From Octopus sinensis (taxonomy: Eukaryota): a DNA stretch of 64,000 nt. Positions 1 through 64,000 of the stretch are shown piece by piece. Numbering within the stretch: the stretch's first letter is position 1; every line of letters starts with the position of its first letter. Below the pieces are notes generated by a model, which saw nothing but the letters and a program-made list of their open reading frames with translations, was not told the DNA's origin and did not search any database. Location: the NCBI RefSeq assembly GCF_006345805.1, contig NW_021825323.1, forward strand, positions 806,001 to 870,000, given 5' to 3'. A program made the position numbers and the translations under genes.

Positions 1-457
1 TAAAAATATAAATAAATTTCAATAAAAATTAGATTTCTGAAGTTCTTTTGTTGATCTCTTCAATAAATATCTTAAATTAATAAATTTTTCTTTATTATTT
101 TGACGATCGCGATTCGCCGCAAACCAACATAGCATCAAAATCATTGATTAAACGGTGGCCAAATTGCGAGGGTTCACCTGTATAAAATAAATTCCACAAG
201 ACTAATTAAATTAACTGGCCAAAGTATAATTTTCTTACAACCATTTTTAAGCTATTAGTGCCATTTAGTCGACAGCACTATATGAGAACAATATAGTTAT
301 TTAAAATTCTAACTTTAGAGGCATTAAGTTTTTAGTTTACAGACAAAAGTTTCGGAATACTTAATCGTATATGAATAAACTAGAGAACATGAATCTAATA
401 TTTTTGATTTTAATTTTTTCAAAATTAATAATTATATGTGTTTAATTGATAGTAGTA

Positions 458-1941
458 ATGTTGAAAGTTTGTTCGTTGTGGATCATTGAAAAAACATGTC
501 TTTTAAGAAACATTCAACATAAAAATATCAGCACCACATGCATTAGAAGTTCTTTTTTCGACAGATGTATATCATAAATTGACATAATAATAATAAATAT
601 TCAGCAAATTCAGAAGATCTCTGGAAAACAGTGACCTCAGTAAGCCCAGCTGGTTTAAAGAAAGGACGGGGGAAGATGATCAAAAAAGTACTGGATCTTA
701 ACACTGGTCAAAAATTTGGATTTGGTTTATAAAGTAACATTACTATGCAGGCAAACATGGAGTAAAATTTCCAGACTTGTCTAAACAGGACATTGACTTT
801 TCACAATTCTCCGATCCTGAGTTTGGGAAGAAAAATTCGCTCAAAGTTTCGGAAAGACAATTTAGCCGTGCCGACCTTCGAAAGTCAGGTTTTTCCGGAA
901 AATTCAAAAATCCACTCAATCGTGGATTCAGCGGAAACCGCCTTGTTGGAAACTCAGCCGGCTTAGTTCTGGACGAAAATAACGGTTTTGAATTATTATT
1001 ACTTCTATAGAAGTGATTCCAGACCTAAAAAGTGTAATTTTAATGGTATTTTATTTAAAAATATAAAAAGTCGAGAAGGTTTTATACAATGACTTCTTTG
1101 GGACGAGCAAACTGGTATCGAGTTATTGTCGCGGTGGGAAATTGTAGGGGACTTGTCGGTATTTTCATTCTTGTTTATTCGACAGGATATGCAACAGAGA
1201 CGAGACCTTCAATGAAGGATGCCATAGCCTCTGTATTACTGATTAAAATATCTGTCTCAGGCTAAAATTTCGGCGTCCAATAATTTACTGTACTTTGATT
1301 TGTTCGAAAATAGGACAGGTATTTTGATTTGTCTAAAATTTTGTTTTTACTGTAAAAGTCATTTTAATTAGTTTATCATGACATGGATTGGAGTTTTGGA
1401 GCTGCCAGAATGACTGTGATTCGGAAAGATGCTGGTTATGGAATTATTTCTCAGCGGATATTGGCAAAATTATTTTATTTAGTCGGAGTTGAAGACGTTT
1501 ATGTTAAATTACTTCGAAAATGTAAGAATATTGAGTCAATTTGCGCTGCCTTCATTAATGGAATGCTATCCATGGTTGTGATGTTTAAGAGATCGAATAA
1601 ATTAGGAAACACACCAAAACCTGGCTGATAAAACTGGACTTTATTTGGTAAAATGTTCTTCTGATCTGATGGGGTATCCAATAATATTGTCTCGGCCATC
1701 TAACGAAGTTGAATCTTCGGATTTGAGCATGTCTGATTTAGATAAAATTAAATTGGATTACAAAATACCAAGAATTAAATCGTTCACGTCAAAAAAGACC
1801 GTTCCCGTTTCTGAAATGACTCACAATCTTTTATCACGGCATCGAAGGAGGAATCAGCATTCGGCAACTATCTTTAGAAAAGTCAATAAAGGATATTCTC
1901 GTAAATGCAATCTTAATAATTCTGTTGTCAATTCAAATTAA
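458..1941 (+). CDS. MRPS5: Mitochondrial ribosomal protein uS5m (multi-exon)
   Basis: Spliced translation gives SFFDRSNSEDLWKTVTSVSPAGLKKGRGK..DLNTGQKFG, RGFSGN, YTMTSLGR..RVIVAVGNCRG and GYGIISQRILAKLFYLVGVEDVYVKL, matching MRPS5 motifs. First intron 567-604 (38 nt, GT-AG). Confidence 0.9.
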
Positions 1942-2029
1942 TAATTAATTTCAATTTTTTCAATGTCGAGACTTATCTTGCTCTTTTGTGAATTAGGTTT
2001 AAGATTTCCCAGTGTTTTTTATTCTGACG

Positions 2030-3040
2030 TGCAACTATTCAGAAGTCCGCATAAAGAGTAAGTGGACGGGAAACATCGCGGTTAAGATACCCAGGAGAAA
2101 GATCGGGTTGGAGGCGCTCACTGGCAGTACTTTACTTTGTTGGCTTAGCTGGCGTATGGAATTTAATGAACCGAGCTATACACGGCAGGAAAAAAGGAAC
2201 TGATACTCGATGTTATTGAAGGTGAGAAAACACCCTGTCTGGACTTTACCGCTGGCTCTTCTGTTGACTTTGACGCGTAGAGGAGAAATGACCTCGGAAA
2301 AATCCAGGTTTTTCGTCCAAGTCCTTGTAATCCACGACTAAGTCCTTGTTATTTGTTTGCCAAATAAGTCGTCTACAGGAATATATTCTCATTTGATAAC
2401 TTTTATGTCTAATTTGTAAAAGCTTTTTTATTCCTAGAATGGTTAAAGATGAACGTAGTCGTGACATAATATCTAATATAGTATCCAGCACGTCTCGGTC
2501 TTAAATCTTTGTGGGACCTGCCTCTCGATTCACAGCGCGTCCTAGCCGGGCTGACCCTCAAGTCTGCGGCACTCTAGATACTTAAAATAACAAATTAATT
2601 AAGTAAACATTTCGTTTTGATATAATATCTTGTATAAATTTTATTTATTACAGGAGTGGCGAATCGAGCGAACCAGGCAAGGTAAACAGTTCCCTTCAGG
2701 ATCGTCACTTATTTTTAAAAGTTTATGACCAAAGTGGTGGTTACGGAATTCAACAAATTTCTCGAAGTCAATGAGATTCTGTCCAAAGAACCAGTTAGAA
2801 ATCAGTCATGTGACTTGGTTAAGCATTCCTAGCTTGCTGGGTGGTTGAGAATAAGCTATAGATAAGATATTATAGAAAACGGCTGTTTGTCTTTTGTGTT
2901 GAGCCCTCATTACAAAATTCGATTAGATGTCGATATTACTGATGTAGGGTCTCCAGTTCATTCCATTTCATATTAATTGCTGATTCAAACAGCTATCGGT
3001 CATTAAAAAACTTGCTTTAAATGGCAAAAACTCTAAGTGA
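2030..3040 (+). mobile_element. Possible very old, internally deleted CRE-type retrotransposon remnant
   Basis: GC-elevated. Broken frames give DFTAGSSVDFDA*RRNDL (cf. DFSPGSSGGVDGLRPGHL in the 8.6-11.4 kb copy), KDERSRDIISNI (cf. KDNGVRPIAVGNI) and AGWLR..IIENGCLSFVLS (cf. GAWL..LLDGDCLRVAIS). Similarity is weak and judged by eye. Confidence 0.35.
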
Positions 3041-3207
3041 CTTCATAAAGAATATTGGACTAATTTTTTACAAGGGAATGTGCATTTAGGTTCATTTTTC
3101 AACACAATAAACAGGATATTGTGTTTTGTGATAAAATAAAAAGACAGATCACAATCACAGATCATGTTTTTAGATCGTTTGCAGAAAATGGAAATAGAAA
3201 GATGTAC

Positions 3208-4050
3208 GCTTCTGGTCGGTGGGAAGCCCGGTTTGGTTCGAGGCTGGCCAATTTTCAATCTATCCAGCGGCAGTGGGACGAGATCTCTGGTCAGGCGACT
3301 TTCGAAGACCTGCTTTCTGTTTCCAATCAACACCAACTCGCTTGCCTACGTGCAGGTCGCTGTCAAAGCAGCGCTGCTTGGTTAAAGGATCTCCCTCTCC
3401 CTTCCATACGGAATCTGGTGTACAAGATTGCTTAAAAATTGCAATCTTCCTCCGTGTCAAGCTGAATATCTGTCAGGCGGAAAAATAATGCTGCGGAGTA
3501 ACTATTGAAAAGTACGGTTTTCACCCTCTCGCTTGCCTTCGGAGTCGTACCCCTCGCTACAGTGAACTCAATGCAATCATTTAGAGTGGCCTCGCCTTCG
3601 CGGTATCCCGTCAATCTTAGAGCATGTTGGGCTGGATAGAAGAAACGGCAAACGCCCAGATGGCATGTCCACCTTCCCTTACGAGCAGGGGAAATCCTTT
3701 ATTTGGGACTCTATCTGCTTAGACACATATTCGCGTGGAAATTTTGTTCTGTTCGCTGTTGATCCTAGATACGCGTCGAGGCTGACCGAGGATCGCAAGA
3801 TTCTCAAGTAAGGCCACCTCTTGAACTCGCATTTTGTTTACTCTAATTGCTTTGGAGTCTTTGCGGATCTTCGGCCCCAAGACGCTTCGCTTCCTTTGTT
3901 CGCTCGGTCGACGGATATCAAGAATAAGACACGATTCCAGAGAGTCATCTTGGTTCTTGGAACGTCTGTCAATCGCTGTGATTCGTGGGAATGGCTTTGC
4001 TATTCGCAAGGCTGGCCCTGCGTCTCGTGAGGCCATTTTTTTTATTTTTA
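3208..4050 (+). mobile_element. CRE-clade non-LTR retrotransposon, 5'-truncated copy (RLE domain, frameshifted)
   Basis: Encodes GRWEARFG..SIQRQWDEIS..LACLRAGRC..AAWL, a degenerate CCHC region, GKRPDG, WDS and LERLSIAVIRGNGFAIR. Same motifs as the RT-bearing copy at 8.6-11.4 kb. Confidence 0.9.
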
Positions 4051-6392
4051 TTTAAAGACCAAACACGGGCAAAGCCAGTTAATTATAGTTATTCCCGTGA
4101 TCGCCGATCCAAACGAGGGAGATCCTTCTGAAAGGTTCAATCCTTCCCGCAAGATCGGCCTGAGACGACGATGTCCCAGGGTCTCTTACCTTCCGGGCTT
4201 AGCGTGGCGTTACGGGGTCCACCATGTCAGTTGGAAATTCCTTCGGATATGGCAACGCTCAGGAGGCACTTAATGCCTACCGAAAAAAGACTCTTAGCTT
4301 CTCAGACCCTGGGACAGCGCCAGTTGTATAACGTGAGGCCATTAACTAATTAAATTATTCATGAATAACTTTGACAATAATTAACATGTTTAAAATTAAA
4401 GGATTCAAAACAAATTACAGCAAATTCGTTTGCCTGGTGAAAAATACCGACAATTTTTTGGAATCAATAAAATATCTGAATTTGCAAAATGTCATGAAAT
4501 TAATTTCAGAGGCATATGTGCAAATTCAAAATTGCTGGAAAAAATTTTTGAGTGTCGATGCGAGAAAATAATAAATTTTAGCACGAAGATTTATACGGAC
4601 ATGACAAAAATGGTGAACGAAGTTTTTTCCAAAGAATCCCTTGAAGGCAAAATAAATTTGTATAATAGACACGAATCAACGGACATCATTGATTCACTGA
4701 GAATGATTAACTAAATGGAGGAAATATTCTGGGTTTATTAACAGCAAAAATAAGCGTGAGAAAACAAAAAAAGAAGAAAGACATACGACCTCAAAGCGAT
4801 AAAGGACTGATACACTAGTCAAAAGTTCTCTTTATTTTTTTGATGACATAGGCCGAATTAGTCACTAAATATTAAGATTATTAAGCATTATTGATCATCG
4901 CTGTCACCAATTCCCAAAACTCTTTTGTTCCTGGGTCGCATTTGAATATCGTCTTGGTCATTCCCAGATTCAAGCTTTCTCCTGATCCTTCAATAGTCTT
5001 TTTTATGCATACTGGTGATGTTTCGCAATTTAGCTTAAAAACAGTTCCGAATAGATCTCTTAAACGATTTATTTGCGGAGCGGAGTTCTAACGTTAGTAA
5101 AGAACTTTCCGGACTGTTTCGTACCCATTCTGACAGTTAGCTCTGTTTTAGCTAGAAAAAATCTCACTAGTCAAAAGTAGTCATCATCTAATAGCCTTTT
5201 TAGTATATTTATAAGCTTATTTCTTGATTCAATATAAGGTGACAAATGTCACTGGAGATCCCCTTTTTAATTTTTTGATACCAATAAACATTCGATTCTC
5301 AAATTAAGTTTTATTATCTTGCAGGTTTTATCGTCGAGGTATTGGTTCATTAGCTTGTTTAATCGTCTTTTTATTTGATAGAAAATTTTATTTCTTACTC
5401 AAGCGTATCAAAACTATATCATATCGCATTCTTTTCGGGCTATTCTCTGTCAGCACATTCGTAAACAACAGACGGGCCCCACCGGCATCATTCTGCTTTT
5501 TTCCTAGTATGCCAAAGGACTGGTTCAGATATGTGCGTGCAATGTTAAGTTTATCACTACCTAGTGACTTCTCGAATCCAACCTCTTTAAAAATTTCTTG
5601 CAAAGAATGTAGTCAATCTGGTTGAATATTGTTTTTAACTTTCACTTCTTACATTTCGAAAGGCTATCCGCGCTGTCCTGTATTTTGCAGTGTTCAAAAA
5701 TCGTGTTGCACAGATATAGAGATAACTGGACAATAAAACCGCCAGATGCATTTCTTAATTTTCTTTCCTAAAATTTCACACAATCCTGATCCTTCCATCT
5801 TAACCCGCAAATGAATGTTAGAGTAAATCTGCGCAAATCCATATGAAACGAGATAGTTTTATGTAAATTCGTGGTTCTAGAAAGTGAAATAAAAAAATAA
5901 AAGTGAAAAATGAAAGTGCAGTGTATTGGTTTCTTAATAAAACGTATCAAAGTGGATTTAGTTATTTTAAAAGACTATGTCAAGAATAAACAACAGCCTT
6001 TCTTCTTTCAATGATCCAACATCAATGCATTTAGATCAATCCTCATCCCAGAGTATGCTGCCAGAATTATTAGACGAGCTTGCCTTTTAAGCATTTGAAC
6101 GGCTAATACCTGTTTCAGACACTTAACCGAAATGTTAAAAGAATTAGAAATTATACAAAAAATGAAATTATCATTATCGACTGAATTAAAAAAGTATTAT
6201 TACTGATTTTGTCTTATTTTTAAATGTTGACTTATTCATTATAGATAAACTTCCATCAATCGGATTGCTTTCCCATTAAGAAATAATGTTTTTGGAGTTT
6301 TCAATAATTATTACTAAATTTTTAAGCAGAATTTTTTACAAAAACGGGGACATCTGAATTTCAAAGTCTAAATATAAGTAAAAATATGAGTC

Positions 6393-6449
6393 AATAGGTC
6401 AAAATTGTAACACAATAGAATGTGTAACGCAGATGGTTTGCCACATTTA
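6393..6449 (-). repeat. Inverted partial copy of one end of the MITE-like element at 61614-62665
   Basis: ataggtcaaaattgtaacacaatagaatgtgtaacgcagatggtttgccacat-tta aligns with the reverse complement of the element's left end once the nested CRE copy is removed (ataggtcacgtgtgtaacacgattgaatgcaacgcggatggctcgccacat-taa). Confidence 0.65.
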
Positions 6450-6634
6450 ATTACAAAAAAATTAATTAAATAACCAAGGTTTCTAGAAATTTTTTTGTAA
6501 AATAATCAAATACCCAAAATAAAATAATACTAAATTATGGAATAACTAAATATTGTAAAAATTTTAAATAAATAATTATATTAGTATTTAATTATCTAAT
6601 AATAGTTCAAACTAGCGTTTTTTCACGTGTTGCA

Positions 6635-8404
6635 ATGGCTGAACGTAAAGAAAAATATAAAAATGAAGGAAAATCGACGGTATTTAATAGAAAAATCTGA
6701 AAATATGCCACCAGTTGCTGACTTATTATTTTTAGGAACTTCGCCGTCGTAGATTAGAGACGGCTGTAGAATTGAGAAAATCCAAACAGGAAGATAAATT
6801 TTCAAAGAGGAGATTTATGGAGGAGGAGGAAATAAAACTCCCTTCCGAAAGTGATTCAGTGAATGTTATCCTTATTTTATTGTATATTCAAGATTAAAGA
6901 ACTGTCTCTAATACTGCAAGATCTAGGGAACAATCCTTTGGATTTACTTCAAAGAAATGTAGGAATTATTCGCAAAAGCCTGATATCTAAAAACCCACCA
7001 ATCAACCTTGTTTTGGAATCTGGAGCTCTTCCTATTCTTATGAGATGCCTTACCTGCAACGATCATTCAACTTTACAATATGAAACCACTTGGATTTTTA
7101 CCAATATCGCTTCTGGCAACACTGATCAAACAAATGAGCTTGTCAAAGCAGGGGCTATTCCTGTACTTATTAACTTGCTGTATTCTCCAATCATTCAAAT
7201 CAAAAACCAAGCTTTGTGGGCTTTGGGTAACATTTCTGGAGATTCTGCCACTCTTCGTGATTTCTGTGTGGATTCAGGTTTGGTTACTCCCTTAGTCAAT
7301 TTGATCATACCGAACGCACAGGTTGTAGTTGTTATGCTATATTGAAAGGTATCAACATTGAGAATTTGTGCTTGGACTTTATCTAATCTTTGTCGATATA
7401 AATCTCCCATACCTCGAAAGGAGGTTGTTGAGTTCGTCCTTCCATATATAAAAAGTCTTCTTTTTGTGGATGATTCGAATGTAATTTCTGATTCACTTTG
7501 GGCTGTTCTTTATCTCGCGGACGCTAGTGAAAATTATATCAAGCTTATTGTTGATTCAGGTATTATATAATATTTCTAATTACAATTTATGTTACGTTAA
7601 GTTTAGCATTTTATTGTTAATTTGAAAACCGCAGTTTATATTTCACAAATTGCCTAAAAAAATTGTTAGATTTTATTCCTATTTTATCGTCTATCTTGGC
7701 TTCTTATGACAAGGAGTGTGTTCCCCAGATATTAAGAATATTCGGCAATACTTCTTATATGCAGGAAAGTTGTTATTCACAGGTTGATATTTGCCATGAT
7801 TGATGGTAGGTTTTACTTGATAACGGGGTTCTTGATTCACTTAAAAAATTGATGAATTCGAGTTCTTTGGCAATTCGAAAAGATTCTGTGTGGGTTATTT
7901 CTAATATTGCTGCCGGGGAGCAGTCACAGATTGAGTGTTTGATTACCTCGGGATGTTTGAATATAGTATATGACAAATTATTAAATGTTTTTAGTTGATG
8001 ATTTATTTTTTAGGATAAAAACAAAATCAAAACCGAATCATTTTGGGTATTCAAGAATATTTTGGCCGATGGTTCACCAGAACAAATATTGCTCGTTCTT
8101 AGTTTAGACGGATTTGTTAAATCTACTATTAATTGCCTGTCCTTAAATGATCGGGGGCTTATTATGTCCGCTTTGGAGTGCATATATTCAATGTTGAGTT
8201 CTTCACGTAAAGTTGGGCGATTCGACAATGTTTGCTTCGAGATTGAGACTTCCGATGGGCTTGACAGAATAGAAGAGTTGCAGACATCTGATTATAGTTC
8301 GGTGGCAAATACTGCTTCTTTCATTGTCAGTGAATTTTTCGAGGTTCTTTTTGTTTTTCTATTTTAAGGGCTTTTTACCAGATGATATTGACATGGAAGA
8401 ATAA
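6635..8404 (+). CDS. Importin alpha (karyopherin alpha; paralogue not assigned)
   Basis: IBB domain MAERKEKYKNEGKST|ELRRRRLETAVELRKSKQEDKFSKRR. ARM repeats QYETTWIFTNIASG, ALWALGNISGD, CAWTLSNLCR, VWVISNIAAG. Ends FLPDDIDMEE*. Confidence 0.95.
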
Positions 8405-8462
8405 ATTTTGTGTTAGACTATTTCTAGTTTCACTCATTTTAAAACGATTTTATCATTTTTTA

Positions 8463-8558
8463 AACATTTTATTGGTAAATAGAGACTTTCGAACGGCGAG
8501 TGTTTTGGTGGCCCTTCCTCGATCAGATACGGTCAACATCTTTTAAACTCGATTAATT
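8463..8558. repeat. 96-bp target-site duplication, left copy
   Basis: Identical to 11382-11477 (aacattttattggtaaatagagac...taaactcgattaatt); abuts the element's poly(A) tail. Confidence 0.95.
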
Positions 8559-11381
8559 CTTTTTTTTTTTTTTATTCAATATAACTGTAAACGAAAACAG
8601 AGAGAAAAGAGAGTTAACAAGAGGACTTCCCCGCCTCGTAGATGGAGAAACAGTTTCCACGTACAATGGCAAGGGAAATCCTCTGAAGGAGCCATCCACA
8701 CTCACGCGTGTCGTTTCTCTTGCGAGAAATCAGACGACCTAGCTTTTTGAGGAAAATGAGTGACCTGTCACCGATTACGCCAGAGGTCTCCACGGCGATC
8801 GGGTAAACAGATAGCGTTCCGAGAGATTGGTGTACTTTGAAATCTTTAATTCTTCTGCTCTGCGAGAAGCAGAGCCAGCTGCGACAGCTGAAGGAGGAGA
8901 TTTAGTTCAGAAAAAGTATCTGAGCAAGTTGCATCCCATATCAGCGATTTTCCGAACTCGAATGGGAAGGTGGATAGACCGTCAGGCCTCTTTCCGTCTC
9001 CCCTAGCAAGCCCGACTGGTTCGAGAATTGATGGGATTCCGGCAGCTTTGAGCCCCCTCAGGACGACGTCATTTAGGGCAGCGTGGCGTGGGGCACGCCC
9101 AGCACTGCGTCTGCAGGAAAGAGGGTGTAGTCCGTACTGGTCGATCATGGCCCCACAGCGGCACTTGTGAATTTCGCAGATCTTCAAACCGAGGCGGAGG
9201 GAGATAGCTACTCTGAGGCAATCGCCGTCGAGTAGTGTCCCGATGCTCGGAAGAGGGGGGGCCTTCAGCCAAGCACCGCTGCCTTGACAGCGACCTGCGC
9301 GTAGGCAGGCGAGGCGGTGTTGATTAGAGACGGCGATCAGGTCTTCGTATATTTTCTGACAGGAGATTTCATCCCATTGGCGCTGGATAGATGTGGAATC
9401 AGGTATACACGGGCCAAACCGAGCTTCCCACCGACCACAGGCAGCAGAGTAATCTTCAGACAATTTGCGTTCGGGAAGGTTTCTGAGAACGATGTCTGAG
9501 AGAATACGTGAAGCAGAGCGTGCGGAAAGGAAGGCTGGGAGGGCGAGATCGGAATAAGATCTCATGCCCAGGCCGCCCCAGCGCACCGGTAGAGATGCCT
9601 GAGACCAACCCGATCGTCAATGGCCAGATTACATAGCGAGCTCGTACCGAGCCTGAGGATGTTATCCAGATTTGACAGAAGGTCGTCTCTTTTGAAACAG
9701 GGAGCACACCTTAATGTGTAAAGGACCTTAGGCATAGAAAAGTAATTCCGCAGTAGGAAGAAAGCTACATGAGGCTCGATGTCTTTGAGCTTCTCGATCA
9801 TTTTGGAAAGATTAGAGATTTTGCAAGACAGCGTGTCTTCAAGGACAGAAGACCCATGGGAGCACCGAGGATCATCAAATTCGACTTGTCGGTGACTGGA
9901 CGTCAGAAAGGATATTTTGGCACGTGGAAGTCGCGACAGTGAATGAATTGGGTTAAGATTGATGTTCACCACTTCGGATTTGTTGTCGTTTATAGAAAGG
10001 CCAATGGCCGAGAGGGAAGGAATAATGAAACGGAGGTCGCCAAAAACAACATCGGGAGGGCCCAAAATGGTCGCATCGTCAAGGTACCAAATGTTAATTG
10101 GGGAACGGACAGTGGGCAATATTATTAACGCCCAAGGCGAAAAGAACAGGGCCAGGGGGTCACCCTGCTGAACCCCGGTAGACGAAGAAATAGGTATATC
10201 GTTGAACATAAGGATACTTGAGCAAGCATATGAGAGATGCACAAGGGGATAGGCGAAAGGGACTAATTCACGACAGCACTCCAGAAGGTGGTCCCGTCTG
10301 ATGGAATTGAATGCGTTGGAAACGTCCAATTTGACCATAATAAACTCCTCAAATGATTCAGTTAAATCACGAATTGAGTGGACAGCAGCTTCGCAGCCGT
10401 TAGGAACGCCAACCCCGAGTTGGACAGGCAGAAACTTCGAGGACAAGCAGGGAACAATGGCTCGACACAGAAGTTTAGCGGAGAGCCTCCGGAAAATATT
10501 GCCCACGGCGATGGGCCTCACGCCGTTGTCCTTTTTCCGAGGGCAGTAAGGTTGGCGGAAAAGAAAATATCACGAGCAAAATCGGGGAGGGACCGGAGAT
10601 GAAGCGGTTGCACAGGTTGGTGATTGAGCGTAGGAGTTTTCGACCAGCTTCGGCGGTAGTGGGAGACGTCAGGTCTTTCAGATGACCTGGTCTCAGACCA
10701 TCTACACCACCACTGCTTCCAGGTGAAAAGTCCTTCAGGGCATTCAGTACAAGAGTTTCCGAGACAGCAAAAGGATTGAGAGCGAGGGTGTCAGGGGACG
10801 GCTGAGGCCTGAAGTCGTTTGGCTGAGGGGGATGTTTTTCCCTGAGGGAATTCAAAACAGCAGGGGTCGTGGGCAAAAGGGAACTTGTCGAGGCAACCAG
10901 CCTAACTGCACCACGAACGTCGCCGTCCAAGAGTTTCTATTAATCTTTCTGTTGAGGTAGTCGACGTCATTCGCGTGAGAGACACATTATGGGATGGTGA
11001 ACCAGAGGGAAATTCGGAGCTAGCGAGGTGGTCCCGCAGCCAGCGGATGGAAAAAGAGTTCTTATCGTACAAGGCCAATTCTTGTTTGACGGTTGTAGCC
11101 AGCGAAATGGAGGAGGTTTTCACACGGGCTCTTAATGGGGCAAAACCGAGACCGAAAGAGGCGAAGCAAAACAGCTTAAGCCAATCGGAATGGCCATCAG
11201 ATGCCAAAGCCTTATCGATTGCGGCGGACAGGGAGGAGGCTGCAAAGATACGCGCAGCTTTGGGATTCTGGATGGGATTTTCGGAGACGACGGAAGAGCT
11301 TGATAGATTTGAGAACTTCCTCGGCAGACGGGATGTTGCGAATGGCGGTTTTTCGGGGAGTTCTTGCGGGCTGGAACACTG
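8559..11381 (-). mobile_element. CRE-clade non-LTR retrotransposon, near-complete 5'-truncated copy with several frameshifts
   Basis: RIPK..., LLDGDVRGAVRL, RPIAVGNIFRRLSAK, VKLDVSNAFNSIRR, GVQQGDPL, WYLDD (RT). Then C-x-C..H..SC knuckle, RHAALND, DGKRPDG, WDATC (RLE). Poly(A) on the minus strand from 8560. Confidence 0.95.
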
Positions 11382-11477
11382 AACATTTTATTGGTAAATA
11401 GAGACTTTCGAACGGCGAGTGTTTTGGTGGCCCTTCCTCGATCAGATACGGTCAACATCTTTTAAACTCGATTAATT
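11382..11477. repeat. 96-bp target-site duplication, right copy
   Basis: Identical to 8463-8558. Contains a minus-strand AATAAA (11387-11392) about 175 nt downstream of the MED14 stop. Confidence 0.95.
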
Positions 11478-11566
11478 TCTTATATTTCAAATTTGTGAAA
11501 GACTCATGTCAAGTTAATTCATATTAAATTGAAAAGGAAATTATTACTAAATAAAAAAATAAAAAA

Positions 11567-14500
11567 TCAAGAAATTTCCTTCGCGTTATCCCGGCAGAAA
11601 CTAGTCACAATTTTCGATACAATTTCATAAAGAGTATATTTTGAGTAGGTTTCAATGGTCTCGATTTTGGATGGCAAATACTGCTTTATCCGAGGATTGA
11701 GTGGCAAGGCAGGATGCTCAGAAATATTCGCACAGTTGAGCTCAGGATCATAATTCACAGGAATATTAATCAATGAACCATTATGTGCTTGAGAACGTAT
11801 TTGAAACTGAAAATAAAATAAACAGAATTAAAAACTAGGAAAAATGATTTTGCACGAATAAAAACAGCTGGAGAATGAACTAAGTGACCAGCCTGATTCG
11901 TGTTGTCTGGAAACAAAAGTAATATTCTGAATTCCCATGGCCAAGATGCCAACGTTTTCTCTTCGTGAATAAGTGTAACCAAATCTCTCTGAACTCGTCG
12001 ATTAGATCCCAATAATCTCAGAAAACAACCAAGCTGATGATGTGAGTATGGAAAACAAATGACACGGGTCATAAAAAAATTTTCCAAACTTTTTAATTCA
12101 TCTGGATGCCACATTTCATTTAATTCTAAGCAATTCAAAAAATAAGAACAACCAGGAATTTGAGAAAAGTGACATGATATAAAAGGAAACACTACAGCAC
12201 CAAAAGTCAATTTAAAAATCAAATTTTCGCCTCTAAAGCAAATAACATCTGGAGAATTTGGATTATCCTCGCAAGATCGTGTCACATTAAACTATATTTT
12301 AACAAAAGAGTTCTACAAGTCTTAATTCTTCACGCGAATAATTCATAGCCCAATGGCGAATTGTTACAGAAATGAAAAAATGAAATAAGAGAGGACAATC
12401 CCAGTCAGTAGAACTCTCCCCTTTATCTTGCTCAAGTATCCAACGTTTAGAAGACACGAGAAAATCAAATTGTGAATGACTCATATGAACAGGTATTTGA
12501 TGGAGGTTGTCGAGTTGTATATTTTGGTTAGAATTAGTTTGGCAGGGATCGTTATTCAATTTATTCTTAATATTTGGAGAGGTAGATGTATCTTTTTATT
12601 AATATATCATTCAAAAACCAAATAAAGGAGATAAATGTTGAAATGAAGAATGTACTGCCTCACTGGGGACAGCATGGATAGAATATGCCTGCTTGTAAGG
12701 AGAGCAAATAGAAGAAACAGATGGAATACCTACAGAATTCGTCATTATATTTCCAGGAGAAAATAAAGGAACACTATGGAGCTGATTATTACTCTTAATC
12801 TAGCATAATAGAGCAAAGTTTAACCGATGGAAGTTGCTCAGACATTAAGGAGGGATTGGCAGCAATATAATTCCAGTAGGCAGATCCGAATTTGGCAATA
12901 AAAAACTAAAATAAAAAAACATAATAAATACTCTCCAATGAGGGATTCTGTTTGTTCCGGATCTCCTGATTACAACAGAATTATCTCCAATCGAAATTTC
13001 AACCGCGAAACTGTAAATAGAATCACACATTACTTACAGCGAACGAAATACTAGTTTAAATAACCTCCAGGAAATTCGTTCAACTGAAAAATGGCATTGT
13101 AATTCGGGATGTTTCTACCCCGAAATCAATCACAAAATATAACCCGACTGTTCAGCATGCCTCCAACAAAATCAATATAATTCATCAGCTTATGAAGACT
13201 GGACATAACTGGAAAGCAAGAATAAAGACCCTGCAATTCAATTACCAAAAAAACCCTAATATAATCCAAATTGAATTCAGCGGAGGTACATGTCGCATCT
13301 TCTGAATCAAACAATCCAATATTGTCGCACACTTTATTTGACATGTAAATTGTTTTAAAAGAATTGGTTTTGGGGTTAAAAACAACCTCAAACTATTTAT
13401 AAGTACACTTCAATCATCAATACTTTTAAATCTTTTGTAAACCGAAGACTGAGAACTCCGTTTACGTCATCTTGATGAGTAATACTCACAAGTGGTTCTT
13501 CGCTATCATCCGGCAATTCAAATCGTTTCTGAACATTGCTGAACTGACAAATGGTCTCTATTCGTTCCAAAAACTCTTTTAAGGCAAAAATGTAGCAATC
13601 AACGCTGTTTAGACGTGTCTTAAAAATTTTCAGGACTCTATTTTCAGACATGAACTAAAATAGCAAGAATGTAGAAACCTCGAACTGGAAATATCCACCA
13701 TCTCTGAGTATAAAAGATATAGTTACGTCATATGCAGGCAAAAGGGCAATCCAATTAACAAAAATAGTCTTCTGAGGTGTTATCCCAGCACTAAAACCCC
13801 CTTTATCTGTTAACTGAAAAACTATTTATAAACAATATTACTTCAAGAAATAATCTATGGACTATCGAATCGGCTGATATATTGACATATAATCTTGAGA
13901 AATCAGCCAGGTTAATTAATTTTATTTCTTCAATTGACAAAATTTTACAGAATTTAAAATCTTCGGTGATATAAGAAATCAGCCAACATCTCAGAAAATC
14001 AGAATTACGTACCCGAGAAAAATATATAATCTAAAATAGTCAGACAACTAATTATCACCAATGCTCTGTTATGGATAAATTTATCTACAAAAGTAGTAGC
14101 CGATTTCCACAAAGGCAACATGAATATTGGAAATAAACAATCTTCCTGGTAAATTAAGGAATTTCGTATCAGAAAATTGGTCACATAATCAGAGAACCCA
14201 TCCAAAATACTAGAATTGACAGGATGGAGAGCGACGGAGCCAATTGAATCCCAAATATCAGTAAGAGAATCCAAACAAGTAAACAGCAAAAATTGACATC
14301 TTTAATATTACTCAATAGAACATAAAAAACTTTATTTTTGTTATGATTCCTTCCAAAAGAGAAATTACCCCCTCGTTAAGAGCACTCGAAAATCTTTCAA
14401 GCAATGAATTGCTAGCATCTAAAATAAAAAAGCATAACAGAATAATAAAAACTCTTATTTTCCACTATGCTCTATAATTCTATTAAATACTAAGTTATTC

Positions 14501-16119
14501 TCATTTTAAACTTAAAATCCACACAATATCATTTTAAAACATGAAAATATACTTTACCATTGAATTCCCTTCCTTTGACCACAAAAACTCCAGTGAGGTA
14601 ATCGACAGAAATAAGTAAAGTAAAACAGCACTCATTTAAATCACTCTCGACTTCTATTAACAGAAGCACTTCGTCTTCTAATATTCGAGATTTAATTCCC
14701 CAATTTTCTATAAAAATAAACAGCAGAAATATTAACCAGAACTGGCAATTCGTAAGTGCGAATTCAAATTGGTTAATTTGTCCAAACTACGTGCTTTTAT
14801 AATCTCCTTCCATATAAATTCAAACGAATATGTGGGCTCAATGTCCTTAAAATCACTTTTGGTATATAAACTTGTATAAAATTTCGTTTGTGTGAAAATG
14901 GTGGAAAATGACTGGACTTTAAATTAGAATTTTGTACGAGGGTAAAAATAGCGTACATACAAAATGAATTTCCAGTATTTTTAGTCATATTTGTCCGATT
15001 ATTATATCTCCAGTAACTAAATACCAGTTCCTGGCCGCAAATGTATCGTTCGATTTTGATCAAATCTTTATATGCTTGATTTTGCAATTTAATGATGTCA
15101 TGTAAAAAATTTTCCAATTTATATGAACTGCATAAACAGTCTATATTCTTAAATACTATTTATTACTTGTGAATTTATATATTTCTTCCAATGGCTTATT
15201 ACTATTCAACAAAAGTACTTGCAGAGCCTCAACTAAATATCGTATCTAACAGTCAAAAAGTTAAAAATAAACTTGATTAGGATGAAATTTTTTTTGAGTA
15301 ACAAGTTGGTCTCCCATGGTAATTTCTAGAGATAAAATCCGCCACGGAGCATCTACATGAAACAGAGTAAGTGTAATCTATTTGTTGCTAAAAAAACTCA
15401 CTATGAATTTATTTTCTACAATAAATGTAATTTTCCCCTCCTTAATTATAAAATTACTCATCTCATGCGGAATAGAGTGAACCACTAGTCGATTTCGAAT
15501 CAAGGATTCAGTAACAAGTTCAGTGGAGTTAATTTGATCGACTGTTAATTCAACTTGTTTACAAAACCGCTCCTGAAAGAAAAAAGATTAAAATACTTTT
15601 ATGCAAGTTGGAAGTCGCGAGTAGGTCCCCTTTGTCAGCACATCCACAGCGGCAGGGACATAAAAATTAGGAATTCTAAATTAAAAAAATTAAATTATTT
15701 AAACCTGAATTTTGGGATTTGGTCACGTGAGAGAAAGGCCAGCTGATTAGCGGTGTCTGAAAAATAATTTGCTTGCAAATAAAGGAAATCCCTCATTTCC
15801 TATTTATATTTTACAAAACAAAAAATATTACGAGGCACTCAGATAGTCTGCTGGAGGAAGATGTAAAGCGTAATAAAGCAAGTAAACGTACAAATAAAAT
15901 TCTAGTCCTTTGACTGAATTCTACAAGAAACAATTTTTTTTTCATATCCGAATCCTGGGCTAGTCTGAAAATCAATATTTTTTTATTTTACAAGTCGGAA
16001 GCCACATATAAATCGTGGTATGTTTTTCTGATAACAATGTCCAGAATATTAGAAAAAAATGTGTATGTTTTATTAGACGGCAATGACAAGTTAGATGGAG
16101 TATCATTTTTTGCATTCAT
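11567..16119 (-). CDS. MED14: Mediator subunit 14 (many short introns)
   Basis: N-terminal [78 protein letters not shown]-terminal [44 protein letters not shown]. All are MED14 motifs. Confidence 0.9.
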
Positions 16120-16759
16120 TTGGTACAACAAGAAATCTTAAATTACTTATTATTTAATTAAAAAGTTACTTTGCTCTTAAATAAAAACATTATATTTAAA
16201 TTATGTAAAATATATAGCTCTTTTTATATCGTTTTAAATTGATTTTATTTATGCTGCTGGAGTTTTTTAAAAGATGTCATTTATGTTGTTGTAATTTTAA
16301 CTATTTATTTCCACAAATTCTACTCTTATTGAGAATAGTTAAAATCTAAATCAGTAAAATTTTTTAATAATTTTGTCTTTGTTAGAATTGATATGAAATA
16401 AAAATAAAAATCATGATCCTACAGCTATTGTTTGTAAACTTATAACTTGATCTGAAAGTCTTGATTTTATTTTCCACATGGATTGATGTAAAAAAGTATA
16501 ATTCTGTCAATCGTAAATTTTTACCGAAATTTGTAAGCTAAGAATGAGGTGAACACATAGATTCGATGATGGATAGTTTTAGGAAAGGATGTGCCGCAAA
16601 GAAATGAATTTGCAGTATTATTTGTAGCTTTTATTGAGAGAATAACTGTTGGTGAAAGTGCCAGCGCTTACAGATGACTACATCATTAATATAATTTGTC
16701 ACCGGCCACAACTGTTACTCCGCCAGATGAAAAAGATAATCGATAACAAACGATAATTA

Positions 16760-19280
16760 AATCGATTATAAAAATTAAAGATTTACTCAGGGGTTATAGC
16801 CCAGCCGAACGGATTGCTTGCGTGTTCCCGCACACAATTGCGAGCCTCAACCAAGAGGAATGAGGATACCGAGGTCTTTTAAGAAGCATGAGGTCAGCGG
16901 GCCGGAAGCGCTTGGTCCAGAATTCCAGGAGGTCGGCAGTCGGCAACTCCAGAGAGAGTTCGTTGAAGGAGAGTAGAACCTCTCGGACAAGTTGACGGCT
17001 CTTGGAAATTGAAGAGAAATGTGCATGTGGCGCCAGATTCTTAGGCGAGCGAAGACCGATCCCTCCGAACCTGACGGGAAGTCCAGCCAATTTCGTCAAA
17101 GGAAATGTTCGAAACTGCTTCCGTGCAGGATTTCAATGATTTTTCCAAGGAAGACAGAATGTCTGGATGCGAGTAGCATGGCAGGCAGTGGAGCGTGTAC
17201 AGAAGTTTCGGCATATGTATACTGCTTTTCATGAGGAAAAAGGCGATGTGCGAGTCTAACTCCAAGAGACTGCTTGTGAGGTTACAGAATTCCATGTCCT
17301 TCTTCGCCAGATGGGCTTAGAGGGCATCCAAAAAAGGTTGCTTCTGATGGCTGGGTTACTTGTGCACCAGTGATGAAGTCTTGGATGATCATATTGAAAT
17401 TCGGAAAATTCGCCTCAGGGTAGTTGAGGTTTAGGAGTTCCGATTTATTCACGTTAACTTCTAGGCCAAGGTTGCGCAAAGCAGGGATTAGGCGGGATAG
17501 GTCCTCGGTGATGGATTCCACAGAGCCGCCAATGGTTGCGTCGTCCAGGTACCATAAATTGAATGGTGGGAGGATTGATCGTACAGCCTCGTCGATTGCT
17601 AAGGCGAATAGTAATGGTCCAAGAAAGTCGCCTTGTTGGACTCCAGTTCGGGAACGGATGACTTCATCCCCAAAGATAAGTGAGGTTTCTTCCCCGTACG
17701 AGAGGAAGACAAGCTGGGAAATCTCCGAAGCCCTCTCGACGCATACCTCCATTATTCGGTTCCTCCTGACGCTGTTGAAGGCGTTCCCCAGATCGAGTTT
17801 AACAGCCACGTGAGGATGGAGTAGGACATCTTTTAAGAGGAAGAGAGTTCGGGCCGCGTGTACGACAGCTTCGGATCCCGACTCCCAGTTGAAATGGAGT
17901 CAGTTCGGAACTTAGGCGGGGACATTCGGTCCTCGAGCCCAATTTAGCAGTCAGGCGGCGGAAGTAATTCCCAACTGCTATGGGACGGATTCCGCCATTT
18001 TTTTTCTAAAATGCAAGTAGATGTGCTGAGAAAAGCATGTCCCTCCACAGTGGGGGATATCCCCATTCAGTATCTTTTCGACTAAAGCGGCTATAGCGGA
18101 TATCAGAGAGTTGCCTGCTTCTCCAGTTGAGGGAGAGGTGAGGTTCTTGTTGTGGCCCGGGCGGAGGCCATCAAGTCAGCCGCAGCTGCTTTTGCCAAAA
18201 GATTGAATTGAGAACTGAATTTCATCTTCTGATGGGTTGAGCGTGCAAGACATAGATGGGCGAGTAAGAGGCCGTAGATCAGGAGGAGGATTCGGGTGTT
18301 TGGATCTCAGGTAAGCAAGGACAGAAGGAATTGGTTTTAACACTGTGTCGTCGTTTGAGACTGTGCGAATGGCAGCCCGGACGTCGCCCTCGGCTAGTTT
18401 GACACGAACTCGGTCATTCAGGGTGTCCTCAAAACGCTGTGGAATTTTCTTTTTGTTATTTAAGGAGTGCTTGCGGAGTTTTGAGGAGTTTTTGTTATTC
18501 GATCAACATCAGGCAAGGTTGTTATTGGGTGCGAAAGAATTCTGTTGATGTTCTCTTTAATCGATTCTGCGAGAGGAGGTGGATTTTTCCCAGTGCGGAT
18601 GGGGGTTCCGAGCACCAGTGGGGCAAAACTGATTAGACGAGACCATGCTTTCCAAATGTTGGACGTGAGCGCATCGTTGATGAAGGAAGTAAGGCATTTG
18701 GAAACTTGTATCCTAGCTGGCTTTGGATTGCGGAGGGGGATTTTCAGACAATTTCGGAAGCTGGACAAGTTGACGAGGAATGAGTTGACATCAAATTGAT
18801 GAGCACTAGCACTAGTTGTCTCTTTAGATGGTTCGGGGGAGCCAGAGAGTGGGATACAGTTCGGGAGAAGGCATGAGGGGCATGCCCATTTTTAGATAGC
18901 AGATGCAGTTTTTTTACTCAGCTTGACACAGTAAAGGTGGAAGAAGCGGTTGCATCGAAAGCAGCGGATACCGTTTTTCCCGGGGCGGGAGAGGCTGCAG
19001 GCTTCACAAATCGAGCTCTCGCGAAGGAAGTTGCGGATAGGAAGACACGGATTAAAGGAGGAAAGAGATATAAAGGAAGATGAGATAGGAAAAAAAAATG
19101 AGAAGAAAGAGAGTGGGTTAGATAGATCGAAAAAAAAGTTGAAAAGAAGTGATAAGAGAAAGAAAACAAAGATTGAAAAAGAAAATTGAAAGAGAGAATG
19201 AAAATGAACAATGAAAATGAATTGAAAGAGAGAATGAAAATGAACAATGAAAATGAATTGAAAGAGAGAATGAAAATATT
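16760..19280 (-). mobile_element. CRE-clade retrotransposon, divergent subfamily; 5' leader and PHD present, RT present, most of the RLE deleted; disrupted
   Basis: C/T-rich leader, PHD (18871-19008, with a stop), RNPKPARI, RPIAVGNYFRRL, VKLDLGNAFNSVRR, GVQQGD, WYLDD. The frame then jumps from WTKRF to WLRLAIVCGN, skipping the CCHC/PD motifs. Confidence 0.9.
19184..19277. repeat. 36-bp tandem repeat (about 2.6 copies) in the CRE 5' leader
   Basis: aattgaaagagagaatgaaaatgaacaatgaaaatg units start at 19184, 19220 and 19256. Confidence 0.9.
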
Positions 19281-20059
19281 TATCGATCCGTTGATTTCAA
19301 GACAAATTTTCAAAATCTGCAACTAATTTAACTATTTTAAAGATAGTAAATTTTTGGTTGCTTTGTTGGATAATGCATTTCGCGTTAACTCGTAGTGCTT
19401 CTAACTCAGCAATTGGCCTTGGATTTTAATGGACGTTTGTTCGCTCGATTGCCATATTATCGCTGTCAAGAATACATGTACAGTCAGGGAAAAAGTCATG
19501 GAGCGCTTTCATATTTTGATCCAATACTGTTGTTTAAAAAATTAATTGGAAATACAAGATTTTTTAGATTAATTGTTAAAAAAACTATATTCACTTGAGT
19601 TATAAAATATACTTTATGTATTCATTTTTTTAATTTAGAAAAGAATAGAATGATTTTTTATAGTTCAAGAAAAAGCAAAACCCAAATAAACAAGAAAAAA
19701 TTATTTGTCACAAAGAGGTCCCCACTCGGATCAGGACCTACACAACAGAGATTCCCAACTGGAATGCTTCCGCTGTTGTGTAGGAGCCCTGACCCTACTT
19801 GGAGTGGATATGGATATGCTGCAAGAGCTCCTGCTAGAAGGGAGCAATTCAGCAACATAGTCACCATTAACTCTGGCTCACGACAGATGAATTGGACGCA
19901 AGCTCAGAAGAGTTCAGTTGCCTTTGCATCAGTCTCGTCCTATCACCGTCCTTAATTCCTGTCACTTTCTCTTTCTCTGTTAATTACAATAAACTTCATT
20001 CATTCATTCAAGGATGAGATAAAAACAAGGCACCAAAGTGTCTCTTTCCATGCTAATCC

Positions 20060-20451
20060 CAATTATAATTACTTGACATAACTTTTCTCTAGGACCATCT
20101 GGATCGTGGGCACAGAGGATTCTTTCGTGTCTTCTAACCTTTTGTTAAGTTTTACTCCATAAACCAGTTTAATCCAAAACGTCTTGTCTTTTCCAACTGT
20201 TCGATAAGGTAATCACTCTCCTCCGTATTGAACAAGCTCTCATAACCATATGTGAGGACTGACTTTACACACGTTCTGTACGCGTAGATGTAAGTTTCCG
20301 GATCTAGATAGAACCTGGTTAGACTTTTAAGGATCCTCACACTCCATTTACTCTGATTTGCTACGTGGTCAGCGTACAAGCCATAACAGTTGACAATTAC
20401 TCCAAGATAGAGTAATAAGCTCTTGAAGAGATCCAATACATAATTATCCAT
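20060..20451 (-). mobile_element. LINE (CR1/L2-like) RT C-terminal remnant
   Basis: YLGVIV...DHVANQSKWSVRILKSLTRF...YRTCVKSVLTYG...LEKTRRFG follows the post-RT consensus of CR1/L2-type elements. Confidence 0.6.
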
Positions 20452-20464
20452 AGCATAAAGATAT

Positions 20465-20880
20465 TTAGAATATTTATTTTGTGCAGAAATATATATTTTT
20501 TAATAACGGAACACGAAGGAACCTTTGTTTATTAATATTCTCAGTACGTAGTGTAGAAATAATTGTACGGAGGGACACTTATGTTCCTGTAATCTTTAAA
20601 TCATCAGCCAATTTTTTACTAATAATTCTTGGTCTTATACTGATTATTCTTTTCATTAATGAGTAAGAAAGTTAAGTTATTTTTTAGAGCACCAGATCTT
20701 AGTCAATTAATGACAGTTTTGTATTTTTTCCATCGGGTGATAATATTCCAAACACTACTTTTTGGCAATATCCGCGATTTAGAAATTCTTCCACAACTTT
20801 TACCCCTTTTGTAGGCCGTTACCCCTTGCTGTTTTAGCTCCAAAGAATGCTCCTTCCTCATTAACATAATAATTTAAATA
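20465..20880 (-). mobile_element. Tc1/mariner transposase N-terminal remnant
   Basis: KEHSLELKQQGVTAYKRGKS..ISKSRILPKSSV; DNA clearly homologous to 57820-58210. Confidence 0.85.
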
Positions 20881-22003
20881 GCGAGCAAAAAATGTCCAAC
20901 TCTTTTGATTCTCATTTATCTAGTCTTTTCCTAACATTCAGTCCGCTAGAGAGGGTGGGTTGCATTTTCTCAAAATTCCATAGGTAGCGTAGAGGAAAAA
21001 TTGGGGAAGGGAGTGTGTGGATTGACGCCTCTTGATTATTCTGATGCGCTAGTGCATAGATAATTATGCAGTTAATTTACATTTTGTATATTTAATTGAG
21101 ATCAATTTGAATATCTAATAATAATATTTCTATTTTTCGAGATATCCCGCTGCGTTAAATTGAAACTGTTAGACTCAACTTTCTTTAAAATTATTAAACT
21201 TATTTTCTGTATTGGAGAATATAATTATGTCCACAAGTAGAAACAATCTCGACTATCCTTTCAGCTACGTACCCTAGCTAGCATTTAACTTTCTTCTTGT
21301 TTTATTCGATTCAGAATAAATACATTCAAATAGTAAAAACGCACGCGATTTAATCATTTAATCATATTAAAAATTTAATCGTTTGGTGCAATAAATATAA
21401 TCTTCCACACAGGCATGCAAAAAAATACAACAAACCATATATTTTTTGGTGAAGCAAAAACTAAATACAGCCTGACTTAGCCATGAGCCAGAATTTCGAT
21501 CAAAAACTGACCTCTAAGACGTGAAGCAGATTGACTAGGATCTAGATCACCACAAATTGGAGATGGAAAGCCAATCTAAAAATGCGGTTTAGGTGGAAGA
21601 TTTTATCAAATTTATATGGTTGCTACAAAAAGAACATCGATTAAATACAGAATGTTTCACAAATATATAGAGTATAATTAAAATTTCTCTTTAAAAATTA
21701 AAGATTACATTTTGAAAATAATCTAAAACTATTTTGTTCAAACGTGATTCATTAATTATCATAATCGATTCATATTTTAAAATAATGTAGAGACAAGTCC
21801 ATTCAAGTATACTCTTTAATGGTTCATTTTCAGGATTATTTTTATCAGAATTTTTCTAAAATAGTCTAGTTTCAAATAAAGTTATTTGATATGCCTCCAG
21901 ACTTTACTTTTTATCTTTATTTGTTTATGTCAAATTGAAAAGAAAACCTTAAATTAAATTTTTTAATAAAAATTTAATTTTTAGCAAAGAACTAACATAG
22001 TAT

Positions 22004-22152
22004 TTAATTAGCAGCAGAGGATAAGATGGAATGGCAATTCCCACACAAGATGGCTATTGATGTGCGTTGGAAAAGCCATGTCCGTTCCCGATGATCATTT
22101 CTCCTTTTGCTTGCCAGGTCCCCCAGTTTAATAAGGAATTTTTTAGTTCTTG
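22004..22152 (-). mobile_element. Very short 3'-end fragment of a CRE retrotransposon
   Basis: RTKKFLIKLGDLASKRRNDHRERTWLFQRTSIAILCGNCHSILSSA* aligns with RSLIFLKKLGRLISRKRNDTRECGWLLQRISLAIVRGNCFSI of the 8.6-11.4 kb copy. Confidence 0.85.
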
Positions 22153-22790
22153 AATTAAATTAATAGTAGGTTTGGAATAATCTTAGAATGTTATCTTTGA
22201 TAAGACATGAAAGTAGATTGGTTTTAACTTCCCAAGCTAACAAAGAATAATCGTGACCAGCCGAAACCTCATTGATTGATTATAAAATGTATGAGGTTTT
22301 TAATCTTACAATTAAGATCGTAAAATACGATTCAATAGTAAGTATAAGTGTCTCCAACTGTGACTGAACTCTTCACTTCCAAAAATTATTTTTGATGTCC
22401 ATTTTATTAATTTTTGCTGTTATAAATAATTTATTATGATTTTAAATTATATTTATTCATTATTTTGTACTTCCTAGTGATTATTTTTGACAGCAGTAGC
22501 AGGTGCCTATACTTTTAAATGCTGTCAACTGTCCAATCAGTTGTTTTTGTCAATCATTGCACCATATTGAGTCAATTAGCCCAATTCATTGACTGTTTTA
22601 TTTATAAAATACTTTCCGCTGGGTCATTAAAAATATTTATAGTATTAATGTACTATAATTGACAAAATTATATCTATTAATACTTTATGGGTTAAGTATT
22701 TAGCACGGTTCCTAATTGATATCTTAATATAATTATAGTTTATAGATTATCCGTATTTGTCTGTCTACTAATTGCAACGATTGATATTAT

Positions 22791-24180
22791 TTGAAGGTCA
22801 GAATTATATCTTGTCTGGCCACGTTCGTTAATTCCATTGTATTATTAAAGACTATATTGTATAATTACGGCGACTATAAAAGCGATTTGCCGTATGCGAA
22901 TGAAATTTTCGTAATTCTTGAATCTGCTCGGCGGCTTATGAACACTTCAAAAATAGTAGCAATTCCTAATGATGCTGAAACATTAATAAAATCCATGAAA
23001 ATAAGCTGCCCAGGATGCTTAAACATAGTCCTAAAAGCCCATGCAATGAGATATCTCGACATTGAGTACACATACAAATTTATGGAAATAAAAATCCCAA
23101 TTAAGAAGAGGAGATTTCGTTTTTGGAAAAAAACAAGTTCGACCAAGAAAAACAACATTGGTTTTTTCTAATTTCTATTATTGCAGAGAACATGAAAAGA
23201 TGGAAGTTTGTAGAGACGATAAAACATTTGATCGGATATTTTTCCAATAAATCAAGTGACTAGCTGTCAACTGTCTATTTTAGACATTCAGAAGGATGGA
23301 ATTTTCAGAGTTAATGGGAATTGGAGAAAAGTAAATGTAATATGCAACTATATCAACGAGCCTGAATGCGATTTGAATCAAATTGATTTGGACGAACTTT
23401 CTGTATATGATGTGGCTTCGTCGTTTAAAATTTTGCTCAAGAGACACATACCAAACATTATTCCTAAAGAATTAGAAGAAAATCTACTGTTAATTCGAAA
23501 AAGTTTTAATTTGTTAATTATTCAAGATCTTCCTGAATCAGAAAAGGCGACCGCGATTGCATTATTGATCCGGCTACTTCCAGACTTTATGCAAACAATC
23601 ATGCTAATTTTATTCAAATTTTTAAAGAAACTCAGTATAGAAAATGTTAAAATGAGCCCTGAAGTTATTTCCCGAGTTTTTGCTCCCTCATTAGTCGTAT
23701 GATTTATCAATTATTCATATTAGATGACGAATTTGGATAGACTTACTAATATAATCCCAATTATTGCTCTAATGGTTAGAAACGGAGACAAATTAAATCT
23801 GGTATTTACATTTTATTACTATTTAATGCTTTAGATTCCCGCAGATATTGTTACTGAATTGAGGATTACTTATCTAAGATCGATCAAGGTCATTTCATTT
23901 AAAAATATTTCTTTAGAGCTCTACTGAAGACATTGATTTCATTTACAATGGGTATGGAAATATATCATCAATTTCTCCTGCAAATACTGAATCTGAATTG
24001 GATAAAAATATGCGAAGAATTGAGCAGCTTTGCAAGAGTGTTCCATTTAAGGAGGATAACACAGAAAGAAAATATAATAAACCAGAACATGAGAAAACAT
24101 TTGATATAGAATATGACGATTCTTTCGAGAAAGAGAACTTTGAACAGACAGCGAGTACCTCATTTTTCACCGAGTCTTAA
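22791..24180 (+). CDS. RhoGAP-domain protein (start uncertain)
   Basis: DGIFRVNGN (arginine finger), DVASSFKILLKRHIPNIIP, LLPDFMQTIMLILFKFL, KMSPEVISRVFAPSL. Confidence 0.8.
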
Positions 24181-25183
24181 ATAATTCATATGCCAAAACT
24201 TTTTAAATTTCTTAATTTTATTATTTCTCTTTAAATATGTAATAAATAGTTGAACTCTCTTTAGGTACGATAAGTGGTGTTAATTTACCTCCTTATTTCT
24301 CATTGATGTCTGGGCATGTTTTGTTTCTGTTTTGTAATTGGTTTCATTATTTAAATTTCATTGTATAAATTCTTTTGTTTCCTACTTAATTCCACTCATC
24401 CAATATTCTCCTTTCAAATTAAGTTTCAATAAAGTGCTTTCAAGTGTAGATCAAAGAGAGGTATCATTTTCAATGGGATAGTTCATTTAAAAAAATTAAC
24501 AAAACATGAGCTGAATTCCTAGTTTTAGGTAATTTTTATCATTTGAATTAGAGGATTTCTATTATAGCTACCACAGATTGGTTATAAATTATTTTGGATA
24601 AGGCCGGACTTCTTTCAATGCTCACAGAAATGGGAAATGCCCGGTTTAAATGACATTTTAAATTTAAAATAAAACATTTTAAATTCTATGGGAAAATTGA
24701 AAATCAATTTTATGCCGGTTATGGCTTTAATAGCGTGTTTCTCATTCTATAATAACATCGTGTTCTTTATATTATAAGACTCAGTTAGAACGTACTCGAT
24801 AAGTAAGATCTTGTTTAATTTTTTCCTTGGAATTCGATGAATATTAATATAGACTTGACTCGAATATAAGGCCTATTAATTTTTTATAGAAACACTTCAT
24901 ATTTGTAATCCCAATTAATAAACTATTTAAAGAGTACACATAGAAATAAGAGATTTTATTATGCTAAAAATGAAGGAAAATCAGAAAGCTTGGATTAAGG
25001 AAGCTAAATTAATTTTTTTTAACAAGGCAATGTTAATTAAGTGAATTTATGATGTTAATACTTTGATTGAGAGGACGCGCGAATAGATAGGAAGTTTCCG
25101 CGCAATATCGCTAAAAATTTTTCTAATTTGTTGGTCACCTCTCCCACTTTTGTCCAGTTGTCCAGTAATTGATATTTTGAATA

Positions 25184-25215
25184 TACAGTGGGCCCAAAAA
25201 GTCACGGCACCACTT
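25184..25215 (+). mobile_element. Orphan Tc1-type terminal inverted repeat
   Basis: TA-CAGTGGGCCCAAAAAGTCACGGCACC, similar to the reverse complement of the TIR at 58350-58385. Confidence 0.55.
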
Positions 25216-26280
25216 AATAAATTTTGATATTTTACCTTTTACCTATAAAATATGAAGTATTTTGACTTTTAATTATTTTTTTGAAAAATTAAAAAGATTC
25301 TGATTTAGAAAATAATTTTAAATCCTTAAAATATTGATAATTGACAAAGAAAAAAACCACTTTTTTTAATTTTTAGCGTTATTGAAGGGTCAAAAAGTGT
25401 TGGCACTTTTATATCTACAGTTTTAGTTAAGGTCCATATGATAAGAGAATGTCATTCTGTCAGATTATTTCTTTTAAGTTTGCTTCACAAAAGCTTTGTT
25501 ATCACTTAATAACGCATTATCAATATTGTATGTCTACCATAGAAAAAAACAAAAAATAATCATTTTAATTATCAAATATACAATAATAAATAACATACTT
25601 TAAACCTTTTAATACCAATCAAATCGACTTGAAATCTTTTATTAGTAAATTAGGGACAATATTGCTCGAATCATCAACTGTTTCAGTGGCAGATCAAACT
25701 TGCATATATTACACTCAAGTACGACTTGATTAATTTTTTGCATAATTACGAAAAATTTTCTTCTGCAAAGTGCATCCAGATGATTTCATTATTCTCACAA
25801 TTATTTTTAGGAGATTTTTTGACAATAATTTTCATTTCTTTTCTGTTTGTTAGAGTTATAACAAGCTTGTGGAGTCGATTATTATTTCTTAAATATAGCG
25901 TTCCGCCAATAAAATAAAATTTTTACCTTTCTTTTTTATTCGGAACTTTCTAACTTTCGAAATATCCGTGTCTTGCCTTTCAAGAATGGATATTAGTAAG
26001 TTATCTTTAACAAGCATTCTGGTACGGCCCATTAGGCTAACGTAATTATTTTAACGTGGATTATTATTTATGATGGCAATCAGTGTTATGACACTTGTAA
26101 TGATTACACTCTCGGCTTGTGACATAAAAAATGTTAAAATGATAATTCTAGTTTCCAACTATTATAAACATATCTCTAAAAGAATAATTAAATTTTATTA
26201 TTATATTTATTATTTTTGTTTTGAGTGATAGATATTTAAAAATATTAAAAAAACAAGACTTTGTGATTAGTTAATTCAAA

Positions 26281-29200
26281 ATGAAGAAACTAATATCAAA
26301 ATACTCATTAGTTGAAAAAATAATAAATCAATTCGAAGAAGCCAAAGAATGGCAAGACTTAGTCGTCGCAATAAATAAATTACATAAAGTTTAATTAACC
26401 CATTTTTTTAATTACACGATCAGTTACTTAAACAAGAAAAAGCTTCAAATATACAAAAAAGGCTTATCCTTGGACGCTGGCTTACAAATTGTTTTTCTGT
26501 TACACTACCGAGCGGGGTTCACCTTAAAGCATTGGAAATTGTACAATTGGTTTTTCGCGGAGATCAAGGTCCAGTTGAACTGCTGGATAATTTTTCTAAT
26601 TTTTGGTTTTTATTATAACTAACATATTTTCTAGTGTTGGCCTTTGCTGTCTATATAGTAAAGCTAGTTTTGCAGTTAAAATGCCAATTCTTGATATTTT
26701 TCGACCAATTATTGTTTTGATGGAAAAATTTCCCGAAATAAGAATAATTCATGAGCCTATTATTGTAGCTCTCATTACTGACCTCGATGAATACTCTCAA
26801 GAATATGAGCCGTATGACTATAGAATCATACTTTAGTACAATTCAAGTCATTGAGATGTGTCTTAATGCTGTTGGAAATAAATTTTTTTATTGTCAGCTG
26901 TGGAAAATAATCTACACTTTTTCATATACGAGGCTTGGATCATTGAGATTCATAATTGAACATTTTTCTTTGGATGAATTCAGGATCTTCATTGAGGAAT
27001 ATAATTCTCAATTTTTAGTGGTATTGTTATTATATTTCTTAGATTAGGAATTATTTTAGTCATTTAATACTTTTAGATCAAATCAATTATTTGCTGTCTT
27101 ACAACTCCAGATGTCAGTGTGAGGAGAATTTGTCTTGATTTCCTTATTATTGCGTTTCCGATTAACACTCTTTGTGAGGAACATCCAAAATCTGCGGAAA
27201 ACATATTCCATGTCGTCATGCTTAACCTTCTTTCTCGAGATTCTCAGCTTATACGTAGAGTTAGTAGATGGTTTGTTGAGCCAATCCAATTTGAGAATTT
27301 GTCATCGACCTCATTATGCTTAAATTATGTTATAAATTCCGTAATTAGTTTATTCAAATTGGTTTGAAGTGATCTTTATTTTAGGATTTTTATTCTTTAA
27401 CAAAAGGGTGTGAGGATCTCAAAGATATATGTCCTTTCCGTGTTTTGATAATTTTATGTGAAAAGTGTCCCCATTTCCGAACTGGGTCTACTGTCGATAT
27501 TATATTTCCTTATGCCTTGAACTATTTGTTTGAATCCTCTATGGAAACAAATACACATGGGTTTCATTATTTTTTAATCATTTTAGTAACCGTAAATCTG
27601 TTTTTTTGGTTCATGTTTCTAAGATGTTAAGACAATTTGGAGAGTTTGTAAATGTAAGTATTATATGGCGTTACTTTGCAACAAAGATAAATCAAAAAGA
27701 TTTTGAAACTCTCAAAATGCTAGAATTTATACTTCCGTTATTGAATCTTGTATTTGTATTTTTATTCATTTTAGGATGTTTATACAAAAAGAAATTTTTC
27801 TGCAGTACATTCTCTTTTTGAACTATTTGGATCACTTGTTTCTAATTTTTTGATTTTTATGGACCATTCCGATTTGATAGTGAGGCTGATTGTAGACATT
27901 CTCCATATGCTTGTCGATTTATTTGCGAATCGATCAGCTCATAATATATTTTTACTGCTTAGAAAAGCATCGATTCAGTTTAGAATTGGTAATTTTCCGA
28001 AAAAAATTAACTCGAATTTTAAGTCTGTTATTGAAGACGGGAATTTTGATTATATAAAATTATTTATTGCTGAGTATATCTCTCCGCCTATCAAGTATCA
28101 CCAAACTATATTATTTAATGATGACACTTTCATTTCATGCAAAACAAAAAACACTTGGACTTATTATACAAATCTTATTGACTACATTGCATATTTGTGG
28201 ATAATATATGAGAATGTAATAAGAGATTATTCTAACAAAAATAATTGCGCCATTGACCAATTTTTGAATTCATTCACTATTTTGATGTTAACTGATATTC
28301 CTTTTGATATCGTTGTTCTTACTTTTGGTCCGAAAAGAGTTGCTCTCTCTGTTATTCAACTTATTTCTACCTCTGTTAATTTTCCCAACACATTAACTCT
28401 TCCGACAGTTCTGGATTTTATCAGCACCTTAAAAACTACACATTTCTTTAAAGGATCCTGCCCTTTTATTCAATCACTAATAGTTGTTGAAATATCAAAA
28501 AACGAGTCTTTTAAAGTTATAATTTAAGGATAATTTGCCTAGGATTTAGTCGATCTTTTTTGGAACAGATTAGAAACCGATTCATTGTTATTCATTCGTC
28601 TGGCGTTATCTTCTATTGCTACAAGTTTGGTCATAAAGTTTATTTTGACTAAAATTAGTGGAGACAAAAAAGTATTATTTTGTGCTTTCTTAATTACAGG
28701 ATAAAAAAGAAGCCATCAGTGGATTTATTAGACTTACTATGCTCATATTCGAGAGGCATCTTCAATCTGATCACCGTTATCGATTTACTGTTGCATTTGA
28801 ACGGTTTTTTCTAGATTTTGGATAACATGCTCTTTAGTGTTTTTATGGTTCTCATTGATGAAATTGGAAATAACTCCGATTGCGAAATAAATACAATTTT
28901 AATCGGATTTGCTAATAATTGTGTACGACAAGGATATATTGAATTAATCGGATCAGTTGTTACGCCCCTTTTTTTTGTCGACACCGAACGGTTTCTTTTT
29001 TCCATATTTTGAATAGCTATGTTGAAAAAGAAATAAACTTGACTACTTTTAAATTTTCGGATCATTCTGTCGAATGCACTGAAGAAAATTGTCAATCAAA
29101 TGTAAAAGTGGAAATGTCATTTTATAGAAAAAAGGACGGGATGATGTTATAAATAATATTGTTGAAAGAATCATTTCGGACACCCTTGACAAGATATTTA

Positions 29201-32200
29201 GCACGGAGGCATACTATATTCCTATTATTGAGGACGATGAACCTTCCGATATTCTTCCTTTCAGTTTTTTTACATCTCCCAAGCTGTATAAAATTCGGTA
29301 AGTACTATTTAAACCATATTTGTGTTAGATATGATACTACGAGAATATTATTGACATTACGAAGAATCCGCATTTGTCTGGAATGTCTTAAAATTGATTC
29401 AATTTTTTCTCTTTTTAAATCTCCTTTTGAGGCATCACTTCTATTTGATGGCCAAGAAGTCCTTTTTGTGAAATTAGGTCTATCTGACCTCGGGTTTTTC
29501 CGAATAGTCATTTTGTAGATCTTTGACGTTCGTTGAAGGAATCATAGAAGTACTTTTGGCCTACATCAACACTAATCATTTGCCGGGAGATTTTTGTGCA
29601 TTAAAAGAGAACCAGGAGGTCCAACTATCAGCGATGATATCTTTAAAAATGATTTCTGTATTACTTAAAAATATACTCGCATCCAATATGGCACCCTTGA
29701 ATTTTATTTTTTCTGTAACTAGAAGAATCTTTTTAACATTACTGGTATTTTTACGCTTTGATATTTTAAAAGGTCGATACTATTATTTCGGAGCATATTT
29801 TAAACCAAAAAAGAGTTGAAAGTGGTTCTCCGCTGGATTATATTCAGCGACGTCCTCAATTAGAACTTTATGAGTCTCTTATCGATTTGAAAAAGGTCTT
29901 GGCTTCTCGTTATTTACCAAATTTTGTTGTATTGAGTCAACAGCAGTCTTTAGACTTTGTGGAACATTTTGAATCACTTTCATATGTTGTATTCGATTTT
30001 TTAATCACAATTTTATAGGAAAATACAAAGCTTTTTGATTCGTGGATGGAATTTTTGAGTTTTCTGAGCTCATTAAACTCCCATGTGAATAGCACTATAA
30101 GTGCACGTATCATTGTTGTAATCTGCACTCAAATCCAATCTATCTGTAAACAAACTACAGTTAAAAACGAATTGTTCGTATTTCTCATGGCTAAGTTTTA
30201 GTACCAGTGCTAGTGACTCTTCTTCACTAAGGAACTTGCTTGGTTTTTTACAAATTTTTTGTCGTCAAACGCTTTACCTCAGTGATTCGAGCTGTCAATG
30301 CCCCGAGCCTATTCGCCAGGTCAGTCCCCACTGGAACAGGTTAATGACTTTAATGAATCCTGCGAAATGGATTTACAAGGTATTATCGTCTTTTCGTGTA
30401 TTTTTCAGTCAAAAAAGGCAAATTATGAGTTAGACTGTTGTCCCCACGTGGTTTCTAAAATGAAGGCAATTGAAGAATTAGAACTAATAGTGAGGGCATG
30501 CGCCTCAGTCATTTTTCTAAAAGTTTATTGTCAGGATGATTTATTACCGAAAAACGAAGTTTTTTATGATCAAGTCGACATTCTGACTACAGACATGTTT
30601 TATAATGTTTATATTTTTATCGAAAGAATTAATTTCATAGATAAAGGAAGCCGCCAAGTTGATTTTTACAGACGTTTTTTATTGTGTTGGCGTGAGGTTA
30701 TTGCTTCAACTATAATGTTATGGAAAAACTTTTCACAAGTTCTTGAAGTTTATTTTTTTCCTAAGTTTATTTTCAGAATCAATGCGAAGAAATACTTCAA
30801 CTTTATTCATTTGCCGTTTCTCCGCCTTCTCTTCTTAAAGTGAGTGTTGTTGTTCGTTCCATCACATTTTTTATAAAGGAAGATGTTTTGCCAACAGGGA
30901 ATTGCGTATTCATTTCAAATTTATCATTTAGATTGGGCTTAGTACTGAAACTTTGATTATTTGCATTGATTTTTTGAAAAATATTTTAACAGTGATTGAT
31001 GATACCGCTCTGATTGATGCTGCAAATGAATTTTTTGATTTTTTCAAGATTTTTTCAGACTTGAATTCTAAATCATCAGCGGATTTTTCGGGAAATAATA
31101 TACTGATCTTTGATCTGCATTCTTTTTTTACAGACTTTGTTAGTAGAACTTTAGTGACAAGTACGGCAAACTGTGTAATGGATAAAAGACTGATCTCACG
31201 TATTCAAGACTTTTATCAGAAATCTCTTTTTAAAATTCTTGTCAATATTTTCATTACAAAGACACTTAAGATTAGTAACTATGTTTTCAAAACTCACGCT
31301 CTTTTAAAACCCGAGGAGTTCTCTGACATAGGTAATGTTTTTTTTAATTATAAAAATTGTTTTCATTAAAAATAATATTTTCTAGAAAGCTGTGAATGTG
31401 CAATATCAATTTGTCACAGAGTCCTACTTTTGATGTGCAGAGAATTAATTCCTATTCTCGATTGTCTATTTATCGCGAGAAATGCCGACAGAGCAGTCCA
31501 GATAATATCTGAACTTCTTAATTATACGGTCCTTTTCATATACTCTCCTCCGTATTTCTTTTATAAAATACCTGATTTACAGAGAATACGAGTTATGTAA
31601 AGTTGTCGCTTCTAATCTTCTCTCTTTGCTGTGTAATTATCAGACATTAAGAAGGGGCTGGAAAAAACCCGTCGTCACAATTTTTATGGAAAGTAATTTT
31701 ACGACGTTGGGAGAACCCGCGTTATCACATTTTTTATCAATTGTCGACAATCTGGCAGTTAATGATCCAGAAATTATCAAAGATCTCATTGGTACTTTGT
31801 TTGCTTCTAATTAGATCGGACATTACCTTGGGGCTTACAAAATCCAGTAAATTTGTTTGTAAATCGCGAAATTGATGCAAAAGGTGCGAGTTTTGCTGTT
31901 CAAATGCTTTGGAGACTTTCTTTTCTAATCTTTGCAGGGGAAAATGATCAATTTTCGAGTTTTATTCCAGAATTGCAAAGTTTGTTTATTGATTATTATT
32001 TTTAAACAGAGAGATTATGTGAAATATTCGCGCTTACATCGGAACCGATAAACACTGTCAAATCGTCTGCCTTTCTCTTAATTCGAACACTTATGTTTAG
32101 AATGTCAGTCCAATATCTTTCCTCCGTCTGGAATCTGGCAATTTTTGAAATGGTTCGAAATATCATTTTTTATTTTCAGAAAAGAATAATTTTTTCATTC

Positions 32201-32619
32201 AAAATTGAGGATAATTCTACTAATTGCATTCCGGATGATGAACTTGGACTTTTATTAAGTGTTTGTAAACTTCTCGATGTAATATTATTACTTCCGGAGA
32301 CCCATCGTCCGGCTTTTCAGTTTTATCTTTTTTATATAATTTTAGATTTCGATTCATGTTCTATGATGGTGCGTGCGAATTTAATTTTTTGAATAATATT
32401 CCTTTGGATGAAGATAGAGATAACTTCAGTTTACGTCCATTGCTGAAACTTAACAAGATTGATAATATCTACGACATTTCTGAATTTTTTAATGTTCTCA
32501 GAGGTTGTTTGCCATGCAAAGGAGATTATTATTGGATGTTTCCTTCTAATCCTACTGACTATCCTTTTCAAGATTTTTTAACAATATTGCGGGACGATAT
32601 ATTAGAATTTAGATTTTAA
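26281..32619 (+). CDS. DOP1: DOP1/Dopey leucine-zipper trafficking protein (many short introns)
   Basis: Dopey_N-like EKIINQFEEAKEWQDLVVAINKLHK, LGRWLTNCFSVTLPSGVHLKALEI, SVGLCCLYSKASFAVK. C-terminal LLLSVCKLLDVILLLP..FQ. Confidence 0.85.
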
Positions 32620-32659
32620 CTTTTGTTTGTATTACTTACAGTTTAAAATTTTCTTTTTT

Positions 32660-34190
32660 AATATAAATTAATGAACTTGAAATTCAAGCATTTAATTTTT
32701 CCAAAAGATTCAAAATAACCGAAAAAGCATTGCATGCTAGCTATGCTGTGGGTGAGATGGCTGTCAAAAAGATGGAATCACACATTCTTTCAAAAACTAT
32801 TATTTTTTTGAATTCAAAAAAGTAGATATAGTTTCGAGAAATTGCTGCCGTTGAGCTCAATTTAATTCCTATTTCAAATACTTCTGAGCAGACGGATCAA
32901 GGATATGTCTAGTGACATCGAAACCAGTTTTATTTGACGAATAAAAAAATCTGAATTTTTTGCACTTTAAATAGATGAAAGATCAGATATTAAAGGAAGA
33001 ATGCAACTTCTTGATTTCGTTCGCTATATGGAAGATGAATCCATTGTTGAAGATTTTCTTTGTTGCAAAGAGTTGCTTGAAACAACCAAGGGATATGATA
33101 TTTTTAATCTTATAAATTCATATTTCGAGCATATAAAATTGAATTGGAATCAATGTGTTGGTATCTGCACTGATGGCGCATTCAGCAATGACGGGAGATG
33201 TTAAAGGTTTTGTTTCTGTTTCGAAAAATAAGAATCCGGACTTAATTCACACACATTGTTTTTTTCATCGTGGGCATTGGTTACAAACACTATTGAGAAA
33301 GAACTTAAATATGCTTTGGACATGGTAGTAAAAATTATCAATATCAAAATAAGGCCGTTGAAAGTACGACAGTTGTCGAAACATTGTGAACATACAGAAA
33401 TTTAGTTTTTATTTTTCACATTGAAGTAAGATTTCTTTCGAAGGGGAACATGTTAATTCGTTTCTATGAACCAAAGCACAAATTGTTGGCTTTTGTATAC
33501 AAGACAAGTTGAATAACTTTATTGAATGCCTTAATGATAAATATTGATGTCGCAAGATAGCATACCTTGCCGATATTTTTAATGAACTCAATGTTCTTAA
33601 TAGCGGCATGCAAGAAATAAATGAAGATCTCTTGAGTTGTATGGACAGAATACCTGGTTTTATGAAAAAAAATATGGAAAAAACATATCATGAATGGAAA
33701 CTTGGAAATGTTTCCTCATGTACAAGAAAGGAAATGTATTACACTAATTATTGATCATTTGGAGTCATTATTTATAAGTTCGAAGAATTATTTTCCATCC
33801 ATATTTGAACTCTATGATTGGGCGAGGAATCCATTTTTCGAGTACGAAATAACTGGAAACGAGCTATTATTAGAAGAGCAAGAAGAACTTGCATTTATTT
33901 TATGTGACAGAACATTACAAATGGAATATTTAAAGCGTAATATTGATTCGTTCGGGCTGATTGTCAAAAAAGAATATCCTATCATAGCAAAAAAGCTTTA
34001 AGAGTTTTGGTTCAGTTTTCAACGACTTGTCTCTGTGAAAGTAGATTTTCTGCTTTAACAAATATAAAGCATAAAAACGCGCCAATTTACTACATATAGA
34101 ACAAGCCCTGCCTTTATCCCTGTCAAGTATAAGGCCAAATATTATCGAGTTATGTAAGAGACATCAGCCTTAGCCATCTCACTGATTTGC
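32660..34190 (+). mobile_element. hAT (Buster/Charlie, ZBED5/FAM200-like) transposase pseudogene
   Basis: KALHASYAV, IDE..DI...QLLDFVRY, EDFLCCKEL, GICTDGA, HTHCFFH, AYLADIFNELNVLN and a terminal PSH*; multiple stops and frameshifts. Confidence 0.9.
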
Positions 34191-34279
34191 GTATTGATAA
34201 AATACTGATAGTTGTTAAAAACTATATATAGGTTTTGTAAGCCAAATAAAATGTCGTTAGGTTGCCGCACTATCTAAAT

Positions 34280-34995
34280 CAGGGGTGTCAAAGATACGGC
34301 CGAGGTTAGAGGCCCTGTCTCGAAAGCGATTGGTACGAATATAAAACGCCGTCCAAGTTCTTGGTATTTTTTAATTTTGGCCGTCTCAGCCTTTTCCGCA
34401 GCGACCCTGGGGAAGTGGCAGATGACATGATTGCCGATGGAGAGAAAGAGTCGATGCACGTAGCATCCCAGACGGGGCACTTGCCTTCCCGAAAAGGAAA
34501 GATTGTCATTCCGTCTGGGCGTTTGCCGTCACCACGGTCCAGTCCGACAGGCTCAAGTTGTGACGGAAATCCTGCAGCCTTGAGGGCTCTAAACACGACG
34601 TCATTTAGCGAGGCGTGGCGGGGACTTCCACCGGCACTCCTGCGACACGAAAGAGGGTGGTGATGCCTTTTATATTATTATAATTGTTTTTCTTGTTTTG
34701 TGCTGATGCCTTTTTCAGCAAAACGTAAAGTTGATACAGAATGCTGATGGTGATTTTATAAAAACATGTATTATGAAAGCTACTGAAATCATGTCCTATT
34801 AATCGGCCTGATTTCGCAAGCATTAGCCTTACAAGAAATAATGTGGCAAATAGGATTTCAGATCTTTCCACTGATTTGCACAATCAACTCAAGACGAAAA
34901 TTAGTTCATTCATTACCTTTTCCATTGCTATTGACGAGAGCACTGACATTATGGATGTGGTTCAGTTAGCTATATTCATTCGTGGTGTGGACTAG
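34280..34995 (+). mobile_element. Second hAT (SPIN/GTF2IRD2-like) remnant with left TIR, containing a CRE fragment
   Basis: TIR-like CAGGGGTGTCAAAGATACGGCC preceded by ATCTAAAT (Buster-type central TA target). Coding remnant DGDFIKTCIMKATEI..ISLTRNNVANRISDL..FSIAIDESTDIMDVVQLAIFIRGVD. Confidence 0.75.
34312..34663 (-). mobile_element. Internal RLE-domain fragment of a CRE retrotransposon
   Basis: HPLSCRRSAG..RHASLNDVVFRALKAAGFPSQLEPVGLDRGDGKRPDG..WDATCID..KIKKYQELGRRFIFVPIAFETG; both ends missing. Confidence 0.9.
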
Positions 34996-35470
34996 AATTT
35001 GGTCAATATTGCTTATTGCATTGTCAAAATTGAATGCTGCATTGTCAAAATTGATGCAAAAAGTGTCAAAATTGAACTTCAAATCTGTAGATCTGAGGTA
35101 AAAATCCGTAGAAATTTGTTTGATAGCAAAAGCTCTGAAACTTTATTTAGCACAATCAATCGATATTATTAAATATGCCGATATCACGTTAGGTAAGCTG
35201 ATATCACGTGATTTATATTATTATTATTATTTTAACCCAAGAATCACCAACAGTTAATTAGGGTAATTAATTAGGTGATTCCAACAATCCTCAAAATCTT
35301 TCTTAGCTTTTCCCGATGTTGGACTCTGGACCCAACGCAAGTGCGTGCTTTATAAGGAATCATAATTGTATTTTTTGATTTATTGAGGTATAATTGAGCT
35401 ATTAAGCTAATATATATTTTAATAAAAAATTTTATATTAAAAAAAATTTAATAAATAACGTGCACAAAGA

Positions 35471-36900
35471 ATGTTGTCACAAGGATTTAAAAACTCAAGG
35501 ATTTTTCAATTTATCCGGAAATTTACAACCGATAAATTAGAGGGTCCTCGTGTTGTCGTGACTGGCTTGGGACTTGTTACTTGCTTGGGTGTAGGAGTCG
35601 AGAAAAGTTGGTCTCGATTATTGGATGGCCAGTGTGGAATTAAAAAACTTGATGAATGTTATTTTTATTATTAATACAAATTTTTACAGCATATAATCAA
35701 GTACCTGTGAGAATCGCTGGAACAGTTGATATGAACCATCAAGATTTTATCAGCTGGAAACGTTCGAAAACCTCAAATTCTGCAAAAACTCGTGGAATTG
35801 CATTTGCCTTGGAAGCCTCAAGGGAAGCAGTTGCCGACTCGGGATTGTTATTCGCTACTGAAGAAGAACAAATACGAGCAGGAGTATTTTTAGATTTGGG
35901 TTAATTTTAAGGTATCTATAGGAACTGGAATCGCTGGGCTCGAAGAACTTTTAAAGGGGGATCAAATGCTAAAAGAACACGGAATGTCCAAAATAAATCC
36001 ATTTTTTATAACGAGAATTCTCAATAACACTGCAGCAGGTCACGTAAGTATAAATCATAATTTAAAGGTTTCTAATTTTTTCTATTTAAATAGGGCCCCA
36101 ACCTTGCATTATCCACTGCCTGTTCAACTGGTACTCATTCGGTGGGTGAGGCTTTTCTTTCTATAAAAATGGGGGACGCTGATGTAATGGTATGTGGAGG
36201 AACGGAGTCCTCTATATCTCCTCTCACTGTTGGAGGGTTTTCAAGGGCAAAAGCACTTTGTACTGATTCGAACGATTCACCTGAGACCTCATCTCGTCCT
36301 TTTGATTCTTCTCGAAGTGGATTTGTTATGTCGGAAGGTTGTGGAATACTTGTTTTGGAACGATATGATCTCGCAATTAAAAGAGGAGCCAAGATATATG
36401 GTGAAATAATGGGATATGGAATGTCTGGTGATGGATATCACATTACTGCTCCTCTTCCTAATGGTGATGGGGGTTATCGGTGCATGAAACAAGCTTTGGA
36501 AACCGCTGGGATTACCCCTGATTATATCGGATTTGTCAATCCGCATGCTACCTCAACTCCATTGGGAGATAGAGCTGAGAATGCGGCGATTAGGCGACTT
36601 TTTGGAGATCATGCAGTTAATTTGCAGGTTGGAGCTAATAAGGGATCAATTGGACACTCTTTGGGAGGTGCAGGAGCAATTGAGTTGGCCTTCTCAATTA
36701 AATCAGCTGAGACTGGTTTGATTCCTCCGTCAATTAATTTAAACAATATGAATCCAATTGACGAATTTGTTCTCAATTACGTCCCAAACAAGATACAAAA
36801 ATGGAAATATAGGCATAATGGGACTGGAAAATTGTTTGGTATCAAAAATTCTTTTGGATTTGGTGGCTGCAATGTCTCCATTGTTTTTAGTAGTTTTTAG
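35471..36900 (+). CDS. OXSM: Mitochondrial 3-oxoacyl-ACP synthase (KAS II/FabF type)
   Basis: RVVVTGLGLVTCLG, catalytic TACSTG, GFVMSEGCG, NPHATSTPLGD, NKGSIGHSLG, KNSFGFGGCN. Confidence 0.95.
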
Positions 36901-37454
36901 TAGTTTAATGATTCTATTTATTTGTTCAGTTTTTCAATTCAATCAAAAATATTAATTTTATAGTGACCAAGACAGATTTTTAGATTGATATCGATATAAG
37001 ATCGTTTCTTTAAAAATGTAGATATGCATCGTTTTTTAATATTTCTGAAAAACTTTCTAGTATTAATATAGTTAAATCTAGTAAATAACTACACGAATTA
37101 ATTAAACATCATTATTCGATCGCACTCATGTCTACCTTAATATTTCATATTTTGCAAACTAACTGTCTCGAATTGAATGAAATATTTTTACAAACTAACA
37201 ATAAATTTTATTTTATTTACCATCAAGATCAGTAAAAAATCAAACAAGAAGAAAAGAATTTAGCTTTAGAACTATTTTGGATCAGACATAGTATGTCCGT
37301 TCTTTATTTACAATTTACCATGATATTACGCAACTGTGTTGAATACAAGCTACGCAAGTAAATAATTTTTAATTTTACTGGTTTTGCGATTACTAACGCT
37401 GAAAATAAGAATATTGAAGAAAAAAAACCAAAAGCCCACGAAAATGTTCCCTAA

Positions 37455-38310
37455 CGTATATTTATGGAAAATGTCGTCTGCCAATCTTTAAACAGTAGGA
37501 AATTTGGTATCCTGTGTGATTCTTGCTTTAACTACATCCATCTTGGCTCCATTTAAATGTGTCAGGCTTGTGACAGGGCCTTTCCAAACTGGCTTTGTGG
37601 TTGTTGCATAAACGTTGGAAAGAGTTTTAGAACTATTACTTCACCTATTCCTTATTTACCAATACCCACTTAGAAGAAATTTAATCGAAGCCCTAATGAG
37701 ATTTTGACATATTTTTCCAAATACTGCTGCTTGGGACATGTCCAAATTAGAATTCCGAAGTATGTAAGATTTTTAGCCGCCGATAAACTTGTTCACTTTT
37801 AGACTGGGAAAAATGTTTTGCCCATTTGCAAACTCTCACCTGATTTATTGATTAAAAATTCCATTGTCACTTATTGGAATTCGTCCATTGAATCTATATT
37901 TGGCAGTGAGCATTCACTACCTGCCGACACTTTTTCAACCTCTGAAGCCAACCTTAGAAAGATAGTCTATCGCATTGAGGATTCGGAGTACTGACGGCTG
38001 ATTTGCTGAGGTGAGTGAAAGTAATCTTAATTTGCTCCGCGATAAACATCCATCACGTCCTGTTCAATACGATCGATTTGTCAGCCTAAATACGCTTTTG
38101 TAAAGTCATAAAGGACGAGTTATTCCAGCTCAACTAGAACCCCTTGGGCTTATTTGTGAAAAAGGAAAACGCCCAAGTGGAGTTACGTTTTCCCTTTTCC
38201 TGAAGAGTGAATTTCTGCATGTACCGACACTTTCTCACAGTCGGTCTCTGACATAGGATCAGCAGGAAGGGTAACTAACACGAAATTTTATCACGTGCTC
38301 TAAGAAAAAA
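37455..38310 (+). mobile_element. Old CRE retrotransposon derivative: PHD and N-terminus joined to RLE, RT deleted
   Basis: PHD remnant 37464-37607, RIPKYVRFLAADKL (37749), DWEKCF, LLRDKHP. Continues directly into RFVSLNTLL..IPAQLEPLGL..GKRPSG and ACTDTFS. Confidence 0.8.
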
Positions 38311-38422
38311 GAAAGTCTCACGAAGCCTGCGCTACTGAACTTTCCGACAAATCAACTGGTCTCGTTATCCATTAAATCTGTCAAAAAAACAAGTAGCAAA
38401 CAAAAAATTAAGTCAATAAAAA

Positions 38423-39085
38423 TTATTTTCGTTTTTTCTTTGATAGTTCAGAAAGAAATTTGATCTTTGTTTTATTTTTACACAAGTTTCTCCACTTGTC
38501 TTTGAGACTGACGTTGAGTCTGCCTCCAAAATCGTATCTTTTGTTTATAGCAGACCAGTTTCCCACTCCAAATTCCTTTACCCCTTGGAATAAAGCAACT
38601 TCCTCATCGAGGGTCCAATACTTTCGGGATTTGCATTGCACATCCTCCTTGTTAACAATTTGATTGTCAGAGGGCTCCAGAAGGTTACTCTTTACCAAAT
38701 TTTTAAGGTTCTTACATTTTCGGACCAAACCGAAGTATCAGATTCATCATTAATTAAGCTATTGAGGACATTCGTTCTGTATATGGAGGTTGCTAAAAAA
38801 CTCAATTCATTCTGGCTTAGTTGACTAAGTTATCAAAATTTAATAACATCACCGGAATTTTAGACATCTTAGGAAAAGTGTATCGTCGTTAATTGGAAGA
38901 TTATTCTTTGATTATATCACAAAAATACCAAAAGTTCATATTTTTCGATAGAATTAGCGATTATATTGAAACTCTGAAATTATTAATCTTTTTAATACGC
39001 TGACGTTTTTGGCATCTGATTGTTGTAACTGACGAGCATGTCTTAATGTTTTGATTAGACATGCTTGATAAGGTTCAGTGTCCAT
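38423..39085 (-). CDS. Small telobox Myb protein (TRF1/TRF2-like telomere-repeat binding factor), about 184 aa
   Basis: C-terminal RKYWTLDEEVALFQGVKEFGVGNWSAI...RLNVSLKDKWRNL (telobox). Four inferred GT-AG introns (31, 23, 28, 26 nt) give an intact 555-nt frame. Confidence 0.85.
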
Positions 39086-39340
39086 ATCTATTGACTCAAC
39101 CAAATAGATTAGTAAATAAAAATTTTAAAAATATTTAATTTTCAAAAATAAAGCTTATCCTGGTTTAACATTTTTATATTTGAATTTTACAGATTTTCTG
39201 TTAGTTATCAAGAAAATTATTAAAAGAATAAATAACTCAAGTACAATTTTTTTAATTTATCTTGATGGATATTTTTTAAAAATTTAACGTAAATTGTATT
39301 GGTTATAAAACGATAGAACAAATCAAAAAAATGTTAGGTT

Positions 39341-41504
39341 TTATAAATCTGTTTGAGGATTTTTATTATTACATTCTGACAACTTGAATTGCAAAATTCT
39401 GTCGCTAAGAAGATCCTTGCATTTAAATAATAACAATAATCTCTAAAAATAATTTTAAATAAACCAACTTTAAGAAAATTCGTTTCTTTTAACTTATAGA
39501 AGTTATAGATAGTTGTTCCCACAATTGGGACTACTATAGTGCATGTGAGTAAATATCCCACTGCAGTCGCCCAAGCAGGGAAATAATAACCATCATATCC
39601 AACAGATGTGGAAAGCATTGTATTCATCACAAATACCGCCTAAAATATACGTTTTGTATATTATTAAAATATAATTTGAATAAAGTTGGTTAACATTTCA
39701 TCTAAAAATGGAAATGTTTTGTAAATAAATTGTAAACCAACTTTAAAAAAAACTTAGTGATAAAATTAGATAAAAAGATTTAGTAAATTGATAATACCAT
39801 TGTAAATACTGGAGTCACGAATGTGAAAATAAACTTCAAAATATTGCCCTGCCTTTTTAAATCTAGAATTTTTATTTCTTTTTGAATTCTGTCAAACCCT
39901 TCAAAATAAAATATCGAGCCATACCGTAAATCCATACCAAGGAAATTATTTCCAAAAATCCTGCCAGAATCAGAATTTGACTTACTGGAAAATAGTTGAA
40001 AATCTGAAAGACATACATCCCTCCCTGTTTTAAAGATCAGAAAAAATACATTTGTGACCATCGATAGTCCAACAAGAAATGATCCGATGCAGAGTAATAG
40101 GGTGATTACTTCCTTTCGATATTTTATGTTGAAACGACCTTCCAAGATATCTTCTATTGACAGGACACTTGTCTCAAGAGTAATGAACTAAAATTATTTT
40201 TTATTTCAGGGATACAGCGCTATCAAGTCCAATAAAAATCAGAGCTAAAAAGAAAAAAAATGACCAAAAATTTGCTCCGGTTAACTCGGCAAGAGCTCTG
40301 GGATAAGCTACAAATGCCAATCCAGGACCTAACGAGTGACGTAGCGTGGAAAACCTGAATCCGCAACTTGATCAATTAAGACGTTTTGACGCTGTGCCAT
40401 AAACCCCAAAACCGGAAAGATCACAAATCCCGAAAGAATACTACAACAAGAGTTCATTATGGCGCAACGTATCGAATCGCTTTTAAATTTGATTTTTAAT
40501 TTTTACTAATAAACGTTGGTGTCTATTTTATTGTGAGAAGCCAAAGCAGTAAGAACCCCCGAAGCCAGACCATATGAAAAAAATATTTGTCCACCCGCAT
40601 CCGACCAAACCTAAAGTTATCACTTTCTTAATTCACCTCAAAGTTTGCTAATTTGCTCATGTCAACAGAAAGATAATATTTAATTCCTGTTAATGCTCCT
40701 TTAAGAGAGCAACTTTTTCCCAAAAGAATCACAATCATAATAAATGGGAGAAGTGCTGTAACGTACATTATCTACGATTTTGATAGACTGATACTTACCT
40801 TGCCTGATACTTTAATCCCTTTCCAAATAACGAAAAAACAGATTATGTAACCGAGAGCCAAACAGCCAACGAGTGGCCAATTGAGTGACCCGACATCATC
40901 AATGGTGGGAGTCAATCTCAGGACGTGATTTCTACTCACGTTAGCAATAATCGAGCAACCTAAAATATTCGTTCACTGGGTCAGTGTAATAAGAAGAGTT
41001 ATAAACTACTAGAGAAAAGTTTGTCAGGCATCTATTTGTGGCCCATGCGGGATCGCAGTATGTCCATGGAAGTGGGTTGATCATAGATGCAAACATGTAG
41101 TATATTACCCAAGATAATATTTGGATAAGATAGATCCCCAAATATATGTTAACCATCAAAAATCCCAATCCGAGGCCTAAAAATCATGTCACATGTCAAC
41201 CTTCAAATATTGGGCAAAATTGCCAAACTATATAGGGAGATCTTCGTGTCATTTGGCCAAGCAAACACTCAAAGTAAAACAAAGGAATTCCACAAAATAT
41301 CGCTGACATAAAATAAGCAATTAGGAATGCTCCTAAATTGAGTTTGATATATATTTTCGTACCTCCACCATTTTTAAAGCATAAATACGGGAAACGCCAG
41401 ACGTTTCCAAACCCAATGGATAGTCCCATGGCGCAGATCAGAAAGTCAAGTTTCCTGCTCCATGTTTCATGTTTGGTAGTTAGGTTATCGTCGTCAATAT
41501 TCAT
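39341..41504 (-). CDS. SLC6 sodium:neurotransmitter/amino-acid symporter
   Basis: [84 protein letters not shown]. Confidence 0.95.
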
Positions 41505-42149
41505 TTTTCGTATTTGAATAATTCTACTTATATAACCGATTTGGTTAGCTAATGTAGCAATTATTGTGGTTTCAGACACAAATTAGTCGTTTTTTATTTA
41601 GAATAGTTTTCAATGATCTTTCTTAAAAAAATAAATTGTCAACACATTGCCTTCTCAACCTTAATTTGTTCATGTTCAGGAATTATTTTATATAAAATAA
41701 AAGCGGTTTTTTATAACCTAATTATCCATGTAATTTGAATATACAATTATTCTAGTGTTCGATTATTGAGCTGTGACTTCTGTGGTAACCACCTCAATAC
41801 ACACCTTTAATTTCTAAAACCTCCTTTGAACTCGATGGTTCGACGCTTCAATTTGTACTAGTTGCAAGGCAAAAAATTAAGGGATTCAACACATTTTAAC
41901 GTTTCCATATGTAATCATGGTAAAGCATGTTAAATTGTCAATAGTCAGTCACTGTCCACTTTTATTATTAAAAAACTTCATATCCTCGAAATATAAGAAT
42001 AATCCTTTTAATTTAAAAAAATTGTTCACATATTTTAGCCTTTTTGATGACTAGTGTACGTCAATCTGCAGTTTTCCAGCTGTTTAAGATCCATTTAAAT
42101 GACTAAAGTTAATTTCAATTATTTGACAAATGGATATTTTTAATATGAT

Positions 42150-42510
42150 ATTGAAATTTAGATATTTGTGAAGCTTTCGAAAAATTTTGTTTTGAAATTG
42201 GCTTTTTCGAGATTTTACAAACACATAATGGAACGGAGTTTAAGAATAATTATCTCGATTCTTTCTGTCTTAAAAACAAAATCAAACATTTATTAATGAC
42301 CAAATCATCCTTAATTACAAGTAACGATACAATATTTATCTGTTTCAGGGTATCGTGGAAACGTTTAACAAACTTTGACACGAATTTTGTCAAAGCTGAT
42401 GGATGAGTGAGGAATCAACTAAAAACTGGATCCAATTTATTAAACAAAGTGCTTTTACATATAACTACGCTTACCACTTTATTATTCTGGAAATCTGGAA
42501 CATTTATTGA
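42150..42510 (+). mobile_element. Retroviral-type (rve) integrase remnant, Ginger/KRBA2-SCAND3-like
   Basis: FEIGFFEILQTHNGTEFKN..LDSFC..KIKH, QGIVETFNK, WMSEESTKNWIQFIKQSAFTYNYAYH follow the integrase-core consensus (LQxDNGxEF; QGxVERxN; W..L..V.F.YN...H). Confidence 0.7.
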
Positions 42511-42849
42511 TTTCAATAATCAAAATCCGAGACAAAAAAAATTTTCACAGAAAAACAAGAAAATATTAACTAAAAAATTCCGATTATATTTTTGAACTGA
42601 ATGAACTTTATCTAGAAATTTTTGATTTTTTGAAAAAATAAATGCACGGCATGTTCAATTTACAACTCAATAATGATTTGAAGATTTATTCTTTCGTTCG
42701 ATCTCTTTCTTTAACCAAGTGGAATTCATTGTTGAAAATATTCTTTCTACAGGAGCAGTAGTGCTAGGTAGGCAAAAAACATATTCGATAATTTTGGTAA
42801 AATTTGGAATTTGATTTCCACATTACTCAATAATAATAAATATAATAAT

Positions 42850-42902
42850 CCAGGACAAAATCCAGGACAAGCCTCCATTATCCGGGACGGATGGTATCCT
42901 AC
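42850..42902 (-). mobile_element. hAT/Tip100-like element terminus
   Basis: Reverse complement TAGGATACCATCCGTCCCGGAT...GTCCTGGATTTTGTCCTGGATT resembles TAGGGTTGCCA/GTCCCG-repeat termini; no partner end found. Confidence 0.35.
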
Positions 42903-44017
42903 ATATAACACAACTATTAATTTATCTATAAACGAAACACTATTGCAACGGGTAAATCAATGAACGACTGAGTGGAGGAAGTAGCCATCACGAGACATCA
43001 GAGGAACCTGTCGAGGACACGGACGCTGTATCCCGGCCTATGAATCTAGGCGGATCGGACGCAAAGAGGAGGAATCTGGAACCAAAATTATCATAAGATA
43101 TTTCTCCACTTTAATTAATTTACTAATTTAAATTCAACTACGTATATGGATGGCTAAACAAAACACCATTAGAAAACTGAGGAGTTTCTGATATTAAAAC
43201 TGTCATTCATGAGTATAAGTGTTTTTTTAATTTTTAAATTTTAAAAAAAGTGAAAGTTCGGATAATTTTTATCCACTCTCATCTGAGGATTTGGATGTAG
43301 AAAATATTTTAGACGTTTCAAATAAATTTTGTATAAAGTATGCTAGAAAACTTGAATCCTAAAAATTTTGTATTGAATTTTTTCCGCCGAATTTAAATTC
43401 GTAGTATTGTAAACGGATGAATAAAAAAATAAATCTTTATCAATAAAAATACGATTTTCCAATTGGGAATAATTGGTAGGTTTGAGTTTTAAAAGATCAT
43501 AGGATAAATTTTCCACTTCAGTTAAACATATTTGAATCCCCGTATGGAGAATCAGCTGAAATTATTCAAATTTGTTAATACAATCGATTAGTGATTTATT
43601 TTATGAATATTTTGTTTATTTTTTTATTTAAACACCAAGACCACGGTAGAAACAGGACAAATAGTCACGTGATCCGGATGCACTCTACCAGGAACCTCAT
43701 TCTCGCTCGGTGATCTTCCCACGAGACCACATAAAATCGAATCGGGCAGCTGATCGGTTTCGCGACGACATTGGTCGGCAATCTGGAGTTCTGCTTAATC
43801 AGATTCTCTAGAGAAGCCCGTCCGGAACGTTGAAGATAAATGTTCGCCAATACCGGTTGAGAACCGTTTTTCCATAATCCGGATAAACTTTGTTTTCTGT
43901 TTGCATTGTTATGTCTGCGTGTTGAGAGAAGCAGAGATGCATGTCGAGAATTACTCTTAGGCCTTCTGTTGAACACTATGGCCACATTATTTAACTGTCT
44001 TCTTTCCAAATTTTTTA

Positions 44018-45350
44018 TTAGATGTGAAAAGGGACGTAGAGGACTTCGCATGGTTCACAACGAGCCAAACATAGAAGCTTAATTTTAATGAATTCTTTAT
44101 TGTGACAATTATTAATTAAAAAGTCACTGTGACAGGGATTATGGTTGGTTGACAGGTAACATGTAACCACTATGGGATGGGTCTCAGCTTCTGAAAATAA
44201 TGACATCCCATGTTGGCAGGCATTTAACTACTTCGTTTGTCTGTAATTATTATTGTATTCACATTTAATTAACAAAATCACTTCTAGTCATAAAGTTAGT
44301 TAGAATATTAAAAATTATACTTTATTCATTACGTTAGTTATGTTTTTAATAAATTAACTTGAAATTTTATATATCTTATTATATAGGTATTTTAGATAAT
44401 CTAACAAATCTTCTTCATTGATTTGATCTGTCAGTACTTTATGTCCTTCGTTGGCTTTGATAAGTTTTTTTTTGTACTCAATCAAAGGAGGTATTATTGC
44501 TTGACTTAACTTTTTTTTAATAATTTTCCGTGTGGTTGCAGTTAAAGAATCAGCTTCTATTTTTGGATATATATTCTCAGCTTTTAAATTTGCTTTTGGT
44601 CTAATGAAGTATGAAATCCGTATCATTACCTAGAAGGTGATGGATCCATAAAATTCATATTGTTCAATCTATTGATCGCTTCGTCCAGTTCTTGTGATGA
44701 TTTTTTATGCATATCTCTTTTACGTATATTTTTTTTGATTTCAATTATAGTGGCTTTTAAATTTTCTGGATCAATCTTCATATCAGTTAGCTTCACAATA
44801 AATTTCCGAATCGAAGCACGATTAGAGCTGATTAAATTCAAGTGTTTATCCCCGTTAGGGAAAAAATCATCGTCAGTTGAAAAATCTCTACTCGGAAATA
44901 ATCGTGATGGAATACTAATACTGTTGCTTTTACTACAAGAAAAAGTGCTATCATTTCTGCTGTATTTTTTTTGAGAATATATAGAAGAGCGACAAAAATC
45001 TATACTTCCAAATCCAGAGTCTTTTCTTGGGACACTAAGAGTTTTCATTTTGACAGTTTCATTATCTTGTTGAATTTTTGGAAAATTTATCTGAATATTA
45101 GATTTATTTCCCTTTTAAATCAACATGCGAGTTTACCTTTGCTAGAGTTGCCTTTAAAACTTTTTTCCATTGATAGAGATTTTTGCTGTCAACATATTTT
45201 TTTTCTTCAATTTCTAATTCTCGGTCAATTTTCTGTTTTTCACGCTCAATGAGTTCTTTGATATGTAGCAAATCAACTTTTGACTGACGATCACGTGAAA
45301 TACGCGAATTTACAACTAACCCAGCTCCTTCTATTTGTTCTTTTCTAGGT
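44018..45350 (-). CDS. Uncharacterised coiled-coil protein (5' end unresolved, may extend to about 45950)
   Basis: Long same-strand frames joined by short GT-AG gaps (e.g. ...KVLKATLAK|GNKSNIQINFPKIQQDNETVKMKTLSVPRKDSGFGS...); charged helical segments; no family recognised. Confidence 0.55.
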
Positions 45351-46200
45351 TTGATATTGATAAAATTTATGAAAGTTACAATTTATTCATCTAAAAATTT
45401 TGCATTTTTAAATTGTAATGACTTGAATTTATGTACAACTTAAAGTACATAATATTCGCAGTCTATTGTTTTTTTCCTTCTAGACGTCATAAAAAGTTCT
45501 TGTTTTCAATTATAAAAATTGATAAAAGTTTTTCTCTTTTGAAATTATTGCCGTTTCGTTTAAAGTTAATTCTTAATAAAAGAATTGAATTGGTATATAA
45601 ATTTCTAAGATGAAGTTAGATTTTAGAGTATGTTCTTTACATTTTTCCACTTAGATTTGGTAACATTAGTTAATTTACCAATAAAAACATTTTTTACAAA
45701 GTATACGTAAACTGATAGCAATCTAATGTTAAGCTGTGTTGTTAGATCATTTTTCTAAATGATTGGAAATATGGTTTTTATATTTTATGACATCCTAAAT
45801 TTTTTAACACTACCTGTTGAAATTTTTAATACTTCTCAGTTCCTACGAACATGAAAGCCCTCTTGTATTCACATAGACGAAGATATGATGCAATTGCGGA
45901 GACCACGGTCAAGAAGCACTTCCCCGGGCTTATTTGTTCTGTTTTTCGTGTTCCATTCGGGGAATTAAAAATATACTTAATTCATTTTAAAACAATTTTT
46001 AATGAAATTAGAGTATAATTTTTATTATACGTAGAAATGTTTAAGGAAATTAATTAAATAAAAATTGTTCAAATGTGATGAAGTCAAGGACGGAGTTTTG
46101 GCTTTGCACATGTTAAGTGACGCACTTGTCACACCAAGGTCGCATCTCATCAAAAAATGAGTTTTTTCATTTAGAAAAAGAGAAGTTTTTTATTATCAAA

Positions 46201-46465
46201 TTAAAAATGCAGGGGTTCTCTGATTAGTTTGGTTATTGGCGGATAGCCAAGGGGATTAATTTCGATTATAACCAGGGGGACTTGCTCGGCCAGATACCGG
46301 TGCTCGCATGGGTCGCCGGAAACCCTTTCCATAAATGATCCGATGTGTCGGAGCAGGCTAAGAGATCCCTCTATTCCGGACTTTTCAACTGGCAGCTGGA
46401 CAAACAGTGCTATTCCCACATCAGCATACTTCTTGCACTTTTTTTCTTCATCCCCTTCTGAACAA
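46201..46465 (-). mobile_element. Divergent CRE 3'-end fragment
   Basis: EEKKCKKYADVGIALFVQLPVEKSG..LSLLRHIGSFMERVSGDPCEHRYLAEQVPLVI matches the RLE C-terminal E-x-K..KY / P-x-A-x-E-x-SG / DPRE pattern. Confidence 0.75.
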
Positions 46466-46680
46466 TATGTGTATTCATTTGATGATAATAAAATTTATTG
46501 TAATTAAATATTGTAATATTTTACGTTTTGAAAGAAAATATCATAATAAAAATTTAAATTATAGTCGCTCTTACGTTTTCTAGTACGTATCTAAATCTTA
46601 TTTTAAATATTTATCCAAGAGTAGATAATTAATATGAATTTTTTAGCTTTAGGTTCGGTGGTCATCCACCAGATTGAAAA

Positions 46681-48536
46681 ATGTCTAATATTAATTCTCA
46701 GCAAAATGCTGCTGTGCCATTAAATAAAAATAATGAGAAACGAAAATGTTTTGTGACACAAAAACTAACATATAGCTGGAAATCGTTTCCATGGAAAACC
46801 AAATCCAGAACTTGAGGCACAATTTGGACCACAAAATTGGCGCAGGTTGAACATGTATATTATATATTTTAGCGACAAGCAGGCAACTCCAAGAAGGAAC
46901 AAATATTCTTCTATTACTACTGAAATGCATTTATTCGCCAGGTTTTTGCCATTTTTGAAACCATTAGAGCCCAATTTATTATATTTCCTGAAACTAATTT
47001 GTCGACAGACATTAAAGATGGCAATAGGCCAGTTCCTTGGGGAGATATAATTGCCATCGTACGAGTGCCTAATTTATTATTTTAGCGAAAGTTTGTCAGT
47101 TCGTTCGACGTGTGCCCAGTCTGCCTCTCTGAGTTTAAATTACGTATAATTTGAAATAAAACATTTATTTTAGCACAAATAACAAAATGTGGACATATTT
47201 TTTGTTCAATTTGTATCTTCCGGCTTTTTAAATATGCCAAATTCACAAGGAACACGTGTCCTGTTTGTTATTCTCTTTTAAATCCTGCGGACATTAGAAT
47301 GTTAGAAATAGTATTAAATAATTTATAGACTAAAATTCATTTATTTGAATGAGATCAAAGTTGGAAATCATATCGAAATGATGCTCATGAAGAGACTGAG
47401 GACCTCTCTTGTAACAATGCCTGCCAATTCTATTTTATCGAGCGACTATCTCCCTAAACTCAGCTGTGGTTGTTAAAATATAAATATAAAATTGTAGAAA
47501 TTTTGCCTTTTTCGAGAATCATTGTGGCTGATGATTATTCGTCTGCAGAAAGAGAAATATTCAATCCATTTGTTGAAGAGATTTTGTCTTATTTGAGCGA
47601 CAGCAATGAAGACGATTCTCTTTTTTTAAACCAAGTCCTTGGCTCATTAGAATCGTTTCGTTCTACGACAGTATATTTCACTGATGTAAGTAAATTGCAG
47701 CAATCACGACTTGCGAAATCATCTGACGCAACTAGGTTCGATTTTACTGTGAATCGTGACGAGGATTATGTTTATTTCTACCAATGTATGATGCCTAATT
47801 GAAAATATTTTAGCCGCTGACGGACAGAACATTTTTCTTAGTTCTTTTAACGTTCGCTGTTTATTGGATGATTACGACAGTTTGGAAAACTGTCCTCAAA
47901 CATTGAACGCCCGTGTTGTAGCTATTGAGACCTTTATTTCCACAGAGGTAAGAATTGGCTTATTTAGTTTCTGTAGGAAAATAGGTCAAAATGGCGGTTT
48001 TTAAATCATTTGCCTCCTTCCTCTCAATATGCTTTTGTGGAAATTGATCTGAGTTATGAACTAAGTTGTCACGCCGTGGAAAACAATCGAGGTTTATATA
48101 AATTAGGTTTTTGATGTGATTAGAGGAGTTAGAGCAGAGAGCTCAGTCAAGGCGAGATAAGGTTATCAAAGAAGAAAAGGAAATGGCAAAATCTAAAATG
48201 AAAGCTGAACGTACATTTGAGAAAGAGCATGTTAGAATATCATCCTGTGTTTATGAATGTGATTTCAGTGATACATCGTTGTTTCCGTTTCTTCCTTTAT
48301 CTGAGCCAATCCAACGACCAAAGCAATCCAGCAATAAGATCACCTACGCCCAAGTACAGCTTTATTTTTACAACTCCAAGGCGGTCGGAAATATTCCCAG
48401 TAGCACAGAAAATACTGTTTCAGATGGCGGCTTTCTTTATGACATGTGTTGCAGTGCCAAAAGTTGGTGTTGTGATTTGAATATTCTTAGAAAAAAACAA
48501 ATCAAAGAAATGATTATTCAGTTGATTTGTTACTAA
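46681..48536 (+). CDS. RNF10: RING finger protein 10 (E3 ligase)
   Basis: CPVCLSEF..ITKCGHIFCSICIF..TCPVCYS RING, VGNHIEMMLMKR, YFYQ|ADGQNIFLSSFNVRCLLDDYDSLENCP, RFLNHLP. Confidence 0.9.
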
Positions 48537-48653
48537 TCTTTTTTTCAATTATTTGCATTTAATTTATGATGTTATTTATTGTATAAATAATTACTTTGTT
48601 AATGGATTTTATAATGATGTGTGATTGGTAAGAAATCAATGAATTGTCAAGGA

Positions 48654-49421
48654 ATGGATTTTGTTAAAGTGCCATTACAGAGATTTACCACTGCTGTTAA
48701 CTCGGATATGTGTCAAATAAATCGACAGGTTGAACGAATTAGACGCGTAGGTCCATTAATTTGCTCATTTATAAAGAATAGTTGGAGAATAATGAAGATT
48801 CTGACGAATATCACTGGGAAATTAATAATTTTAATCAAAGAATTTCTCATTTGAGAATTTGTATTCTGGAAATTGAAAAATGTCGTATGAAGCTCCACAG
48901 CGAGACAGAAATTGAACAATTCGACAAAATAGTTAATCCGCTGACAATTGAAGCTGTCGATTGCCTAAATAAATTCACCGTTTTTTTAAAAAAACGGTCA
49001 CACGAGGATTACGATTTTGAGGTTTTTGAAGAATCTACGCAAAAATTGAAAAATATGTTGATAAGCGTGAATCAAACGTTCAAGACCTCACATGATAATC
49101 TACAAAATATTCAATGTCAATTCAACGAAGCTGAATTTAACTCAAAAATTGAAGATTCTACTTTTAAAAAAGTTTGTCATTTTGGAATGAGTGGTTTTTT
49201 AGACTAAAATGAATAAACTCGCACTTATATCCTCATTAGCTGGCGGTGCGGTTGGAGCCATTATAGGTGGACCAGTGGGCTGTGTGTTGGGCTTTAAATT
49301 TGGCTTGATTGCAGGAACCTCGTCAGGTCTGATAACATTTATAGCTGGTTTCGGGCTTCTATTTTGTACTTTAGGAGTAACTGCTGGTTCTAAACTTGAT
49401 CTTAGTGATAAGAACAAATAG
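48654..49421 (+). CDS. STX17: Syntaxin 17
   Basis: N-terminal KVPLQRF, LRICILEIEKC..IVNPL, a SNARE-like helix and the Gly-zipper double TM LAGGAVGAIIGGPVGCVLGFK. Confidence 0.8.
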
Positions 49422-49493
49422 TTTATACAACATGTTAAAAATATATTAATTTGTTATTTTTTTAATAAAACTTGTTATTCAAAAGTATCTGAC

Positions 49494-50179
49494 ATGGTGT
49501 CCGAATTTTTGCAATCTATGTTAACTAAAGAAGACCCTAGAGCAGATTTAGCCGAGTTTATAGGTTAGAGCTTATTCTATTTATAACAAGTCACGTGTTT
49601 GAGCACAATTGTCTTTGAAAGGGGATTGTATAACCACGAAGAATTCGATATGATATTCCGATATGAAATGCCAATTCATTTTCCTGTCACGGAATATTTA
49701 AGATTTTATTTAAAACAATTATCAGATTCACTTTTCAGTAACTTTTATTGATCATCCTAGGCGTTCTGGTTGACAATTCTCTTTCTACTTTTTCAATTAT
49801 TGTCAAGCTTCAAAACAACATTTATGAAACTTGGGATTTTGATATTTTTGGTTATCAGTATTTATCGAACTGCAGAAATCACTTCTGGAAGTCAAACAGC
49901 GTTTGAATCACGTGCACAAACAATTATCCGTCAAATAACCTCGTTTATTGCATGCCTACCTAAAATTAAATCTCAATGTACGCTAACGATAATATTAAAG
50001 GCACATTTGATACGATTTGGAATATAAAAAACCATAAACCTCAGATTATCAACGCAAATAAATTAATGAAACCCAAAAAAGAACTGAATTATTTGGATCT
50101 AAACAAAAATTGCCAAATAAATGAAATTTCTACTTCTTTACACAGATTGGTATTATCTGTAAAATATCAAAATAACTGA
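49494..50179 (+). CDS. MAD2L2: HORMA-domain protein REV7/MAD2L2
   Basis: ADLAEFIVTCLSTIVFERGLYNHEEFDMIFRYEMPIHF..LRFYL aligns with REV7 [34 protein letters not shown]. Not in the ORF track because of introns. Confidence 0.7.
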
Positions 50180-50210
50180 AATGTTTTTTTATTAGTAAAT
50201 ATGAGTTTTG

Positions 50211-51769
50211 TTATATCGGAAGTTCAAAGCTGACATCTAAAGCGGTTTCCCTTGCAATTTCTACAATATTTGCCAAATTTACGACCTAGAGAATACAAAT
50301 GCATTTCTACCATTTTAGTAGCCACGTCCAAATCACTGCAGGGAAGAATTTTAAGTTGACTTTGATAAATCATGGACTGTGCCTCCTCCAATTTTGTACC
50401 CTGAAGACGGACTACAATCGGGACTTTGAGTTTAAGTCCAGACACTGCGTCGATAATTCCGCGGGCTATGACGTCACACCGCATAATCCCGCCAAATATA
50501 TTAACCAAAACAGCTCTAACCTAGGAATATAAAAAAATTATACACCTGACTATCAGATGTGATTATTCTCAGGGCTTCCATTACTTGCTCGGCTGATGCT
50601 CCTCCTCCGATATCCAGGAAATTTGCTGCCTTTCCGTTGTGATAGCTGATAATATCCATGGTCGACATTGCTAATCCAGCACCGTTAACTGAGTAAATGA
50701 CGGATATTGTGATACCAAGACAGCCAATGTTACCATCTAATCCAATATAGTTTATGTTGTGTTTTGCAGCCTCCTGTTCGCGGGTGTCCTGTTCACTTAT
50801 ATCACGATGAGCGAAAATATTTGTTTGTCTGAATTCTGAATTGTCATCAATCACCATTTTGCAGTCCATTGCATATACTTTAAATATAAATTAAAAAACA
50901 CAATTTCCATTGATATCAAGACTAATGGGATTAATCTCCAGTAAAGTGCAGTCACATTCGTGGAACAAATTAGACAAATTCTTCACCATTGAAATTACCT
51001 AAATACACTTAAATAAGCTTACTTGGGGAATATGAGATTCGTCAAATTTCAAAAACGTGGCAATTTCATATGCGGTTATGTCATCCATGACACCCCGAGA
51101 CCCCAATGGTCGTGTCATGAGAAGTTCGGGATAGTTTGCTGCCATTTCCTCAATATTAACGCCTCCTTCTGCACAAGCAATAGCAGTTGTGTTCTATAAA
51201 TGAGATTTGGGTACTAACATTTGTTTTTCTGTTCAATAATATGGCAAAATAAGATTCTCTGCGTGAATAAAGACGCTGACAGACAATTATTTTTCTGCAA
51301 ACAACACCTTTAGATCCCGTCTGTTTCGTAACTATAGTTTTTCCCAGCATTTGATCGCTTATGGCTTTAGCATCATCAGCACTAAGTAATATTCATTAAA
51401 TAGATCGAACTTATAAACTGTTTTAACACCTCCACGCAGTCCGCTTGAGAAAAGTCCCCTTCCACGGCCACCTGCGAGGACTTGAGCCTTTATCACCACA
51501 TCCTCTACTCCTGTCATTTCATCTAAATAAAAAGATTGAGAATAAATTGTGACGTAGTTTTATTGCAGCGTCATATGTTTCCTGGCATGTTTTTGCCATA
51601 ATAAAATTTGGAACTGGGATTTGGTATTTTTTTAAAATTTCCATTGCGGAATATTCATGTAGAGAAAGATAACGTTTGTTGACTGAGTTTTTCTGTAAAG
51701 TTGATAATTAAATATTTTTATAACTTTAAATATTTGCGATGTGACTTGTTTTAAGCATCCCAACAGCAT
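50211..51769 (-). CDS. SUCLA2: Succinyl-CoA ligase beta subunit, ADP-forming, mitochondrial
   Basis: [78 protein letters not shown]; ends DVSFELPI*. Confidence 0.92.
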
Positions 51770-52320
51770 TTACTGATTAATTACTGTTTGTTCTACTTAA
51801 ATAAAATATATAAAGTTTATTTATATAAAATTTAATCATTTATTTTTATTTTTTTATTAGTGATATAACATCATACAATATTTTATGACAAGGGGTTTTT
51901 TCTGGGTTATTCTCTTTATCACAAAGTAAATTATTCTTTATTTTATACGGCTAGTAGAAAAATTCACTTTTTATTAATAACTTTACTTTTTAATTGGGTT
52001 TTTTTATCTGTGCCTTTTTCCGGAATATACTTAATTCATTTATTGATATTATTAGCATCGATTTCTTCTGTTTTATTGTGGTTAGGCTTTAGTTTTTGAT
52101 AAGATAAGAATTATGTTTTTGACCTTTATTTGAAGGTCTTGCCTTACTTTATGGGAACAAATATTATAAATTCTTAAGGATTTTTTAAGATTATCCAAGT
52201 GGTGGTATATAAATCCATTCATTTAACTTTCGATAATCGATTGTCATTTGTTCTATTTTTTTAATAATAATTGTTTTAATATTGATTTTTTAATTTATTA
52301 TTAAAATCCTAATTTCATCC

Positions 52321-54528
52321 ATGTTAGATCAAAGTTGCGATTTAGCCGATCTCAAAAAACAGGCCCACGAAATAATAAAAAAAATTAATCAATCAAAATC
52401 CGAAAATGTTCCATTAAAGGTATCAAAATTAAATCGGATTTTATATAGGCTCTTCTCGATGAAAATCGTAAATTTATCATGGACGAAAGAAAAAAGTTAC
52501 AAATAAATCACACAAAGATCTATTCCCCCCAAAATCCCCACTTTAACTTCAAAACTCCAAAAAAAGTTTTTTTAAATCGAATTATTGACAAGTGCAAAGT
52601 AAAGACATCTTGGGGCGAAAAAATATCGATGCTTATCCGTGATATACCCTACATTGACTCAATTCCCCATACTTATTCTTGGGAGCCAATAAATAAGAAT
52701 ATTTTTGTAAAATATATTGGTTTTATTTTTGGTGGAAGACGAGTATATTTTGCAGAATATTCCTTATTTGGGGGAAGAAGAGGATCTTTTTACTAGCCAA
52801 TTGATAAACGTTTACTACAATGGAAAGGTTTAATAGAAAATATTTATATTTTTAGATTCATGATACATCTGAACTCGAAACATTAGACGAACGTGATTTT
52901 AAGCTGATCGTAAAAGAAATTGAAGAATATGCAACTAAAAGCAGTAAAAATTAAAAAAGAAATAATCAGATTTGTCCAAGAAAGCTTCCTACGAGGCATT
53001 ATGTTCTGTTTTTTCCCCAATCTTCTCTCCAGATGAGTTTAACCAGCGTTTTGAACGTATTTGCAATGATTCGTTGATCCCTGTAATATACCGATCTCAC
53101 ATGGAAAGGGTGTAATGACCGGAAACATAGACTGTGAGATGGAGAGTGAGCTGCCAAGTGACAAGGAAATGCATTCCTTTCACAGCCTTTTCTGCCGCCG
53201 TTGTTATAAATACGATTGTCCCTTTCACAGTTAGTACTAAATTAGAGTAGTCGCAATTAGCACATGAAAATCAGATTTTGGCCAATCGGACGACCCATGG
53301 AAGGGAAAAGGGTAATGCCAAGTGCAGTGGAGCCTGCAATGGTGCCTTGGTTTATCTAGCTTCTGATGATTTATACTCTTCTTCCTGGTCTCCGAGAGAA
53401 ATGACACTTGTTAACATTCTTTTTGATGTTTTTGGCAACAATCCTTGTGCCATAACTCATCTTATGGGGACTAAAAAGTGCTGTGATGTATTTGATCTAA
53501 GTATATATGTCAGGTGACTCAATATATGGCTCGTTTTGAAGGATCTGCGAGACCAGTGACAAAATATGTTCCAAAAGCAATGAAAATAAGGAAAAGGCTC
53601 AAGTTAATATATTTCCCTTCATTGAATTTATAGAATTAACAACGTTCGTTTTCACTCAGCAATGTGTAAGACTCTCGGGAAATTAAGACAGGAAGTTTCA
53701 AACCACGTGCCTTGTTCTCATCCTGGCAAACCATGTGATCCAATCTCTTGTTCTTGTGCCAGCAGTTCCAATTTTTGTGAAAAATTTTGTGGATGTCAGT
53801 CCGATTGTTTGGAATTTATATTTTATTATCTACAAGGCAGCTACCGTTTTGCTGGATGCAAGTGTAGAGGAAATTGTTCCACCAAGCTGTGTCCCTGTTT
53901 TATCGCTCTGCGAGAGTGTGACCCTGATCTGTGCTTGTCTTGTGGGGCATCCATTATAAGTAAATATGATTACTCTAACATGATAGAGAACAACGAAGGG
54001 TGTTGTCGTAATGTGAACATTCAGAGATGTCTTAAAAAAAGGATTTTTATTGGTCGATCGACAGTTGCAGGCTGGGGAGTATTTTTGGGTGAGAAAGTAG
54101 AGAAGGATGACTTTATTTCTGAATATTGTGGGGAGGTGATGTATAATAGATTATTAAAGCTTATCACCCAAGATGAGGCTGACCGTCGTGGCCCCTTATA
54201 TGATAAGTATAAGTCAAGTTTCCTCTTCAACCTCAATAAGGGTAAAATGGAAAATAATCAAGACTAGATTACGTGGTTGATGCTACAAGGAAAGGAAATA
54301 TAGTTCGTTTTGCAAATCACTCTTTTCGTCCTAATTGTTATGCTAAAATTCTATTTGTGAACGGGGATTATAGAATTGGAATTTTTGCCAAAGAGAGTAT
54401 ATCCGTAAGGGAGGAGATATTTTTTGATTATTGGTAGGAGTATAGTTTTGCTACCTTTTAGTTATAGTAACGGCGACCACTTCAATTACATTGGATTGGA
54501 GAGATCCACCAATAGATTTACTTGTTGA
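52321..54528 (+). CDS. EZH2: Enhancer of zeste (PRC2 H3K27 methyltransferase)
   Basis: [23 protein letters not shown] domain [39 protein letters not shown] domain [37 protein letters not shown]. Confidence 0.97.
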
Positions 54529-55161
54529 ATATTCAATAAATGTTATGTTTGTTTTTATTATTTGAGCTTCGTGTTTAAGCCTAGGGAAACTGAAGGATTA
54601 TAAATACATGTGAAAAAAATAGTGGAAACAATAAAAATTAGTTTTTAATAAAAAAATATAGATAAAAATTTTGACAAAATAATTGTAACATTATAAAAAA
54701 TAGTCTGAGGGAAATAAAAGTTACAAAATTAATAGCGTGTGCTCTTTCCTTTGTGTTATTAAACATTTTAAACTCAATTCTTTTATTTAAAATGATATTT
54801 TTGGATTTTGTTTTATTTTTAATGTAATTTTTATCTAAGAGTGGAAATAGTTTTCATGAGTTTATTTTCCACTTGTTTCGTTTTAGTCGAATGCGTAACC
54901 TAAGTTGTTGCTGATCACAGTATTATAGAGAAGAAAGTTAAATTGACGCAATTGAATTAATTGTGATGTGATATGGTCTATACTTACTTTATATCTATTT
55001 ATTAGATTTTTATAATAAATTTATATTTAAATGTAATAAATTTGTTTAAATTAAAATTTGAACGTGTGACGTTAGTGCTAACGACTAAAAGTGCGTTTGC
55101 TATTAATCAATCTACTTTTAATTCATAAAATTCTAAAACAAAATAACTGTATAGGTTATTT

Positions 55162-55819
55162 ATGGATTTTTTGGAAGTGAAGGAACGTAATTCTGGCGTA
55201 GTTTACTTATCGTCCATTCCCACAGGAATGCGTGTAACCGACCTCCGAGGTGTTTTAGGGGAATATGGAGAATTGGGACGAGTCTATCTTCATCCTAAAG
55301 GTACATTCTTATCAGAACACAACCAGGGAATAACCACAAGAAAAAACGAAGGGAATACGATGAAGGTTGGGTTGAATTTATGGATAAAACCGTCGCTAAA
55401 CAAGTTGTTAAAGAAATAAACAATACTCCAGTTCGTGCAAAGAAGAAATACAAATGGTAGATTGCTATTTCACTGAATTGAGCAGGAGTGGAGATTTGTG
55501 GGCCATGAGGTATCTTCCGAAGTTCAAATGGACTTATTTGACTGAGCAAATGGCCCATCAGAGTGCAAAGAGAGAAGATATAATGAGAATGGATATTTCC
55601 AAAGTAAAGCGTGAAGCTTCTGATTTTTTTGACAACGTTGGAATGAGCAAAATTTTACGAAATCTTCAAAAATCTGATTCACTGCGTTTTCCTCCTATCA
55701 AAAGAGATTTTCCGCAACGAAAGACTGAGGATGAAATTATCAGCGTTAAGGGGAATAAACCTAAGCTTCCAGTTTCAATGTTACTTTTTACTGGTGGTTG
55801 TTGTACCGATAAATCATAA
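55162..55819 (+). CDS. ABT1: ABT1/Esf2 pre-rRNA processing factor
   Basis: SGVVYLSSIPTGM..GELGRVYL, YDEGWVEF, DLWAMRYLPKFKWTYLTEQMA. Confidence 0.92.
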
Positions 55820-56179
55820 TGTTAAACATTTTTAATTTTTTGATACCTCTGTGACAAGTTTATGAAAAATAATTTTTCTTTGTTTCAGACATATTTAGAA
55901 TAACTTATTTTAGATTTAGTAATATTGTGCATTAGTAAGAAAAGGCCAAGTTCGTCACAGAGCTCTGGAATAAACTTATTAGGTTTTTTACTGTTTCAAC
56001 AAGTTTTTCGATAAAATTGAAATAATGACCGTTCCTGTTTCGGACGGCATTTTTACTGTTTTAATGATGTAAAAATTAATGCGTGGTATTTTTAATAACA
56101 AGTCTAATTGTGATAACAAAAATAAATAGTTAGTTTTAGCGCTCTTTTGCGTAGCCCACAAGGGTTTCGCTTGAGCCAT

Positions 56180-57520
56180 GCACTTTAGCCATTTTCGCTC
56201 AGTGAATGAGGTTCTTGGTCTTCCTCGGAATCTATTATTTCCAATGCAAAAACAAGTCTAAGAATGTCCAAATAGTCTCCATCTCGGTAAATCACTTCCA
56301 TGCTGATTGGTCTAGATTACATAGAATATATAGTTTTTTGTTTGAAATTTGTCTTGGTCAGAAGATTCTTTAGTATTTTTGACATATTGAAGTAAGCCAT
56401 CTGTGACTCCATACGACATCTGAGGTAGACCTTTTACTTCTGAACCCACATTGACTTTGGGAAAGGTGTTTTTCCTCGAGCTCTCGTATATAGTTGAGCA
56501 CTATGATCGATAAAATTTTTTTTCTGATAGTTGACAGTAAGATATTCGGTCTTAATCCATCCAGTGACTCTTCTTTCTTCCTGGTTTGTGTATTGTGATC
56601 AAGATTCCATGTCCCAACTGAAGGGAACAGTAAAGTTCTAATGACTTGTTCAATCTATTTCCAACAATAACCGGGGTATGTTTTACCAACTCGCCCGGTA
56701 TATCATTAAGGCCAGCTGATCAATTGCTTTTAAGATGTATGAATGAGTTTGTATTTTTTATTACTGTAAATTTGTTTATAAGATGCATTGGATTTTCAAT
56801 AAATTTGGGTATATTTATCCCAGCTGATTTAAACTGGGTCTCAAAGTGTTTGACAATATAGCTTTCTTTATTCTTTGGGGTTTGTAGCTAATGCCCTATG
56901 TTGTCGCATATTTTTAATGGCTTTTTCGCAGTGTCACGTTTAAGTAATTTGACAGCAGCAAAAATTTTTTTCCATATTGACTGTTTTCAACTTTAGGCGC
57001 TTTATCATATAGGTATTTGTGCCAGAGGTCGTTTGACCTTTTTCTTATTAAATTTGATAATTAACACTTTGTTTTGAATATACTTCTATTCAAATTCTAA
57101 ATTCCGAGTTTCAAGCGTATTTCCTTTTGTTGCTCAGACAGTTTTCTGATTACGGGGTCATAAATAATACTTATATTTTGTGGAATTCTTTTGTATCCAA
57201 CAATCATCATAGCCGACTGTTTTAATGTATTTAGAACCTCTACAAGATCAATGGAAAGGACCTTTCCAAGATAAGTTTCAAAAACACATAGACATTTAGA
57301 GACATTTGCTGCTATCTCTTTTGCCAAATTTCAAAAGTTGACATTTCCACCGCCAAACGTCTATTTAGAGACGTACTTTTTCTCTTCACAACCCACATCT
57401 CAGAATATCGTTTAGGATTCAATCTGGAGACTGTTGATTTGTGGTTACTGTCAGTTATAGTTCCTCCATAGCTCCTAGATTGCATCACAGCAACACGGTC
57501 ATAAACTGTCCAAATTTCAT
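56180..57520 (-). mobile_element. Degenerate LINE (RTE-like) reverse transcriptase remnant
   Basis: LKSN*SAGLNDIPGELVK, LITIHKPG, LRPNILLSTIRK, SQSQCGFRSKRSTSDVVWSHRWL (RT domains 0-2); many stops. Confidence 0.8.
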
Positions 57521-57799
57521 ACACACTTTTTTTAATCTGACACGTTTTATAATGATTACTATTTTTGACAGCTTTTACAACTTTTACAATGAAATCGTGT
57601 ATTTTTTTAACCTATTTTATATTAATTATTTTCATGAATTTCAAATAAATATCATTGAAACTGCACTTTCATTGAAAAATGTCAAATTTTATGTGGAAAA
57701 AACTGATGGGACTATTAAATAGTGGATTTTTTATGCAATAAGATATAGACCGTAATTTCAATAAAATTTATTAATAGATTCTTATTATTTCATTTTTGC

Positions 57800-58385
57800 T
57801 CGTTATTAAAATTATTATGACGATGAGAAAAGAGCATTCTTTAGACCTAAAACAACGAGTTTTAACGGCCTACCAAGGAGATAAAAGTTATGCAGAGATT
57901 TCCAAATTGCTGATATTACCAAAAAGTACTGTTTTGGAATATTATTACTCATTGAAACAAGACGGAACTGTCATTAATCGACCAAAGAAAATAATTCAAC
58001 ATTTTTGCTCATTAATAAAGAGAATAGTCCGTAAAAAATAAAAATTACTCGAAAAAAATTGGCTGATGATTTGAAGAATACAGGATCATTAGTATCCTTC
58101 TACAATTACTTCTACACTACGCACTGAAGACATCAATAAACGAAGGTCCCGTCGTGTTCCGTTATTAAAGAAAATACACATTTCTGCACGAATTAAATAT
58201 GCTAAATATTTTTTAAAATAAAGAAAATGAATTCATAAACAATATTTTATGATAAGATGAATCAAAAATACAACTTTTCGGATTTTTTTGAACAATTAAT
58301 CTAAAATGTCATATTATTTTCAAAGAGAATTATTAAATTTAGTCAAAATATGGAAGCAGTCCATTACTTTTTTTGCCCCACTGTA
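57800..58385 (+). mobile_element. Tc1/mariner element, internally deleted, with right TIR
   Basis: MRKEHSLDLKQRVLTAY..SYAEISKLLILPKSTV helix-turn-helix; ends ...TTTTTTGCCCCACTG-TA. Confidence 0.85.
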
Positions 58386-59969
58386 CTAAATAAAATAAAT
58401 GTGTCTAAATATAATAGATTTTGTCGGATGAGTTTTTTAATATCGTTTCTAATCAACTATTCACGTTATTCCGATAAAAAACTAGAAATGGAACCGTAAA
58501 ATATAAAAATTTATTTTCTTATAATCGTGAAATTTTGCGAACAACATTCTGGTGACTGACTGAATGCTTTGCCACTGTAACGTATTTCTGCTGGATAATG
58601 AATCCTCGAGGATTTGAGTATGTCTGGGATTAAAAATTGTAAAGACAGTTATGTGTCAGGGGCTTCACAAAATTGTAGGAGATTTGTTTGTCAAATAACT
58701 GTCCTCTTAACCCTGAAAACGATCTTAGAATTGCACTAGGAAAATAGAAATTGCATTTTGAAGAATTAATTAAAACTAAAAAACATGAAAGATCTCAAAT
58801 AACCTAATTAATTTTTGCATAAAATTTTGAATTTTGTAGATTTAAAATGTTTGTGGTTGCGATCTGAAAGTGCTCCTGTAGAGGTTATATGATTGAGTAG
58901 TTGTCTGCTAATATAGATTTTTTACTTGATAAGTGCAATCAAATTTATCATTTTTATATAAAGAATGTTAGAGATTTTTAGAATTTTCGCTTGTTTGATA
59001 CTAATAATATTTAGTAAAACTAAAGTGACTTGAAAATGTTCGTTTTTATTGTAAATGTTTAAAGTTGTAGCGACAATAAATATTTATTCATCGCATGAAA
59101 TAAATTTTCAGAGTTTAATTTTTTTGTTTTTCGTTGCATTCTTTCTATCAAAAGACTGGAAAATCGAAAATTTTTGGAAATATGGAAATAAGGCATTCAA
59201 ATAAATTATTGAAAGAATTTTGTGGGAGTGAATGAAATTATTTTGTAGAAAGATTAGATCAAGCTTGGTTACATTTTTAAAATACATTTTAATTTTTCTG
59301 TAAGACTCTTTTAGTAGTCAGAAGAAACTGTATGCTGACGTCGTATTGTCATCAATGGAAATAAAATTTTGAGACAACTCATCCCGATCAAAAATGTAAT
59401 TTCATATCTGCACGACGTTTTCAAAAAAACAATGTATTTATTGCAAAAAATAAGCTTATGGCTGCTCATGATTTTTCCACGAAATGCGTCAGAATTTCGT
59501 TATGGTTGAAAATGGAACTATAACGAAATAAACTTGATATTTTGCTTTGCAATAAGTACAGGCTGATGCGATTTTTTTAAATTTTGAGCTCATCGGTTTC
59601 GGTCATTGTTCTAGAATTCGGAGGTATCCACTGAGATGCATACTCCAGTTGTTATTCAGGAAAAAAACCTGATCATTTTTTGATTTAATTGGCATGATAT
59701 ATGCTCTAAATAAAATATCTATTTTTAATCTTTCCATGTAAGATTCTCCATCCACTTCCAACTAATGCCAACATAATACTTTTGCATTGATAATAATATG
59801 GGGAGGTCTTCCCCAAGTGGAGGTTGCACTGTATAAGCAAATTCTCCAGTAAGTACTTGTGGAGTTTCATTATTTTTATTTTCTTTAAAAGTTGCTTTCT
59901 TTCATAAAATGTTTAGTTTATGTTATTAATTATTTTTAATATTATTGCTGTTACTAACAACAACCGTTG

Positions 59970-61180
59970 ATGACCGAGTATATTGAACCTTTGCATAATA
60001 AACTCCACAAAGGTTTGACATTATAAGTCAGAATTAGGTTTTAAAATTGTCGAGGTTCGATCCACAATACCAACAAAATATCAAACATACACAATTGACA
60101 ATTCTGAGAGTAAAGGATTTGGATCCACTGCTCGACGATTTAATCAAGAGTTTTATTTGGTTTTTAAAAAATAAAAATTCTAAGAATCAAAGTCCAGGGC
60201 CAGGTGCATATCAAATTAGAAAACGATTTAATAAAAATAATAACGTGTCACAATATGGAAGCAGTAGCTTCATGAGTAAAGTATAAAATGTTGATATTCT
60301 ATAATTGTTAGCGATTTGACCGTCGTGGTAATATGAATACTAACATTGAAATTGCAAGTCCAGGACCAGCAAGTGTATTATTAGAACGATCCTTGATCAA
60401 TCGAAAAGATTTTAGCAAGTCTAAAGCCTCATCTGGATTTAGTTTACCTTTAATTCAGAATCGGAATAAAAAAGGATCTGATGTTTGTCCAAATACTTAT
60501 AATGTATATATATTTTTCAACTTTAGATTACAAAATCTATAGGAAAAACTGTAAATAAGTATTCAAACAACTCTGCATTCATATCAAGTAGCAGCAGAGA
60601 AAATAAATTTAGTTCCGATGCTCCACCTCCCAGTTTCCAATTTCTCAATCATAAAATATCCAAGATTTATATGATACACGAAATAACCTACTTACCCATA
60701 AAAATCCAGTCGCTTCATGTTTTTTATCAAAATCAATTCGTTCAAGTTCAGGAGTACGTAAAGATAATGTTACTTTTCAAAATAAATTTTTTAGTTTCCT
60801 GGACCATGTGAATATTATTTAAAAAATGAAATTTGTAAAAAGCCAAAAGTTAATTCCCGGTTTATATTTTATATTTGTATAAGAAAAATAGCCAAGTAGA
60901 ACATTTGTCAATAGCTCTCCCAGCTGCCAAACTTCCCCCCGAACCTCATTTTCCAGGTCCGTTCGAATATCAAAAGACATTATCAATCGAAGAGTCAGAA
61001 AAAATCTCTAATGCCGTATTCAAATCCAATACGTCAAGGATTATGAATTTGAGCTATCAAAACAAAGATATGCCAGCACCAAGTTTTTTCAACTATAATT
61101 TAAGCGTTTAAGATAAATACAATCCACAAAAGGCAACTAAAAAATCATTCTTTTTTAATATTGATAACATTTGGATTTAA
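59970..61180 (+). CDS. STPG1: STPG1/MAPO2-like sperm-tail PG-rich repeat protein
   Basis: STIPTKYQT..DNSESKGFGSTARRF, several PGPGxY-type repeats (SPGPGAYQ, FPGPCEY, FPGPFEYQ), C-terminal KSFFFNIDNIWI*. Confidence 0.8.
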
Positions 61181-61613
61181 AAACAATTAATAACATTTAT
61201 ATTGGCTTATATGTTTGAATTAATAATATAAAAATCATAGTTATTAATCGTTACCAGCATTTAGCCGCTTAAATTTTTTTGGGTGCTAATTGATCATTTG
61301 TTGTTTTTTGGTCTTATTGACGATTCTGTAAATGTTTCTAAGCTAATATAATTAAATCGTACAAATAGATATATTAGTTGTTTAGCAGTCGTCGGAGATA
61401 ATCGTTTCATACCTAAACTACTTGGCAAAGATTGCTTCAATAACTCTTAGTATATCTCCGAATAAAAGCATCAATTTTAAGCATAGTTTGACGATGCTTG
61501 GTTAGTACCAACGGAATATGTAGTGAATCAATAATTTATGTATGATTCAATTTATGTAATTTCTACAATTCTGTTTGAGTGATTCTTGCATGTAATTCTA
61601 ATTTTTTCATTTA

Positions 61614-62665
61614 ATGTGGCGAGCCATCCGCGTTGCATTCAATCGTGTTACACACGTGACCGTTTTTTTTTTATTAAAATATTTTAATTGTGAAATGTAA
61701 AAAGATAGCTAAGCTAATTAAAGGCCTCACGAGACACCCGGCCAGCCTCGCGAATGGCGAAGCCGTTCCCTCGGATCACAGCAATCGACAGACGTTCCAG
61801 GAGCCAAGAATACTCTCTTGGATCGTGGCTAGTCCTTGAAATCCGTCGACCGAGCGAGCGAAGGAAGCGGAGTGTCTTGGGGCCGAAGATCCCGGAGGAC
61901 TCCACGGCAATTGGGGTAAAGAACAGCGAGTTGGAGAGGTGGCCGTACTTGAGAATCTTTCGCTCCTCGGCCTGCCTCGAAGCGTGCCGAGGATTGGCGG
62001 CGGACAGAGCGAGATTTTCCAGCGAGAACGTGTCCGAAGAGGTAGAATCCCAACATTTGTGCGTCTGGCAGATTTTCAGCCAACACGGAGAGAGATTGCA
62101 ATTCTTAGGCATTCCTTGTCAAACAGGTTCCCGATGGAAGGGAGAGGGAGAGTCTTTAACCAGACACCGCTGCCTTCGCAGCGACCTGCACGGAGGCAAG
62201 CGACACGGTGTTGATTGGAGACAGGAAGGAGGCCTTCGAAAATTGCCTGACAAGAGATTTCGTCCCATTGACGCTGTACAGATTGAGAAATGGGCAGCTT
62301 CGAACCAAACCGAGCCTCCCACCGACCACGGGCACGTGACCTATATTGTGACCTAGATTTTGTCATATTTGACCTAGATTTTGACACGGATGATTATTGA
62401 TCCTGTAAAATTAAATAATATTTTTTATAAACATTTTATATATACCTTCATTTGATTTAATGTCACAGTCATCTTCTCAATTCAAGTCCGATGTTTCTTC
62501 TTCCTTATCTTCATCAATATTTAAACATTATAAAATTTAAAGTCACTTTCATTCCGCATAAATTTATTATACCTTTTAGTACGAAAATATTAAATACAAT
62601 TAAGAAATATTTATTAATATTATCAGTAAATTTTTAGAATGTGTAACGCGGATGGCGCGCGACAT
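61614..62665. mobile_element. MITE-like element (about 380 bp of its own sequence) with about 30-bp TIRs and TTA flanks, interrupted by a CRE copy
   Basis: Left end tta-ATGTGGCGAGCCATCCGCGTTGCATTC; right end GAATGTGTAACGCGGATGGCGCGCGACAT-tta; homologous end at 6393-6449. Confidence 0.65.
61662..62332 (-). mobile_element. Short CRE copy, 5'-truncated and internally deleted, with poly(A) and 9-bp TSD
   Basis: GRWEARFG..QRQWDEIS..KICQTHKC joined directly to WDSTSSDTFS..RKILKY..LERLSIAVIRGN. Poly(A) at 61663-61672 on the minus strand. CACGTGACC at 61653-61661 and 62333-62341. Confidence 0.92.
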
Positions 62666-62948
62666 TTAATATCCGACATAGTGAAATCTGTCAATTTGTT
62701 TTCATTCTTCTGGTTAATTCACAGATTATTTATGTCATTTATTTTTTAACATCTTTTGAGTTTCCAATTCACTTTCGCTGGTTAGTTGATATGAGATATT
62801 TGGAGTGCCGAACTTTAATCACTCATAGAATTGTTGATTAATTAATATACTTATTTAAATAATAAATATTATAATATTTATTAAATTATGAAATTTGTCT
62901 ATATCCTTTGTTATTGTTGTTTTTTGTTTTTACCGTTTTCTTAGAAAG

Positions 62949-63237
62949 ATGAGCGAAGAATTCAACTATTCAGACAAGTATTTCGATAATATATATGAAT
63001 ATAGGTATTTTTAATCTATTTTAACTTATGATAGACATGTCATACTACCACACTCGTTATCTCCGAAAATTCCTCACACGAGACTACTTACAGAATCAGA
63101 ATGGAGATCATTGGGAGTAAAACAGAGCTACGGATGGGAACATTACATGATATATAAGCCAGGTGTTATTTATGCTTTGTTTAGTTTTAGAACCCCACAT
63201 TCTTCTCTTTCGACGTAAACTCAATAAAAATACTTGA
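62949..63237 (+). CDS. CKS1: Cyclin-dependent kinase regulatory subunit CKS1 (76 aa)
   Basis: [59 protein letters not shown]; introns 63005-63034 and 63163-63190. Confidence 0.97.
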
Positions 63238-63629
63238 TTCATTTCTTTTTTAATCTTTGTTTGTTTCAATTTTTTGATAATTAGAACTTAAAAGCACTTT
63301 TTTAAAATAATACAATTGATAACACCCATTTTTACGAAAGAAGGCATTTTGCCGACGTTGATTTACATAATTAATGGAAGCGACTAGTTTCTAATTTTAT
63401 TCAAATTTTAAAATTGACAAAAAAAACGCTTTTTCGGTTTAATAGTGTTTGCGTAAGAACAGTGGACTGAATATAGTCCTGAGTAGATTTTTCAATACTT
63501 AATTTTATTTTACAATTTTAACATATTTTGTGACATCGGCTGCGCGATACCTGACGTGACCTTGAAATATGCAATTATGACATTGATGGGATTAAATTAT
63601 AAATCATTTGCTATTTGTTATTCAATTCA

Positions 63630-64000
63630 ATAATTCTCTCTCTCTTTCCATTTCTCTTTATTCTCTCTCTTTTTCCATTTCTTTTTGTCATCCATTTGTT
63701 CATTGTTTTTATCTTGCTCTCTTTTTATGTCTTTCTGTTTCCAACCCACTTCTGTTCTATGCTCTACTTGCGAAGTTAGTAACAACCGCAAGAAAGGGAG
63801 AGTCTGTTCTAGTTGCGACAGATTCTTCCACCTTTCTTGCGTGCGTCTTTCCAGGCGCGTTTCTGCCTCTCTCTTAATTTGGGACTGTCCTTCCTGCCGC
63901 TCTTGCCAGCCGTTCAGTGTTCCAGCCCGCAAGAACTCCCCGAAAAACGCCATTCGCTGCATCCCCGTCTGCCGAGGAAGTTCTCAAATCTATCAAGCTC
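63630..64000 (+). mobile_element. 5' end of a CRE retrotransposon (same family as 8559-11381), ORF open from 63727 to the window edge, N-terminal PHD finger
   Basis: 63911-64000 nearly matches the reverse complement of 11292-11381. ATG 63727 gives MSFCFQPTSVLCSTCEVSNNRKKGRVCSSCDRFFHLSCVRLSRRVSASLLIWDCPSC with no stop. Confidence 0.9.

Follow-up and report, generated by a model that had tools for sequence, protein, structure and literature searches.

A CRE-group non-LTR retrotransposon lineage with an N-terminal PHD finger in Octopus sinensis

The textbook examples of site-specific retrotransposons are RLE-bearing LINEs, among them R2 and CRE, and these are now being engineered for gene insertion. 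R2 combines C2H2 and Myb domains and has a fixed 28S target, and the rDNA-specific R9 reportedly generates an exceptionally long TSD, according to the title of a 2009 paper. The kinetoplastid CRE clade is specific for spliced-leader genes and likewise carries C2H2 fingers (PMC4640811). PHD fingers in LINEs are already known from CR1/L2, some of which have a repetitive 5' region and a single ORF that opens with a PHD, and a general-targeting function has been proposed for the CR1/L2 PHD (PMC4120745). For RLE LINEs, no description of a PHD was found in the literature (Repbase and Dfam entries lay outside that search), and the domain is unmentioned in papers on non-site-specific RLE LINEs and R2 (PMC4640811, PMC5035012, PMC7650587, PMC5678591).

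The window, that is, the whole 64-kb stretch of Octopus sinensis DNA analyzed here, ends inside such an element. Positions 63633 to 64000 hold the start of a CRE-group non-LTR retrotransposon of the animal CRE-II lineage (copy E), from its 5' UTR through codon 91 of its ORF, with the following features:

63633..63686, plus strand: copy E 5' UTR, two tandem 27-nt CT-rich units (ATTCTCTCTCTCTTTCCATTTCTCTTT); repeat search
63727..64000, plus strand: copy E ORF, first 91 codons, open at the window end; translation
63760..63897, plus strand: copy E PHD finger (C4HC3), residues C12 to C57; Pfam, family HMM, AF2, Foldseek
63912..64000, plus strand: copy E segment common to the 5' end of copy A; blastn, tblastn

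Positions 63727 to 64000 translate to MSFCFQPTSVLCSTCEVSNNRKKGRVCSSCDRFFHLSCVRLSRRVSASLLIWDCPSCRSC..., in a frame that stays open through the window end. An in-frame stop lies at 63631, and the ATG at 63727 is the first one downstream of it. The ORF start and the C4HC3 spacing given in the initial annotation were reproduced exactly by translation, the ligands reading C12-x2-C15-x11-C27-x2-C30-x4-H35-x2-C38-x13-W52-x-C54-x2-C57. When the 91-residue N-terminus was compared with a large protein collection, no candidate matched. Positions 63912 to 64000 share 95.6% nucleotide identity with 11384 to 11296 over 90 nt (blastn), and the overlapping peptides of copies E and A match at 83% (tblastn). 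This overlap with the element at 8.6 to 11.4 kb, also claimed earlier, ties the copy E PHD to an RT/RLE body; copy E itself is visible for 91 codons only, and its RT and RLE are taken from copy A and the relatives.

The other copies of the family in the window are as follows:

3202..4034, plus strand: divergent copy, 3' fragment with RLE and C-terminus; tblastn, family HMM
8463..8558, no strand: copy A TSD arm on the 3' side of the element, 96 nt; exact match
8559..11381, minus strand: copy A, 5'-truncated, with N-domain, RT, linker with CCHC, and RLE; family HMM 51-971, RVT_1
11382..11477, no strand: copy A TSD arm on the 5' side of the element, 96 nt; exact match to 8463-8558
16905..19029, minus strand: copy B, decayed, with PHD, N-domain and RT and without RLE; tblastn, family HMM 8-701
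18871..19008, minus strand: copy B PHD with one stop codon; Pfam PHD
19184..19291, minus strand: copy B 5' UTR tandem repeat, 36-nt units; repeat search
21983..22162, minus strand: short C-terminal fragment; family HMM
34313..34668, minus strand: short RLE fragment; tblastn, family HMM
37464..37799, plus strand: lone decayed 5' fragment, degenerate PHD (37476-37607), then IPKxAR, with stops
61663..62381, minus strand: 5'-truncated copy with RLE, C-terminus and A10 tail; tblastn, family HMM

Copy A has at least four frame changes and a short 3' UTR. Copy B represents a divergent family, with about 45% amino acid identity to copy A and an RVT_1 score of 45 bits. Its alignment begins at the start codon of copy E, its own ATG being mutated to GTG, and its finger (19008 to 18871, minus strand) reads CEACSLSRPGKNGIRCFRCNRFFHLYCVKLSKKTASAI*KWACPSC, with the N-domain and RT recognizable downstream. 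The CT-rich tandem repeat upstream of copy B is related to that in the 5' UTR of copy E. Two further N-terminal fingers had been claimed besides that of copy E, and both are real, the one at 18871 to 19008 lying on the minus strand. The relic at 37464 to 37607 (plus strand) scored 17.6 bits (i-E 6.7e-6) on the family PHD HMM and gave no Pfam PHD match; it keeps the N-S-R-K loop of the family, and about 46 codons further on comes IRIPKYVRFLAADKL, which corresponds to the IPKxAR motif conserved across the family. The family-HMM score, the loop and the IPKxAR motif together argue that it is a real decayed 5' fragment. The serine that had been placed at the first Cys in fact stands in for the Cys that follows the His (HLGS), and the first Cys pair has lost its second member as well. 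The copy at 61663 to 62381 is 94 to 95% identical to copies in loci L001 and L003. In five Octopus sinensis contigs with the same LINE family, all copies were 5'-truncated and no PHD was detected by tblastn or the family HMM.

Intact relatives encode a single ORF of about 970 to 990 aa, uninterrupted in P0001, P0004, P0005, P0017 and others, and the elements at loci L006 and L007 are also encoded by single ORFs. One source gives P0051 the name 'SLACS protein', which is a lead only. The PHD of intact relatives begins 5 to 25 residues past the initiator Met; about 20 residues of flexible linker separate it from a helical N-domain starting with IPKxAR, after which come the RT, an alpha-helical CCHC linker and a PD-(D/E)xK RLE. 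RVT_1 was found in copies A and B, and the RT also matches R2 and LINE-1 structurally. The RLE gave no Pfam hit because Pfam has no RLE model; in copy A and the relatives, the CCHC knuckle and the RLE show HKCRCG...H...C, followed by PRHxALND, KRPDG...WDATC and AExRKxxKY. No APE domain is annotated among the 120 closest public relatives. A model of full-length P0001 (pLDDT 92.6, pTM 0.87) had R2 cryo-EM structures as its best structural matches, with TM 0.5 to 0.64 over 880 to 970 columns and through the C-terminus, and the linker tethering the PHD to the N-domain had a pLDDT of 51 to 58. The placement of the PHD at the N-terminus of an RT and RLE polyprotein, suggested initially from the overlap of copies E and A, is thus strengthened by the single ORFs of the relatives and the R2-like model. 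Because only 91 codons of copy E lie within the window, the pattern might have arisen by chance or belong to a host PHD exon abutting a LINE fragment. We regard this as extremely improbable, since six-frame translation of the window yields the exact C4HC3 pattern twice and 200 shuffles never do, the finger is present at three independent element 5' ends that each continue into element sequence, and at least 43 of the 120 relatives start with a PHD in one ORF with RT and RLE.

In blastp searches against reference RLE LINEs, copy A matched Cre-1_BM best (330 bits, E 3.6e-108), and weaker matches were obtained with CRE2 (76 bits), Cre-1_HM (74 bits), SLACS (60 bits), CZAR (58 bits), CRE1 (45 bits) and R2 (about 40 bits). 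A tree of the RT-to-knuckle region with 18 references from the supplement of PMC5678591, built by NJ only and rooted at the midpoint, joined the family with CRE1, CRE2, SLACS and CZAR in 300 of 300 bootstraps. Judged from its sequence, the element therefore belongs to the CRE group, the assignment that it had received before any phylogeny. Other placements were rejected. HERO, considered as a mostly non-specific RLE clade, showed blastp E values of >0.3 and 12 to 13% core identity and groups elsewhere; R4/Dong, suggested by lepidopteran matches, gave no blastp match at E≤10, had about 16% identity and was also rejected by the tree; and membership in the CR1/L2 PHD-LINEs conflicts with the missing APE, the C-terminal RLE and the presence of PHD and RT in one ORF.

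By HMM, ligand pattern and predicted fold, the copy E finger is a genuine PHD, as first called from its cysteine spacing. On Pfam PHD (PF00628), which has a gathering threshold of 24 bits, copy E scored 27.0 bits and copy B 35.9 bits, and on an HMM trained on the PHDs of the family they scored 53.6 and 48.6 bits, respectively. All eight zinc ligands (C12, C15, C27, C30, H35, C38, C54 and C57) are invariant in the 31 aligned family members, and so is the Trp preceding the last Cys pair. The AF2 model of the copy E PHD predicts an interleaved two-zinc PHD fold with a pLDDT of 94 to 97; its best Foldseek match is 5y20 (AL1 PHD; TM 0.85, rmsd 1.1 Å), and further matches are BPTF, PHF8, PHF2 and TAF3.

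The PHD-CRE architecture is common among unnamed public sequences and is not special to Octopus sinensis. In other relatives, the same slot upstream of IPKxAR is occupied by a single C2H2, a CCHH-GCPG (CCHH-like) or a Cys-rich finger, with C2H2 in the lepidopteran sub-clade, and two relatives carry a nuclear-receptor-type DNA-binding domain plus the PHD. Within the sampled clade, PHD is found on almost all deep branches, and the C2H2-type fingers form one nested sub-clade. Since the other fingers are confined to sub-lineages, the PHD looks ancestral in the sampled clade. The ancestry of the finger, at first proposed from the copies in the window, is therefore borne out across a clade far larger than the Octopus sinensis genome, but the direction of the proposed swap from C2H2 to PHD is doubtful. 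A PHD-plus-linker profile searched against 1.84 billion representatives retrieved family members mixed with cellular KDM5, CHD-like and MLL-like PHD proteins and revealed no domain donor.

H3K4me3-reading PHDs of the BPTF/ING/TAF3/EBS type have two to four aromatic residues at fixed positions, including a Trp two before the His, and in the K4me0 readers BHC80 and AIRE, acidic residues near C1-C2 contact unmodified K4. The initial annotation proposed that the finger reads the H3K4 state, so that a histone-tail reader (H3K4me3 or H3K4me0) would steer the RNP to a chromatin state in place of DNA-sequence targeting. The canonical PHD fold with its invariant ligands and Trp is consistent with this proposal, as are the insertions without a common DNA target and the closest folds and profiles, which are H3K4me2/3 or H3-tail binders (AL1, Pygo, BPTF, PHF2/8, TAF3 and, among the nearest profile matches, KDM5 PHD3); the same idea has already been raised for CR1/L2 PHDs (PMC4120745). 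However, we consider it unlikely on the following grounds. Where EBS carries D158-D159, the family has a nearly invariant Arg-Lys within a basic N-x-R-K-[KR] loop (R21 in 27/31, K22 basic in 31/31, position 23 basic in 23/31). The cage-equivalent columns, mapped by the EBS alignment together with BPTF numbering, are aromatic in 0, 1, 2 and 11 of the 31 members and are occupied by L, S, G and F in copy E, so the cage of H3K4me3 readers is not conserved. The acidic residues near C1-C2 are not conserved in the family alignment either. In addition, all 36 family PHDs are basic, with net charges from +2 to +10 (mean, +5; copy E, +5; copy B, +8), which is unfavorable toward the very basic H3 tail. 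For seven solved PHDs aligned by HMMER, the net charge ranges from −7 to +2, and the MLL3/KMT2D PHD, at +2, is a mildly basic histone binder. The family finger hence does not look like a methyl-histone reader, and H3-tail binding via the beta-strand and the N-terminus pocket may still be compatible with the sequence.

The copies lie in AT-rich intergenic DNA with poly(A) ends and no common target sequence. At the 3' junctions of copy A, the copy at 61.7 kb and the copies in loci L002 and L003, poly(A) is followed by unrelated flanks, and no Rfam or tRNA gene that could represent a multicopy RNA-gene target was found in the 64-kb window. The scattered insertion described initially therefore holds for about five junctions and one or two TSDs, a sample in which a weak target preference could be missed. 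Site-specific insertion into spliced-leader genes or telomeric repeats was not observed; it characterizes the classical CRE members and does not define the RT clade. A TSD search around 16 copies recovered the perfect 96-nt duplication of copy A and, in L001, an imperfect duplication of about 48 nt; with TSDs at only 2 of 16 copies, no general TSD length can be claimed. Copy A shows the hallmarks of target-primed reverse transcription, namely, 5' truncation, an A14 tail and the TSD, and the element would copy itself by this R2-like route.

We favor, with moderate confidence, the interpretation that copy E is a CRE-II LINE whose PHD holds the RNP by sequence-independent electrostatic contacts with nucleic acid and does not read H3K4 methylation. 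The PHD is most likely the target-engagement module of the element, because it fills the slot of the C2H2 fingers in R2 and some CRE-II elements. The basic PHD would tether the RNP to DNA or chromatin, whether target or nucleosomal DNA or RNA, independently of sequence. This electrostatic clamp is proposed because the cage is lost, the N-x-R-K-[KR] loop is nearly invariant and the net charge is always basic, and a clamp without H3K4-methyl reading fits the loss of site specificity.

Alternatively, the PHD may be unrelated to target choice and act in RNP assembly or RNA binding, host-protein recruitment or nuclear import. Apart from the ligands, no feature of the finger is more conserved than the basic loop, whose R-K-K/R sequence resembles a nuclear localization signal, and the finger sits on a flexible tether; the CR1/L2 PHD lies in ORF1 beside RRM or CCHC RNA-binding modules (PMC4120745). 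The two relatives that add a nuclear-receptor-type domain to the PHD also suggest that DNA targeting, where needed, comes from another module. However, the PHD stands exactly where R2 has its DNA-binding fingers, PHD and C2H2 are exchanged for each other within the clade, the rest of the protein parallels R2 in architecture, and RNA binding by R2 has been assigned to a region just before the RT and not to the N-terminal fingers (PMC5678591). We consider a role apart from targeting to be improbable, to about the same degree as histone reading. Less likely still is a nucleosome-docking role, in which the basic PHD would anchor the RNP via the H3 tail or nucleosomal DNA and the two nicks would be spaced by roughly one nucleosome wrap, accounting for the perfect 96-nt TSD. 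If this were true, CRE-II elements would be the first RLE LINEs guided by chromatin and not by DNA sequence, and their N-terminal targeting slot would be naturally swappable, accommodating a PHD, a C2H2 finger, or a PHD combined with a nuclear-receptor DNA-binding domain.

Within the CRE group, the family forms a large and apparently active animal lineage that combines an R2-like enzyme core with a PHD in the slot of the DNA-binding fingers. The finger exchanges among sub-lineages show that the targeting slot is naturally modular, and the PHD-type and C2H2-type relatives provide a matched set for studying the gain and loss of target specificity. If the finger touches chromatin, the family may offer a direct case of a LINE picking its sites by chromatin state.

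Among described elements, Cre-1_BM of Bombyx mori (Repbase LINE/CRE-II) is the closest, with 36% identity to copy A over 562 aa, and it shares the RT motifs, the LPVRxGGLG motif and the CxCG...H...C knuckle with the family. It nests inside the family (245 of 300 bootstraps for the family plus Cre-1_BM) and joins the lepidopteran sub-clade (292/300), in which full-length members have one C2H2 finger, and not a PHD, at the N-terminus; the published alignment lacks the N-terminus of Cre-1_BM itself. The kinetoplastid CRE1, CRE2, SLACS and CZAR form the sister group and also have the RLE downstream of the RT, but they are only about 21 to 25% identical to the family, and the copies in the window are dispersed and carry a PHD. 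R2 (R2Bm and R2Tg) has the same architecture and fold over about 900 residues, comprising finger slot, helical N-domain, RT, linker and RLE, but belongs to a separate clade with 16 to 18% identity (sequence E 1e-8). The long TSD of R9 parallels the 96-nt TSD of copy A. The CR1/L2 elements of the Jockey superfamily also have a PHD of this general type at the N-terminus, with Pygo and PHF8 likewise as its top PDB matches, but their APE lies upstream of an RT from a distant clade and a separate ORF1 usually encodes the PHD, whereas the family has a downstream RLE. Like the family, HERO, R2NS and BLAG have an RLE and yet insert in a dispersed manner (PMC4640811, PMC5035012, PMC7650587), although HERO shows no significant RT similarity to it (E>0.3). 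If the finger is a basic nucleic acid clamp only, it would explain how RLE elements become dispersed.

The ORF of copy E, an element whose 5' end lies at the window end, starts at ATG 63727 (+), which is the first to follow an in-frame stop (63631); its translation, MSFCFQPTSVLCSTCEVSNNRKKGRVCSSCDRFFHLSCVRLSRRVSASLLIWDCPSCRSC..., is open to the last window base. Its ligands follow C-x2-C-x11-C-x2-C-x4-H-x2-C-x13-W-x-C-x2-C, exactly the spacing given in the initial annotation, and the finger scores 27.0 bits on the Pfam PHD model (gathering cut-off, 24 bits), in agreement with the domain proposed there. Translating the window in all six frames gives the exact C4HC3 pattern twice, versus 0 times in 200 shuffles. 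The two further finger copies proposed earlier are also real, one by Pfam and the other by an HMM trained on fingers of the family itself.

18871-19008, minus strand, PHD of copy B (Pfam PHD, 35.9 bits)
37464-37607, third finger copy (family finger HMM, 17.6 bits, i-E 6.7e-6)

The 37464-37607 finger does not pass on Pfam PHD; it retains the family N-S-R-K loop, and about 46 codons past it lies IRIPKYVRFLAADKL, the family IPKxAR motif that opens the helical N-domain. The 64-kb window thus contains three 5' ends that are independent of one another. CT-rich tandem repeats with a common TTCATTCTCTCTTTC-like core precede the PHD-bearing 5' ends of copies E and B and may be an internal promoter or 5' UTR element.

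63633-63686, plus strand, CT-rich tandem repeat of copy E (27 nt x2)
19184-19291, minus strand, CT-rich tandem repeat of copy B (36 nt x about 3)

The claim that the finger is part of the element polyprotein holds, since positions 63912-64000 of copy E are 95.6% identical to 11384-11296, the 5' end of copy A, and intact relatives carry PHD, RT, and nuclease together.

8559-11381, minus strand, copy A (N-domain, RT, linker with knuckle, nuclease)
16905-19029, minus strand, copy B (PHD, N-domain, and RT in order; about 45% amino acid identity to copy A)
3202-4034, 3' fragment (family HMM)
21983-22162, 3' fragment (family HMM)
34313-34668, 3' fragment (family HMM)
61663-62381, 3' fragment (family HMM)

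In copy A the conserved N-domain is followed by an RT (RVT_1 match) and then by a linker that is alpha-helical and bears a CxCG...H...C knuckle. Last comes a nuclease block of the PD-(D/E)xK type, marked by PRHxALND, KRPDG...WDATC, and AExRKxxKY; copy B is without the nuclease. The architecture is settled by relatives P0001, P0004, P0005, P0017, P0019, and P0036, which are single proteins of 968 to 987 amino acids with PHD, RT, and nuclease each; P0001 and P0005 are each one unbroken ORF on their contigs. The copies at 16905-19029 (-) and 37464-37799 (+) have kept the 5' end and lost the 3' part, the reverse of the usual LINE 5' truncation, which suggests decay in a compact genome through deletions that were internal or made by the host. 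The 68 nt at 25044-25111, 97% identical to positions 6427-6494 of locus L001 within another CRE-II 3' fragment, are probably a further tiny remnant of the family. A 29-nt inverted repeat (61609-61637 and 62642-62670, 86% complementary) encloses the LINE fragment at 61.7 kb plus about 300 bp beyond and may represent the termini of a further small mobile element.

The stitched copy A protein as the query returned more than 1,060 clusters. In blastp searches against the reference alignment of LINEs with a restriction-like endonuclease (RLE) (supplement to PMC5678591), copy A matched best Cre-1_BM (Repbase, LINE/CRE-II, Bombyx; 330 bits, E 3.6e-108), followed by CRE2 (76 bits), Cre-1_HM (74), SLACS (60), CZAR (58), and CRE1 (45), with R2 elements at about 40 bits. 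HERO and R4/Dong membership was rejected, with no significant match to the HERO references and no match to those of R4/Dong. In a neighbour-joining RT tree, the family, Cre-1_BM, Cre-1_HM, and the kinetoplastid CRE elements formed one group in 300 of 300 bootstraps, and the family paired with Cre-1_BM in 245 of 300. The blastp ranking and this grouping bear out the label "CRE" of the initial annotation, and sequence comparison places the element more exactly in the animal CRE-II lineage. P0001 was modelled with AlphaFold from 120 relatives (pLDDT 92.6, pTM 0.87), and the model shows the order finger (11-58), low-confidence linker (60-79), helical N-domain, RT, linker, and nuclease. In the PDB the closest structures to this model are R2 proteins in target-primed reverse transcription (880 to 970 columns, TM 0.5 to 0.64, 16% to 18% identity), with LINE-1 ORF2p ranking after them. 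The sequence-only match to R2 is weak and confined to the RT (E 4e-8).

A complete C4HC3 finger lies near the N-terminus of 36 of the 120 best relatives, 34 with exactly the copy E spacing; in another 7 the gene call has truncated the finger, and most of the remainder are gene calls too short at the N-terminus. Where an N-terminus is present but carries no PHD, another module occupies the same place upstream of IPKxAR: a single C2H2 finger (P0087, P0091, P0102, P0109, P0113, P0056, and P0057), a "GQCxxCLRVLSLTxAGLLHxHGxGCPG" finger (eight proteins), or a Cys-rich module (P0030 and P0060). In the conserved-core tree, almost every deep branch carries PHD-type proteins. A single nested clade unites the C2H2 and CCHH types and includes the named lepidopteran proteins and Cre-1_BM; the Cys-rich type forms a separate small nested clade. 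The PHD therefore looks ancestral in the sampled clade and C2H2 secondary, subject to neighbour joining and midpoint rooting. The ancestry proposed earlier thus extends over a much wider clade, and this order of the two finger types is the opposite of that implied by the swap proposed initially. The PHD-type relatives P0048 and P0110 have a nuclear-receptor-type C4 zinc-finger DNA-binding domain (PF00105) directly upstream of the PHD, in the N-terminal 90 to 100 or so amino acids, and the relatives P0027 and P0086 have a ubiquitin-hydrolase match (PF00443), indicating that the N-terminal slot gathers extra modules. This natural modularity is a main source of interest. Searching with a PHD-plus-linker profile gave 4,619 representative clusters at E<=1e-3, of which 318 reach E<=1e-10; among the top 150 matches, 45 align via the family-specific linker, and others are ordinary cellular PHD proteins, e.g., KDM5, a CHD-like helicase, and an MLL-like protein.

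The N-terminal model (pLDDT 94 to 97, residues 11-60) predicts a textbook PHD fold, superposing on the H3K4me3-bound finger of AL1 (TM 0.85, 1.1 A) as well as Pygo, BPTF, PHF8, PHF2, and TAF3, and the sequence profile matches DPF2, EBS, PHF2/8, BPTF, TAF3, and CFP1 at E of about 1e-9. These likenesses speak for a reader of histone marks, the guidance proposed initially, but the residues do not support it. The columns equivalent to the aromatic cage, mapped via the HMMER alignment to EBS and via the BPTF residues Y10/Y17/Y23/W32, are aromatic in 0, 1, 2, and 11 of 31 members and hold Leu, Ser, Gly, and Phe in copy E. Once the zinc ligands and W52 are set aside, conservation is highest in a basic loop (N19 in 26/31, R21 in 27/31, K22 basic in 31/31, and position 23 basic in 23/31), which aligns with Asp158-Asp159 of EBS. 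Net charge is positive in each of the 36 fingers (mean +5.1, range +2 to +10; copy E +5, copy B +8), versus -7 to +2 for seven HMMER-aligned PDB fingers, and the H3 tail is itself strongly basic. Given these features, mark reading appears unlikely, and we favour a finger that would engage nucleic acid electrostatically and independently of sequence; H3-tail binding via a beta-strand is possible.

At its 3' end copy A has an A14 tail, and on either side of the copy lies one arm of a perfect 96-nt direct repeat (8463-8558 and 11382-11477, 100% identical), which is a target-site duplication (TSD). This length is unusual for LINEs, for which rotifer R9 is the known extreme; in L001, a related copy shows an imperfect duplication, about 48 nt long. 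Copy A has this perfect TSD yet at least four frame changes between its arms: either the source was a defective RNA mobilised in trans, or assembly indel errors account for some of the changes. At the 3' junctions of copy A, the 61.7-kb copy, and the L002 and L003 copies, poly(A) is followed by unrelated AT-rich flanks, and scans of the window found no Rfam family and no tRNA gene, indicating dispersed insertions, whereas classical CRE elements are target specific. No common target sequence was found at these junctions. About eight LINE pieces lie between host genes with the following Pfam domains.

6863-7345, Arm repeats (importin/catenin-like)
23256-23702, RhoGAP
35471-36900, beta-ketoacyl synthase
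39334-41579, minus strand, SLC6 sodium:neurotransmitter symporter
53662-54267, pre-SET CXC domain, EZH-type methyltransferase

The window has a GC content of about 33% and several genes in 64 kb, and the coding ORF segments of one gene are spaced by less than about 65 bp. In Dicyema japonicum, which inhabits Octopus sinensis, introns average 38 bp (PMC6736024). The host of the window looks like a dicyemid rather than a mollusc. "Octopus sinensis" contigs bear the same LINE family at 92% to 95% nucleotide identity (L001 to L005, GCA_006345805.1 contigs VCDQ01003444, VCDQ01002078, VCDQ01011229, VCDQ01013059, and VCDQ01008158); their products carry octopus protein names, and P0002 is a chimeric gene model of an intermediate-filament protein fused to the LINE RT. 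Such contigs may be parasite contamination.

Among RLE LINEs, CRE, R2, R4, and NeSL are mostly target specific and HERO mostly is not (PMC4640811). Surveys of these elements describe ZF/Myb N-termini and contain no mention of a PHD (PMC5678591, PMC4640811, PMC5035012, PMC7650587), and the full-text literature searched gave no account of a PHD in any RLE element, CRE included. The combination is already visible in databases, as precomputed Pfam PHD and RVT_1 matches occur together in 16 of the 120 relatives. PHD fingers are documented in CR1 and L2 LINEs, which are of the APE type; some of these are single-ORF elements that have an N-terminal PHD and a repetitive 5' region, and a role in general targeting was already suggested for such fingers (PMC4120745). 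The element described here is an RLE LINE of the CRE group whose finger slot is occupied by a PHD.
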